Part shown: positions 1 to 64,000 of the stretch, one piece after another | How positions within the stretch are numbered: position 1 is the first letter of the stretch | Layout of the letters: each line of letters opens with the position of its first letter | DNA from: Octopus vulgaris | Taxonomy: Eukaryota | Assembly (NCBI GenBank): GCA_951406725.2 | Contig: OX597814.1 | Coordinates: 93,806,001-93,870,000, forward strand | Reading direction: 5' to 3' | DNA: 64,000 bases | Position numbers and translations under genes: made by a program | Notes under the pieces: model-generated | The model's input: the letters and a program-made list of their open reading frames with translations, nothing else | The model's database searches: none | Told to the model about the DNA's origin: nothing

Positions 1-413
1 CTAGAACTCTGCTGCACATGCGCACTAAGTTTTAAACAGCTAATGGTAGATCCATTTTAATACTTGATAATCCTTCAGTCCAAATCCTGACTACGCCCAC
101 ATAATAACGAATACTTCTTTGGCTGTTCATATATATTATATACTTATATATATATATATATGTATATGTATATAATATACATACATACATACATACATGT
201 ATATTATATTCATATATAAGTACTAACCTATTGCTGGTGTCTACTTTCTCGATATTTCTATGGGGTAATTGTCTGCTTGTCAAGCGTATCTCTCTAGTGG
301 TAGCTATGCAGTGACCTGAAATAATTAGCTTTCACTGTGTTTGTAAGCATGTAACAAGCATCTTTTTATACATGCTTCCAAGCGACAGGTAACATCTAAC
401 ACACACACACATG

Positions 414-445
<32 letters not shown>

Positions 446-659
446 TACTCACATACACATGCACACACACACGCACACATACTCACTTAAACATATATAA
501 TTCACCGTCAGTGACTAAAATTCATCACACTTCAGTGACTGTGGTGAATTATTTTTTTTTTGGTTTCGAATTGCATTTAGCCAACTGTGTGTGTGTGTGT
601 GTGCGTGCGCGTGTGCGTGTGTGTGGATTGACAATCAGGATAAAGAAGATACATGTGAT

Positions 660-1330
660 CTACTATACCTGGTCTACTCCTTAGCAAATTCCTGGTGTCA
701 TGCAGAGGCTTCCATACAGGCTTGCCATTTCCACTTTCAATTCGAAGTACTCGGTGATTATTTCAACCTCTTTACTCCCAACATTCATGTTATTTGGTAT
801 GGCTAAATCAATGATCTGACAGTATTTGTCTCTCAATATGACAATATCCGGCCGACGGTGTGCAATTGCACGATCCGTCTGTAAATCATAGTCCCAGAGT
901 GTCGTTACTTTTCCATCCTCCCGCATAACTTTACTTTGTACATGCTCATACTAGTTCTCTGTTACTTCATATTGGCATTCAGGTCAATGAAGATACACAA
1001 CAGTTTCTCGTGGCGGCTCTTGTATTCTTTTTGCGCAAGGCTCTCGCATCCACTTACCAAGTGCTTCACCTATTCTACACTCTTCACACAGGGTCTGGAT
1101 TTCTAGGTGTCAGAAGCTTTATAGATGTTACACTTCCCTGAATTTGTAGCGAGAGCCTAGTCTTGTGCAAGAATGATCAGGCTTTCGGTGGTACGCTTGA
1201 AATCACATCGCTCAAGCCATGCCCACAATGCTGTATTATCCTTAACATCCTGTGTATTCCTTACAAACTGTCCTTGCATTCTCATTTCAAGGTCTTCTTT
1301 TGTCTGCTCCTCAGCTCTTTGGTTTTAATA
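660..1330 (-). mobile_element. Decayed 3' part of an R4/Dong-clade (RLE) non-LTR retrotransposon
   Basis: ORF 681-926 reads WDYDLQTDRAIAHRRPDIVI...IIDLAIP (PD-..D restriction-like endonuclease); upstream broken frames give AQD.ALATN and HLVSGCESLAQKEY..RH zinc-finger remnants. Confidence 0.8.
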
Positions 1331-1506
<176 letters not shown>

Positions 1507-3333
1507 CAGTAGTTTTATTTTTATTTTTATAGCGTGCTTTCACTTCACTACCGAGCGCAGCTCTGTGTGCCTTGGGTATGTGCTGTGATTTGTTGTGATG
1601 CTCTGATGGTTATTGTATGGAAAGTGTTCTGCGTAGGATGTGTGCAGTGCCTAGTAGTGCAATTTTCTGTATGTTATATGTGTTTGTAAGTCCTGGTGTT
1701 TTTGTTATGTATTTGTCTGAATATTTTTTATCATGCCTAATGCACCTACTATGATAGGAATTGTTTCTGTTTTTAGATTCCACATTCTGGTTACCTCCAA
1801 TTCCAGGTCTTTGTATTTTGAAAGTTTCTCCATTTCTTTTAGAGACACGTTGTCATCTGCCGGTATTGATACATCAGTTAGAAAGCATTTTTTTTCTTCA
1901 TGATCTCTGACAACTATATCTGGTCTGTTGGCCTTAATTTCTCTATCTGTGTGTATCGGCATATCCCAGAGTATGGTTGCTTTCTCATTTTCTGTGACCT
2001 TTTCTGGTATGTGCCTATACCATCTTTTTTCTGTTGTTATTTCATAATGTTGGCATAGCTTCTAGTGTATGTAGGTTCCAACTCTGTCATGTCTGTGAAT
2101 ATATTCCTTCTTAGCCAGGACTGGGCAGCCAGAGATAATATGATTTATTGTTTCTTGTCCATCTCCACATATTCTGCAGTTACTTGTTATATTTCTTTTC
2201 ATTACATGTTTTTGGTAATTTCTGGTGGGGAGGCTTTGGTCTTGTGCTGCAATTAAATATCCCTCTGTCTCTGCTTTGAGTCCTGAGCTTCTCAACCATT
2301 GCTGGGATTTTTCTTTGTCTATTTCTTTTGCATTTAGTTTAGTCCAGTATTTACCGTGGAGGGGTTTTTCTTGCCATCGTTTTATCATGGTTCTTTGCTG
2401 TTCTAGTTTTAGTTTGGATTTCATTTGTTTTATAGCTTTTGTTGTTTCTTCATCTTCTTCTTCTTTTTCTTTATATTTGTTAGGTGGTATGATTTCTTGT
2501 TTATATTTGTCAGCTTCCTTGAATACTGAGAACAGTTTTTTGTTTTGCTCGTGTTTTGCCGCTATTTGTATCAGTTTTCCTTCCTTCTGAAGTAGATATT
2601 TTTGCAATCCTATGGTGGTTATTTTATAGCAGTTTTCCAGCTGTATAATGCCTCTACCACCTTCTATACGTTGTATATATAGTCTTTCTATGTCAGATTT
2701 TGGGTGATGCATCCTAGACCCTGTCATTATTTTTCTTGTTTTCCTATCTATTTTGGTCAGTTCATTTAGTGTCCAGTTAAGGATATTGTAGCTGTAACTT
2801 ATAACTGGGACAGCTAAAGTGTTAATACCTATTATCTTGTTTTTAGCATTGAGCTCTGTTTTTAGTATTGATCTAACTCGTCTATAATATTCTTTTTTAT
2901 TTTCTCTTTCATTTGTGTGTGTTGTGTCTTATCTAGTTCATGGATTCCTAAGTATTTGTAAGTTTGGCTTTGGTCTAATTCTTTTATTTCATTGGTTTTA
3001 TCTAGTGTGATGTTGCTACTCTTAACTAGTTTTCCTCTTTTCATGGTTACTTTGGCGCATTTTTCTAATCCAAATTTCATATCTATTTCTTTGGTAAATC
3101 CATGAACTGTCTTTAATAGTGTTTCCAGCTGTTTGTCATTTGCAGTGTATAGCTTTAGGTCATCCATATATAAAAGGTGGCTGATCGTTTTGCCGTAACA
3201 TTTATATCCGCATCCAGTTCTATTTAGCATATCAGATAGAGGTGACAGTGCCAAGCAGAAAAGGAGTGGAGAGAGCGTGTCTCCCTGGAATATTCCTCTT
3301 CTAATGGGGATGGCTTTGGTTTTCATGAGTCCC
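1507..3333 (-). mobile_element. 5'-truncated R4/Dong-like LINE (RT C-half, CCHC finger, RLE, 3'UTR) inserted in (TAA)n
   Basis: GIFQGDTLSPLLF and HLLYMDDLKLY (RT, ORF 2862-3326); CRICG..ETINHIISGC (ORF 2062-2727); RPDIVV..CFLTDVSIP (ORF 1705-1962); (TAA)n on both flanks; frames broken by few lesions. Confidence 0.93.
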
Positions 3334-3383
<50 letters not shown>

Positions 3384-3547
3384 GTTATTATTATTATTAT
3401 TATGAGGAGGAGGAGGAGGTGAAGAAGAGGAAGAAGAAGGAGAAGAAGAAGAAGAAGAAGAAGAAGAAGAAGAAGAAGAAGAAGGAGGAGGAGGAAAAGG
3501 AGAAGAAGAAGAAGAAGGAGGAGGAGGAGAAGAAGAAGAAGAAGAAG

Positions 3548-3578
<31 letters not shown>

Positions 3579-3595
3579 TGAAGAAGAAGAAGATA
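3334..3595. repeat. (TTA)n then (GAG/GAA)n microsatellite
   Basis: Direct reading. Confidence 0.95.
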
Positions 3596-4488
3596 AATGA
3601 GAATGAAAGCATCTATAGCTCTTTTCTGCATTTCGTATTGCTACAATATGGGAACCATTTGTGCTGAGGGAAATAGAAATACAAACAAAATGGGAACAAG
3701 CAGTTGAACTCGTTTAATAACTAAAGTCAACTTTTACCAAAAATGATAACAAAAATGGTAATATTAATTTGATAATGCTAATGATAATTATGGTGTTATT
3801 AGTAATGATAATTTTAGTGATAATAGTCATTATTTCAATGGCAATTTGCAATGATAGAACTCAACTTCTTTTCACATCGATTCGGCAATTCTGGTTTCTT
3901 AATTACAAAACAGAGTTTTATAATGATACTTTTTAGGTTCACGAATATATTTAAATACTTGAGCCTGGGGATTTGAATATTATTAGAGTATTATGAATAT
4001 TATTTTATAATAACATCTATATTCATGCCTTTTAAAAATAAATTTCTTTTAAGTTAGTGGTTTAAAAAAAATATTAACTTTAGAGTACTGCAATTATGAA
4101 ATAATGGTTTTTATTACTAAGTACAATGACCATCTCTGACGCCATAAATTGTTTATGAAAGATATTCCAAGTAGACAGATTTTCTTTGATTATGTTTAGG
4201 TTGGTGTCTATATGTTCGAGGAATTTAAATGAAGAATGCTTGGTAAAGAAAGCAGTCATGGTTTCACAGATCATGTATGACATTAATGCATACGTTTGAT
4301 GTTATATAATATGATTCGGACAAATATTTAATTGAAAGTATTTTCAGACGATACGATGACATATACCGAGAGGATTGCAAGGGATGTAACACAGATTTCT
4401 GTTGATTATTATTATTATTATTATTATTAATTCTTTGTTAGTAAATCTTTGGTTCCATACGATGTCCTTGTTTTCGATGTTTGTGGAT

Positions 4489-4984
<496 letters not shown>

Positions 4985-5491
4985 CAACAGAAATGTGTGT
5001 TACTCATATAAGCCCAAACTGCAAAATTCACACTGCAGACATGTTTTTTGCACAAAACCACAAAACACCCTACAAGCCCATCTACACACGTTAACACACA
5101 TAGATATATACTATCACTCTGTTACTTCTGCTAAATATTAATGAAAATATACATATACTCATATTATTAGTTCTACTTTTCCTCTTTGAATCAACATATC
5201 TGCAACTGTTTAATTATATATGTCGTTGCATGTGGGTATGTGAAAACGTACTTGTGCACCTGTGAGATTGATTGTGTTTGTGCGTTTGTTCCTACACAAA
5301 TATCACAAATATATTGTCATTACAAAGGTTTTGTCACTTTATGTTTTGTCCAATACAGTTCAGTCATTACTGGCAAAAGATCAATTGTAGCCATTTATAA
5401 ATCATTGGCGAATGAAATTTGTCTCACATATATTCATACACGAAGAACTTTAGCGCAGTATTTTTGCAGGTCATATTGAAATATGTATATC

Positions 5492-5545
<54 letters not shown>

Positions 5546-5602
5546 AATATATATATACATACATACATAAAATCAAAATAAGCAACAGATTATCAAGTAG
5601 TG

Positions 5603-5690
5603 ATGCAGTACGATCGTTTCAAACGACTTCATTTAATTTAACAATACAATCTTTACATCAATTTAAATTCAGTGCCATCGTCAGCTGCAC
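5603..5690 (-). ncRNA. Type I hammerhead ribozyme-like motif with long helix II (Penelope pLTR type)
   Basis: Minus strand: GTGCAG-CTGACGA-[long AT-rich hairpin]-GAAA-CGATCG-TA-CTGCAT; palindromic stem III, GUA cleavage triplet; base of helix II imperfect. Confidence 0.6.
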
Positions 5691-8056
5691 AAATAAATAA
5701 ATGGAATTTTATCAAGTAGGACACAATATAATTTTTCTCAAATATTTTAAAACAGTAAGAAGGAGGAAGAAGTTCATTTTGGCGCTATTGTACCTAAGAA
5801 TAGACTACACGTCTAAGAATCATATGCAGCATAGTGAGGTCATAGGGTTGTAAGTGATTGCAATTCATTTCTAATTCATTTATCTCTTCAATTACTAAAT
5901 CCAAGACTAGAAGACTGTGTCTATTTTGAATAAAGGACAAGAGTGAGTTGATAGCTCATGGTTCGGTATGGTTATAAATATTATCATATGTATCTCTTTT
6001 CTCCAGGGAGGAAATAAGACATTAGGAGTAGTCAGTTGGATATAAGTAACAGTCTATAAAACGAGGCAGGGTAGGTGTAGACCATAAATCATGATGTTAC
6101 TTACCAATTAAAGGGATAAGACGCTAAGAAACCTAAGATGTTAATAGAGAGAAAATTTGATTTAGGTGCACTATGGGTGATTGTTTATAAGCCATAATGT
6201 TATGTTGCGTAAAAACAGGAATTTCAAAAATGATATAGCCAAAATAGGTAAAAGGGGTGTATGTATTAGTTATAAACATTAAAAAGAAAGATTACATAGA
6301 ATAAGCTATTCATTCATGTACAGAATTAATTACTTATTAGGTGGTTTCTATAAAGACTCCCCTGTGAAATCCCTTATGGAATTACTGGAAAGATATATAA
6401 GCTATCTATCAATTTTAAGCCATGAATCAGAAAAATAACGATGCATACAGATACACATTCATTTACGTATGTGCATATATGCATATATACACTTACACAA
6501 ATATTTAGACGTTTATATAGATAAAGTATAAATATCCTGCATAGACTTAAGTAACTGAAAAATATCTGTTTAAGAACAAAAAAATAACAATTTATAAGGG
6601 ATAAGAGGTTAATAAGTAAAGGTATCAAAATAAGAAAACTAATAAGAATTTTTAGCAACTAACAAGAAATAAATATAACCTACACATAAAGAGACAGGGG
6701 ATTAAAATTAGAGGTAGGGAAGATATTAAGGCAACTCGAAAAGCGGGAGTAATAGATATGTAAGTAGTGAGGACAGTTAAAGGTATTCAGACCAAAGAGA
6801 CATTATAAGTAGAAATGTTTCAGGTGTTAGTGTCTGTATGATTTTATAGTTTCTAGTGGGTTTCTGATTTAGTCAAAAGGAGACTTGCTTACATTAAGTC
6901 ACTACAAATATGCATATGGTCAGTATTGTTGAACATTACACAAAGAAAACTAGTGCAATCACCAAAATAGGATGAAGTCAGACTAACTAGGCAGGGTTTA
7001 TCATGAGATAGTATTATATATAGTACACCACACACCATAACACATAGCTTATAACATGTAATTCAATATAATTCACCATATAACATAATATCCCATGATT
7101 TTATTATACTTAATGCTAGAGGGTAAATTTAGAACGGATACGACACCAAAATTAATTTCCGCCATCAAATTTCAAGTATGGAAACTATAATCGTTAGTTT
7201 TGAAAATGCTTAAATGTACGGGTGACACTATGCATACATAATGCACTTAGGTCTAATCTATTATTAATCTGGTTGTTCTTCTCCCTATACTTAAAAATCT
7301 CATAAGGTTTCATAGAGTTTATAGTGGGAGACACTTGTACAAGATACTTATCCACGCCTGTATGTGTGTGTATGTGTTTGTTTATGTAGGCTTATACATA
7401 CACACATATGCATGTTTGTTTACATTTCTTGGAAAGATCGGTGGAATTAGCATTAACTAGGTAACCAGTGGTTTTCTTTAGAAAAAAATTTCCGCAGTAC
7501 CTCAAACAATCCACTTGAGAATGCTGGTAGTTGTCGGGGGCACATGAAAAATTGTAGAGATGTTGTCTATATGAAACAATTGGTTGCTTTGCAAGTTCAT
7601 AAATAAAGAATATTTAGATACCAAACGCAGTGTTGAACACTCATTGTCCCCGTTTGATACTCTTGTGTATACATGCGTTGTATGCGCGCACATGTGTGCG
7701 TATGTGTGCGTGTGTATATGTGTGTGCGTGTGTCTGTATATATACATACATTAATGCATATATTTTTGTATATACGCAGTTATGTATATATGTGACAGTG
7801 CGTATGTGTAATTCATTTTCAGCTCTATCCTGTTTTATCTTTTGTTTGTTTTGTTTATTTTCTATTACTTTATCATCCCTGTATCTCTGTATCTTTCTCT
7901 CTTCGTCCTTTACTCCCTCTTTCTTTTATATACTGTACTAATTACCGTGTACATTATTGCAATTTTTATTTCTTGTTACAGACACACACATGCACACACG
8001 AAAACTATATATACATTTATATGTTAGTGTATGTATGTGTGTGCATACATATTCAT

Positions 8057-8103
<47 letters not shown>

Positions 8104-8244
8104 CATATATTATATACATTTATATATATATATATATGTACATATATATATAATACACACACACATATATATATGAACACAATACATACATATGTGTATC
8201 TGCATGTGTGAGTGTTTACGTAAGTGTGTGTGTTTGTGTGTGAA

Positions 8245-8282
<38 letters not shown>

Positions 8283-8576
8283 TAAAGTACAAATAATTTT
8301 ACAATTATATATGTCCTTGCTGACGCAAATTTATAATAATTCTTTTCGTGCAATTCATGCGATACATTCTGTTTCAAAACATAAAACTGCGTATTTTATA
8401 GTTGTTGGTGTTATTGTTTTCATCCACTTCAGCTCCAATCGATCAGAAGTCCTATATTCTTCGACTGTATGATCATATCTTAAAATACGTATCTATACTT
8501 ACATTACAACATTATACAAATTATGCTTGTTTTCAGACCAACAAATTGTTTTTAGTATTAAAACTACAAGCGACAT

Positions 8577-8698
8577 CGACTTTGCCTTTCATCTTTTTCA
8601 GCTCTATAAAATGAGTACCATTAAGCGCCGGGTTGAATGTAACAACTTTGTCCCTCCCTAGAAATCGCTGCTCTTTGCCAAAACTAGAAGCCATTATT
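8577..8698 (+). mobile_element. Degenerate 3' part of Meta-core SINE
   Basis: cgactttgcctttcatc...aaaatgagtacc matches the core of the SINE at 11791-12188. Confidence 0.6.
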
Positions 8699-8982
8699 AA
8701 GAATAAGGCCAGGCTTTACCTACCAGACTAGATTGGAGAAGTTCCGAACCTGACATTTTCAATGACCACATTCGGGTTTTAGGAAATACGTATACAGGGA
8801 TAAACTATTCTGTCCCGCTGGCCTCAAGATAGAAAGAGGAAAATGAACGAGAATTATCTGCTCCTTCTTACAAACAGGACATGTTATTTGATGGACATTT
8901 TTCTAATTAACTGAAAGCCAAGCGGCCGTATATATGCATAGGTTTATGCATCAAAAGCTATATATATATATATATATATAGT

Positions 8983-9228
8983 GGAGGCGCGTGGATTAGT
9001 GGTTAGGGTATTGAACTCATGATCGTAAGGTTGTGGTTTCGATTCCTGGACCGGGCGATGCGTTGTGTTCTTGGGCAAAACACTTCATTTCACGTAGCTC
9101 CAATCCACTCAGTTGGCACAAATGAGTAATCCTGCGACGGACCGGTGTCCCGTCCAGGTGGGGAATTTCTACGCCACTGAAACCGGGAAACCGGCCCTTA
9201 TGAACCTGGTATGGCTTGAGAAGGAACA
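8983..9228 (+). mobile_element. tRNA-derived SINE with Nin/Deu-like central domain
   Basis: A-box (gtggattagtgg) and B-box (gtttcgattcc) head; body cctgcgacggac..tcccgtccagg..gaaaccggg resembles Nin/Deu domain (family assignment from memory). Confidence 0.7.
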
Positions 9229-9405
9229 TTCGTCTGCCGTTACGTTCTGAGTTCAAGTTCCGCCGAGGTCGACTTTGCCTTTCATCCTTTCGGGGTCGAT
9301 AAATTAAGTACCAGTTACGCACTGGGGTCGATGTAATCGACTTAATACGTTTGTCTGTCCTTGTTTGTCCTCTGTGTGTTTAGTCCTTTGTGGGTAGTAA
9401 AGAAT
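9228..9405 (+). mobile_element. 5'-truncated Meta-core SINE (octopus OK-like) abutting the previous SINE
   Basis: gtcgactttgcctttcatcctttcggggtcgataaattaagtacc core shared with several other copies in the window. Confidence 0.85.
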
Positions 9406-9487
9406 ATATATATATATATATATTGCTATACTCAGGGATGGTCATATATATATAAATATAGTGGAATTAAACCCTGAACCATGTAAT

Positions 9488-9520
<33 letters not shown>

Positions 9521-10986
9521 CATATATATTCACGAGAGGAAAGCCGGTAAGTCATGATGTACCAATATTATGCCCTTACTCCACAAAATTCAAGGGTTTT
9601 TATACCTGTAAACTGCGTCAAAACTGCTTAACGTTCTCAGAGCTAATCCAATAAGTATTTTTAAAAGACATAAAACTTGCATTATAATACAAAAATCGGG
9701 TCCCCCAAACTAGGTTTAGAACGATTAAACTATTATAATGTGTTGAAGAAAATCTGAATTAAAGTAAAGCAATTTGATACGTATATGTTAAAATCTTGCT
9801 CATTTTCTTTCAGTGTTCTGTATTTGTAGTAAGGTTTTAGCTGTTTGACATTTATTTTTATTTTGTTTGCTTTTACATGTGCTAAAATATAATTATGAAT
9901 AATGCCCTCAATATATATAGTCTTTTCTGTTATATTCACCTGCTATATTCATCAGAAAGACATTCAAATACTGTTTCGGCCACCGAGAACTAATGCCCAA
10001 TGAGTTGTTTACTTAAAATTTGAATTTATAGTAATATGAGAGACGAGTATTTCGAATACAACAAAAGGCCTGCTGTTATATTCTTCCACAAATCTGATTC
10101 ACTCTACCTAATGTCCTCTACCAACTGGGTGTGAACACTTTGACAGCAAAAACGCACTTAAATTCGTCGCATATGCAGCGATCAAACAACACAAAAATAA
10201 TAACAATAATACTAATAACAATACAATTCCGAAACATTTCTACCCAATCACCACGACTCTCACGTAAAAAATAAAGCAAAAAAACTGATAGCCGATTTGA
10301 GCTTGCCGACAGACAAAAAGACTTTCGAGGGGACAATTGACTCAGTCGGCGTAGTCTTCACGCTGTCAACGGCGACCTCCCGTCTCTGATGCATGAAACC
10401 GACAACAGCTTACCCCCGCCACCCACCGTCGGTACGTTACAAACACTCATTTTCTCGTACTCGAATTCTCCGTTGGGTTCTGTTATATTATTACACATAT
10501 CTTCTCCAAGATGAGAAGTTTACTGATTTATTTCATTATTGTATTTTTCAAATAATACATTTATTGTCATCATTTAAAATCTCATTTGTTTCTTCTTGTT
10601 GTCCTTGCAGCCAAACGCTTACCTATTTCTGCCTTTATCATCATCATCATTATCACCCACATTATACAAGTCATTAGCCATCTGGTATTATTGCAATTGT
10701 AATATGAAATACGAGGCTACCGAATACAACAAAAGGTCTGCCATTAAAAACATAGAATTATTCAGATGTAAAATTTTAAATTTTATTCCTAGGAAATCGT
10801 TGGCGTCGACGTGAAGTAACACACTCCATTTTCAGCTATTCATATTTCCCTTTGTCTTTTCTGGAATAAAAGCATTCGTTCGACATGAGCGAGTTTTTGT
10901 TACAAACTTATGCCAGGCAGTTGTCATTTAGTTTGATTTATTTTTATTCAGATGTTTAACCATCAAAAGTGAAAATAGTAGCTTCC

Positions 10987-11390
10987 TCTTACTCTTTACT
11001 TATTTCAGTCATGTGACTGCGGCCATACCGGAGCACCGCCTTTAGTCGAGAAGATCGACCCCCAGGACTTATTCTTTGTAAGCCAAGTACTTATTCTATC
11101 GGTCTCTTTTGCCGAACCGCTAAGTTATGGGGACATAAACACACCAGCATCGGTTGTCAAGCGATGTTTGGGGGATAAACACAGACACAGGCATACACAC
11201 ACACATATATATACATATACATATATACGACGGGCTTCTTTCAGTTTCCGTCTACCAAATCCACTCACAAAACTTTGGTCGGCCCGAGGCTATAGTGGAA
11301 GACACTTGCCCAAAGTGCCACACTGTGGGACTGAACCTGGAACCATGTGGTTGGTAAGCAAGCTACTTACCATACAGAAACTCCTGCGCT
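10987..11390 (-). mobile_element. Full-length tRNA/CORE-like SINE (octopus OR-like) with internal (TA)n(TG)n
   Basis: Homologous to copies at 33178-33573 and 63554-64000. Confidence 0.9.
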
Positions 11391-11790
11391 TACTCATTGT
11401 ATTTTTTTTTAGTCGGTTAAGGAAGCGTTTGAACGTGTATGATGTATTTGTAGCAGATTGACTAGAACAATCATTTTTTGTAAAATAATGGTATTTTCTT
11501 CATTGACACGTTCATACTCTTTTTCTTTTTGTGACGTTTTGGAAGGCGTGTTTTGCTGAGAGGCTTCTGCTGAAAGTCGGCTTAACAAAAGAAACCCTTC
11601 AAAATGTCACTTTTTTTCGCAGAGAAACATTACAAGAAACGTAGCAATCATATTTTGAGTTAATTAAAATAAATTAAGCAGTAAAAGTCATCTAAAGTTT
11701 GAAAAATATGCACAATGCTAATCTATGACGGGAATGTGAAAAAAATGCAATTTTCTAAGGCAATGAACGACAATGACAACAAGAGTTAAA

Positions 11791-12188
11791 GGCGGCGAGC
11801 TCGTAGAAATGTTAGCACGCCGGGAAAAATACTTAGTGGTATTTCGTCTGCCGTTACGTTCTGAGTTCAAATTCCGCCAAGGTCGACTTTGCCTTTCATC
11901 CTTTCGGTCTCGATTAAAGAAGTACCAGTTACGCACTGGAGTCGATATAATCGACTTAATCCGTTTGTCTGTCCTCGTTTGTCCTCTCTATTTTTAGCCC
12001 CTTGTGGGTAGTAAAGAAATAGGTATTTCATCTGTTGTTACGTTCTGAGTTTAAATTCCACCGACGTTGACTTTGCATTTCATCCTTTGAGGGTCGATAA
12101 ATTAAGTACTAGTTGCGCGCTGGGGTTGATCTAAACGACTTGCCCCTCCCCAAAAATGTCCGGCCTTGTACCTAAAGTAGAAAAGAAT
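11791..12188 (+). mobile_element. Dimeric Meta-core SINE (OK-like)
   Basis: ggcggcgagctc.. head, two tandem copies of gtatttcgtctg..gcctttcatcc..aagtac core with different tails. Confidence 0.88.
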
Positions 12189-12789
12189 GGCAACAATAGT
12201 TGTAAAAGCATCAACAACAACAAGATTGATGATGACGACTGTTTATAAAACACAAAAGGCTCGTACGTACATGCAATAAACATTACAAAGGTGGGGATTT
12301 ACAATACAAGTAGTTCGACAGACTTTTGTAAAAAATAGTGAACGGGTGAAGACATTATAGAATGGTTGGGTTAAAAATTTTGTAAACGACATGGAACAAT
12401 CATAAAATTATTTGAAGCTACACTGATATGAAACAATATATAATGATAATCCTAAAATAATGGAAAACATTTTTGATGCCCCTTGCACACATATATCAGG
12501 GAGAACTTACTAGTCTGGCTCACATCATATCTCTATCCCTCTGCTCCCACTACTCGAGCTGAAATTGGTAAAATCAAGGTTCTCATTAAAATATTATCTT
12601 TGTTTTAGTTTTGCTTTTTTAGTCGCGTAGATTATTCCAATTTACTGTATTCGGCTTCTTTGTGTAAATTAACGAGTGCTGTCAAACTCTTTATTAACAT
12701 TCTGTCAACTGACTGCATATAGATGTCGTCTAATTTTCACTCTTCGTTACAACATGTTATTCACTCTTCATCACTTACCTCATCAACTA

Positions 12790-13120
12790 TGGAACAGAGC
12801 ATGGTGCAGAATTTGTGGAAAATACGAAGAAATCGTTATGCGTATTGCCACTGGGCGCATGGAATTGGCGAAAGCCAAGTACATTCACAGACACATCAAA
12901 GTAGTGGCGTTTCTGTACTAGAAATTATGTACTAATTATAAGATGAAAATGACTGCGAAATGGTACTATCATCAGTAAAGCATAGTCACTGAAAATAACT
13001 CTACTATTCTCTGAGATGTAATCATCTTTTTTAACAGAGAGATTTGAAAAATAACGTGTGACACCGTTATCAATGAATAAGAATAAGTAGTGCATACTTC
13101 TCAAGAGCGGTAGAAGTGTC
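12790..13120 (+). mobile_element. Old R4/Dong LINE fragment (zinc finger region)
   Basis: ORF 12676-12921 ends CRICGKYEEIVMRIATGRMELAKAKYIHRH, homologous to CRICG..ETINHIISGCPVLAKKEYIHRH of the 1507-3333 element. Confidence 0.75.
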
Positions 13121-13164
13121 TTCAAAATGAATCATCCAGGATGTGAGGCATCAGAGTAAATATA

Positions 13165-14033
13165 TTGTGTTGAGAAATAATTCATGAGCGTTTTTCAAAC
13201 GTTGTCGTCTTGCAGAAGAACGCCATTTCACCTATTCGGTCTTTTTTGCTGAATTACTTTGTTGAGCCGGTGTAGTTGTTGAATGTAGAGCTCTGCATTG
13301 AGTGTTTGGTTGCGCTCAAGCAGTTCGTAATTTATTATACCTCCTTCCCAGACCCACCATACACACAACATACTCTTTAGTGGGTGAAGGTCTTGTTTTG
13401 CTCTTGGAGTTGTTTGTGACTATGTGTTGAGCGATATCGGGCGAGCAAACTGTTGGTGATTGTGGAGCGTTGATTTTAGTTATTTTCGCTCAAAGTGTGT
13501 GGTATCCAAGCGCCAAGTTTCTGAACCTTACCGACTGAGTGAAGATGGTTCATCACAGTCTTTTTATCTCAATCCATCTACACTTCTAATTCTCCGATCG
13601 TTTTACGCGCATTTTCGTGAAGTTGATTCAATCGCACTTCATCGAACTCAGTTGGTTAACTGGTGTATGATAATTCTTTGAGGTGAAAACTCCTATTTTT
13701 GAAGTGCGAAAAACAAAGGCAGGCGGCATATTGAAGCACAGCTCCTTCTCCATAGACAGCTCAAATCACACGAGCAGCTTCTGTGGCCTTAACACCTCGA
13801 TTAAATGCAAAAAGCAAATGGTATCGAAAATACTCGGTTTTGTTCACTTGACATTCCAATTTAATGATCTGAAAATAGACAAAAATCAACGAAATTAAAA
13901 AATCAAAACACACTATTTTGTAGAGCAATAAATTCTCTTTTTAAAAAACTATAGAACATTTTGCAACGTGCTTTATTTCTGCGTGCATTTTGGAATTTGA
14001 AAGAAAACACCCATGAATTATTCCTCAACCCAA
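13165..14033 (-). mobile_element. Internally deleted mariner DNA transposon with both TIRs and TA TSD
   Basis: TIRs ttgtgttgagaaataattcatgagcg / cacccatgaattattcctcaacccaa flanked by TA; minus-strand remnants KLGAWIPH (WVPHEL motif) and LHPLKSMLCVWW. Confidence 0.88.
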
Positions 14034-14864
14034 TAGTACTAACCAGAATTGGAATATAAGTTATGATTAAATGCATATGAACAAAATATTAAAACCCATA
14101 ACAAACAATGTTACACACAGTCTAAATGACAGTGACGTATGAGAGTTTAGATTTAGAGGCCCAGAGGTCGGTGGGGTTTGATTAAACTCAGGGGCTGACC
14201 CTAATGCCAAACACTCTAGCTAAATCACTACTAAATGATAGCACTGTTCAACATCGCCCACGTTCCCCAAAATATATTATCGATTAACTTCAACAACCGA
14301 AAGTGCACCTTATTTACACACTACACTCCACAGCACACTTACACCAGATATATTCTTACACACTCACTGCTAGACACTACAACACCAACAAATCATACGA
14401 CTCGCCTACAACAAAATAAACAACTAAAAGCATAAGACAGCCATCATAGCACGTAATTTATGCAAACTGCACCTGCCGCTAAATCACGTAACATCAATCA
14501 CGCAACACATACGAAACTGAAATACAACACAACAAATTAGCAGTAAGATACAATAGAAACCCGAATTAAATTCCTCAAGACACGGTAACTAATAATATTA
14601 ATCAATTGTTACATTTGCATAATATTTTTTATCGCACACTATTTAGGTTTCTTCACCATCTGCGTTTTCATGTCTATGGCACAGATTATTAAAAATTTTA
14701 TCATTATTTATCATTCTTCTTTTTAACTACTCCTACATATATAATCAATATATACGTTTCATTCGAAACTAATTTGATCTTAGTTTAGCTCTTTGATATA
14801 TATTTACATAGGTTTTATATAACATGGTATATGTTCTATGAATTTTATGGTATTTTGCCTTCTG

Positions 14865-15248
14865 TACTCTTTTACTCTTTTTTTTAACTCTTTTACTTGT
14901 TTCAGTCATTTAACTGCGGCCATGCTGGGGCACCGCCTTTAGTCGAGCAAATCGACCCCGGGACTTATTCTTTGTAAGCCCAGTACTTATTCTATCGGTC
15001 TCTTTTGCCGGACCGCTAAGTGACGGGGACATAAACACACCAGCATCGGTTGTCAAGCAATGCTAGGGGGACAAACACACACACACATATATATATATAC
15101 ATATATACGACGGGCTTCTTTCAGTTTCCGTCTACCAGATCCACTCACAAGGCATTGGTCGGCCCGGGGCTATAGTAGAAGACACTTGCCCAAGATGCCA
15201 CGCAGTGGGACCGAACCCGGAAACATGTGGTTGGTTAGCAAGCTACTT
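14865..15248 (-). mobile_element. OR-like SINE, body and 3' part (split by insertion 15249-17563)
   Basis: Homology to other copies; head resumes at 17564-17600. Confidence 0.92.
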
Positions 15249-17563
15249 TATTTCATAACATTTGCCATAAAGGCAGTACATAGAGTAAGTTAGCTTCGCG
15301 GGCTGGACGAGGACATTAATGAAATGAATGATAATGAAAGAAAGATGATGGGGATGGGAGAAGGCAAAAAGCGCCCGCCGACTTCTGCCTCTCTAAAACA
15401 TTGTTCTTTTAAAAACAAACACAAAACGAGGTATTAACCTCTTACAATTTTACAACTTTTCAATTTTTGGACTTAACAGTCCATTACTAACAACAACATA
15501 GTTCAATAGTTACATATGATATAAATACAATACACAAAGCCCCTCCTCCCAGACTTGGCTTACACTTCCCTTAGGAATGCGCCAGCTCTAGGTCGGGGCC
15601 CCTCAAGTCGTATCACAATTTATGACTCGTCCTCAAAATAACTTGTACCTGCACCCTCCGCCATCCACCACGCCTCCCTCAAAATGTAATCGAGTTCCGT
15701 GTTAGCGTCGCCCGGGACCAAGCTATAATCCTCATTGAGCTCCTTCAGCCCAAGCGTCACGTCGAACGCCACGACCTCCATAGCTACCTGCGGAGGCCAT
15801 TCGGGGTCCTGTGTGAAGGCTAAAGGTGCTCCCTTGTGGTGCTTTTCCATCACCTTTTCAATCTCTCCGCCTCTGTGGAAGAGGATCAATACATCGTTTT
15901 TGCTCGGGTGCGGGATATTCAATTCTTTCGTTGGCGGCACAGTTCCCGCCAACGGTGTTTCTTTTTCTGTCGGTGGCACAACCCCAACCGACGTAGTTCC
16001 GGGACATTCCGGTACTATGTCACCGACTGCCGGTAATGTCCCGTTTCTCTTCCTCTTTTTCTTTTTTTTCAACTGAGGGAGGGTGCGTCTCCTCCGTGGC
16101 CGGAAGATTCGCCTTTCCCTCCTCATCCCTAGTATCCTTTGGTGAGCACCCATTGTTGCTCACCTTCCTCTTTCGGCCTCTGTTTGAGGAGTCCTCCACT
16201 TCCTCGGCCGTTTTCATTCCCTCTTCTACAGGGGTTTCACTTAACTGTTCCGGGATCCTATTTTGTTCCCGGGGACAGTTCTTCTTTATATGGCCGGACT
16301 CCAAGCACCGATGACACTTGTGGGGCGACCCTCAAGCATCACCGGGTACCTGCACCCGGCCATTTTCAAAAAATCTGGAAGAACCAGATTGGCTGATTGG
16401 GTCCAAAGGGTCAAAATTGCTTTTGACCCAACCCAAGCAGCCGCAGGAAGAACTTTCACATTAAGGAGCTTAGTTTCGCTGCTACCCAGATCCCAGCGGA
16501 TAGTCTCCTCTATCCACTAGGGTTTTATCCCGGGTGGCAGCCCGTAGATCCACGCTTTCGTCAGTCTCTTTTTTTGGTACGTGGGCAGGAATAAAATTTC
16601 CTTACCCTCCAGGGATTTACTAGCAAATTTGCAAGCCTCTTCAGGGGTGTCAAATAGCAACCACACCGTTGCATATTTGACACCCCTGGAAATGAATTTA
16701 ATTGTTGGCAAATACTCTGCCAACTCCTTTTCAATTGCCGTCTTTTCGAATAGGGCGATGGTGTCGAGGGCCTTGGAGTAGGTTCTCAACACCACCGTCC
16801 TATCTTCACGGTCTTTTAACCACTTTTTAGGCGGTATAATCTCCCATTCCAAAATTTTGTCATTTTTCATTGCCATGTTTTTTTGGGTTTTTTAAAAATA
16901 TATTCAAAATAAACTTAAAAAGCGAGAAGAAAAAGTTCAAAGGTCCAAATAAAATTCGATAGATTTTTTGAAAAAACAAAAAGGAGGAAGCACAACAGAA
17001 GGGAAGAAATCAACGGAAAGTCGCAATAAACAAAAAAACAAAAAGGGGAGTTTAATGAAGTTCAAAAGAAAGTCAGTAAACAGCAAAACACAGCAAATCT
17101 TCTGGCCTTACGGTACTCCCGGCCTGAGTTGAACCTAGAACGCCGCAACTGGAACACAAAATTTGGTCCAAAAGGTACTCCAAAAGTGGCTCATTCTTAT
17201 AATTTTCTTGCGAGATACTCCGACAAAGGAATAAATTCAACAAACCCAACCACAGCACTGGCCACCGCCAACGGTAATTTTAACAGTAACTTTATTGTGT
17301 TCTGAGGATACGCCTCTCCACTGTTTTTTTTTCAATAAACACAAAAACAGCAGCCGCCGAGAGCAGGCGAAATTGTCTCAGAGTTGGACACAACTTACTG
17401 AAAAAATAATTAGCACGCAATAAATTATGCCCAACTCACAATAAACAAAATCACTCACCTCGACAACTTTCTGTTTTTGGTCTTTTTTCTGTAATTGGAC
17501 GGAGCTAGCTAACTCACGTCCACTCTGGCTCAACAGGAAGCAACTGACTAACAGCGCATGTGC
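15249..17563 (-). mobile_element. Complete 2.3 kb ORF1-only (half-LINE/HAL1-like) non-autonomous retroposon
   Basis: 15-bp TSD gttagcaagctactt at 15234-15248 and 17564-17578; one disrupted ORF 16876->15620 with CHRCLESGHIKKNC knuckle; ends in AATAAA; no RT/EN motifs seen. Confidence 0.85.
15620..16876 (-). pseudogene. gag/ORF1-like protein (~420 aa) with CCHC zinc knuckle; one stop and two frameshifts
   Basis: ORF pieces 16517-16876, read-through to ...MLEGRP, shift to KCHRCLESGHIKKNCP (16020-16304), shift to 15620-16153 tail. Confidence 0.8.
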
Positions 17564-17600
17564 GTTAGCAAGCTACTTACCACACAGCCACTCCTGCGCC
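17564..17600 (-). mobile_element. Displaced 5' head of the OR-like SINE at 14865-15248
   Basis: Reverse complement ggcgcaggagtggctgtgtggtaagtagcttgctaac equals the SINE start at 33178. Confidence 0.92.
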
Positions 17601-18039
17601 TGTGTACATTAATTTTCATTAATTTTTGCTATAATAATCTATGACTGCATTTAATTAGTGATAATGGATGGCGCATTATATAGTTATTGAAATCACTTGA
17701 TATAAGTGTATGTATAATTGTGTATGTGTGTTAGTGTGCGTATGCTTGTGTGTGTGTATGTGTGTTTGTGTGTGTACATAATAGCATACCAAGGCATAGA
17801 CGAAATTTAAAGTAATGGTAAGTCAGATAAACAACCAACTTGTTAGATATATGAAGACATTGCAGCAAATGTGAATGTGTACACACGATCTATATGTTTA
17901 TGTATGCACGCCTGCGTGTCTGTGGGCATGCGGATGAGTATGGTTAGAATACAAGATACATAAGATGTTCCGGTAGCCCCTCATACTCAGACTCTGTATC
18001 TGTCTACGTATCTCTGCAGTGAGAGCTCATACCTTGTAT

Positions 18040-18400
18040 CTTTTACTTTTCATCTTCTAAAGAATTCTTTTAGTCGAATTAATCGACCTCAGTACATATT
18101 CTATTGGTATCTTTTACCGACCCGCTATTAAGGGGGTATAAATACACCAGAACTGGTTGTCAAGTGGTGGTGGGAGACAAATATAGTCACAAAGACAGAC
18201 ACACACACATATACATATACATATACATGTATATGTCTATATATACGACGGGCTTCTCTCTGTTTCTGTCAGCCAAACCCACTCAAGCTTTTGGTCAGCC
18301 CAAGGATATTGTAGAAGAACTTGCAAATGGTACCACGCAGTCACTGAATTCGGAGCCATGTGGTTGAGCAGGAAGCTTCTTAGCTCACAGCCATGCCCAG
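18040..18400 (-). mobile_element. Older diverged OR-like SINE
   Basis: cgacgggcttct..ccactcaagct..ccatgtggtt..cacagcca remnants in the same order as younger copies. Confidence 0.75.
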
Positions 18401-18997
18401 AAACAAAAATACTGGTTTATACAGTAGTCAGATATAACTATTTTTGGTATTGTTTCTGTCTTAGTAGTGAAGTCGTTTGGTTAGGTGCAGCCATCTAAGC
18501 CGATCTTGCCAGCATTTCTTAACTTTAATCCTTATCATTAATGATTGCATCTATGTATTTGAACTGATACACGAAGCTCGAGTGGGTCTAAACCATTTAG
18601 CATTACACTACTTTCCATGAAGATAACACAACGGTAGGGAAATCACGTCGAAATACAAATTGTGAACGTATTTTTTACTTGATAATCTTGACAATCTCAT
18701 CTCTACTCATGTCCAGTGAGAATCACAGTCAGTTTAGCAGCTTTCAGCAGTAGCACACATCTATATTGTCTGAGAATCTCTTGGGACAGGAGCGGTTACA
18801 TGAGTGGATTGTAGATTGTCAAACTATTTATTAAGCGTATGTTTCTGTCTATTATTTCAGGAATTACATTTGCTCAAAGGCAACGTAGTGTAATTAGTCA
18901 CAGAATAGCTGAGCCAAAGATTAACTGCGTTGCTCGCCTTTGGTGGGGTGGGATTTACAATTTCAGACGTCCCACATACAAATACACACACACGCAT

Positions 18998-19059
<62 letters not shown>

Positions 19060-19462
19060 CAAATAGATGAGTGTATTTTTACCATGTTAACAAATAACAC
19101 GGAAAAAATAAATAAATAGTTACCAGGATAGCAAAAAATCTCACAAGTAAAGAGGCTGTAACTCCTTGTTTATAAAAGTAGAAACTTCGTGTTTACGTGG
19201 AATTTTTTGTATAATATATGAATAAATAAGTGGAGTTTAACGCAGGTATAAATCAAATATTTCTAGACGGCTGGATGGTATTAGCTAAATTAAAGTTAGT
19301 ATTAGTAAATATATTAATATTTAACAGTTTGTTATGTGAAGAGATAATTTGTAAGAGATTTTTTGTGTTGGAAAAACCGATCCTAACCGTATGTGAATTG
19401 ATAATAGAGTAATACCTAGAGTTCTTTGGAAAAATATTTGATTTATACCTGCGTTAAACTCC

Positions 19463-19532
<70 letters not shown>

Positions 19533-19639
19533 GAATAAATATACATACAAAACCTTGTACATTTTTATGAATTTTATGGTAATTTACCATTTGTATATGC
19601 ATATATAATTTAATTAAAGGACACAATACATGTCTTTAA

Positions 19640-20860
19640 TAATCCCGTTTTATGATTAGATAGGGAAGATACGAACGCTAGAAAGGGCAGTACTGGAAAA
19701 GTAAATAATAAAAATGGAGCTAATAACTAAATGTATAGTTACAAGAGAATGGATAGAAGGGAAATAACAAGTACTAGCACAAACAATATAACCGAAGGCG
19801 GTATCCAGAATGTAAGAAATCAGAATAGTGTAAATATCTTTTGATATAGAAAAACTAAGACAAGGGACATAAATATTCAAGTAAAAATAGGAGATAATAA
19901 AGAACTAGGTAGGGTTAATCACTGCGATTGAACAAAACGAAAATTATGCCCATTAAAATTAAATTGCATAACTAAAGATTTGGTTTACATGGGCAAAGTA
20001 CTTTCAGAAGAAGAGATATATTCCTACATAGGGTATAGTTCTAGTTTCATAAAATGTAGAAGAGCTAGTCACGAACTATCTTTTAGAGATAAAAATAAGA
20101 AAAATACGCGCTTAAGTAAATTAATTTGGTCGTTAAAAGATATTAATAGAGCATACTGAATTACTTGGGATATAATTAGTAGGGCTAAACCCTATTGTAG
20201 AGGAAGCAAAAGGTGTGAATTAGTGTGTAGAGGAAATATAACAAATCTTTACCAGAAAATTTAATCTGATAAATCATAGGCAAGAACGTGCGCAAGATGT
20301 GCAAATACGTTTAAATATACTTTTAAGAAGTTTAAGTAAATGCATTACAATTACTACTAGAATTAGAATTAGAATTCAGCAAATAATGAACTTGAATTAA
20401 GCGAACACGTCTACAAATACAATTATATTAATTTTCTTTGAAAAGAGTTGAAGAATGAAATTACATTTAATAAAATTAATGCTAAGAAGGATATTTAATT
20501 AAATATAACAAGAAAGTGATAAACCTATAATTATAAAAATAAAAAATAAACCAAAAGTGTAATTCAATAACCCACACAGTATAAAAATACTCTTCTAAAT
20601 TGGTAGAATGATGAGCTAGAATATAATACTTAGGAACCTACGAGAACCTTGACCTGCTTTGAAGACCACATCCAGCAATAAATAAACTGGTGGAGGTAAA
20701 CTTCAGGTCACGAGGAAATACGACTATTTAGAGTAAAGTCAACACCTCTTAAAGGATCTACGCAGCTGAAACGTGCGTAGATCCAGGAGAAGAACGATGT
20801 AAATAATTGTATAATGAAATATGGATGCGCAAATTTCCGTTCTCATGATTTTCATTAATT
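19640..20860 (+). mobile_element. Decayed Penelope-like element 3' part (GIY-YIG endonuclease and terminal repeat)
   Basis: ~19920-20230 translates CPLKLNCITKDLVYMGKV..YSYIG..SHELSFR..LSKLIWSLKD..W.IISRAKPY..GSKRCEL. Confidence 0.78.
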
Positions 20861-21164
20861 TCATTATATATATATATATATATATATACATGTGTGTGTG
20901 TGTGTGTAAATACACATATATACGTTTATATATATATATATATACGTATATATATATATATATATATACCTGTGTGTGTGTGTTTGTGTGTGAGTATGTA
21001 TAAATGTTCGCTTTTATGGGAGATTACAGATGAAACAATTTAGCATTAAACTGAAAGGTCACACGGTACATCTTAGTATAGTACATATTTCTAAATTTTA
21101 CAACTTAAAGTTCGATAGTATCGTCTAAGTTTGGGCTTTGTAGCTGTCAATCGAATGTGTTTTT

Positions 21165-21715
21165 CAAGCTAGATGCGAATACGCCAGACATCATATTGAA
21201 AGACTTCAGACAAAAATCATGCCCCCTCATTGATATGACTATCCTAATCGATATAAACGTATCTGTCAAGACCTACCTAAAACTGAGCAAGTATAGAGAT
21301 CTTGAAACAGAAATTAGAAAAATGTGGAACCTGAAGATTAAAACAATACCTGTTGTCATAGGTGCCCTAGAAATGATAGCAAAAGCGGCTGATTGTTTTC
21401 TAGCTCAGATATCAGGAAACCCCAAAATGGCAGAAATTCAAAAGATAGTGCTCATGGGAACTGCCCATGTCCTACGTAACATACTGTCTAGGTACTCTCA
21501 AATTTTAAAACAAACACATAATTTTCTTATGGTTTCTTAAACATCCCTAGAACAACGGTATGTACAAAACCAAATATATAGCACTCTAGGCATAACACCA
21601 GTATGAACTTCTAACTTGTTGTCTCTTGAGGTCTCTGGATGAGACTTGGAACCAACTTGTACAAATGCAAAACAAAAGTCAAACATAAAATAATAATAAT
21701 AATGATAATAATAAT
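21165..21715 (+). mobile_element. R4/Dong-like LINE 3' end (second subfamily) with (TAA)n tail
   Basis: ORF 21157-21540: PDIIL..IDM..KLSKYRDLETEI.KMW..IPVVIGAL..QKIVLMGTAHVLR. Confidence 0.88.
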
Positions 21716-22093
21716 CCTTTCAACTTGAAGCAGAAGGCCTCAAATTTGAAGGAAGAGATTAAGTCGATTACATTGACCCCAGTGCGTAACTGGTACTAAT
21801 TTTATCGTCCCTGAAAGGATGAAAGCAAAGTCGACCTCAGCGGAATTTGAAGTCAGAACGTAACTGCAGACGAAATACCTATTTCTTTACTACCCACAAG
21901 GAGCTAAACACAGAGAGGACATAAGAAAGGAGAGACAAACGGATTAAGTCGATTATATCGACCCCAGTGCGTCACTGGTACTTATTTAATCAACCCCGAA
22001 AGGATGAAAGGCAAAGTTGACCTCGGCGGAATTTGAACTCAGAACGTAGCGGCAGACGAAATACCGCTAAGCATTTCATCCAGCATGCTAACG
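21716..22093 (-). mobile_element. Dimeric Meta-core SINE (OK-like)
   Basis: Reverse complement of the 11791-12188 layout. Confidence 0.85.
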
Positions 22094-22129
22094 ATATCAA
22101 TAATAACAATACTAAATGAAAAAGAACTG

Positions 22130-22455
22130 AAAATTATTTGAGAATGATCACTGGTTAACCATCCGTGCAGGAAGTGCAAAAGATTGTCTTAACTCGTACG
22201 TCATACGTTTTGAGAAGAGCATTGTCACTGTGAATTTTCTTCCCTTTTCCACCTTCATTTTCTTTATTTAATTAGTTTTTATTTTTTTCATTTTTTCTCT
22301 ATCACATAACTTTGTAAATGAACAATTTGTTGTGTTTAATTTAATGGCCTAACAATATATATATAGTACGTTTCCCTGTCCTAGGTGTCAGGAAGGCACC
22401 CGGCAAAAAATAGAAATAGAATTGAAAGATGATAATGAAAATAACAATAATAATA
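22130..22455 (+). mobile_element. R4/Dong-like LINE extreme 3' end (third variant)
   Basis: EVQKIVLTRTSYVLRRALSL* then UTR and taa/tga-rich tail. Confidence 0.6.
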
Positions 22456-22599
22456 CTGATGATGATGATGATGATTTCTCTTACTGGACACAAGGGCCAA
22501 ATCATTCAATAAAAGGAACTACTTGATATGAAGGTGGAGGGGAAAATTCAATTAAAATAGTAAAAGGAAAGGAGATTAATAAAGTGTAGTCAGACTTAC

Positions 22600-23249
22600 A
22601 GCAAATAATTGTCCAAGTGTAACAGATAATCCGGAAAGAAGATTAATAATGTATAGGCAGACTTACGGCAAATAATTGTCCAAGAGTAGATAGAAAGTGA
22701 TCGTGAGCCCATATCTGAACGTTTGGGGTCAAGGTTAGCAAAAAAAACGTAAATACCATAATAAACGTTATCATAAATTCTATACCAAAAGCTTGACCTT
22801 TGTGTTTCGGCATGAACCGTTGTAACCCCTAGTTGGCCGTGCGCCTCATGTGGGGTTAATCCGTATAAAATACCAGCGCCTGTAATGGCACCGGCGTATT
22901 GTGCTGTGATATAAAAAATTGCCCTTAGCACATTGACGTTTCGCGTGACTAGCATTGCTATAGTAACGGCCGGATTCAGGTGAGCACCGCTGATATGTCC
23001 CACACACTGGACCAACGTGGCGGTGGCCAGTCCGAAAGTGAGTGCTATTTTCAATTCGTATTCGATGAGCCGTCTCTCATCCATGATCTGTCGTTTCTCT
23101 TCTTGTCTCCATAACGTCCAAGAACCACATCCGATGAAAGTATAAAGCAAAGTAGTAAGGAATTCACAGCGGACAGCCTTCCAAAAACTGTGACTCATTA
23201 AGTCCTCCTTAAGAGACATCAGCTTGCTTCGGAACGGAGTTTCGGTCAT
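22600..23249 (-). pseudogene. Aquaporin (MIP family, AQP4/big brain-like) exon covering TM1-TM5, disrupted by indels
   Basis: FWKAVRCEFL, GHISGAHLNPAVT (first NPA), AQYAGAITGAGILY; GQAFGIEFMITF in a shifted frame; ends GLSVTLGQLFA|GTAAGT donor; second NPA exon not found in window. Confidence 0.85.
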
Positions 23250-23379
23250 AGCTGAAGCTGTACTGAAATCAACAATTGATGCTGATGATGCGGTTAACGT
23301 TGCCTCTGCCGTTATTGTAGCTGTTTTCTATTTCTTTTCTGTTTTTCCTTTTTTTCGTTTCTGATTATTATACTTCTAG

Positions 23380-24126
23380 CGGTGTTATTGTTGTTGTCAC
23401 TGTTGTTGTTGTTGTTGTTGTGTTGGTGTTTTATTTTTTCTTGTTGGCGTTGCTGCTGCCGCTGCTACTGCTGCTACCTCTGCTGTTGTTTATGTTGTTC
23501 TGGTTGCGTATTCCTCGTTGCTGCTACGGATGATCGTTTGGCAGCTGCGGGTGAGAGTGATGCATGATGATGACAATGATGAATGTGATGGTGATGATGA
23601 TGATGATGATGATGATGATGGCGACGACGGCGACGATGATCGTGATGATGATGACGACGACGAGGACGATTACGATAATGATGAATATATATCGATGGTG
23701 GGGGCGCTGGTGTTGGCGGTTATGGTTGTGTTGATGTTTTTGATTGGGATTTTATCGATGCTGTTACAACTGACGCTGATGTTACTGCTTTTAATGCCTC
23801 TCTTATTGCTGCTGCTGTACTGTTGCTGCTGCCGATGATGATGGTGTTACTACTGTTGTTGATGGTATTGCTGTTGTTGTCGTCGTTCTTGTTGTTGACG
23901 ACGATGATGATGATGGTGATGACGCTGTTGTATTTGACCCTTCTCTCTATTGTCTTCTTCTTCTTCTTCTTCTTCTTCTTCTTCTTCTTCTTCTTCTTCT
24001 TCTTCTCCTTCTCCTCCTCCTTCTCCTCCTCCTCCTTCTTCTTCTTCTTCTTCTTCTTCTTCTATTACTGCTGCTGGTGCAGTTGCTTCTGTTCTGAAGT
24101 TACTAGTGATGACGATGATAACGGTA

Positions 24127-24165
<39 letters not shown>

Positions 24166-24190
24166 CGGCTTCTGTCGATGCTGCTGTAGC
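23380..24190. repeat. Compound trinucleotide low-complexity region upstream of the aquaporin ATG
   Basis: (TTG),(CTG),(GAT),(GAC),(CTT) runs; stops seen in the frames I checked. Confidence 0.85.
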
Positions 24191-24530
24191 TGATATTACA
24201 AACATTAGCGCGCTATGTTCTGGTAGAACGGGATATATAGTGGAGGCAGTTATATCTCCTACTCCTACTCCTACTCCTGCTTCCACCTCTCTCACGGTTG
24301 GCTGCTGGAGATGCTGGATGTGAAGATGATATCCACACAATATCAATAGGTCGATGACGACTTTAGTGTTGAGTGTATAATGGAGGAGGGTGGCGGTGAC
24401 GGCGGTAGAAGGGGTTCAAATGCATACAGGTGTCTCTCGTTGCTGTAGCCTTGGCGGTAGTGGGGCCGATGTTTGTTGGTTTCTTATATATATATATATA
24501 TATATATGTTATATATTATATATATATATG

Positions 24531-24581
<51 letters not shown>

Positions 24582-24684
24582 GTATATATATATGTATATA
24601 TATATAAATAAATAAATAAAACATATGCATATATACATACATATATGTACGTACCTACCTCTACGTATATATATACATGCATAC

Positions 24685-25050
24685 ATGGGTACAGGACACC
24701 AAAAAAAAAACGTCGAACACAATGAGAAACGAAAACATAAACACAAAACCGTGGAAATGGACATTTTTTTAAACAACGAAAAAATAGAGTACAGGACATA
24801 CAAACAAGGAAAATTCCCCTTCTTCAGTCGCCTTAATTTCATCTACTCCACGTTTCGAAGGTCAGGCGATACATGACTTCAATGAAATTTTCCTTCCCGC
24901 GGAAATCAAATTGAATAAAATTTGAGATTTTTTTGCGGAGGGGTAAAAATGGTAACAAAAACAGGACAGTAGCGACAGTACAAAATATAAACAGGACAAC
25001 GGAGAATAACACTAACACAAACAAGGAGGGCTGTTAAGCCAAACGAGATA
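24685..25050 (-). mobile_element. Penelope-type terminal repeat remnant
   Basis: Related to 50634-50790 (gggtaca..ccttcNtcag..tctactcc); carries CTGAAGA and GAAAC half-motifs on minus strand. Confidence 0.5.
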
Positions 25051-25062
25051 TATATATATATG

Positions 25063-25095
<33 letters not shown>

Positions 25096-25156
25096 GTAGA
25101 AAATAAGCAAGAGGATATCAAGAAGTGATGCAGTACGACCGTTTTAAGTGGCTCCA

Positions 25157-27238
25157 TTTAATTGAACGGGAGTGGGGTGAGAGGACTTGCTTAAAACGCC
25201 ATTTCAGATCAGGAAGACGAAGCAAGCTCCGAGTTGGGGGATTTTTCCCATATTTTTAACCACACCTTTCGAAATGATATGGGCAGGGAACATCTTTTTA
25301 TGAAAATAAAATAAAATATATTATCTCGTACAACCCTCCCCCTCATCATCCCACTCCTGACCGATTTTGGCCAATTTATTTTGCACTTGGAAACCATCGG
25401 TGGAGCCTTTTCCATAAGAATAATATTAAAAAGAATTTGGGAAGCGTGTGTGTTTGTGTGTTGTTGTTGTTTTCGGGGGATTTTGAAAGCTTTTTGGTGG
25501 GTACAGCTTGTTTATTTGTTGGTGTACTGTTGTGCCTACTTCTTAGTATTTTATGTGTGACTTCTGTCCACTCAATTCTGTTGGCCTCTCCGCACGACAT
25601 GACTAAGTGGTCAGAGTCGGGAAGGGGTAGTTCTAGCAGATCGAAATTTGCTGATGTTTTTGTTCCTCTGGCAAGAGCTGCGTTGATGGTGTTTTTGTGG
25701 GCGCTGCGCTGTGGTGGTGGTTGTGGTCAGCGCCTCTGTTGCTGTTGGCGTTGTTGTCTCTCTTGTAGTTGTGGTTGGTGGTGATTTGTTTGCTGTAGCC
25801 CTCTCTGCTTTCTATTCGTGGAGTTTCTTCTCTTGTTGGGGTTGCTTTTGTTGTTGGGGCTGCTTCAGTAGATGGGGTTGCTTCAGTTGCTGTGGTGTGG
25901 GTGGTGCTTGTATCAAGGGGATATTTCTCTCCTTGTGTTTTAGTTGTGGGCAGAAGGCTTTCAGGTGCTTAGTCTGCCCGAAATGTCAACATCTTTGCCT
26001 TCTGCCCCCAACTGTGACGTTCATTATAGTACCATCTGGAAGGCTGAGTTGGTCAGGAATTTGTTCCAAACGTCTTGGTTTATTTGGATCATTATTTACA
26101 ATCCTGTCCCAGCATGGCCGCGGCCTTCGGGATAAAACATTTTTAAGGCTTTTAAGGATTTAAGTCCAGTTGGTTTTTCTTTGTTTCTCGACTTGGGTGA
26201 TTCTGATTTTATCTAGCAAGTCGAGGGGGATGGCTGCGGCAATCCACAAACAGTCATTTCTGGTAGTATCTCCAGTATTTTTATCTTGGTGACGCGCCCT
26301 CCCAAGTTTGTTGAAACTAGGACAAATTCACTGTTTCTCATCCGAGCTGAGTGCTGCTTTGCTACGTATTCTATAGCAAATCTGACTTGAATTGTGCTTT
26401 ATTTCTTACACATCGACAGATATGTTACGTCTTTCCAAATGGGTTGCAAGCATTTTCAACTGCTTGCTTTGTGACAGTTTCTAAGCGTCTATTTTTTACA
26501 GGTATAGTTTTATACATTATAGTACGTTTGTTTGCATTGTCTATAATATCTGGAGGCGTGTTCATCAAAACACATCTTTCGCATTTTCTTTTTAACATGT
26601 TTCTGTAGACTTTGAGAGAATCTACAGAAACACTAATGAATTCATTACTAGGCTTTGCCATTGACGCAAATACTCGGCTGTTTAATGTATTGGGTTGTTA
26701 TTGTTGTTGTTGAGTGTTCAATGTGTTAGTGTCAGTGGTGATAGTGGGAGGGCTTGGATTCACAGGAGTAGCAACACTGGCAGCATTCATTAGCTGAATT
26801 TCCTTGCTCTTTTCCTCTTCTTTCTCGCGTTTCTTTTCTTTTTTATCCTTCTGTTGCTCAGCGTTGCACGTGCTAGCAAGACTTTGGTCGTCCCTCCCTC
26901 TGCCTTTTAAGGCGCGGAGAGGGGACGGAAGCAATTAATTTAAAAACTTTTTTGGCTGTTTTCGGAAAGCAGAGGAGGGAATTCAAAAAGAAAAGAACAG
27001 CTAACACTCTTCAAGGATATTTTGCAAATTTTGAAAAATGAAAACATGAAGAATTTAAATTGAAAATTCGTCCCAAAAGGGGTAAAGTCCCGCCTAACCC
27101 TTCGGCTAAATAATAGCCCAATCGGCCTGGCTACAAAAATGTAAAAAAGTTCAGAAACAACAATGTTATCTGTACAAATTGAACAAAAATTTACAGCTCA
27201 CGAACACATGTCCTTCTTCTTTTCCCTACGAAAATGAC
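25157..27238 (-). mobile_element. Second, older ORF1-only retroposon homologous to 15249-17563
   Basis: Broken frames NKRTIMYKT..QAVENA, RVTKIKI..LPE..WIAAAI, IPDQLSLPDGTIMNVTVGGRRQRC*HFGQTKHLKAFCP align in order with the first element; ends ATTAAA; no RT/EN; no TSD found. Confidence 0.72.
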
Positions 27239-27269
27239 GATCATCAAAATAAATGGCTGGACGTTATTC

Positions 27270-29663
27270 CTCATGTCATGCAATTAAAATCAAAAACGCA
27301 AAAATGGACACGTGAAGAATATATTTCAAAAAAGGTACATCAGAAATAGACATAGAACGCTTAAAAGGAAAAATACATCAGGAAAGAACACAGCAATGTC
27401 AAATAATATCATAAGCAGTGGGACTGTAAAATACGAAGACAGAAGAAACATGTCCAGAAACGAAGTAAACAACGAAAGACAAGAAACCCAGACCGTAGGA
27501 ATGTATAATAATGACCAACAAGCACCAAACCAGAACGCCACAGACAAAACATATGAACGGGAGGGAATACGAAGCAAATCTAAAACCTGGAGACAGTGAA
27601 GGTGAAACTAATGATTATGTACACTAAAAATTAGCTTTATCAAAGAATTGAAAGCTACAGATCTCAGTATGGACCACCGAGTGTACCTCCCAAAAATTAA
27701 AATTGATAATAAAACAACGTCAGTAATAAATAGCATGAACCTAACCGTCACAGAACTATTCGCCATAGAAACAAATGTCAATATGGCCAGGCTAAATGAT
27801 ATAATATATGCAGCAGCCCCGCTGGCCACAATCCCTAATACCCATCCAAACACGAGCATCCCCATCCCCCAAAAAACTGTGGATAAATAATATCCAGAAC
27901 ATAGTAGCATATATGAGAAAGGTTCTGTCAATTCTTAATGAAACTACTAGACAATCAACACTACTAAGCAACAAGAAGAGAAGAAAAATACTACATAAAT
28001 ACAAAATTACAGAACAAGGTATACTGAGGTAAGAGAACAGCTAAAGCAAGATATCCTCACCAAAGCATAAAGAATCCGCCGGTATGAGAAACGCTAACGT
28101 TTCTTTGAACAAAATAAACAGTTCAACTCCAACCTGAAAAGATTCTACCAAGCATTTGGCAAAAATATAATAGACATCAATGCAGCAAGAGTGGAAGAAT
28201 TTTGAGAATGAATATGGTTGGCGAAGAAACAACCTGTGCAAAGATCTATAAAAACAACGAACATAACACCTGGACAACTCTGGAGTCCTGTAACAACTGA
28301 AGAGGTTATTCAAGTACTGCAAAAACTAAGCAACTGGAAGGCAGCAGGGCACATCAATTTTCCCAACGTCTGCTTAAAATATCAAACAGGAACACATAAA
28401 AAGCTGGTTGAGAAATTTAATGAAATACTAGTAGAGCCAGAGACAATCACTGAAGGGAAAACTATCCTAATTCCCAAATCTACTGAAACGGCAAACCTAC
28501 AAAATTGCCTCTGCATTTTACAAAGCCTTTACTGCAAGAATAACACAGATAATGAGCAAACATCTGGAAGGAAACAACCTGTTTCCAGAAGAGCAAAAGG
28601 GAATCTGCAAGGGCTCATACGACTGTAAATATCAGCTACTGATCAATTAAGCCATAACTGAAGACAGCCGCAGAAGAAAGAAAGGATTAAGTATGGCCTG
28701 GATCGATTACAGAAAGGCTTTTGATAGTATTCCCCACGTATGGATCCTAGAAACACCAGCCATGAATAATAGCACCAATAATCAAAATATAGATGGATGA
28801 TCTAAAAGAGTACGGTACTAATAGTAAACAGTACATGGATTTACCAAATAAATAAACATGAAATTTGGCTTAGAAACATGTGCCAAAGCGACCTTGAAAG
28901 GGGAAAAAGGAATTGAGAGTGTCAACATCCCACTAAATAAAGCAAATGAAACAAGAGAATTAGACCAAATCCAGACGCAAATACTTAGGAATCAATGAAC
29001 TAGATACGATACAACACACACACAAATGAAAGAAGATTAGAAAAGATACTATAGAAGAGTAAGATTAATACTGAAAACAGAGAGCTGAATGCGACTAACA
29101 AGATAATAGGTAACAACACTTTAGCCGCCCCAATTATGAGTTACAGCTACAATATTCTTAACTGGACTCTAAATGAGCTAATCAAAATTGACAGGAAAAG
29201 AAGAAAAATAATGACAGGATTTAGGATGTACCACCCAAAATCTGACATTGAAAGGTAAGTACACAACGTATCCAAGGTGGTTGGAGCCTTATACAGCTAG
29301 AAAACTATTACAAAATAACCACTATAGGACTACAGAAATACATACTTTAGAAGCAAGGAAAACTAAATAGCCACAAACCACCAGCAAAATGGAAACCTCT
29401 TTTCAGCCTTTAAGGAAGCTGACAAATACAAAAAAGAAGTCATAGTACCTAACAACTATGAAGAAAAAGAAGAAACAACGAAATCCAAACTAAAATAAAA
29501 CTGGAACAGCAACAGATCATGATAAAACGATGGCAAGTAAAGCCCCTTCATGGCAAACTTTCGGTTAAAATAAAAAGAAATAGACAAAGCAAAATCGCAA
29601 CAATGTTTGAGAGGCTCAGGACTCAAAGCATAGACTGAAGGGCTTTTAATTGCAGCACAAGAT
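27270..29663 (+). mobile_element. Decayed, internally deleted R4/Dong-like LINE
   Basis: NWKAAG, EGKTILIPK, EEQKG, LSMAWIDYRKAFDSIPH, MKFGLE.CAK, TEGLLIAAQD; nucleotide similarity to 2230-3090. Confidence 0.88.
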
Positions 29664-29699
29664 GACGCTATAATAAATTTTCACTATTTATAAACTGGC

Positions 29700-31700
29700 A
29701 AAGACGTGTGAGGACAGAGAACATAAAAAAATTAGCTTTACCTCTAGGAAGAACATTAGATAAATGGAAAACCCAGAATTGGATAATCTAGTACCTAGTT
29801 TTTGGACTCTTCAAATACGTTTGTCATCGTAAATTTGATTAGACTTCTTCAGCTAGATTTACCTGGGCAATATTTCAAAGGTTGTTACATCAATACCAGT
29901 ATACTCACCTGAACACCTGGCCGTTAACAATAACGAGAACAGTGAAAATTGTTATAGAGGACAACAAACGTTAAAGCAAGGAAAACGTCTCAGGTCGTAT
30001 ACATTATTATTATTGGAAAAAATTCAAAACTTACAGCTGTTTTGGGGATATCCCAGAGTATGGGATATTCCATCATTGGAGTCAGATAGGGAAACTGAGA
30101 AGGGTATATATTAATGAAATGACGACATAAAGGACAAGAGTAAAGGAATGAGGAGATGAAAAAAGAGAAGAAAAAAGTAGCATAAGAGTTCAAATTTCCG
30201 ATCTTGTTGATGTAAGTCCGTAAATCCTTAGGTGCACTCCTGCGTAAATCCATGTAGGTTAAAGTCCTGATGGCGAGCTGGCAGAAGCGTTAGCACGCCG
30301 GGCGAAATACGTAGCCGTATTTCGTCTGCCGTTACGTTCTGAGTTCAAATTCCACCGAGGTCGACTTTGCCTTTCATCCTTTCGTAGTCGATTAAATAAG
30401 TACCAGTTATGCACTGGGGTCGATATAATCGACTTAATAACTATGTCTGTCCTTGTTTGTCCCCTCTGTGTTTCTTTATTACCCTCTTGTGGGTAATAAA
30501 GAAATAGGTATTGTAAGAATCCAGAAATAGTCGTGAACATATCAACAGAATAGTACAGAAGGTGGCTATTAGGCGGTAAAAAGAAAGAAAAGTAAATAGA
30601 AAGAGAAGTAGAGAGAGAGTGTGGCAGGAAGTTAAGGATTGTCGTTAAGGATAAAGTAAGCTATATAAAAACATAGTGTACAAAAATAGCCAAGATGATA
30701 AGAGAAGAGGAGGAGGATGTAAAAGAAGATAACATAAAAAAACAAAATAAGCAAAATAATGTGAAATGAAAGGAATTTAAAGAGAAATGTAGGTGACAGT
30801 AGTATTCTAGTCAACAGGGGTTAGGGAGGAAATCTAGTAGTAAATAATTATGTTTGTTCTGGCTAAGGTCAGTGGTTGTACAATTATTTTTAGCAATGTG
30901 GTTATGGGTATGTGGGTAGTGGTGAATGGAGAAGCTGGTTGAATGTTAAATTATTTAGGAGTAGGAGATAGAATTAAATATTTGGGAATTTATTAGGTTA
31001 AGATTTATAAACAAATTAAAGAATTAATATTTCGCTTATAAAGTGATGATGTAAGTGATGGAAGGGATATAGAAGGGTATGTATTAACGATCATGGAGGT
31101 TTCTATGTGGATGTTATTCGTGGGAGTGAATTTACATTGAGATTTATAGAAGAATTTAAAAGGAAGAAAGAATTTGTACTTACACTTTGTGAAGGCTTCG
31201 TTGTGTATATTAAGCAAATGCGGTGAATTATAGGTTAAAATTTTGAGTCCTTGCTTCTTTTAAGCAGAGTCCAAAAATGGAGTGCTGGCCCTTATATGGG
31301 ATACCAGAGTCTGTTATAGCCAAGGAAAGTCTATATTGTATTTTCCCAATATTTAGATGGTGTACGTGGCTGGCTAGTGCTGTGGAATTGCTATTCTCTT
31401 TATATTTAAACGAGTTTAAATGTGCATATCTTTGTTTAGAATTTATGGTAAATCCGATGTATAGGAATTATTTACTATGTTGTGAACGGTGCATTGGTAT
31501 ACGACGTTGAATCCTCTGCAATGAGCTTGCAGCGGGCAGTCTGTCCCGGATCTGCAGTTGCAGCTATCAAGTTCTACGATGGTTAATTGGAAAGATGATG
31601 TAGTGCTTGTAGTGGCAAGGGTAGTATTAAGTGAATCGTTCGGGATATCGTTGTTTTCACTGCTGTCATTTCTACCAGCAATATTCACACCAGCGTTACC
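29700..31700 (-). mobile_element. Decayed Penelope-like element (GIY-YIG, 3' region, terminal repeat) interrupted by a SINE
   Basis: CNCRSGTDCPLQAHCRGFNVVYQCTV..YIG (frameshifted)..STALASHV; hammerhead remnant at 29810-29858. Confidence 0.75.
30271..30512 (+). mobile_element. Monomeric Meta-core SINE (OK-like)
   Basis: ggcgagctggcagaagcgttagcacgccgggcg head, core and tail. Confidence 0.9.
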
Positions 31701-31783
31701 ATTATTATTATTATCGTCATTATCGTTATTGGTATCGCTATAGTGTTAACAACAGCAACAACAACAACAACAACAACAACAAC

Positions 31784-31828
<45 letters not shown>

Positions 31829-31845
31829 TATTATTATTATTATTA

Positions 31846-31917
31846 TTCTATGTTTGACTTTTGCTTTATGTCTGTACAAGTTGGCTCCAAGTCTCACCCA
31901 GAGACCTTAAGAGACAA

Positions 31918-31919
<2 letters not shown>
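31846..31919 (-). mobile_element. ~73 bp 3' stub of the 21165-21715 LINE subfamily inside (TAA)n
   Basis: Reverse complement matches ~21618-21692; (TTA)n on both sides. Confidence 0.85.
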
Positions 31920-31985
<66 letters not shown>

Positions 31986-32117
31986 GTAGTAGTAGTAGCA
32001 TTATTAGTAGTAATGTTAGTATTAACAGTGGTAGTGGAGGTGATATTAGTGATGTTATTATTGCAACTATTAGTAGTAGCACTTGATGTATGAGTATGAG
32101 TAGTAGTATTATATTCA

Positions 32118-32494
32118 TATTTCTTTATTGCCCACACGGGGCTACAAACAGAGGGACAGACAAGGACAGACAAACGGATAAAGTCGATTTTATCGACCCC
32201 AGTGCATAACTGGTACTTATTTAATCGACCCCGAAAGGACGAAAGGCAAAGTCGACCTCGGCGGAATTTGAACTCTGAACGTAGCAGCAGACGAAATACC
32301 TATTTCTATTTCTTTACTACCCACAAAGGGCTAAACACAGAGGGGACAAACAAGGAGAGACAAACGGATTAAGTCGATTACATCGACCCCAGTGTTTCAC
32401 TGGTATTTAATTTATCGACCCCGAAAGGATGAAAGGCCAAGTCGACCTCGGCGGAATTTGAACTCACAACGTAACGGCAGACGAAATACCGCTA
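32118..32494 (-). mobile_element. Dimeric Meta-core SINE (OK-like), 5'-truncated
   Basis: Two core+tail units. Confidence 0.87.
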
Positions 32495-32546
32495 GCACAT
32501 ACGTACGGTATCTAGTCATTTAGATCACCTGTGAACTTAACCCCCA

Positions 32547-32552
<6 letters not shown>

Positions 32553-32587
<35 letters not shown>

Positions 32588-32590
32588 TAA

Positions 32591-32623
<33 letters not shown>

Positions 32624-32633
32624 CAGATAGATT

Positions 32634-32693
<60 letters not shown>

Positions 32694-32700
32694 GATAGAT
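32553..32700. repeat. (TA)n + (GATA)n microsatellite
   Basis: Direct reading. Confidence 0.95.
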
Positions 32701-33092
32701 ATATTATATTAAATTAGAGATAAAACCACTATTAGGCAAATCAAACTGAAAATCATAAACCAATACATAGAAATAAAATTAATTAATAAATATAAAATTC
32801 CATTTAAAAAATTATTTAAATCAATAATTTAAACTAATCGTTAAGTTTCTAATTTGATAATAGAGTTTTTTATAAGAAAAATTATTATTTTATTTATTTC
32901 TTTAAAAATATTGTTTATATATTTCTGATTATTTATTCGAATTATTAATTGAATTTAAATTATTGTTATTCGAATTGGTTACGGGCATGAAACGATCGTA
33001 GTGGTTTTATTCTTTAATACTTTTAATACTTTTTGATAGTTATATAAAAAAAAATTAATTAAAAAAATAATAAATAAATAAATAAATAAAAT

Positions 33093-33179
<87 letters not shown>

Positions 33180-33867
33180 CGCAGGAGTGGCTGTGTGGTA
33201 AGTAGCTTGCTAACCAGCCACATGGTTGCGGGTTCAGTCCCACTGCGTGGCATCTTGGGCAAGTGTCTTCTGCTATAGCCCCGGGCCGACCAATGCCTTG
33301 TGAGTGGATTTTGTAGACGGAAACTGAAAGAAGCCTGTCGTATATATGTATATATATATATGTGTGTGTGTGTTTGTGTGTCTGTGTTTGTATCCCTAGC
33401 ATTGCTTGACAACCGATGCTGGTGTGTCTACGTCCCCGCCATTAGCGGTTCGGCAAAAGAGACCGATAGAATAAGTACTGGGTTTACAAAGAATAAGTTC
33501 CAGGGTCGATTTGATCGTCTAAAGGCGGTGCTCCAGCATGGCCGCAGTCAAATGACTGAAACAAGTAAAGAGTATATTTATTTAAAATTTATAAGTTAAA
33601 ATTATTAATTGAAATAATTTTTTAAAATTTAACTTTAATTTAAATATTTTAATTTGGAATTTTATATTTTATATTTTTTATATATTTTTTATTAATTAAT
33701 TTTATTTCTATGTATTGGTTTATGATTTTCACTGTTTGATTTGCCTAATAGTGGTTTTATCTCTAATTTAATATAATATATATATATATATTTATACTAT
33801 AAAATTAGATTTAATCCTAAATCTAATTTTTCCCTGTAAGTTTGGATTTACTCCCTAATATTATTAT

Positions 33868-33870
<3 letters not shown>
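32700..33870. repeat. AT-rich element with imperfect inverted arms (32700-32838 / 33591-33780) enclosing a SINE
   Basis: aaattagagataaaaccactattaggcaaatcaaac vs gtttgatttgcctaatagtggttttatctctaattt; same family recurs at ~53430-53700. Confidence 0.8.
33178..33573 (+). mobile_element. Full-length OR-like SINE
   Basis: tRNA-like head, cttgggcaagtg core, internal microsatellite, gactgaaacaagtaaagag tail. Confidence 0.93.
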
Positions 33871-33950
<80 letters not shown>

Positions 33951-34084
33951 TAGATATAGATATACACATATATGTATACATATTTATATACTCATATATA
34001 TACAAGTAGATTGATGCATGTATGCATGTATCACGTAAAAATGTATGTGTACAAACAAAGTCATATATGTATATATATATATAA

Positions 34085-34290
34085 GGTTAATCCAAACAAG
34101 AAAACAAAAAGACAACAACGCAAGGACGTGGAACAAATAAAGTATTATTGGACGCTCAGGAAAGAAGGGAAGAAGGAGTGTTTGACGTTTTGAGCGGAGC
34201 TCTTCGTCGGAAACATAGGAGAAGGAAAGATCCCGAGAAGGGAAGACAGAGGAAAAAAAATCGCTAGTGATACAGACGAGGTCACATACT
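34085..34290 (-). mobile_element. Penelope-type terminal repeat with mutated minimal hammerhead (34179-34215)
   Basis: TGTTT-CCGACGA-A-GAGC-tcc-GCTC-AAAA-CG-TC-AAACA. Confidence 0.65.
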
Positions 34291-34387
34291 AAAAGACGGA
34301 AGTGGTCAGAGTAGAAGAAAATGTTTTTAAAAAACAGGAGAGCTATATCAAAGACGGAATGGTAAAGAAGGTGTGCGAAGATGACAA

Positions 34388-35770
34388 GTGTGTGTGTGTG
34401 AGTGTGTGCGTGTGTGTGTGTATGGCGAACAACACAGTAGCAGGCTAGTAGTAGAATTAAGGAATGGTGTGTGGGTACACTAGCAGGTCAAAATGGCAGG
34501 TCAAAAACAGGGAGGTATGCGTGTGTGCGTGTATGTATATGTATCGTGTGTGTGTTTTGTTTGTAGTATGTGTGTGTACGTGTGCGTTTTTTGTGTGTAT
34601 GCATGGAGTTTCGGTGTGTGGGGAGTAACTGTGCTTAACTTAGTGTATGTGTGCGTGTGTGCTTGTATGTGCGTGTGTGCTTGTACGTGCGTGTGTGTGT
34701 ATATATATGTATGTATAATTGTGTGCGTGTATGTATGGTTGTGTGCCGTGTGTATGGGATGTATGTGTGGGTTCATTTGTGTGTGTGTGTGTGCGTATGT
34801 ATGTGCGTGTAGTTGTGTGTGCGTGTATGTGTGCGTTTGTAGTGTGTGTGTGTAAGTGTAAATGGATGTATATGCGTGTATCCGTGGGGTTGTGAATTTT
34901 CTTCGCGCGTGTGCGTATGTGTGCGCATGTTTTGGTGTGCGTATGTATGTGTGTGTCTGTGCTTATATGTGTGTACGTATGTGTATGTGTGCGTGCGCGT
35001 GTAGGTATATGTTGTGTGTATGTATATGAGTCGGTGTGTATGTGAATTAGTGTGTGTTTGTACGTGTGTATGTGTGTGTGCGTGTATTGTATATATATGT
35101 AAATGTGTGTGTGTGTACGTGCGTGGGAGTGAATGTATGTAGGTATGTGTGTGTATGTATGTGTGGTCGTGTATGTACGTATGTCTGTATGAGTGTATGT
35201 AAGTATGTGGGTGTGTGTATGTGTATGTGTATGTGTGTGTATGTATGTATGCATGTGTATGTATGTATTATGTGTGTGTCTATGTGTGTATGTATGTATG
35301 TGTGTATGTGTGTAAGTGTGTGTATGTGTATGTATGTATGCATGTGTGTGTATGTATGTATGTATGTATGTGTGCATGCGTGTATGTGTGTGTGTATGTA
35401 TGTGTGCATGCGTGTATGTGTGTGTGTATGTATGTATGTATGCATGCATGTGTTATGTATGTGTGTGTGTATGAATGTGTGTATGTATATGTGTATGTGC
35501 GTATGTGTGTGTGTATGTATGTGTGTGTATGTATGTGTGTGTGTGTATGTATGTGTGTATGTGTGTGTATATATGTATGTGTGTATGTATGTGTATATGT
35601 ATGTATGTGTGTGTGTATGTGTATGTTTGTGTGTGTATGTATGTATGTACGTATGAATTAATGTATGAATGTATGTATGTATGTGTGTGTACGTATGTGT
35701 GTGTGTGTACGTTCATATATATATATGCATACATACATACATACACACACGCACACATATGTATATATAG
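34388..35770. repeat. ~1.4 kb degenerate (TG)n/(TATG)n tract
   Basis: Direct reading; source of His/Thr and Cys/Val pseudo-ORFs. Confidence 0.95.
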
Positions 35771-36478
35771 GTGAGACCGTTGGTATATGAAAGCACGTGG
35801 TTGGATGTATAAAACACATAATAGAGTGAAAAAACTACAGAAGGCTTGTGTTATATTGTTAAAGAATATGTTTAAATAGTTTTGTAAGAAAAATGTTATA
35901 GAATTTTGTGTATAGTAACATTGTTTTGGAGAAACAACCAGCTCTGTATTTTCTTTTCAAATTTCGCATATTTCTTCACCAATATTGTCATCTCTTCACT
36001 ATGTTGTGAAATATGGCGTTCCAGACAGGGGAAGGTAATCAGTGATTTTTTCGATATAAGGGAGATAATCAAAAATGTTGTGAATGACTAGGTTTTATTA
36101 ATTGAACATGATTTGGTTTAGAGAGAAAAGTGGTTAGGTTTTGCTTTATATTTTTTCAATGAGTTAAGTTTCCTTATTCAAAAATGTTAATTTCGAAAAA
36201 TAAAACACATTTCGTTAATGGCGACCGTTACATTACGGTCAGCCTATGAACTTTTCAGCCCACCCTCGTATGTATATGTGTGTGTGTGTAAACAAAAAAA
36301 AATGAAATGAGAGAAAGCTATAAAATGTGATATAGGAGTTTATTTTATCTGGTGTTCTGGATACCATCATCTAAGTAAATGTGTCTGCAAACATTTCTCA
36401 TCATGTGCAATATGAACAAAATGTCGACTGTTCACTCAATTCAACCTCTTAACGATTTGAATAGAACAGCTCCACCTA

Positions 36479-37046
36479 AGCCGAGCAGTTATTCTGTGCC
36501 GAGGAAGTGAAATAAGCCAGAAAACACGGTGGTTCTCAGATACTGCTTTGTGCTAAGTGAGACTGCTGAACTCCCCTGTTCGAAAATACGAAGACACAGA
36601 TACTGCGTTGTATAGCCATCTGGCGACAGTGTTTCCTGTGACTAAACAACAGTAACATTAATTCCAACCAGGACTGCCGCATTATGTTGGCAAATAGCCT
36701 TCACCTCAATGTACTATTACTGAATGTCTCACGTTCAGTGATTTAGACATAATAATATTTCTATTCATTAGATCAGTGGCGGTGATTTTCGAACGGGAGT
36801 TTGGTAGCGCCACATTAGCCGAGTAGTTATTCTGTGCCTAGGAAGAGAAATAACTCAGAAACCGCGGCTGTCCATAAATATTGCTTTGTGCTGAGTGGGG
36901 ATACTGAACTCCCCTGTTCGAAAATATATGGACACACAGATATTGTGTCGTATAGGAGCTGGAGACAGTGTTTCCTGGGGCTAGACAACAATAACATTCG
37001 TCCCAACTGGGACTACTACATTATGTTGGCAAATGGCCTTTACTTC
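36479..37046. repeat. Diverged direct repeat pair (~230 bp units, ~338 bp period)
   Basis: 36479-36708 and 36817-37046 share gttattctgtgcc, ctgaactcccctgttcgaaaata, gacagtgtttcctg, cattatgttggcaaat. Confidence 0.88.
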
Positions 37047-37127
37047 ATATATATATATATATGCATACATACACAAGCGCGCGCGCGCACACACGCACAC
37101 ACACACACACACACATATGTATATATA

Positions 37128-37310
37128 TGGTGAGAATTTACAAAAAAAAAGAGGAAGACGGGTGTGTAAACAAAAAGCAGATGTATTAGTTTAACTCTCG
37201 GGAAGTGAAAAAGTCTTTTATGATTCGAACCTACGCTCTTCAACAGAAAGGAACACAGAAATAAACAGAGAGAGAAAATAAAACAAGGTTTAGTGGCTAG
37301 CGATCTACCT
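37128..37310 (-). mobile_element. Solo Penelope-type terminal repeat (family also at 49600-49785 and 58965-59255)
   Basis: Shared sequence and hammerhead-like motif 37215-37250. Confidence 0.75.
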
Positions 37311-37803
37311 TTGTATGTATACATATATATATAGAAATGTATGTATGCGTATATATGTGTGTGTGTATATATACAATGTTCTCAAAGATTAATACACACA
37401 TACTAACATACGCACACATACACATACACGCACATAGACACACACACACCTCCCACACGGACACATGTATATACACGTACACACACAGTGACACAAGAGA
37501 GGAACACACACGCACACACACATACGCATGTGCACACACACACATACATACGAACTCACACACATACACACACTCACACACACACAGTCTGCCCACACAA
37601 ACACATACAAACAGTTAATACCACACTCGCATACACATACACCCACAGATTACTCACACAAACCGATACAAACATCTAATACCACACACACACACACACA
37701 CCGCACATACACATACACACACTACCACGCACACACACACACACGCAGTTACTGCCCTCCACACGCGCTACCATACATCCTTGCAAATTCAACCTTATAA
37801 GAG

Positions 37804-37850
<47 letters not shown>

Positions 37851-37906
37851 GTATATATATATATATAAAATATATATATGTGTATATATATATATATATG
37901 TATATA

Positions 37907-37945
<39 letters not shown>
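37310..37945. repeat. (CA)n/(TA)n compound microsatellite
   Basis: Direct reading. Confidence 0.93.
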
Positions 37946-37959
<14 letters not shown>

Positions 37960-38337
37960 ATGCAAAACTGCATATACGTTGTGAGTAATATTTAGGCCAT
38001 GCAATATTTGGTTACCAACAACATGACAAAATAATATAACAAACAAGATGACGTACTAAAACGAAAATCCATTGCCTTTGTTCTTTAGATTTACAGCTTA
38101 ACTTAATAAACAAAGCTGAGAAATAGTTTGGTAGTTATGTGAATATTTACAGTGGCTGATAAAATTGCAATCAAATAGGTCTCACAAACATGCACACACA
38201 AATACACACGCACACACATAAAGAGTTAGTGAAAAAAGAGAGAGGAAATGTTGATCGATAGATAGATAACAAATATAGCAATATAGATATATCGTTATGT
38301 ATACACGCATGTATATGTGCTTCTGTATGAGTAGGTG

Positions 38338-38386
<49 letters not shown>

Positions 38387-38394
38387 CATATATA

Positions 38395-38555
38395 CGACAG
38401 GCTTCTTTGAGCTTCCGTCTACCAAATCCACTCACAAGGCAATGGTCGGCCTGGGGCTATAGCAGAAGACACTTGCCCATGATGCCACGCAGTGGGACTG
38501 AACCCGGGACCATGTGGTTGTGTAGCAAGCTACTTACCACACAGCGACTCCTGCG

Positions 38556-38557
<2 letters not shown>
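38395..38557 (-). mobile_element. OR-like SINE 5' half
   Basis: Homology to 33178-33340. Confidence 0.9.
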
Positions 38558-38603
<46 letters not shown>

Positions 38604-38816
38604 AAAAAGGAGATGTGGAACACGAGTTGTGATATATAAAAAAAGGAAATGAAGAAAATGCTGACAAAATAATTTAAGTAAGGGAGAGTGTATTTAATTA
38701 GGTGAAAGTTCTTTTTACCGGTTGCGCATTTGTTATGCTTATGAAAAGATATTTTTTTAAGTGAGATAGACTTCCTTTCTGATAGATTTTTTTCTCTTAT
38801 CTGACTTTATGTTGGG

Positions 38817-38875
38817 TTTGCTGTCTCTTATATGTGAAAAAAGAGCCTCTTTTTTCACATATAAGAGACAGCAAA
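38817..38875. repeat. Perfect 59-bp palindrome (29-bp arms, 1-nt spacer)
   Basis: tttgctgtctcttatatgtgaaaaaagag-c-ctcttttttcacatataagagacagcaaa. Confidence 0.95.
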
Positions 38876-40003
38876 AAATTTGGGAGTGCATTGATTGTTG
38901 TATTTTGAATGGTCAGTAGCAGCTAGCAGTTCACGAGAATATTTCTATTGAAAGGTTTGTTTATAGAATTTGCGTAGGTGTTATATTTTTTCCCTATATC
39001 TATATCTTTTTCCATTTCTAGCTTTGATGTTGAGCGCACACCCTCGAACCCCACTTCCCACCCTTTCACGTGCGTATGTATATACGTACGTATGCTCGTC
39101 AGTTGGTGTACCCAACTACATGCGCCTTTTTCCGTATGTATGTGTATATTGAGATATTTATGTATGTGAGCATATACGTATGTGGGTGGATAGACGGGCG
39201 GGATTTACATATGTACGTGTGAGTATATATTTGTGTGTATACGAGTGCGTGTGCAGAGGCAACTTAGATATACATACGTGGCGAGACGGATGTATATGCA
39301 CACCCCTGTCGATATACTTTTACACGAGAGTACGTATGTATGTATGTATGCGTGTGGATGTGTATGCGTGTATATGTGTATATGTATCCATGCGTGTACG
39401 TATGTACATGTTGACCACTAGACAATTTACGAGGAAATAGATAAACGGTTTAACCACAAACCAGACAACCCTAATTAACCATATACTGGGTCTCCAGACT
39501 TTCTAGTTTATTTATGTTACCCGCCGCTACGCCCGTAGGCTTCTACAACCAGAATATGTCATCTTTCTGACCACCTTGTTAGTTCTTAACCACTTTATAT
39601 CCCTTATCCTTATATTCTTTTATATATTTTTATATTTTTTTATATCCTTTTATATTTTTTTATATTATTTTATTGTTTTATATTTTTATATTTTTTATAT
39701 TTCTATATTTCTAATTTTTATTTTTTTATATTTTTTATCTTTCGTCCTCAATTCTCGCTCCTCTATCTTTATCTCTATTTATTTATATTACCAGGTTTTT
39801 TCACGTCTGTGTGTATTTATATATTTATTTATTTATTTATATTACCTCAACATCCAAACTTCCTCATTCTACATTGAGTGAAAGACAGGATAGACGCTTC
39901 GTTTTTGTGCTGGTGCCCCACTATGTCGTACGCGACTGTGAGGATTTGCATCCCCAACGTAGAATTTATGATGTAATACATGTCCTTGAAGTAGTAATTG
40001 TGC

Positions 40004-40081
40004 GCGGCTGAAGAAGGCCATAGACACACATTATGCATCGTCATAAATCCGTCTAATAAACGCCCGAAACATATGTACCGT
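40004..40081 (+). ncRNA. Type I hammerhead ribozyme-like motif
   Basis: GCGG-CTGAAGA-AGGC[tagac..ttatg..cataa..gtcta]GCCC-GAAA-CATATG-TA-CCGT; palindromic stem III, GUA triplet. Confidence 0.68.
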
Positions 40082-40183
40082 TGAATTCTTGGCATCATGT
40101 TTTTATTTTGTTTAATTTACTCCACCACCTACACCACCAAATGGTATATACAGGTGCTTACAATTATCAAGTTCTCACCTTGA

Positions 40184-40243
<60 letters not shown>

Positions 40244-40263
40244 ATATATATATATACATATAT

Positions 40264-40403
40264 ACGACAGGCTTCTTTCAGTTTCCGTCTACCAAATCCA
40301 CTCACAAGGCATTGGTCGGCCCGGGGCTATAGCAGAAGACACTTGCCCAAGATGCTACGCAGTGGGACTGAACCCGGAACCATGTGGCTGGTAAGCAAGC
40401 TAC
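40264..40403 (-). mobile_element. OR-like SINE 5' half
   Basis: Homology to other copies. Confidence 0.9.
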
Positions 40404-40500
40404 TTACCACACAGCCACTCCTGTGAAAGTGAGAAAAAGAGAAAATGTTGATCGATAGACTGACAACAAATATATGTATGTATATGTATATATATATATG

Positions 40501-40538
<38 letters not shown>

Positions 40539-40549
<11 letters not shown>

Positions 40550-41284
40550 AAAAAATGAAGTTCGAAAATGCTGCTGTATTATACAATTTTTAATTTTTAT
40601 ATATACATTATAACATGTTTCAGTTCCTGAAATGAACCTTATCAAAAAAAGTTATATATAAAAAGAGACAGCTCATGCCGTCAAACACAAGAAATTCATT
40701 TATAATACACAACGGAGTCAGACATCTTAGAGTTCATGTATAGTTGATATATAGTTCATGTATAGTTGATATATAGTTTGAAGTATATTTCAAAGTGTTC
40801 GATGCAGTGGCCCACGGTGGCGATACGTATTCAATACAAAAAACAGATCAAAGTGGTGGAAAGCGGCCAATACAGAAGATTGATGTGGGTCATCACAATT
40901 GCTTAAGGTAAAAATGAATTCCTCGCTCTTTCGGAAACATCAATCTTCTGTATTGACCGCTTTCCACCACTTTGATCTGTTTTTTGTATTGAATACGTAT
41001 CGCCACCGTGGGCCACTGCATCGAACACTTTGAAATATACTTCAAACTATATATCAACTATACATGAACTATATATCAACTATACATGAACTCTAAGATG
41101 TCTGACTCCGTTGTGTATTATAAATGAATTTCTTGTGTTTGACGGCATGAGCTGTCTCTTTTTATATATAACTTTTTTTGATAAGGTTCATTTCAGGAAC
41201 TGAAACATGTTATAATGTATATATAAAAATTAAAAATTGTATAATACAGCAGCATTTTCGAACTTCATTTTTTACAAATATATA
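40539..41284. repeat. Near-perfect inverted repeat: 348-bp arms, 50-bp spacer
   Basis: 40539-40886 vs 40937-41284; I saw one mismatch; both arms carry the same short internal tandem duplication. Confidence 0.95.
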
Positions 41285-41315
41285 CCTACTCGTATACGAA
41301 CTAATCCTATTATAA

Positions 41316-41357
<42 letters not shown>

Positions 41358-41405
41358 TGAAATAGAAAGATGAATAATCTTGTTGCAGATTAATCAATTC
41401 ACTAA

Positions 41406-41472
<67 letters not shown>

Positions 41473-41739
41473 GAAATATTAAAATTACGCAGGTTGTGTG
41501 TCAAATAGCTAGCTAGAGGCGGTGGCCTCTTGGAGCTAATCAGCAACAGCTTTAGTCTTATATTTATAAGACTGCCATATTAGTATGGCAATAACTATTA
41601 ATATATATATATATATATATATACTAGACGAACACAATACATACAACCAACAACCTATAACACTTGTAGAGAACAACCAGAATATGAACAACCACCAACA
41701 CGTTACACTGGACATCCTAAATGGACACACACATGGAAC

Positions 41740-44055
41740 AATAAACAAGTGGATAGAAATCAACACATAACCTTCAACAAACATCGAAAAAATCCAATCC
41801 ATACAAGCACCAACCCCATGCGACTCCACAAATTTACGAGATGGATAAAAAACAACCCCCACTATCAATACAATACAAACACAAAACATGAACCATCCAC
41901 CTACCCACAAAGAAACCTGAAGCCCAGTAATAGAAATTGGCTCAACACACACGGAAGGTGGGAAGAAAACAACTACCAAAGACAAAACAACATATACAGA
42001 CCATATAGACCACCCCTACTACTACAAGAAAACCTAAGATATGAAAATGGAATTGGGAGACGCAACAGCACAACCCCTTTTTTAGGGAAAGGATACTTCA
42101 ACCATATTCCAGACCCAATACACCAAAAATTCCAAATGAACACACAAAACACATAGACCCCAAACTAATAAACCTATCTAAAAGAGAACGTAACGAAAAT
42201 GAAATGAATCTACTACTAAAAGGCCCCAATTTTACACCCACACCCAGTCCAAATCTTTATAGAACTAAAAACTGATATAGACAACTTCAGCCGCCACCTC
42301 CACCTTATGGAATTCTTTGAAAATAAAGAAACAGAAGATAACTCAATCATAAGGAAAAAATCCCATTTCACCCCTTACAAGGGGAGTGACAAACACCTAG
42401 ACGCATACATCGAGACAATATCCAAATTCCCTCTCAACACGCACAAATGCAAACAGAACCTCCGCAGAAGAGAAAAACAAGCCTTACAAAAACTAAAAAA
42501 TGACAAGTCGATCATTATAAAAGAAGCTGACAAAGGTGGAGCAATAGTAATTATGGATACATATTACTACAAAGAAAAGATACTGGAGTTACTTAACAAC
42601 CAGACATACTATAAAGAGGAACCAACACCACGGGAGAAAGCAACAATAAAAAAAATTAGAACATTAGTCAATGAATACCAGACCTCCTTTACAGACAAAG
42701 GGAAAGACTATCTATGCAACACAAGAACCAAAGATAGCAACTTTTATGGATTACCTAAAATTCATAAAAGCTCTAAAATACAGAGAGCCATAAAGGAACA
42801 GAGGAACCACTATATAAAAATACAAAGGCCCGCAGACCTCACAATGAGACCAATAGTGGCAGGACCCCAGGCACCGACACAACAACTAAGCCACTTCATA
42901 GATGTACTCCTCAAACCTTTATGCCCACAAATACCAAGCTACATAAAGGATGACATAGACTTCCTCACATCAAGACATCAAGAAAAAATGGAAACGTTAC
43001 CTCGATGACTGCTTCATCTTTTGGAACAGATCAGAAGAAGACCTACGACCATTCCACAACATCCTCAATACACTGCACCCATCTATCAACTTTACAATAA
43101 ATACCAGCCACAACGAACGTCCCTTTATAGACATCAACATCAAGATACACAACTCCATCATCACAACAGATATCCACTACAAAAAAACCGACACACCAAT
43201 ATTTAAATTTCTACTCCTGCCACCCATCCCACATAAAAAGAAACATCCTATATATTAAGGCAAGACGCATATGCAGCATAGTAACTGACTCACAAACACA
43301 CCTAATAAGACTAGATGAACTTAAAAACTTCCCACTAGAACAAAAATACCCCCTTAAACTAACAAAAAATGGAATCTCAAGAGCAATGAAACTGGACATC
43401 ACACAACTCAGGACCCCCAAAACAAAAAAAACAAAACAAAGAAAACATTATCCCTTTCATAAACACACAAGCCTGGAGTTACCAACATGTTTCAAATCAT
43501 ACATTCAAATCTACCAATAGTCCTATAAAGCCCCAAAATGGAAAACATACTAAACAAATATTGCATAAAAAACAGTAGACGACAAGACAAAACCTGAAGA
43601 AACAACTAACAAGAGCGAAATTCTCATCAGAAACTCAAACTGAATTCTTTGTAAAAGAATGCAGGGATGGTAGATGTGGGATCTGCAGTAACGCCACCTA
43701 CAAATACATAGAGGGAGACAAAGAAATGAAATTCAAAAGTGGTCACATATTCAAAGTAAATGCGGATATGAACTGCAAGACGCAGAACGTAATATACTGC
43801 ATAACCTGTCCCACATGCAAGGAGGATTATATAGGTGAAACTGGAAATTCTTTATGCCAATGAGCCAGAATTCACCGACAGCATGTCCGACAGGAGGAAC
43901 TGCGCAAGATACCACTGAATAAACACCTAGATACATGTGGAGAAGGAAAATTTAAGATCTTTCCCTTCAACAAATGTCCAAAGAACGACACCTCCTTCAG
44001 GAAGAATATGGAAAAATACTTCATAACTAAGTTCTCCCCCAAATTGAATAGGTGA
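41740..44055 (+). mobile_element. Penelope-like retroelement (RT with internal deletion + GIY-YIG), decayed
   Basis: ORF 42307-43008 IIKEADKGGAIVIMD, FYGLPKIHK, RPIVAG; then KWKRYLDDCFIFW; NVIYCITCPTC..YIGETG; ends SPKLNR*. Confidence 0.92.
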
Positions 44056-44675
44056 AAATATTTCTATCATAAGTTGTACTAGATGAAGGATCAAATTTGT
44101 AAAGTAAATTGTATTAAACACACACACGCACACACACACATACACACACGCACACACACATTGTTCTACACATATGTACATATACATAAATAAAAACAAG
44201 CTCTAATCCAGATTCTCCATCCCATGTAAGCACAGGAATCAAATATTGGATTGAAAGAACTGAATAGTGGTATAAATATCAACACAATTATTTCTTCTTT
44301 TAACACTCCTTTCCGATATGCAAACAGCCATACATATACATACACGCACACTCTCTCACTAGACAATGATAAAAGTGACATTTTGGCCCCCAGCTGGCTT
44401 GACCATGGCTGGTTATTTTTAACAACTTGACCATTCCTCCTTAACACTTCTTTCAGAAACAAAACCACAAACACACACACACGCGCGCACATAAACACAC
44501 ACACTCTCACGAGACAATGATAAAAAGGAAATACAAACAGCTGGAATTACAATCACTGTAAGCCAAGAATTATTTTTGACAAACAACTATCAACAAAATT
44601 TCTCCCCTTCTTCCTCCTTTCCTTCTTTTTCTTTAATACCCCTTTCAGATACAAACACTTACACACACACACACA

Positions 44676-44731
<56 letters not shown>

Positions 44732-44959
44732 AGACAATGATAAAAAGGAAATCCAGACAAATTTTGAAAAATGACACCTTACCCCGCCTGGAGTAAACAT
44801 CCTGACCAGCTACAAAAGAGACCAACAACACAAATTTTTTCTTCTTTGTCTTCCTTTCCTTCTTTTTCTTTAACATTTCTTTCAGATACAAAAACACACA
44901 CATACACATACACACACACGAACGCACGCACACACACACACACAGTATCTTGAAATACT

Positions 44960-45990
44960 ATAGAGTTTATTTATTCAATAAAATTGCCATTGGCTTCAAC
45001 CACAGACTCCAGATGACTTCGGAATCTCCAGCAACTCTTCTGAACATTAAGTTGGTGAATGCTGCCATAATCCTTGCCTTCAGTTTATCTTTAAGTGTTA
45101 TAAGAGGTTTTGCTAGTCTCTCGCTCAACTCCGCCCATATATGATAATCAAGAGGGTTGCAGTCTGGGGAATTAGTATGCCAAATGTTAGGGACGATGTG
45201 GTCGCAGAGATTGTCTGATAACCATGACTGGATTCTCCTACTTGCAGTGCATGATGCGGAGACTTGTTGCCAGTCAAAGGGTCTTCCAATAACCACCGTC
45301 TAGACCCAGGGCAGCGCTACCTCCTCCAGGCACTTGATGTAGGCCTCCGTGTTGCGATTGAGGTAATGCTGGAAAATGAATGGAGGCATAACGTCACCAT
45401 TAGTGATCACTTCAAACACTATAATGTTGACTGAATGTTTGATTTTTATCATTATCGGTGCATAATTTGGAGACACGGCAAGCCAACGGTTGTTCTGTGT
45501 GTTCACCATCTGATCCTTAAAATCTTTTTATCTGGGAAAAACCGAACCACTTTCAGGTGGAGGGGATTCTTGAGTTTGTTCAAAAGCTTCATAGCGCGAT
45601 CTTTCATCTTGTCCTCGATGGCTTTTGATAAAAATTAATCCTTTCTCGTCTTGAATGAGGAATACCGAATGTCTTCACGGACTACCTGCCTGATAAGAAA
45701 CTTTGTCGCATCTTCTGCTCTCTCTTCAGATTCACAAACAAACACTTTGAAATATCCTTATTGGGGCTGCCGGCGCGAATGCCAAACATTACAGCATGTC
45801 GTTTCCAAATTTCTGCCATAGTGAATTGCGTCACGGTGTTGTTTTTTCACAGACGGATGGAATTTAAACTCCAAGCTGTCAGTACCGCAAATGCAAAATC
45901 GTCCCTTGAAGGCGGAGGCTGTGTTATCCGATAATGGAACCAAGTAACAATCATTATTCCTCACCACAAAGCTCCCAGAAATAGCTGCTG
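44960..45990 (-). mobile_element. Decayed Tc1/mariner transposase, maT (DD37D)-like
   Basis: NTQNNRW, WQQ.SA.C..SRRIQSWL, W..NSPDCNPLDY.IW, VVEANGNFIE. Confidence 0.82.
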
Positions 45991-46899
45991 TACTCATAAA
46001 ACTCAACACATTTAACTCCTGATATTATTTATATTCTAAGTCAGAATATTTCATATACCTTTTTTTATGTATATCTTTTTTGTATTAAATTTATTCAATA
46101 TTTTGTGTAAATCGACTTGCCTAACTTGCTTGTCCTTACATCTTCTCCTCTACCCGCTCAAGTTCAAATCTCTTGAGTACTATGAAGTGTATCCTGTAGA
46201 GAGTGTATCTGTCTCTTATCTCTCTCTTTCTCTCTCTGTTTCTCTCTCTCTCTCTCTCTTTCTCTTTCTGTTTCTCTCTCTCTCTCTCTGTACTTTCTAA
46301 CATTTATGTACTTTCTGCTTTTTCTTATTTTTGTGTCTTCCTACTCTGGTTGTTCTTACTTTGTTTTCTCTAATCTGCACCTATTACCTTGCCTCTCTCT
46401 CCCTTCCTCTCTTTTTCCCTTTCGTCTTCTCTTCTCCCCTTCTTCCCCCTTTCTCTCTGTTTCTTTCTTCGTCCTTTCTTTCCTTGTTTTTACTTTCTTC
46501 TCCCAGCTCTTATATTTTTTCTCCTCATGTTGTTTGCTTCCTTTTCTCCACACACCTTTTGAATTTTTCTTCCTCACGTCTTTATTGGCCTTCTTTCTCT
46601 CCCCCTTTTCGCCCTTTTTTCTCCTTTCTTTCACTTTTCTTCTCGTTTTACAATCATGGTCGATTACAAACCTTTCCTCCTCCACTTTCATCACCGTCTA
46701 AAACATTTCCTTTCTACACTTCCTTTCTGCTGTTTCAACCTTCTGTTAACCTTTCCCTACTAATTTAAAAAAACAACGTTTCTATAGTCACATTTCGTTT
46801 CTCAGTCGCTGCCTTCATTCCTAAAGTTTTCCGCCTCCATTTCCACCCCATTCTCCATTCTCTGACCACCCTCATACCCATACTCCGTACTACATCCTA

Positions 46900-49780
46900 C
46901 AGCCTTATGCGCGCCACCATTCGTTCTAATCTTTCCAAAATACACACCATCGACCGTCTTCTCCCTCATGCTTTTTCCATCTTCTCTAGGTCGCCTTCCC
47001 ATGAAAACACTACTTTACGTTACATAATTCATTTAAATCATCTCTTTCATCAATTTCTCGCTCACACCAAACAGCGTAAACCCCAATCACTCCTCCATAG
47101 TCACACACGATGTCACTACCCTTTTCATTCCCTACCACTCTCCCTTCCTGATACGCTCCCCCCATCCTCACCAAAGCCCCTTCCAACCCTCCTCACACAT
47201 ATCCGCTCCCCTCCCTCCCCGCCTTCTACTATCCCACCACCCTTCTCCACTTCCGTCTGTTATCATTCCTTCAGATGTTCTCCCCTTTGAGACGGAGCGC
47301 TCCATCCTTAGTAGGGATCTGCACTTTATGCCCATCACTACATCCAGCAACGAATTTCGGTCTCGTGCCGATACCCACACCTTTGTGCGCCGTGTTATAT
47401 TTTGTGCACTTTCCGCGACACTCCACTCGCTTCTAATGGGGAGGACTCCTTCACCGACCTGGGCCACGGAGCATCCCAGTGGACGCCAGCTCCTGGCCAG
47501 TTCCAAGCAGTCGATCTTTTTGCGGGCGCCTGCCAACGCGCTGTGGACCGGTTTAACTTTCCTAGCTATCCACGTCATTTGAACATCTCCCCAGCCGAAC
47601 TCTCAGCCCTTCAATGTATCCGACGCCATTGGCGACATCCAGAGCCTTTATACGGTGATTCCTCACAACGAGGGTCTGCGTTCACTCCAACATTTCCTTG
47701 ACCTTCGACCCAACCCCCATCCTAACACATTCACACTCGTTCGTCTGGCCGAACTTGTCCTCGCACTTAACTCCACGTTCGCAAGTGATTTTTACCAGTA
47801 AGTCTCGCAAGTGGCTATGGGAACGAGAATGGGCCCCAACTATGCGAACCTGTTCGGCTACGTTGAGGCAAAAACATTCTAAGTTTCACTGGTCTCAATC
47901 CCGAACTATACGGCCGTTATATTGACGACTGTATCGGTGCGACCTCGCTCTCCTGCGAGCATCTAGGCTCCATCCTCTCTTTTGTCAAATCTTTCCATCC
48001 TACCCTCCACTTCCCCTGCACTATTTCTGACACTTCCGTCTCCTTTCTTGACATTTCGGTCAGCATTCATCACTCCACTCTCACCACTTCCATCTACTAT
48101 AAACACACAGACTCACACTCATACCTCAACTTCTCCTCCCACTCTACACACACCAATCTTTCCATCGCCTATTCCCAATTCCTCCCACGCAAGCTCTGCA
48201 GTGATGAGCATGACTTTGAGACTCAGTCTCATCTCATAACTCACCACTTGCTTCCTACGTGGATATCCCCTCACCACTATCCACACCGCCCTCGCCAGAG
48301 CACATTCCGTGGACCGTGGATTTGCTCTCTACCCCGCACCCGACCCGCCGTCTTCTGTTTCCCGTCTCCTGTTTCCCTTCACGTACCACCACACTACCCT
48401 ACCTCTGCAACGCACCATTCTCAGAGCATTCCAGCGACTCCAGTCCGACTTCTCCATTTCGCACATCTTCCCTAACCGACCCACCCCTCCTTCAAACGAG
48501 CCCACAACCTACGAAACCTCTTGGTCCACATCTTCTTTCCTAACCTAACCTTCTAACCCGGCCCGTATCCCTGCTCCCGCCCACGCTGTCGCACTTGCGC
48601 TTACTTCTCCAACACCACCCTCCTCACCGGCACCCATCATCGACCATATCATATCACCGACTCCTTCGCCTGCACTTCTAGCAATATCATCTTTGCATCT
48701 CCTGCTCTCTCTGCCTTTCTTCTCTATACATTGGTCAAACGGGACACCATTTGGCTGACCGGTTCGCGGAATACATCCGAGACATCCGACTCGGCAATGA
48801 CACCCCGGTCTCGCGCCACTTCCGCTCTACCGGCACACTTTGCAACACCATTCTGTGGTCGGATTGTCTTTGCATAGGGGCCATTCGGACTCCCGTCTTC
48901 GCCGTGAACAAGGATTAATCTTCTCTCTTCGCTCCCTTGTGCCACATGCGCTCAACTCTTCTCCCCTCTTCTTCTAATCCTCCTCCCCTCTCCTCTCTTC
49001 CTCTCACACCTACTTCCTCCCATCCGCCTCTCCTTTCTTGTTCCGACTCCTTCTTCTCTTCACGCCTACCCTCCTTGTCTCTTCTCTTCACTCCTACCCA
49101 CTCCTCCCTTCCCCCTCTCCCCTCATAGTCACCCCTCCCTCGTAAACCCACCTCTACAAAATCCAAACCCACCTTCACTATCCATCCCATCCCACCCCCA
49201 CCCAATCCCTTACACCCACTCCCACCCAATCCCTTACACCCACTCCCACATACCCTCCTTTAACCCCACCCTCAGCCTAACACACACCCACCCTTACTTT
49301 CCCAACTCTCGTCTTCCCCACATCCCAACACTACCACACCACACCACACACCACCAAACCACACACCACCACATCACTGCACACCACCACGCACACACTA
49401 GCACTGACCACTTCCCAGCACCCACACCATCATCCACACACCTACACATGCCCACATGCACACCTCAAGGTCACCAGCCCTCTTCCACACGTACATACAT
49501 GATCTCTTATACACGCACACATTCGTTTTGTGATTACCACTACTTTATTATCTCCCTTTCTTACTAGCTCTCCTGTGTGACCCCTCTGTCCGGCTTTCGC
49601 CATGATAGATCGGTAGCCACTACACATTCTTCTCTCCCTGTTACTTTCTGTGTTCCTTTCTGTGGAAAAGCGTAGGCTCGAAACGTTAAAGTATTTTTCA
49701 CTTCCGGAGCGTTAAACTAATACATATGTTTGTTGTCTACATCACCTGTCTACAACTTTTATTTGCATTTTTTGGTGAAT

Positions 49781-49785
<5 letters not shown>
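46900..49785 (+). mobile_element. C/T-rich Penelope-like element (RT + GIY-YIG + terminal repeat), decayed
   Basis: VAMGTRMGPNYANLF, RYIDDCIG, SFLDISV, YKHTDSHSYL, CRTC, LYIGQTG..LADRF; terminal repeat 49600-49785. Confidence 0.88.
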
Positions 49786-49861
<76 letters not shown>

Positions 49862-49868
<7 letters not shown>

Positions 49869-50488
49869 TGGCAGGGCAAGACTGCTAGGTAGTCGGCCGT
49901 ATGCTTGAAATAGATCATCAACGATCAAACTACATGTTAAAATTAATATTAATTTATCTCCCTCATTATTTAAATATTGAAATAAATACGTTCTCTAGTA
50001 GCAAGCACTAACCGCAGTGAATTATTTACTGCAGTTCTTCGCTTCAGGAATTCTTTAGCGCGCCGGAACTAAGACATTTGAAATTTTATACCTAATGTAA
50101 TCGGTAAGACTAAACACGTGTCTATTTTGGCACAGAAAGCTGGGATTAGTTCTTCAGATTTCATTTACACTGAACGATTGCACTGATGAGGCAACGGACA
50201 TTTGAATTATGTAAGTAATTCTTCTGTTAAAGGCCGAAACCGAGGTATGCAATTAATTCTGTTTTTTATATAAATTTGGTTCTGGTGTTCGCTGAATTTT
50301 TCCTCTAGAGAACTTTCTTTGTAGTTTGATCGTTGATGATCTATTTCTAGCACACGGGCGACTACCTAGCAGTCTTGCCCTGCCAATATACACATATATT
50401 AGAATTTTCTCTGATTTCTCAGATTTTTTGTATGCTAGACTACTGGTTTTAAATTGATGTTAAAATTAATATTAATTTATCTCCCTCA

Positions 50489-50495
<7 letters not shown>
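49862..50495 (+). mobile_element. Non-coding hammerhead-bearing element with 73-bp inverted and 39-bp direct repeats, between (TA)n tracts
   Basis: Inverted arms 49862-49934 / 50320-50392; direct repeat 49934-49972 / 50457-50495; no ORF. Confidence 0.8.
50177..50253 (+). ncRNA. Intact-looking type I hammerhead ribozyme
   Basis: ATTGCA-CTGATGA-GGC[aacgga..gaattat..gtaattc..tctgtt]GCC-GAAA-CCGAGG-TA-TGCAAT; all core residues canonical, 6-bp stem I, GUA cleavage site. Confidence 0.82.
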
Positions 50496-50556
<61 letters not shown>

Positions 50557-50582
50557 AGAAAATGGATGTAATTAACACTTCA

Positions 50583-50625
<43 letters not shown>

Positions 50626-51677
50626 GCATATGTGGGTACACGACGTCACCAACAGTAAACAACATGAAATACGAAAACAAATGATTTTAATACGCAAACA
50701 ACGAGAGACACAAATGGATAACAGGACAAGTAACACAAAGAGCATCCCTTCATCAGCTGTCGGCTGTCTATCTACTCCTCAGCGTGCAAAACCAATTAAA
50801 AGAAAAATTAATACAAAATATATTATTTTTCCTTATATATAAAATACATTATTATATCAAGGCTTTTTACTGTAAGTAACGCTACAGCTGTAGAGGGATT
50901 CAAAATCAAACTACTTTATACAACATATATATGTGAGTGTGTGTGTATGTATACATATGCCTGTGTGTGAATGTGAGTTTGTGTGTGTGTACGTATGTGT
51001 GTGTGAGCATGTGTGTGTATACTGGCACTCCCTTCGGGTACGAGGACGTCAGTTCCAGTTAAAATTAATGTGTATGTAGACATGTGTATCCTTAATATAG
51101 TTTCCATGGAGACTGCGTGCCACAGAATGTGACAAGGTTGGTCCTTTGAAATACAGGTACTACTCATTTTAGTCAACAGAATTAATGATAACAAAGAGTT
51201 CGATACCGTACGGTCTGGTAGTTTCCCCTGCTTGCAACATATATTGGGTGCATATTGCTTCGAATAACCAGCTGCAGGAGGCGTCATCCTGGTGTTAAAA
51301 TGGTCATAAAGTCGGTTCCTACGGAACAGCCGTGTTGAAGTGGCGACAAACATTACTTCTCAGTAGTATACTTACTGCTTCCATCTTTCAAAGAGATTTT
51401 CTAATTAGCTAATTTGATTGTTATATATATAATAAAGCATAAAGGTACCAGCAGAATAGATGGAGGCAAATCAGCAGTGAAGCACACTATATGCTTTGGC
51501 TCGGGTGTCTAAACCGAAAATTACGTACACAAATCACATCAGTGGTATTGGTTAAGTTGAAAGGATATTTCTTTGACATCCCGTATTCTGCAAATCCAGG
51601 AGTATTCAAGGAGTAATTGGTTCGTTGATTGGACTAATGACGGTGATTTAGATAAAACGAACGGATAGTTTGGTATA

Positions 51678-51910
51678 CAGGGTTGGCCAAAGTCTCCCGA
51701 CAGTAAATCGAAATTCCATATATACTATCTGTAATTCTGTATTGACTCAAACGGAAAAAATGTATCGCTCAAGCAGGACTTCAGTTTGAATTATATTCAT
51801 GATGTTTCATATTTAGACGCTTTTATTAAATTCATTCAGTTGTTCAACATAAAGAAATTTTGGATTTAAATGGTTTTGATTTACTGTCCCGTGAATTTTG
51901 GCCAACCCTG
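51678..51910. mobile_element. Tc1/mariner-type MITE (233 bp)
   Basis: TIRs cagggttggccaaag..gacagtaaatc / gatttactgtc..ttttggccaaccctg with TA on both sides. Confidence 0.9.
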
Positions 51911-52168
51911 TATAATAAGTTACGAAATCATATACCATTATACAGAAACGCGTTTTCATAACTTCATGAGATTATGGTAGTGTATGTGTAGCATTACTCA
52001 GATTATCCTTTTTTTAAATCTTTATTACGATACGCACACACAATACACGTATATATATACATACCTTCATAAAACTGACACTTACGAATCCACTTTTAAA
52101 TAAATATCTTTTGTTTCAGGAGGAATAACTCATAATACAATGATTAATGTTCTGGTGCACCAATATAT

Positions 52169-53149
52169 TTAAGGTTTGCATGATGGAGAGGTTCTTCTGT
52201 ATAGAATATCTATCTCATTTGTTTCTCGATTTCTTTTAGTATAATAAGGGGCACAAACTGTGGAACCCCAAGTCATTTTGAATTTTGGGGGATTAGCTTT
52301 GATGATTGCAACATTACAGTATTTATTGGGATGCCTCCATCCTGCATAATTACCGTCCGATGTCGTTTGATGAACAGCAGTCAGAGATTCTGTAGCATCA
52401 ATAAGTGTCATATTTTGAGAATTTGCAAAAGCGATCAACCAATTATCATATCTACTACGTCCAATGACGAAATCAAAGATTTGATTCCAGGGAAAGTGTC
52501 GATTTGTAATAAAATAATCTATTGCTATGCCTCTCATTAATTTTCCGCTTTCAGCTATCTTTCGAATATTATAAGAATTCACAATGTATGTACTATTTGT
52601 AAATTTAACGTTTGTCCTTTGACCAACTATTAGTATAGGTCTATTTTGTGGTAACTTTTTCTTAATAGATTTCAGCGTATTGATAAGACTCTCATCGAAA
52701 AGAATGTCAGCATTTGCATAGCCATAGAAGTCGTGATCAGTAAAAGACGCAAGTACTTCAAGAATCATCGCTTTTAAAACTGGTATTTGACCGCAGGCAA
52801 CTTTTGTAACATTCCGTATCCTCCAATTTTTTCTTAAATACGTATCCAGCCGGCTGCTACTTACATTATCCGTGGGTATTGCTGGTCTAAATAATACAGG
52901 TTGCAATAATAACGGCCAACTCCCCCATATTCGGGCTGTATTTTCATAAATTGCAAGTTTTTCTGGTGATAAGTTCCACGTTGTGATAAGGACTAATAAA
53001 AACTTGGTTTCTCGCAACTGATTAACGAGGCTTCTCTGTCTGTGTAATAGGCGCTCTTTTAAGTGTTTGTCTATCAAAAGTATCCCCGCAAGCAAGAAGA
53101 TTGTGATAATACCCATAATAAGATATTTTTTTCGAAGCGACATGCCCAT
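52169..53149 (-). CDS. Type II membrane protein, putative glycosyltransferase (GT-A-like), 326 aa, single coding exon
   Basis: Uninterrupted ORF; basic tail + TM helix (YLIMGIITIFLLAGILLI); YANADILF DxD-like motif, IDYF, IGRSRYDNWL, IDAT..LTAVHQ; splice acceptor ttttatttcag directly before ATG; AATAAA at 52021-52026 (-). Confidence 0.8.
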   Translation of the reverse strand: MGMSLRKKYLIMGIITIFLLAGILLIDKHLKERLLHRQRSLVNQLRETKFLLVLITTWNLSPEKLAIYENTARIWGSWPLLLQPVLFRPAIPTDNVSSSRLDTYLRKNWRIRNVTKVACGQIPVLKAMILEVLASFTDHDFYGYANADILFDESLINTLKSIKKKLPQNRPILIVGQRTNVKFTNSTYIVNSYNIRKIAESGKLMRGIAIDYFITNRHFPWNQIFDFVIGRSRYDNWLIAFANSQNMTLIDATESLTAVHQTTSDGNYAGWRHPNKYCNVAIIKANPPKFKMTWGSTVCAPYYTKRNRETNEIDILYRRTSPSCKP

Positions 53150-53692
53150 CTGAAATAAAAATAAAGCAACTTGATATTATAGTGATTGATTAATTGGATC
53201 TTTTCTGTTTGGCTTAAATTTTTTAAATTTTAAAATTATGTGAAAATTTTTAGATTTGATGTATTAATGTAATTTTTCTTATAGAAATAAAATTATTATT
53301 TTATATATTTTTTAAATAAATATTGTTTAACACTATTTGCTTATTTATTTAACTATTATCGTTAACCTAAAGATTGATTATAATTTTAAATCGAATTTGT
53401 TTCAATTGATGTAAACTTAATTGTAATTCGAATTTAATTGTAGCCATGAAACGTACATAGTTTTTTTTACTTATTATATATTGATCATTCATTTTTATAC
53501 TTTTTGAGAGCTAGTTATAGTTTTATAAAAATGTATATTTGTTATTTATGTTTTGATCTTTGTCTATCACTGTTTGAGTTTGCATAATAGTGGTTTTATC
53601 TCTAATTTGTATTTTATATATTTATATTGTAAAATTTAATTTAATACTAAATTGAATTTTTCCCTGTAAGTTTGATGTTATACTCCCTATAT

Positions 53693-53734
<42 letters not shown>

Positions 53735-53932
53735 CAATAAGAAAATGGAGGGGATCAAGAGATGGTATTCATCAAATTTAGACATTATAGTATGTCTATT
53801 TATTAAACAAAACCCACTTATAACAATATAACAATATACATACATGTATGACATATTATGCTTTACATATATAATATATAAAAATACCAGTAATTATTAA
53901 AATATATAACGTAGAGCATAAAAAGTAGGATA

Positions 53933-54058
53933 GTCTCTTACGGCTGTTTCAGTCAAGAGGTCATAGTACCCCACTTTACTTCCAGTCCTTCAATTAACTG
54001 AATTATTTCGTAGATAAGATTAAGATACTTGAGTGTGTCTCTGGGCTTCGTCGGAGAG
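53933..54058 (-). ncRNA. Mutated hammerhead-like motif with long helix II
   Basis: CTCT-CCGACGA-AGCCCAGAG...CTCTTGACT-GAAA-CAGCCG-TA-AGAG. Confidence 0.5.
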
Positions 54059-54187
54059 TTTAGAAGGTTCATAAGATTAAGTTATAAATACAAATACATA
54101 CATATAAACACATTTTTACATATACATGCATATACACAAATATGGATAAACACACATATGTATATGTATATGCATACAGAGTAATCA

Positions 54188-54233
<46 letters not shown>

Positions 54234-54417
54234 GGTGTATTATATTATTAGGTGTATTATATTATTCTTATTAAATAAAGTATAAACAGAGGAAGGAGGA
54301 AGTTATCAAAAAGAGAAATAATAGTGGAATTTAAAAAAACTGTATCTTAAGATTATTGTAGTTATGTAGGATTGAAAAAAATATATGAGGAATACATACA
54401 TACATACATACATACAT

Positions 54418-54470
<53 letters not shown>

Positions 54471-55918
54471 TATATACATATATATATTTACGTATAAACA
54501 TACCCATAAGTACATAGATATAACATGTTTTGAGAAGGGAGGATTATTGCAGTAGTTCATATTTTTCTTTTTATATAATTATAGTAATTATACATAAACA
54601 TGTATATATTCATATAAACATATAAACATGCGATATGTTTTCTATTGAGGGCTTTAGACAAAGGTTCACTATAAGTGGGTTATAGTTTATATTAATACCT
54701 GTATAATTAGTTCGTACTAAAAGTGATACATTTCCGGGTATTAATCAAGATACTTTATTATTTTCCGTTATTTTTTGTTTATCGAGTAACTGAAATCCTG
54801 CGGGAAGTGGGGAGGGAATTATGGTCAGTCCCGTAATCTAATTGGTCATCTATTGTTTCTAAAGACCATGACTTTGTTATGGTTGGTTAATGGATAACCG
54901 ATAACATAAACACAAAATTAGGCAAATATATATATAAAATGTGTGTAAATAAAAAAAAACATAATGTGGATGAGTTTATATATATATATACAAACACATA
55001 TATACATAGACATACACACATACACACGCACATATATATATTAGAATTTTAGGTTAAAGTCGTATTACTAAGGGGATATTGTTTTAATATACTGCATATG
55101 AAAGATAAGTTATTACAAATTTATTTTAAAACCCCTATATAATATTACATGTATCTGTTTAATTAGGGGAACCATTTATATATTTACTAAATCATACGGG
55201 TAATAAATTGTTAAAATATTATGTTGGAAGTTCTTAAGATCAAATTCAAACAAGGGACAATATACCAAAAGTGACTGTAAAAGTTGTTTCACTAAGTTGT
55301 TGTTTATCGCTAAAATTATGCTTAAAATGTATTCTCCATGCAACAGTGCTTAGTTACTAAATTAATGAACCAACTCAATACATAATATATTCTCTTTTAT
55401 ATATATTATATATTCTCTTTTAATGAGCCAATTCAATATATATCCTTAAATATTTTCTACATATTACTACATTGTTGTTATTTATCGCTAAAATTATGTT
55501 TAAAATCTATTTCTATCTGACAAGAGGCCTCAAATGCAAGACTCCATGTAATAGTGTTAAGTCCCTTAATTAATAAAACCATTAGTCATTCAGTCCTTCA
55601 AAATATTTATCAGTCTATTTATTTAGTTAATTACTTTTAATGTTACATTTAAGCGGTATGATGGTGGTGGTTTTTGTTTTAGTTATAAATAGAATGAAGG
55701 AAGACAGCTCTGATTTATTGATGTCTAATTATGAAAATAATATTCTCACAAATTTAGGTCCATTATTCAATCAATCAATCAATTTATCAATCAGGCAATT
55801 AATCAATCAATCAATTTATTGCTTTTGTAATGGGGTTGCATATCAATGTCTGTATCTATCAACATAAACATGCACATACAATACATACACAGATGCATAT
55901 ATATATATAAAACCATAT

Positions 55919-55953
<35 letters not shown>

Positions 55954-56397
55954 TACATATATATATATATATATACACATATAATACTTACATACATACA
56001 TACATAGACATGCATATACCCACACATACATGAAGGTACCAGCAGAAAACATAAACATATACATTTCTACCTAAACTCATATATGTGTGTGCATACATAA
56101 ATATATATATATTCACAATTGCGTGTACAATGATATCTCTATACATACATACCTACCTAAACGTACATACATGTGTGTGCATACATAAATATATATATAC
56201 ACGAGTGCGTACATAAATATACATATATACACACATATCCACATATATAAATACAAAAGTAGCAGTAATAGTAATATATACTTACAGATACATATATGTA
56301 TATAATTATAGCTAACTTAATATATACCTTCTTATATATATATGCATAATTATTATACATTATATAATACAATATAGTATAGCAACAATAAGAACTC

Positions 56398-56426
56398 GAA
56401 TAATAATAATAATAATAATAATAATG

Positions 56427-56517
<91 letters not shown>

Positions 56518-56533
56518 TAATAATAATGAGACC

Positions 56534-56578
<45 letters not shown>
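56398..56578. repeat. (TAA)n facing (TTA)n across a short spacer
   Basis: Direct reading; opposite-orientation tracts around gagacc. Confidence 0.9.
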
Positions 56579-56579
56579 G

Positions 56580-57832
56580 TTAGTAGGGATGTTTTAATAC
56601 TAGGCTATAGTGGTATTTGGAAAAGGTATGTCCAATCTTATGAAGACAGAAATCGTTGCGCTCTTTTAGGCTGTTAGTAAGCGGAATTTTAATCTCAATT
56701 ATAAAAATTTCATTCATACAAAAGGCTTTTCTATTTTTAGTATTATATGCAGGTGCTGATGTTAATATTTTCCATTTTAAATTATTGTTAATTCCCCCAT
56801 CCTTAATTCCCATATGTAGCTACTTAACCCTGTAGAATTTCTATTTCTGTTTCTAAATGTATAGTTATTATAATTCTCTGTTTCATATTGTTTTTCTTAT
56901 TGTCGCACCCACATATACCTTGCCGTCATATTGTGTACTTACTATATATTGATATACTACCTCCTTTCTAATGCAGTTATTAAATACACAATTACTACTT
57001 ATTCTACAATCACATGTTCTGTGTGGCTGTGTAGGGTTTATGTTATTGGTGTTGGAAGTTATTATTATTATTATTATTATTGAGTGAGAGAGCAGTTCAT
57101 GCCATCAAAGTGACACTGGGCTAAAATATACGAAGCCCAATATACCCATCATGACTACCCGTCTGATAAAGGTACACTAGGCACATGCATCACAACCATA
57201 TGTGCGCGACATGGTGATCTCATATCAAGATAAACAGCACATGACCTTGCAGGTGGGGCCCAGTTAGAATTTTCTTCAGGTTGAGTAGCCCATCCCGCTC
57301 AAACGGTCCCTGAATAAGGGTTGTTTAAGGATGTTGAAAAAACCACCCATGTTTCCAGAGGTGAATTATTCAAACCCCAAATAATCCCTCTCAACACATG
57401 GCTATGATGCTCCCCCACTACTTCTGCTCGTGATCAGAGATGCACATATCGTCAGCCACTAAGGGACATGCTCAACTGGTTAAGGTCAAGCAACTGACAA
57501 GCAAATCTGTGGTATTGAGCAGAATATTTGCTGTAGCCCATCTTTTATACCAAGACAAAACAATGTACATGATAACACTTCCAATCAGTTAAGATCACAA
57601 GCCATGAGAGCCACTGCCTGGTACTGCATCAGGGCTATTATTATTATTATTATCATTATTATTATTATCATTATTATTATTATTATTATTAGTTCTGTGG
57701 CTATTGTTGCTCACAATAATGTTATTATTTCTTATATTATTATGATCAATAATGTTAGTATTATTACTATTATTATTTACACTTCCGTTGTTGCTGTTAT
57801 CATTATTATTATTGTTGCTGTTGTTGTTGTTG

Positions 57833-57905
<73 letters not shown>

Positions 57906-58328
57906 TATTATTATTATTATAGTTGTTATTATTGTAATTATTATTTATGTTGGTATTACTTCTGTTATCTTTTCTACTTAGATAGGTGTCCAGTTTTCTA
58001 TTGTTAATTGAGATGATGGTAGCTAGGTTATGTGTTAGAATATATCCTATTCTTATTGTCATGTTATGGGTTATCTCCCAATATTTGTATTTTCTTTTTG
58101 TAAAATGTTTGTTAGTTAAACTAAAAATTGGTTTTACTGTTATTATTGACTTGCATAGCGAAAGGTATTATTAGCCATAAAGTATCTATTTCGTTATATC
58201 CCTTATTGGGGTTACTTAGATTCTTTGTAAGTTCTCTGTTATCATTCTTATTTTCCTTTTTATATTTAATAATATTATGTTTGTAATAATTTTTTCTATT
58301 ATTATTAGTAGTAGTAATGATATTATTA

Positions 58329-58417
<89 letters not shown>

Positions 58418-58930
58418 TTTGTTGTTGTTGTTGTTGTTGTTGCTGTTGTTGTTATTATTATTATTATTGATGTTGTTGTTATGTTCTTTATTACTATTAT
58501 TATTTTTTATGGGTTGTCTTATCGTATTTTAAATATTTCTTTATTATTATTATTGTTATTTTTATATTTATCTTTGGTATAGTTATATTTGTCTAAATTT
58601 TGTGTGTTGGGGTAGTTACACTATCCTGGTTATTATAGTTAAGATTATAGGGAAGGTATTTAATTTTACCTTTATACCCTGCATTTGTTAATGCTATATT
58701 GTATTTTTCCTTATGTTTATTAAATATCTCTTCATTAGAGGAGAGGTTTGAAATTATTTTTCTTACATTTAGTAGTAGGGCTTTTTTCTATTTGCGAGGG
58801 ATGGTTACTAGAATTAGTTATATATCTTAAAGTAGAGTTTTCTTTTATATAAGGGTCATGGAGTCCGGTATTTATGTTACAATTTGCATCTAAATAGCTC
58901 ATAGAATAGTTTTGTTTTCTATAATTATGG
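56580..58930 (-). mobile_element. Decayed Penelope-like element (RT thumb, linker with (AAT)n tracts, GIY-YIG), interrupted at 57082-57635
   Basis: YLD..N..TG...PYIKEN...YI...SNHP; HNLATIISINNRK (ORF 57595-58062); CDCR..NC..EVVYQ..YVGAT; W.ILTSAPAYN. Confidence 0.78.
57082..57635. mobile_element. ~550 bp non-coding insertion exactly within a (TAA)n tract
   Basis: Higher-GC unique block bounded on both sides by (TTA)n, splitting the Penelope linker. Confidence 0.7.
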
Positions 58931-58964
58931 ATAGGCCATACCTATTAAAGAATTCATGCAAACG

Positions 58965-59108
58965 CTTAAAACAAACAGATGTATTAGCATAACGCTCAGG
59001 AATAGAAAAATGCTTTTACGTTTAGAGCCTACGCTCTTCTACAGAAAAGGACACAGAAAATGAGAGAAAAAAAATGTGTGTAGTGGCTAACGATCTATCA
59101 ATTCTCCT

Positions 59109-59149
<41 letters not shown>

Positions 59150-59255
59150 AGAATTCACAAAAAAAAACAAAAGACGAAGACAAGTTGTGTAGACAACAAA
59201 CAGATGCATTAGTTTAATGCTCGGGAAGTGAAAAAATATTTTACGTTTCGAGCCC
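58965..59255 (-). mobile_element. Two partial tandem copies of the Penelope-type terminal repeat
   Basis: aaacagatgYattag..gctc.ggaa..ttttacgtttMgagcc occurs twice; hammerhead-like motif 59013-59049. Confidence 0.75.
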
Positions 59256-59478
59256 ATGTGGGGAAAAGGAGCGTAAAGTCATGAGTACGATTTCCTGTAG
59301 CACGCTGTGTTTTTCAGCAAGGTACTCTACTTCCCCTTGCTGCATTCCACTCACCTGGTAAAAATGAGTTGTAGCTACAATGAGTTGTAGCTGTAGCTGT
59401 AAACAGGAACCTCATTGTCGTAACCGATGGTGTGCCATTTTTAAAGAAAGAGTGAAAGCAAAAGAAATGTTCCATATC

Positions 59479-59770
59479 TTAAGGAGTGTTCACAGCGGAT
59501 TTCGTTACATCGTCGTTTTGTACGGGCATTTGGTGGTAACCTCGGGTGAGGTCGAACTTCGAGAAAACAGAACACCCGGATAGCTCGGCTGAGGAGTCCT
59601 GTATGTATGCAATGAGGGAGCGATCGGGTGTTGTATATTCGTTGAGACGGCGATAATCTCCGCAAGGTCGAGAACCTCCGTTGGCTTTCGGTGCCACATG
59701 TGGGGGTGACGACCAGAAACTGCTTGATCGGCGAACTATGTCTAACGTCTCAATATAGTCAAACTCGGCA
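59479..59770 (-). mobile_element. Gypsy/Ty3 LTR retrotransposon RT fragment
   Basis: SSSFWSSPPHVAPK..RPCGDYRRLN..PDRS..FSKFDLTRGYHQMPV...KSAVNTP. Confidence 0.9.
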
Positions 59771-59915
59771 TTGTGTGTGTATGTGTGCATGTCTTTGTGT
59801 GTGTTCTCCCCCACTATCGCTTAACAATCGGTGTTTGTGTATTTACGACCCGGTAACTAAGCAATTAGGCAAAAGACACCGATAGAATAAGTACTAGGCG
59901 AAACAAAGAATAAGT
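59770..59915 (+). mobile_element. OR-like SINE 3' fragment
   Basis: cgcttaacaatcgg..ggcaaaagacaccgatagaataagtac. Confidence 0.75.
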
Positions 59916-59929
59916 ACAAGAAAACAACG

Positions 59930-61523
59930 TTCAACTTTGCTATCCCGATGGTCTGGAGAGAGCCACGAATCCATGTAAATGATTTTTATTTTTGTCTAAA
60001 AAATAGAACAGGTTTCAATGCCTCTTGTAGAAAAATATTCAAATATGCTAACCTTTCATCAGCTATGAGATCTCTCAGACGATCTCCCTGTACATCAGAT
60101 GAAGAAATGCTTTCAGGGGAAGATTCTGCCAAGCCGATCTCTTCTGAAAACAAGGTCTCTTCTTATTCAGGAGCAAGTGGCAATGAACCCCACTGGATCA
60201 CGCAGGAAGACCTGAATGCTCTTACGTATCTACCTAAGCAGCGGTCAGAGCTCCTAGCATCCCGGCTTAAGTAGTGGGACCTGGTCAAGGCAGATGTAAG
60301 GATCCCCAGTTTCAGGAAACGGAACCCGGACTTTGCTTGTGCTACTGCACAAATGTATCTGACTTGCTCACCTTCTTTGGTTTCTCACACAATTCTTTTC
60401 ATAGACTCTTCCAAGCGAAGTCTGAAGGCTGTACCCCTTCACAATGGGAATAAATACCTCAGCTTTCCTATTGCCTGCTTAGTCCATTTGAAGGAGTCAT
60501 ACGACAATATGGAACTTCTTTTGGAAGCTGTCAAGTACAACCAGTACCAGTGGAGTCACTGCGAGACCTCAAAGTCATTGGGCTCCTTATAGGTATGTAA
60601 GCGGGCTTCACAAATTACTGTTGCTTTCTCTGTTTCTGTGTCCAAGCAATAAAAGCAGAAGGAGTGGGGACCTAGGAGCACTTCCTTTTCTTCATATCAA
60701 GCTTGGTTTAATGAAGAATTTCGTGATGGCCATGGACAAAAATGGCGTTGCCTTCCAACATTTGTGCACTCTGCTCCCACCTCTGTTCTGCTTAGCTCAA
60801 AGAGGACATTTTCATTGGACCTGAGATCCGAGAGGTACTGAAGGATAAGAACCTTGAGGTGCTTCTTACCTTAAAGAAACTGAGAGCATGGGAAGCATTT
60901 ATATCAGTTTGCCATGGCTTCCTTTGTAATACACGAGTACCAGATTACCAACAGTGTATCTAGAAGTTGTAACAGTCTAATGAAGATATGGGATGCCGAA
61001 TGTCTCTCAAAATTCACCTTAACCAACCCACCTTAACTTCGTCCCTCCGAAGTTCGGGGCAGTGAGTGATGAGCATGGAGAAAGATTCCACCAAGATATT
61101 ACTGAGATTGAGAACAACTACCGAGGCAAGTGGGACCCCAGCATGATGGGGAACTTTTACTGGATGCGCTTGTGTGACATCCCGGAGGCAAAGTGCATAG
61201 GATCGTCAAAAAAGTCTCACTTCTAACTACCTGCTGTAATATGATTTGTGTGTATAGTATTATCCAAGAAATTTACTTTCATCAATGTTGTGTATCTATG
61301 CTGTTTTTTTTTTTTTGGTGGGAAATATGCCTTTGTAATAGATGATATGAATACATATTTTGAATTTATATGCATTACAATTAAAATGAGATATGTGAAA
61401 GCAAAAATAAACTAGAGGTGATATAGCAAAACTGTTCAGAAAATTGAATTCACCACATCAAAATTAGTAAAAAACACCTATTCACATCTTTGCTTCAGAG
61501 CAAAAAAAAATTGTAAACCAGTG
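59930..61523 (+). mobile_element. Decayed DNA transposon, probably CMC/Chapaev3-type
   Basis: FAIPMVWREP..H..DFYFC, LFIDSSKRSLKA, LHIKLGLMKNFV, SDEHGERFHQDI; right end ...ttgtaaaccaGTG; superfamily name from memory. Confidence 0.72.
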
Positions 61524-62835
61524 TTCTTAATATAACTGTAATAAAGATTTCCTTAAGGGAAGAATCCGAAACAATCATTATTTTAAAATCTAAACAATGA
61601 TTATAATTGCTTTGTGAATTATTTTCTGTGAAATTAATTCTTAATTTCTTGAAATTACACCCCCTTATCTTTGAAAATAGTTTGCAAATGCTTGTTTTTC
61701 TCTGTCTCTCCAACTAAAAGTCTAGTTACACTTCCTTAAGAATTTTTGTTGTACGGCAATCCATGTATCGGAATTACACCGAATATATTATCTGTGTACT
61801 TTATAAATGCACATGCCCTAACAAACACATAGATTTATTCACGATTCATGCACAACGAGCGCTCAATTTCAGAACAGGTCTTTCTGTATATGTCCCATAG
61901 ATATTAAATTACAGTTTTTCCTTCGAATGCAGGGTTTAGTAACATTTACATATACAATTTATACAGGGAAATATATACATTTGCGTTTACACTTTAGATA
62001 TACATTTCTACAGGGAAATATATACATTTGTGTTTATAATATACAGATGTATGTATATCAAATGTTTAAACACACAAGTGATAAACCGACATAAGCCAGA
62101 GTAAATCGAAATTTAAAACGTACATGTAGTCTGTCTCTCGGTTTAAACGAAATGTACGGGAAATTTTATACTACTTTTGTGAAACAACCAAAACAATTTT
62201 AATAGGTTTTTCCACGACTGGTATCACGTCATTAATCACGGGATCCAGGATTTTTAAGCTCGGACATGCACCGAATATAAGTAGGGACACGAAGTTGGCG
62301 ACATCGCCGAAACTCTTTATAATAACTTCTTTCGACATTTTCGTATAATCATTCGGATTTAAGTTCATTAAAAATGCAAATATAAATAGCAGGATTCAGT
62401 TATCTTGTGTTATATTAAATAAACATACACACACACATACACTGACACTACTCAGTACAGCTGCACACACAAAATTCACGCGAACACATACACACACATG
62501 CAATCCCAAATCCTTCCAAACATACATTCATACATCCACCTACCCACACAACAACAGCACTGATAAGCGGGTAAGATACGACGTCAAAATGAAAGCTCTC
62601 TAGATTAGGCATCAACACATGGATAGACAACAACAAAGAAACAACCACAATGCTACAGTGGTGATGAACAAGTCTGACTACTCGAAAAAACTGGCAAGTC
62701 TTATAAGTGATGGTAGCTACAGCAAAGTAAATAATTTGTTTTTTTCGTAAACTCTCCCTATATATATATATAGTTATGTACACGCACTCACACAGGACAC
62801 CCAAGTACATACATACATGCATATATGTATATATG

Positions 62836-63319
62836 TTAAAGAGACAGAACCACCTTGAAGCAACTCAAACAACGCTGAACGCATTGACTATGATAGAGAT
62901 ATATAAGATTAACTTTTATCAAAATTAATATCTACAATTACTACTATTCTGAATGATATATTAAATTGAATTATTTAGACCAAATAACTTAATTTACTAT
63001 TTGACATAAATATCATGAAATTAGTATTAGCTTATCTCATTCTGTCTCGCAGAACCCCTCGGAACCTTTTGCGGAAGCCCGGTTGAGAAATGTTGCCCTA
63101 GGCCTTCAGGACACGAAATCGAAATTAGCCTTTTTGATTGTGGGTAAATGTAAATAATATCATTAACTGGATTTAGACCTAAATAATTTAATTTAATATA
63201 TGATTCAGAATAGTAATTGTAGATATTAATTTTGATAAAAGGTAATCTTATATATCACCATCGTAGATAGGGTCGTTCAGTGTTGTTTGAGTTGCTTGAA
63301 GGTGGTTCTGTCACTTAAA
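62836..63319. repeat. Imperfect inverted repeat, ~150-bp arms, between (TA)n tracts
   Basis: gacagaaccaccttgaagcaactcaaacaac..ttttatcaaaattaatatctacaattacta vs its reverse complement at 63172-63319. Confidence 0.88.
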
Positions 63320-63322
63320 CCT

Positions 63323-63357
<35 letters not shown>

Positions 63358-63416
63358 ATACAGCGAGAAATTGAATTTCTCTCCACTGTGGACTCGGAAA
63401 TAATTTACCTAATATT

Positions 63417-63484
<68 letters not shown>

Positions 63485-63553
63485 ATATTGTTATATTTCG
63501 GAATGGTCATATTGCCAGTTTAAACGTACTATATATATATATATATATATATA

Positions 63554-64000
63554 GGCGCAGGAGTGGCTGTGTTGTAAGTAGCTTGTTTACCAACCACATG
63601 GTTCCGGGTTCAGTCCCACTGCGTGGCACCTTGGGCAAGTATCTTCTACTATAGCCTCGGGCCGACCAAAGCCTTGTGAGTGGATTTGGTAGACGGAAAC
63701 TGAAAGAAGCCTGTCGTATATATGTATACCAAATATATATATATATATATATCCACTACCAAATATATATATATATATATATATATATGCGTGTGTGTGT
63801 TTGTATGTGTGTGTTTGTCCCCCCAACATCGCTTAACAACCGATGCTGGTGTGTTTACGTCCCCGTCACTTAGCGGTTCGGCAAAAGAGACCGATAGAAT
63901 AAGTACTGGGCTTACAAAAGAATAAGTCCCGGGGTCGATTTGCTCGGCTAAAGGCGGTGCTCCAGCATGGCCGCAGTCAAATGACTGAAACAAGTAAAAG
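63554..64000 (+). mobile_element. Full-length OR-like SINE reaching the window end
   Basis: Homology to 33178-33573. Confidence 0.93.

Follow-up and report, generated by a model that had tools for sequence, protein, structure and literature searches.

A decayed ORF1-only retroposon copy in a SINE of Octopus vulgaris, probably from an undescribed family with signs of SINE-head preference

When a retroposon copy carries an ORF1-like gene and no reverse transcriptase (RT), is it the remnant of a longer LINE, the retrocopy of a host gene, or one of many copies of a family that encodes ORF1 only and would move with a borrowed enzyme? This question is raised by an insertion within a 64-kb stretch of the Octopus vulgaris genome (“the window”, i.e., all of the DNA analyzed here, with positions counted from its first letter).

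A retroposon copy that splits a SINE

A previous sequence-only reading had described a ~2.3-kb insertion with an exact 15-bp target-site duplication splitting a SINE head, and UTRs of ~690 nt (5′) and ~370 nt (3′). All of these features were recovered, with an insert of 2,315 nt, a duplication identical at 15 of 15 positions, and UTRs of 687 and 371 nt (Table 1). Across the 64-kb window, exact complex 15-mer pairs spaced 2.0–2.6 kb apart occur at one further locus only. The flanks of the insert are the two halves of one SINE, with the insert in the same sense as the SINE (minus), and the duplicated 15-mer is present once, uninterrupted, in five other SINE copies (at ~11.0, 33.2, 38.4, 40.2, and 63.6 kb of the window). 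ARAGORN finds no tRNA gene, so that the tRNA origin of the SINE is putative, being judged from motifs that resemble the boxes, and we take the labels “A-box” and “B-box” on its head as assumptions.

Table 1. Features of the insertion and of the interrupted SINE (window positions)
Feature	Positions	Strand	Basis or remark
ORF1-only retroposon copy, 2,315 nt	15249–17563	-	Bounded by duplication; one copy in window; depth in 30/30 bins (runs X2, X3, X9)
Target-site duplication, 5′ side	17564–17578	.	15/15 identical
Target-site duplication, 3′ side	15234–15248	.	15/15 identical
5′ piece of interrupted SINE head, A-box side	17564–17601	-	Aligns with uninterrupted copies
5′UTR, 687 nt, T-rich, putative internal Pol II promoter	16877–17563	-	Alignment of the P0002 and P0003 start regions with Met at 16876
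ORF1 N-terminal part, two predicted RRM-fold domains	16332–16876	-	Model of relative P0003 and fold searches
CX2CX4HX4C zinc knuckle, past first frameshift	16275–16316	-	Knuckle sequence CHRCLESGHIKKNC
Charged/basic linker and C-terminal part of ORF1; A-rich run with second frameshift near 16055–16100	15620–16274	-	Open frames
3′UTR, 371 nt, without poly(A), candidate breakpoints ~15437 and ~15600	15249–15619	-	
AATAAA spanning 3′ junction, last two As within duplication	15247–15252	-	
Remainder of interrupted SINE: B-box side, body, tail	14887–15248	-	80–95% identical to five other window copies

The element ORF extends on the minus strand from the first ATG at 16876 to 15620, i.e., ~418 codons, in agreement with the length of the single ~420-aa ORF proposed earlier. 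In the window copy this ORF is not intact, being broken by a stop at 16517–16519 and by frameshifts near 16320–16330 and near 16055–16100. The CX2CX4HX4C motif noted earlier is present. The longest stop-free frame in the element is 179 aa, and Pfam searches of its ORF pieces gave no RT or endonuclease match, in line with the claimed absence of both enzymes. The two ends of the element share no LTR or TIR, and no poly(A) or simple-repeat tail is found at its 3′ end. The AATAAA proposed as the 3′ terminus is present, but its last two As belong to the target duplication. Folding of the 3′ 192 nt was no better than that of shuffles (z −0.33, with only a 4-bp terminal hairpin), and Rfam gave chance matches only, below the gathering score. 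No second copy of the element was found in the window. Overall, the insert is a full-length, decayed retroposon copy with one LINE-type ORF1 and without reverse transcriptase.

Separately, the 5′ end of the element (17529–17563, minus) has GC-rich palindromic, CTTCCTG, and TCAGTT motifs, which we presume to resemble NRF1, ETS, and initiator sites.

The ORF1 protein and its relatives

A protein search against 1.84 billion representatives yielded 29 hits. Identity was 72% for the top hit, P0003, and 22–39% for the majority of the rest; one hit, P0029 (3,725 aa, bacterial-type domains), was excluded as spurious before alignment. Nine of the 20 relatives looked up are named, all from Octopus (O. 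sinensis, O. bimaculoides, and O. vulgaris), and the other 11 are Logan proteins without names. As is typical of transposon families, the relatives split into several deep lineages, each mixing Octopus species. P0003 corresponds to O. sinensis LOC115225585, with three RefSeq isoform accessions; it tracks one open frame of the element, after which a basic run resembles the other frame, and it stops early, without the first knuckle cysteine.

The structural model of P0003 (25-row alignment, pLDDT 78) displays two alpha/beta domains, followed by the knuckle region and a disordered tail, and tandem-RRM proteins rank top in a Foldseek search with this model. Specifically, VIA-align superposed residues 14–100 onto the La RRM (Z 8.3, rmsd 2.7, 80 aligned) and residues 103–183 onto U2AF65 RRM1 (Z 8.2, rmsd 2.6, 74 aligned), with Z values of up to 8.5 for the two domains, both on RRMs; such values are middling and indicate fold, not function. 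The zf-CCHC match is weak (Pfam E 0.0028, under the curated cut-off). For the C-terminal ~140 aa, the long-protein search found no relative and the atlas no match, and a single-sequence model was unusable (pLDDT 36); the long-protein searches as a whole returned one chimeric model only, and none for the C-terminal frame. We thus predict ORF1p to consist of RRM-RRM-CCHC and a charged tail, and the earlier claim of a LINE-type ORF1 gains support from this predicted tandem RRM plus CCHC arrangement and from the Octopus relatives.

With regard to the suggested comparison with Tx1/L1 ORF1 and ZCCHC3, the predicted folds are tandem RRMs, and the atlas neighbors of P0003 are CCHC and ZCCHC3-RBD clusters (0.90–0.92). 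Like ZCCHC3-type proteins, P0003 (atlas feature score 0.90) has two RNA-binding domains followed by a knuckle, a resemblance that is a lead only; unlike them, none of 25 family members matches the Pfam models RBD_ZCCHC3_1st or RBD_ZCCHC3_2nd (E 0.1), and ZCCHC3 is a host gene. RRM plus CCHC defines a type I LINE ORF1, and excerpts of PMC5203782 describe its presence in non-mammalian animals as consistent with Tx1; type I ORF1s are common to other clades too, and alone are not diagnostic of Tx1. The octopus element displays this feature of Tx1-clade LINEs, as predicted from the P0003 model. It has no ORF2 whose RT could set its clade, and the putative L1/Tx1 origin is drawn from its predicted ORF1 architecture.

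The knuckle could also belong to a gag-like gene of another class, either a solitary part of an LTR or DIRS element or the cargo of a DNA transposon, which would have moved other than by target-primed reverse transcription (TPRT). The lack of a poly(A) or simple-repeat tail would suit such an origin, retroviral knuckles are among the PDB sequence matches (E 0.014 or worse), and P0002 matches the ORF1 in its first 46 residues only, joined to an integrase-like gene model. We nevertheless consider this origin very unlikely: those 46 residues are all that P0002 shares, and it looks chimeric; the predicted folds are RRMs, not capsid folds; LTRs and TIRs are absent; and TPRT is indicated by a 5′-truncated stub (see below) together with target duplications of 15 bp and 11 bp.

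P0002 (XP_029639579.1, K02A2.6-like) and P0021 (CAI9742213.1, EPM2A-interacting 1-like) both contain the ORF1 family; these gene models probably represent transposons that were misnamed or fused into chimeras. Similarly, the Octopus gene models P0003, P0004, P0012, and P0025, annotated as “uncharacterized” or “CCHC-type”, are suggested to be transposon ORF1s.

Copy number, variation, and the missing ORF2

Parts of the element were detected in 20 public runs from 10 studies under four organism labels. Four of these runs (X1, guessed to be RNA, X2, X3, and X9) were mapped onto positions 15190–17660, where, by the tool's own warning, run depth is no copy number; X2, X3, and X9 showed depth in 30 of 30 bins. 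In X3, single 5′UTR contigs reached depths of 3,171 and 3,509 vs 37–64 for long divergent pieces, and in X9 a 5′UTR contig reached 356 vs 4.4–10.9 in seven of the eight pieces listed. Overall, the element family comprises roughly tens of copies. The runs differ from the window copy at 173–207 of 2,471 places, so that this copy lies at most ~7–8% from its family. At position 16519, 91%, 99%, and 98% of the depth (X2, X3, and X9, respectively) carries a different letter, and the stop at 16517–16519 is private to the window copy. A one-letter insertion at the first frameshift accounts for 5,138 of 21,658 in X3 and 680 of 1,160 in X9, with none among the rows listed for X2, while a minority 7-letter insertion at 16065 alone would not join the two C-terminal frames. 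An intact family-wide ~418-aa ORF is thus putative.

All parts of the element being multi-copy, UTRs included, and the stop being private, we are therefore dealing with a transposon family, and not with the processed retrocopy of a spliced host gene that the sequence-only reading had offered as a way to overturn its proposal. LOC115225585 could be invoked as such a gene on account of its three isoform accessions, as could the AATAAA at the 3′ junction; yet P0003 is only 72% identical, terminates early, and no longer has the first cysteine of the knuckle, the relatives fall into many deep lineages mixed across Octopus species, and the insert lacks poly(A). This makes a host retrocopy the least probable of the origins considered here.

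Whether the family as a whole lacks ORF2 was evaluated from the 3′ part of the element. Over 15488–15555, depth was 296–668 in X9 and 7,651–9,546 in X3, i.e., ~1–3 fold of the typical 5′UTR depth (356–481 in X9 and 3,171–4,310 in X3, lower in a few places). Such a profile is unlike the steep 3′ excess that a 6-kb LINE should show if its copies were 5′-truncated in the ordinary way. Among the variant rows listed (40 of 272), variant-bearing pieces of other copies (11 rows) bridge 15249–15740 except at 15439–15446 and 15600–15603. The first of these gaps is probably closed by indel rows at 15435 and 15450; the second lies ~20 nt past the ORF stop, where ORF2 would begin, and is unbridged among the rows listed. 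No contig piece spans the whole element, and no second full-length copy was found in the four runs.

These data bear on a competing reading, in which the window copy is a one-off internal deletion of an autonomous Tx1/L1-type LINE, with ORF2 lost at ~15600 (or 15437) during or after insertion from a family that otherwise has two ORFs. The unbridged positions 15600–15603 would suit it. Both this and the ORF1-only reading predict a junction near 15600. In X1, depth from other contigs is ~95 in bin 15522–15604 and nil in 15605–15687, a drop that would favor a one-off deletion and that could be explained by a partner LINE, by an expressed gene containing a truncated copy, or by 3′ bias of the library. 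Two records, X1 record 1 and X9 record 25, cease matching at 15437 and continue as unlike sequence. The former shows one difference over 15227–15437 followed by 581 unlike letters, which could stem from a further insertion in one allele, from contig chimerism, or from a relative with nothing but the last 189 nt in common. In X1 record 2, the element 3′ end comes after 2,485 unmatched letters, a further point in favor of a deletion. One frame of 15590–15510 includes a Trp..Gly-Leu-Cys-Val run, which we take to resemble the end of a Tx1 ORF2 and which would count for a deletion. Finally, potential two-ORF parents exist: O. vulgaris has 80 L1-Tx1 families (a supplement row), of which, according to PMC13282606, 13 were active recently and account for 421 insertions totaling 2.29 Mb (~5.4 kb each).

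We still regard a one-off deletion as rather unlikely. The depth near the 3′ end resembles that of the 5′UTR, and the removal of ORF2 with retention of all of ORF1 and both UTRs should be rare among single copies. Furthermore, the window contains a second, distantly related ORF1 of the same RRM-RRM-CCHC family (~25376–26790, minus; profile E 4e-10), closest to O. sinensis P0012 (tblastn 2.5e-28), which is much more decayed than the first, is frameshifted, and is likewise not followed by ORF2, the next repeat starting ~200 nt on, at ~25167. This second element is old, with an undefined 3′ end and no clear target duplication, and its UTRs are not significantly like those of the first (38 and 163 of 500 shuffles were as good). 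In addition, no ORF1-ORF2 fusion model was found with the family profile among 5,137 long candidates, in what is a weak test.

DNA searches beyond these runs were negative: in metagenome and viral contigs, the 27-nt 3′ pattern had no exact match, and no ORF loci were found in metagenome, viral, or prokaryote contigs, all collections not built for octopus DNA. Within the 64-kb window, no autonomous LINE shares the ends of the element. The window does contain decayed RT-bearing elements (1705–3713, ~27200–29660, 41600–43520, 47867–48475, and 59479–59820; zf-RVT and RVT_1 matches below cut-off), which by eye are R4/RTE-like, Penelope-like, and Ty3-like, and none of which has sequence in common with the ORF1-only element in a comparison across the window.

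Same-site copies, a proposed mechanism, and known systems

A feature that the sequence-only reading had not foreseen is the recurrence of the element at the same site. A joint from 15275 to 17568 was observed in X1, X3 (depth 318), and X9 (depth 43), with five untemplated letters in X3. It corresponds to a 27-nt 3′ stub in a few copies, and since its own duplication measures 11 bp, this stub represents a separate insertion event. The stub-bearing SINEs, at several times single-copy depth, possibly form a small SINE subfamily that carries the stub onward. X9 record 25, ~86% identical (28 other letters and 10 gaps over 15225–15437), has the same 3′ junction in the SINE. At the other end, contigs that differ from the window at 17553 continue past the 5′ junction and enter the SINE, to 17583 or beyond in X2 and to 17592 or beyond in X9; they may represent the window locus in other individuals. 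X1 record 2, by comparison, presents the 3′ end without a SINE flank, matching only 4 letters into the duplication.

Because the insertion site occurs six times per 64-kb window, random insertion would strike it only about once in 10,000. Excerpts of PMC4494074 define target preference as one target in over 20% of flanks. Set against this measure, three lines of evidence support same-site insertion and one copy lacks the SINE flank, among the loose ends listed (1,925 further rows), which are weighted to long SINE-flanked pieces. The same-site copies may point to a Tx1-like target preference, with a partner endonuclease that may favor the SINE-head site, not exclusively.

Taken together, these observations probably reflect a real, undescribed octopus ORF1-only retroposon family with signs of SINE-head preference. 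We judge it fairly probable that the whole family is ORF1-only and non-autonomous, and that a Tx1/L1-type LINE supplies, in trans, the ORF2 enzyme for its movement. Under this model, Pol II would transcribe the element from its 5′UTR, and ORF1p would coat its own RNA via its two RRMs and knuckle. A Tx1/L1-type ORF2p acting in trans would then nick the target at 5′-CTT/AC-3′ (plus strand of the empty site), priming could use the A-rich end of the RNA, where two As provide microhomology, and a second-strand nick would follow 15 nt away. The L1-Tx1 families of O. vulgaris would be candidate partners. A more extensive reading is possible but tentative: ORF1-only elements of the Tx1 type may form an old and diverse lineage in cephalopods, within which the present family would home, via a borrowed, site-preferring endonuclease, to one position between the A- and B-boxes of the abundant SINE head, acting as a LINE parasite for which the SINE would be a safe harbor, with the 27-nt stub spread by a small SINE subfamily.

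ORF1-bearing bipartite non-autonomous LINEs are described in excerpts of Kojima 2018 (PMC5786205) as HAL1 (L1), HeT-A (Jockey), and Ag-Sponge (CR1), with HAL1 likewise covered in those of PMC5753468, and ORF2 loss is said to be frequent among Drosophila telomeric elements in those of PMC13534243. Like these three, the octopus element consists of a 5′UTR, ORF1, and 3′UTR without ORF2, is flanked by a target duplication, is multi-copy, and would need a partner RT. It has the ORF1-type protein without RT or endonuclease by which ORF1-only LINEs are recognized, as well as the marks of non-LTR insertion, i.e., the 15-bp duplication, no terminal repeats, and the 27-nt 5′-truncated stub. Unlike them, it has a type I (RRM-RRM-CCHC) ORF1 as predicted, a cephalopod host, an interstitial SINE-head site, and no poly(A).

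Two of these known elements were considered as possible identities and rejected. The octopus element is not HAL1 proper, given that Transposase_22 (the mammalian L1 type II ORF1) found no match in 25 family members and that tandem RRMs plus CCHC are predicted instead; nor is it HeT-A proper, being a single interstitial copy inside a SINE and not part of telomeric head-to-tail arrays of the Jockey clade.

Among target-preferring Tx1-clade LINEs, excerpts of PMC4494074 list Tx1 in Tx1D, Keno in U2 genes, and Tx1-Mar and SINEU in Mariner-N4, and present target preference as common in Tx1 elements and also in their non-autonomous passengers; Dewa inserts in the tRNA-Leu spacer according to excerpts of PMC3706591. 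The octopus element resembles these LINEs in its predicted ORF1 architecture, in its ~15-bp duplication, and in repeated insertion at one position of a multicopy sequence. It differs from them in lacking ORF2 and in its target, a tRNA-type SINE head, which is absent from the descriptions of those targets in the same excerpts.

Our literature searches listed no mollusc or cephalopod, and no Tx1-clade, ORF1-only LINE, and none is added by excerpts of PMC8967140, PMC4758252, PMC10294476, PMC3706591, and PMC10351740; Repbase, Dfam, and the Zenodo library of PMC13282606 may contain one, and the present family may already be included, without a name, among the repeats catalogued for O. vulgaris. RT-based surveys, e.g., the ORF-based step presented in excerpts of PMC10294476, miss ORF1-only families by design. 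If the ORF1-only reading is true, a Tx1-type mollusc case would be a fourth origin of ORF1-only LINEs after L1, Jockey, and CR1 (as listed in the excerpts of PMC5786205), and would offer a new system for asking why such elements retain ORF1 while SINEs manage without it. A preference for the SINE head, if true, would represent a new target class for site-preferring LINEs. Known mechanisms are unchanged by the finding.

Elsewhere in the window, an aquaporin N-terminal exon is located at 22596–23327 on the minus strand (Pfam MIP, E 3e-38), and ~55 nt surrounding the probable splice donor of this exon are duplicated in tandem (22566–22688); a second NPA motif was not found in the 64-kb window. 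An intact-looking single-exon ORF of 335 aa lies at 52169–53176 (minus); its product has a membrane anchor at the N-terminus, matches nothing in Pfam, and appears glycosyltransferase-like by eye.

Follow-up and report, generated by a model that had tools for sequence, protein, structure and literature searches.

A decayed, multicopy relative of an ORF1-only insertion in Octopus vulgaris, with a predicted type I LINE ORF1

Type I ORF1 proteins (ORF1p) of LINEs are defined, in the available part of the source, by an RRM plus a CCHC knuckle (PMC4120745), and the accessible text of PMC5203782 describes them as consistent with Tx1 in non-mammalian animals. For O. vulgaris, the accessible sections of PMC13282606 report 80 L1-Tx1 families covering 56 Mb, next to 11 unclassified LINE and 1,102 unknown families. 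Thirteen L1-Tx1 families have been active recently, with 421 near-full-length insertions (2,288,644 bp, about 5.4 kb each), a length sufficient for an ORF2. HAL1, an ORF1-only derivative of L1, arose several times independently in mammals, according to the portion of PMC5753468 at hand. No description of a cephalopod ORF1-only element was found in the literature searched, and the available portions of PMC11203168, PMC10294476 and PMC9115989 describe no such element; Repbase, Dfam and the Zenodo library of PMC13282606 may hold these families.

The window analysed here, a stretch of 64,000 nucleotides from O. vulgaris contig OX597814.1, is animal DNA rich in microsatellites and repeats. Element 2, the subject of this study (25157-27238, minus strand), lies 8 kb from its neighbour, element 1 (15249-17563). 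Element 2 resembles type I ORF1p and L1-Tx1 in having two predicted RRMs directly before a CCHC knuckle and in being multicopy, and the related element 1 has a 15-bp target-site duplication (TSD) and an AATAAA end. It differs in its long low-complexity tail, in an RRM part that matches no Pfam ORF1 model, in the absence of an ORF2 at the locus, and in carrying one knuckle where the Jockey, CR1 and L2 examples in the available part of PMC4120745 have three. The parallel with HAL1 lies in the layout of element 1 (leader, ORF1, 3' region, AATAAA, TSD, no ORF2), which element 2 may share; unlike HAL1, the cephalopod ORF1p is of type I and not of the type II of mammalian L1, and the ORF1-only structure is seen in a single insertion. 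HeT-A of Drosophila, a Gag-only telomeric retrotransposon of the Jockey clade, encodes an ORF1-type protein with knuckles, borrows its reverse transcriptase (RT) and is telomere-specific, with copies arranged head to tail. Elements 1 and 2, in contrast, are interspersed, and element 1 has a TSD.

Layout of the two elements and contig depth of element 2

The features of element 1 are as follows.

15249-17563, minus strand: element 1, a complete insertion of 2,315 bp; its leader measures 687 bp and its 3' region, which ends in AATAAA, 371 bp
16876-15620, minus strand: ORF1 of element 1, broken
15234-15248 (3' copy) and 17564-17578, no strand: TSD of element 1, 15 of 15 bases identical

Element 1 was inserted inside the head of a SINE, further copies of which, at 33170 and 38480, carry the TSD word once. 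It is 72% identical to O. sinensis XP_029652367, and contains neither an endonuclease (EN) nor an RT domain. Element 1 is a real ORF1-only insertion, represented by a single copy, with which a non-autonomous family, premature polyadenylation or a later internal deletion would all be compatible, and it is the only one of this locus pair whose ORF1-only state is demonstrated. The site itself is the tRNA-like head of a common SINE, between two promoter-box-like words. Target preference is a property of some Tx1 families and, judging from this one site, is possible for the family of element 1. At its end, the ORF1 of element 1 (15623-15900, minus strand) holds about 90 non-repetitive residues with no Pfam match.

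Element 2 and its immediate surroundings are composed as follows.

27224-29662, plus strand: separate LINE relic that encodes an RT (RVT_1, E 3e-4), arranged head to head with element 2
27012-27223, minus strand: probable 5' leader of element 2, with lower-level multicopy depth, cut off by the neighbouring LINE
25448-27011, minus strand: decayed ORF1 of element 2, with N-terminal low-complexity part, RRMs, knuckle and T/P/Q-rich tail
about 26530-26010, minus strand: two predicted RRMs of element 2, placed from the P0010 model
26096-26162 (core 26108-26152), plus strand: short, very high-copy repeat inserted in the ORF1, depth about 242,000-251,000
about 25991-25950, minus strand: degenerate CCHC knuckle of element 2
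25340-25447, minus strand: ambiguous multicopy segment, either the true 3' end of the family or a separate repeat, depth 2,400-3,000
25168-25339, no strand: low-copy stretch (bin 25185-25271 with depth 181/114/5 in X1/X4/X6, ~1-3x a single contig)
25048-25167, plus strand: very high-copy repeat unrelated to element 2, containing a (TA)n run and an ATTAAA, depth 74,000-110,000

Depth was obtained by mapping the contigs of four runs on 25098-27700 at 80% likeness and is a summed depth, which gives no copy number. The body of element 2 reaches about 700-3,300 in X1, against 56-79 for single contigs, with typically 5-30 contigs per site, and belongs to a moderately repeated, multicopy family. A joint of the 5' leader (26836-27143) is present in two runs, with 80 letters on its shorter side. 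The ORF1 is damaged by about seven frameshifts and several stops as well as by the insert at 26096-26162, which other contigs of the family skip (joints 26095-26163 and 26095-26175) and which has a 17-bp match to a SINE end at 14916-14932 (E 0.039).

The LINE relic at 27224-29662, presumably Dong/R4-like, is related to a second relic at 1540-3320 (minus strand); the two are 79% identical over 875 bp (2240-3110), where RVT_1 matches at E 1e-14. We rejected the relic at 27224-29662 as the ORF2 of element 2, because it lies upstream of the element and on the opposite strand. Between the two elements and in the same orientation lies an aquaporin coding stretch (MIP, PF00230, E 3e-38; 22596-23327, minus strand). 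The window also holds the remnant of a mariner-type transposase at about 13200-13850 (minus strand; Transposase_1 E 1e-13, HTH_48 E 3e-9), and frames at 19900-20300 and 42220-43900 (both plus strand) that by eye resemble remnants of Penelope-type RT or GIY-YIG; neither has a Pfam match at E 0.01.

Homology of the two genes and the predicted protein

The first-pass annotation had proposed, from the order of short motifs, that the two elements belong to one family, within which element 2 has diverged deeply. Seven of the eight motifs searched were found on the minus strand in the order claimed, at 26529 (KRTIMYKT), 26296 (RVTKIKI), 26060 (IPDQL) and 26018 (VTVGGRRQRC) in element 2, where they are spread over three frames, and at 16804 (DRTVVLRT), 16567 (RLTKAWI) and 16381 (LPDFL) in element 1; the eighth, VMLEGRPTKC of element 1, is split between frames by a frameshift. 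As had also been claimed, the two elements show no DNA similarity (best blastn E 0.30). No core match was obtained by tblastx or tblastn of element 1 against element 2, and a word-matching search of proteins, queried with part of element 2, returned nothing at E up to 10 among 198 candidates. A frameshift-aware alignment of P0009, a relative of element 1, with 25157-27238 scored 77, a marginal value reached by 5 of 300 shuffles. With the insert 26096-26162 removed, the core of element 1 scored 101 (shuffle mean 54, maximum 86) and P0009 scored 88, neither being equalled in 300 shuffles. Repairing the frames and aligning the proteins, as had been suggested, yields a significant and collinear match with 21% core identity over 186 columns.

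Outside sequences point to the same relationship. A search of P0009 against 1.84 billion proteins gave 47 hits; after P0009 and P0008 had been left out, 19 of the remaining 45 relatives match element 2 at E <1e-4 (tblastn, best 2.5e-28), and their best match elsewhere in the window has only E 0.059. A profile built from the 45 relatives, neither element included, finds element 1 at E 2e-38 and element 2 in three collinear pieces (E 9e-10, 7e-14 and 1e-11), compared with E 6 for the reversed window as a control. The relatives are themselves diverse, with a median identity of 25% over 741 pairs. On this sequence evidence we regard the protein homology of elements 1 and 2 as real, but in the direct comparison it rises clearly above chance only with frameshifts allowed and the insert removed, and the placement of element 2 as a deeply diverged family member holds. 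The by-eye resemblance of the C-terminal parts does not stand up (152 of 300 shuffles score as high). Nor do the sequences behind the two stops show any special likeness: 940 of 2,196 and 383 of 1,146 window tiles score as high.

The closest relative of element 2 is O. sinensis XP_036364761 (P0010, 623 aa), with 38% identity in the core. Residues 5-487 of P0010 align to 27011-25448 with a score of 635, 169 identities in 545 columns and seven frameshifts, and its two core segments reach z values of 24 and 23 against element 2. In the predicted model of P0010, which has two alpha/beta domains, most of residues 120-350 have a pLDDT higher than 90; the best solved structures that Foldseek matches to it are the tandem-RRM proteins IMP3, Sxl, HuR and UP1 (best E 4e-5). 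The knuckle, PF00098, was detected in 13 of 47 relatives (E up to 0.05), whereas no Pfam ORF1 model matches the RRM part of the family. Element 2 aligns across the P0010 core, in which the RRMs immediately precede the CCHC knuckle as in type I LINE ORF1p. We therefore predict that the gene of element 2 encoded a LINE ORF1p of type I, in which two RRMs precede a CCHC knuckle and which by analogy may have bound and chaperoned RNA. Of 22 relatives looked up, 13 carry a species name, and every one of these comes from an octopod (Octopus sinensis, O. bimaculoides, O. vulgaris or Argonauta hians).

It appears very unlikely that the protein is a Gag-like one from a different class of retroelement, or that it belongs to a host gene derived from such an element. 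The host gene ZCCHC3, which combines two RNA-binding domains with a CCHC knuckle, is close in language-model features: in the ESM Atlas, P0009 has zf-CCHC and ZCCHC3-type RBD clusters as neighbours, the latter with matches at 0.89-0.90, and the absence of a linked ORF2 would suit such an origin. However, ZCCHC3 is a gene of chordates, whereas element 2 is a decayed member of a multicopy family, broken by stops and frameshifts. Element 1, for its part, ends in AATAAA and is flanked by a 15-bp TSD. Unlike an LTR retrotransposon with its Gag, neither element is flanked by terminal repeats in a self-comparison of the window, a result that is decisive only for element 1, whose ends are intact.

Several relatives have features beyond the core. 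P0010, P0027, P0049, P0024, P0038 and P0043 have in common a small C-terminal domain (~100 aa) with an F/Y-P/G-x-D-V-G-like word at its end; among P0010, P0049 and P0027 it matches pairwise at E 5e-8 to 5e-4, with neither a Pfam match nor a usable Atlas match. In P0008 (XP_029639579), a gene model of O. sinensis, 45 residues resembling the ORF1 of element 1 are fused to an integrase domain (PF00665), probably a prediction artefact across two repeats. P0043, P0058 and P0059 are relatives of ~800 aa on ENA and JGI contigs, one of 5,720 bp, a length at which a following ORF2 would be visible; two metagenome scans for the surroundings of an 802-aa relative returned no member of the family.

The ends of element 2 and its origin

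Two earlier claims about element 2, an ATTAAA end and a size similar to that of element 1, are not confirmed. The ATTAAA (25157-25162) lies inside a different, very high-copy repeat (25100-25167), which matches 5575-5642 at 84% and whose other copies go on as at 5643 and not into element 2; its depth of 74,000-110,000 contrasts with about 1,000-2,000 for the body of element 2. The similarity in size depends on ends that are unconfirmed, since 27224-27238 already belongs to the plus-strand RT LINE and the flanking duplications are only 8 bp long. Foreign repeats replace both ends of this copy, which has no A-tail, and no TSD was found, the best flanking repeats being 8 bp. The 8-bp words AATTGAAC (25160/27177) and ATCAGGAA (25208/27377) were rejected as TSDs on account of their shortness and because the host repeat is not picked up again on the other side. 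Hairpins at the 3' side were no better than those of shuffles (z -1.3, -0.4 and -1.1).

Other parts of the first-pass annotation agree with our results. A low-complexity tail follows the knuckle of element 2, and no endonuclease or RT family is found in the three sense frames of 19560-25450 or 9000-15622. The lack of EN and RT in the 5.9 kb downstream of element 2 (sense) is nevertheless uninformative on an ORF2, because the 3' end is damaged and no end can be demonstrated. Nor does the absence of EN or RT domains in the 47 relatives scanned (0 of 47) say much, as ORF1 and ORF2 are separate frames in LINEs.

We give about an even chance to the reading that element 2 is the 3'-damaged ORF1 region of an L1-Tx1-type LINE, an ordinary LINE relic in a genome rich in such relics. 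Element 2 would then be a decayed copy of a multicopy repeat, with a broken gene homologous to that of element 1 and predicted to be a LINE ORF1; the 3' part of the L1-Tx1-type element would have been lost at this locus, while the 5' part survives as element 2. Established for element 2 are its homology with element 1 and its presence in many copies, together with an insertion within the gene, foreign repeats on either side and the absence of a TSD. A cut inside the ORF1 is suggested by the C-terminal domain that the relatives P0010, P0049 and P0027, with which element 2 groups weakly, share and that is undetectable here: for the last ~115-119 residues of P0010, 95 of 100 shuffles score as high over the whole element and 167 of 300 in the 3' part. 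A profile of six such domains matches neither element (best E 2.3), and the domain of P0049 has a marginal match at 25190-25246 (2 of 300 shuffles, one of five tests there). The assignment to L1-Tx1, which is the most likely one, rests on the domain type, the TSD of element 1 and the published abundance. The reading is also favoured by the published length of the recently active insertions, by the described link of type I ORF1p with Tx1 and by the zf-CCHC and ZCCHC3-type Atlas neighbours of P0009.

Against a truncation stands the fact that element 1, the sole TSD-bounded family member at hand, is ORF1-only. Moreover, the C-terminal parts vary within the family, and that of element 1 also fails to match the C-terminal domain of the relatives (11 to 19 of 30 shuffles as high). 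The last open frame of element 2 runs from 25726 to a stop at 25376-25378 that lies inside an AATAAA (25375-25380) and is followed by a G-rich tract; multicopy depth continues to ~25340 at a comparable count of contigs, and there contigs depart into a G-run and an A-run, as a poly(A) end would give.

These observations bear on a second reading, possible but on the whole rather unlikely, in which element 2 comes from a HAL1-like non-autonomous family of ~1.9 kb or more that arose from a parent LINE of its own, independently of element 1. Its layout would comprise the ORF1, a short 3' UTR and an A-tail near 25,330, and it would be moved in trans by an L1-Tx1 ORF2. Besides the stop inside the AATAAA, this reading accommodates the depth at 25359-25445, about twice that of the body of element 2, and the 26 (X1) and 21 (X6) contigs that depart at 25340 into a G-run then an A-run (sense) with an agreement of 0.57; the agreement at the repeat tail at 26152 is comparable (0.48-0.55). 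Element 1 is an example of an ORF1-only insertion in the same DNA, HAL1 originated more than once in mammals (available portion of PMC5753468), and several relatives lie on contigs of 1.7-2.4 kb, a weak point because such contigs are short anyway. However, a run of 23 open codons occurs in 25% of shuffles, and AATAAA and ATTAAA together occur at 2.1 per kb per strand. This copy has neither an A-tail nor a TSD, and the C-terminal domain of its closest relatives is missing. The segment 25340-25447 may be a separate repeat, since none of the contigs listed bridges the microsatellite at 25444-25475.

Lineage and meaning of the ORF1 family

In a tree of 27 rows, from which relatives with short cores were left out, element 1 pairs with P0009 (100/100), while element 2 falls in an open, weakly supported group with P0010, P0049, P0027 and P0047 (86/83). 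The two elements are not sisters in this tree, most inner branches of which are weak and 14 of 24 open; holding four rows together (elements 1 and 2, P0009 and P0010) gave a borderline p-AU of 0.052. The proposal that the ORF1-only layout represents an old, diversified lineage is borne out in one part, the common protein family (21% identity and profile), and not in the other, as the elements are not sisters and element 2 has no demonstrable 3' end.

It seems improbable to us that both elements go back to a single ancient ORF1-only ancestor whose descendants diversified in octopods and lived on L1-Tx1 as parasites over a long time. Octopods would in that case hold a large, old, HAL1-like ORF1-only radiation that borrows the L1-Tx1 ORF2 and has kept its own RNA-packaging protein, which we consider doubtful; equally doubtful is the corollary that ORF1 proteins only 20-35% identical belong to this radiation, with elements 1 and 2 as two of its branches. 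Such a descent is consistent with the real homology, with element 1 as an ORF1-only insertion with a TSD, with the 47 relatives free of EN and RT domains, and with the octopod origin of the 13 named relatives (22 looked up). On the other hand, unfused proteins are expected either way, ORF1 and ORF2 being separate frames, the elements are not sisters, and the likeness of their 3' regions does not exceed that of window tiles. The 80 L1-Tx1 families that the accessible text of PMC13282606 reports for O. vulgaris need ORF1s of some kind, so diverged ORF1s are to be expected without any special ORF1-only lineage, and ordinary LINE ORF1 lineages would also give the family median of ~25% identity.

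In summary, our analysis connects a group of Octopus and Argonauta proteins annotated as 'uncharacterized' with the ORF1 of retrotransposons. Should the ORF1-only reading be right, the HAL1 strategy would also exist in cephalopods, with another type of ORF1, and would provide a natural test of why a non-autonomous retrotransposon keeps an ORF1. The question would then be whether an RNA can capture a borrowed ORF2p only with an ORF1p of its own, acting in cis.

Follow-up and report, generated by a model that had tools for sequence, protein, structure and literature searches.

How did a stretch of some 630 bp, with a hammerhead ribozyme motif between inverted repeats and no protein to encode, come to lie in an octopus genome? 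We addressed this in a 64,000-nucleotide stretch of Octopus vulgaris DNA (GCA_951406725.2, contig OX597814.1, positions 93,806,001–93,870,000 of the forward strand; hereafter the window, with positions counted from its first letter), in which the insertion occupies 49862–50495. The answer that we favour, with a probability of about 0.55, is that the element is a copy of a many-copy, non-coding hammerhead family with a unit of 523 bases, and that the reverse transcriptase (RT)–endonuclease of a Penelope-like element (PLE) likely used an uncut head-to-tail transcript as the template to copy it into a TA microsatellite. The family itself is likely a non-autonomous, retrozyme-type passenger.

The insertion sits between two (TA)n arrays. 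The left array (49812–49861), the target site, is preceded by a (TC)n run that belongs to the 3′ end of a different PLE family, and the right array covers 50496–50551; TA repeats as such extend over 49812–49868 on the left and begin at 50490 on the right. Directly beside the left array lies an inverted, 5′-truncated copy (49862–49934, minus strand) of an internal segment of the element (50320–50392, plus strand). Its 3′ end abuts the TA array, and base 49934 is shared with the sense copy. When aligned, the two arms show reverse complementarity at 70 of 73 positions, a match that grows to 80 nt at 95% if the TA-like edge is counted, and at two of the three mismatches the left arm carries the family letter. 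The sense copy begins at 49934 with the first copy of a 39-bp repeat, repeat B (49934–49972), which opens a complete, non-coding unit of 523 bp with 34% G+C (49934–50456, plus strand). A second copy of repeat B (50457–50495), exact, in direct orientation and at a spacing of 523, forms the 3′ end of the insertion. The right arm ends at a TA-like stretch (50385–50399) and is internal: beyond it the family sequence goes on for about 100 bp as a 3′ extension, or tail (50393–50495), with a small hairpin (50410–50423), and the two terminal inverted repeats of a MITE-style element are not found. The 39-bp overlap may or may not correspond to the classical PLE tail.

The inverted arms, the (TA)n on both sides and the lack of an open reading frame had all been reported in a preliminary description of this locus, and all three hold. 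The longest stop-free frame in the element measures 68 codons, a search with 120 PLE proteins gave 0 matches at E ≤ 1, a profile search gave none, and there is no ORF for an RT and a GIY-YIG endonuclease such as an autonomous EN+ PLE carries. A scan for bacterial promoters, irrelevant here, was empty.

What template was copied? The sense copy amounts to one unit plus 39 nt and crosses the predicted hammerhead cleavage site uncut, from which we infer a template longer than one unit. The preliminary description read repeat B as the signature of a circular permutation and proposed that a Penelope RT had copied a circular or tandem template. The PLE layout and the longer-than-unit template stand as the best reading, but the 39-bp repeat is equally compatible with a tandem transcript and cannot single out a circle.

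Is the unit a family in its own right? It was found in 20 of 24 listed sequencing runs, from nine studies and under four organism labels, and exact-pattern scans of metagenome contigs and viral contigs gave 0 matches. Two DNA-type runs from two organisms, X1 and X2, yielded 1,322 and 1,101 matching contigs, with all 30 bins of the unit covered. Depth summed over the unit ranges from 6,719 to 367,888 in X1 and from 11,607 to 456,988 in X2, with single listed pieces at 25–122; these sums are not a copy number, and plainly imply many copies. Depth is several-fold greater in the 3′ part of the unit. Sequence detail was drawn from 29 of 2,491 pieces and 40 of 69 variant rows, besides which there are 210 further loose ends. 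Among these 29 pieces, which differ from the window by a median of 9.5%, all junctions from 49967 to 50184 are bridged with at least 31 letters per side, so in other copies repeat B leads into the hammerhead with no room for an ORF; junctions 50185–50192 and 50234–50287 are unbridged at 31 letters. The coverage of all 30 bins, together with diverged pieces that join repeat B to the hammerhead, argues that the unit is a many-copy family rather than a one-off truncation. The proposed non-coding hammerhead unit of about 520 nt is thereby borne out, at 523 bp and free of PLE coding sequence, and the case that the preliminary description had set against it, of copies that are simply truncated ends of a coding Penelope element, is disfavoured by this coverage and by the diverged pieces.

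The same contigs bear on the two ends of the insertion. At least seven diverged pieces among those listed carry the mirrored segment through 50392 into the tail, and no joint of the left arm to repeat B is listed among the 2,423 DNA contigs; two joints listed for other copies involve no strand change. The inverted arm is thus a feature of this insertion and not a terminal repeat. Head-to-tail joints (50458/50463 to 49951) occur in four contigs of X1 and two of X2, with a thin reach of about 9 letters past repeat B in the one case that has a stated side length (31). A contig spanning the whole unit and a full dimer were both absent among the listed pieces, whose contigs are short. On the suggested check that copies be tandem and free of ORFs, the listed pieces leave no room for an ORF from repeat B into the hammerhead, and the joints in these six contigs may reflect tandem copies. 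Matched DNA continues into unlike sequence in at most 1%, a figure that short contigs bias low.

Other loose ends reveal variation within and around the family. One at 50272, in 10 X2 contigs, begins with 12 letters that repeat 50266–50277; by eye, many other copies are longer by about 24 bases near this point, where two AAATTT words flank the added sequence, for a unit of about 547 nt, and the window copy is without them. The unbridged junctions at 50234–50287 fall at the same place as this loose end. The loose ends listed for 50089 and 50133 carry variant forms of the unit's own sequence and mark no exit, and those at 50352, 50424 and 50463 lead to sister families. A 6,168-nt contig of another run (X19) ends in a tail related to 50424–50463; this contig may come from a coding partner or from a host transcript that contains an insertion. 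None of the listed runs is recorded as RNA; two guessed to be RNA gave 37 and 5 pieces, leave a gap over the 3′ half of the hammerhead and say nothing on expression. Both copies of repeat B in the window share a G (49936 and 50459) where the family has A in 93–98% of depth (183,451 of 187,409 in X1; 346,463 of 370,802 in X2), as expected if one template gave both. At about 10 positions the window copy differs from nearly all other copies, and these private changes indicate that it is not brand new.

The hammerhead motif (50176–50254, plus strand) is of type I and has a complete core, with CUGAUGA at 50183–50189, GAAA at 50236–50239 and GUA, and cleavage is predicted after 50247. Helix I comprises 7 bp (50176–50182 with 50248–50254), and helix II (50190–50235) consists of 3 bp and a long extension, 46 nt in all with internal loops. 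The helix III region (50239–50246) is near-palindromic and offers 2 bp and a 4-nt loop; as a monomer this helix has a predicted probability of 0.02 and is not stable, and an intermolecular duplex is predicted at −6.6 kcal/mol. Predictions for the isolated motif show helices I and II and the G10.1–C11.1 pair, with pair probabilities of 0.67–1.0 and 0.98. A strict hammerhead descriptor matches once in the window; of 200 dinucleotide-shuffled versions of the same sequence, 2 contain a match. The Rfam hammerhead models gave no match at the gathering score in the window, and none at E ≤ 10 in 49800–50560. The motif had been called fully canonical, which applies to its core and not to its fold. The helix III predictions suggest a dimer-type hammerhead, in which cutting would need two units.

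Predictions for the whole unit have the hammerhead blocked, at a cost of 6.9 kcal/mol. A50090 pairs in one of the blocking helices, and that letter is nearly absent elsewhere in the family. A long-range helix (50046–50304; 50046–50072 with 50276–50304) is predicted to enclose the hammerhead domain with pair probabilities of 0.93–0.96 and, counted over 50046–50075, has 22 Watson–Crick and 5 G–U pairs; covariation lends it no support, and across the listed variants as a whole a pair is kept in 8 of 21 cases, with 8.3 expected. Folded as a circle, the 523-nt unit has a compact predicted structure (−129.2 kcal/mol), and both strands are more stable than shuffled sequences (z of −3.8 and −4.6). The letters of the hammerhead core are absent from the 40 of 69 variant rows examined. 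At 50190, which closes helix II with a G here, the family has an A in 14,769 of 19,291 depth in X1 (77%) and 7,139 of 10,105 in X2 (71%), and this A would break the closing pair. At 50233, G is replaced by A in 23% (X1) and 35% (X2) of depth, and the same 40 rows contain no compensating change for 50190/50233. It may be that most of the family are poor ribozymes, or else that contig filtering has biased these shares.

Coding PLEs are found in the same window. The 120 PLE proteins that leave the element blank light up two relics, at 41.9–44.05 kb and 47.6–48.85 kb. The relic at 41900–44052 (plus strand) is a near-complete, frameshifted ORF with RT, a cysteine linker and a GIY-YIG domain, at 41–59% identity to mollusc-associated PLE proteins; the linker before the endonuclease, recognised by eye, points to the Neptune/Nematis type. 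The second relic (47630–48850 and 49606–49780, plus strand) has a 3′ end with a minimal hammerhead-like motif, and this end recurs at 37143–37307, 58970–59100 and 59132–59254. The three copies that extend across this motif have the core CUG-U-N-GA, in which U replaces the expected A6. This relic stops at about 49780, directly left of the element, and belongs to a different family; from its ORF to its hammerhead-like end it has about 900 non-coding bases. A Pfam scan of 10 translated fragments returned only aquaporin and one sub-threshold DUF, and PLE identity comes from the protein and profile searches.

Three further fold-backs, at 32.7, 40.5 and 62.8 kb, had been put forward as members of one general class with the element. 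They are real, with arms that match at 136 of 146 (32.7 kb, split by another repeat), 340 of 341 (40.5 kb) and 155 of 176 positions (62.8 kb). Each has an extension past its right arm and then (TA)n, at differing lengths, which is the ordinary layout of a PLE insertion. None of the three has a terminal direct repeat or a unit-plus-overlap structure, and a recognisable, though degenerate, hammerhead is present only at 40.5 kb. The PLE layout is thus what all have in common. Aligned over their tails, five fold-back ends agree weakly (46% mean column identity), with a loose common ending and no shared family.

Individually, these and other features of the window are as follows. The 40.5-kb fold-back is a palindrome (40546–41277) of 341-bp arms around a centre of 50 bp, and each arm contains a degenerate minimal hammerhead (41178, plus; 40645, minus) as well as a 22-bp tandem duplication. 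An AT-rich fold-back family at 32702–33870 and 53542–53697 has a tail ending much like repeat B, and a GAAA-palindrome-UA half-motif at 32989 is without a convincing 5′ half. The fold-back at 62828–63420 is older; its centre measures 140 bp, and past a TA run it has a tail of about 70 bp. A near-perfect palindrome of 59 bp lies at 38817–38875. Host genes include an aquaporin (MIP family) exon at 22596–23327 (minus strand; E of 3e-38) and a single-frame gene of an uncharacterised mollusc family at 52169–53176 (minus strand), 99% identical to Octopus sinensis LOC115218909 over the matched part (52172–53146); some relatives of this gene are named glycosyltransferase-like. Segments at 1705–3713 (minus), 16020–16891 (minus) and 28828–29662, one with a zinc-knuckle-like motif, we take by eye to be fragments of non-LTR retrotransposon-like ORFs.

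With which known elements does the unit belong? In the sections consulted of the two papers on metazoan non-LTR retrozymes (PMC7229834; bioRxiv 10.64898/2026.07.22.740005), these elements resemble it as many-copy, low-G+C, non-coding units with one type I hammerhead, coexist with PLEs and are known as monomer copies too. Its 34% G+C lies below the retrozyme limit of 45–50%, and its weak helix III recalls the axolotl and newt motifs described in PMC7229834. The unit of 523 nt exceeds the 170–400 nt given in that paper and falls within the 51–972 bp of bioRxiv 10.64898/2026.07.22.740005. It differs in its 46-nt helix II with internal loops, and the PLE-type inverted copy and tail were not found described for retrozymes in the same parts of both papers. 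With 1.07 units and a single hammerhead in place of a retrozyme dimer, the locus also lacks two consecutive units with a hammerhead and does not pass the two-unit 'active' test of Li et al. 2026.

The insertion itself resembles those of EN+ PLEs of the Neptune/Nematis type, for which passages of PMC8557442, PMC3846280 and PMC11167929 describe an inverted, 5′-truncated copy on the 5′ side and a tail at one end; a hammerhead lies close to the 3′ end, and the (TA)n target is without discernible duplication. The octopus element differs from these in having neither an RT nor a GIY-YIG ORF, a closed map of 523 nt and a tail of about 100 bp instead of 30–40 bp. Chlamys PLEs such as MRC1, as far as PMC8557442 was covered, are non-autonomous elements of green algae without canonical hammerheads, whereas the octopus unit has one; non-autonomous PLEs with head-to-tail copies are already in print for algae (PMC8557442). 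Hammerheads of PLEs, in the part of PMC4209133 used here, agree with the octopus motif in their type I topology, in a palindromic region at helix III and in predicted dimer action; in the octopus motif both helix I (7 bp) and helix II are longer, and this copy has no bulged base between positions 9 and 10.1. Dimer-type hammerheads have been described, in passages of the papers concerned, for PLEs (PMC4209133) and amphibians (PMC7229834). No cephalopod example of such an element was found in the literature searched, which included passages of a cephalopod repeat paper and lay outside subscription journals, Repbase and Dfam. We file the element as a non-autonomous PLE-type hammerhead element, probably retrozyme-like in its working and PLE-like in its insertion.

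How might such a unit have been inserted? According to passages of PMC8557442 and PMC3846280, PLE insertions often comprise an inverted, 5′-truncated copy and a one-sided tail, and are biased toward (TA)n; at our locus an inverted, 5′-truncated copy lies beside the sense copy in a microsatellite. An anole PLE assayed in vitro, in the sections consulted of PMC11167929, nicked both strands of AT-rich DNA, started RT at two internal sites and used unprocessed RNA, and insertion was normal with hammerhead mutants. By analogy, a GIY-YIG endonuclease would nick both strands of (TA)n, and RT would start at two internal positions of the RNA, one near 50395 and the other at 50495, some 100 nt apart. 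The TA-like stretch at 50385–50399 likely served as the first of these sites, to judge from its position. The cDNA from 50495 would extend back for one unit plus 39 nt, past the hammerhead site left uncut, so that repeat B is written twice; the cDNA from 50395 would stop after 73 nt and come to lie in inverted orientation at the opposite flank. At a one-base overlap the two 5′ ends would then be joined, and the window copy would later have gathered its private changes. The function of the hammerhead is probably not needed for the insertion.

Two other layouts were considered. A DIRS-type arrangement is rejected, since its split repeats are complementary and repeat B is a direct repeat. Twin priming, the L1 mechanism, on one dimeric RNA fits the 60-nt gap between the end of the inverted copy and the start of repeat B; the arms of the other fold-backs overlap fully, so this fit may be a coincidence.

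Three alternatives to an uncut tandem template deserve weighing, and we rank them in the order ligated circle, rearranged end of a coding PLE, and MITE. A true retrozyme cycle, in which dimeric hammerheads cut tandem transcripts, ligation yields circles of 520–550 nt and the PLE RT copies slightly more than one turn, is a tentative second choice that we consider unlikely on balance. It would account for the intact passage of the sense copy through the cleavage site and for its 39-bp self-overlap, it agrees with the compact fold modelled for the circular unit and with hammerhead core letters that do not vary in the 40 rows, and circles are known for coral, mussel and axolotl retrozymes from the parts of PMC7229834 consulted. 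An uncut tandem transcript gives the same overlap, however, and the anole hammerhead mutants had no effect on insertion. Only one of nine Xenopus dimers cleaved according to the relevant portion of Li, Clavereau and Pollet 2026 (bioRxiv 10.64898/2026.07.22.740005), the base that closes helix II is A in most of the family depth, and the head-to-tail joints come from DNA-type runs, whose contigs cannot show circles.

More doubtful is an origin from a coding PLE with a long 3′ UTR, whose non-coding 3′ end (pLTR) would have undergone a single rearrangement as it inserted, so that the unit is no independent family. The neighbouring coding PLE, with its long non-coding stretch before the hammerhead-like end, means that the missing coding similarity is not enough by itself to dismiss such an origin, and both the depth peak in the 3′ part and the related tail on the 6,168-nt contig would suit it. 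Set against this, diverged copies lead from repeat B through the same 200 bp to the hammerhead, where the tail of a coding PLE leads toward the ORF (passages of PMC11167929 and PMC3846280), and the loose ends listed at 50089 and 50133 offer no exit. A MITE with 73-bp terminal inverted repeats, a TA target and a chance hammerhead would explain the arms and the TA flank on the left, yet is largely refuted and very improbable: the right arm is internal and crossed by diverged pieces at 50392, the arm-to-B joint is missing among the DNA contigs listed, and the three other fold-backs repeat the arm-plus-tail asymmetry at other lengths. Copying of a non-coding unit from an uncut tandem transcript by PLE machinery thus remains our preferred reading.

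The kind of element is already known, and for the specialist the finding is useful rather than surprising. So far, the mobilisation of animal retrozymes by PLEs rests on shared hammerheads, co-occurrence and pLTR similarity, in the sections consulted of PMC7229834 and bioRxiv 10.64898/2026.07.22.740005; the footprint of a PLE insertion on a non-coding hammerhead unit is more direct evidence of this partnership than co-occurrence. The many-copy family also allows RT start sites to be mapped and the question of a circular or an uncut tandem template to be asked. A bolder idea, which we regard as improbable at present, is that the octopus makes abundant hammerhead RNA circles of 520–550 nt that serve a Neptune-type Penelope enzyme directly as templates for reverse transcription, and that the genomic copies record this step. 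If true, such insertions would be anatomical proof that PLE machinery moves animal retrozymes from circular templates.
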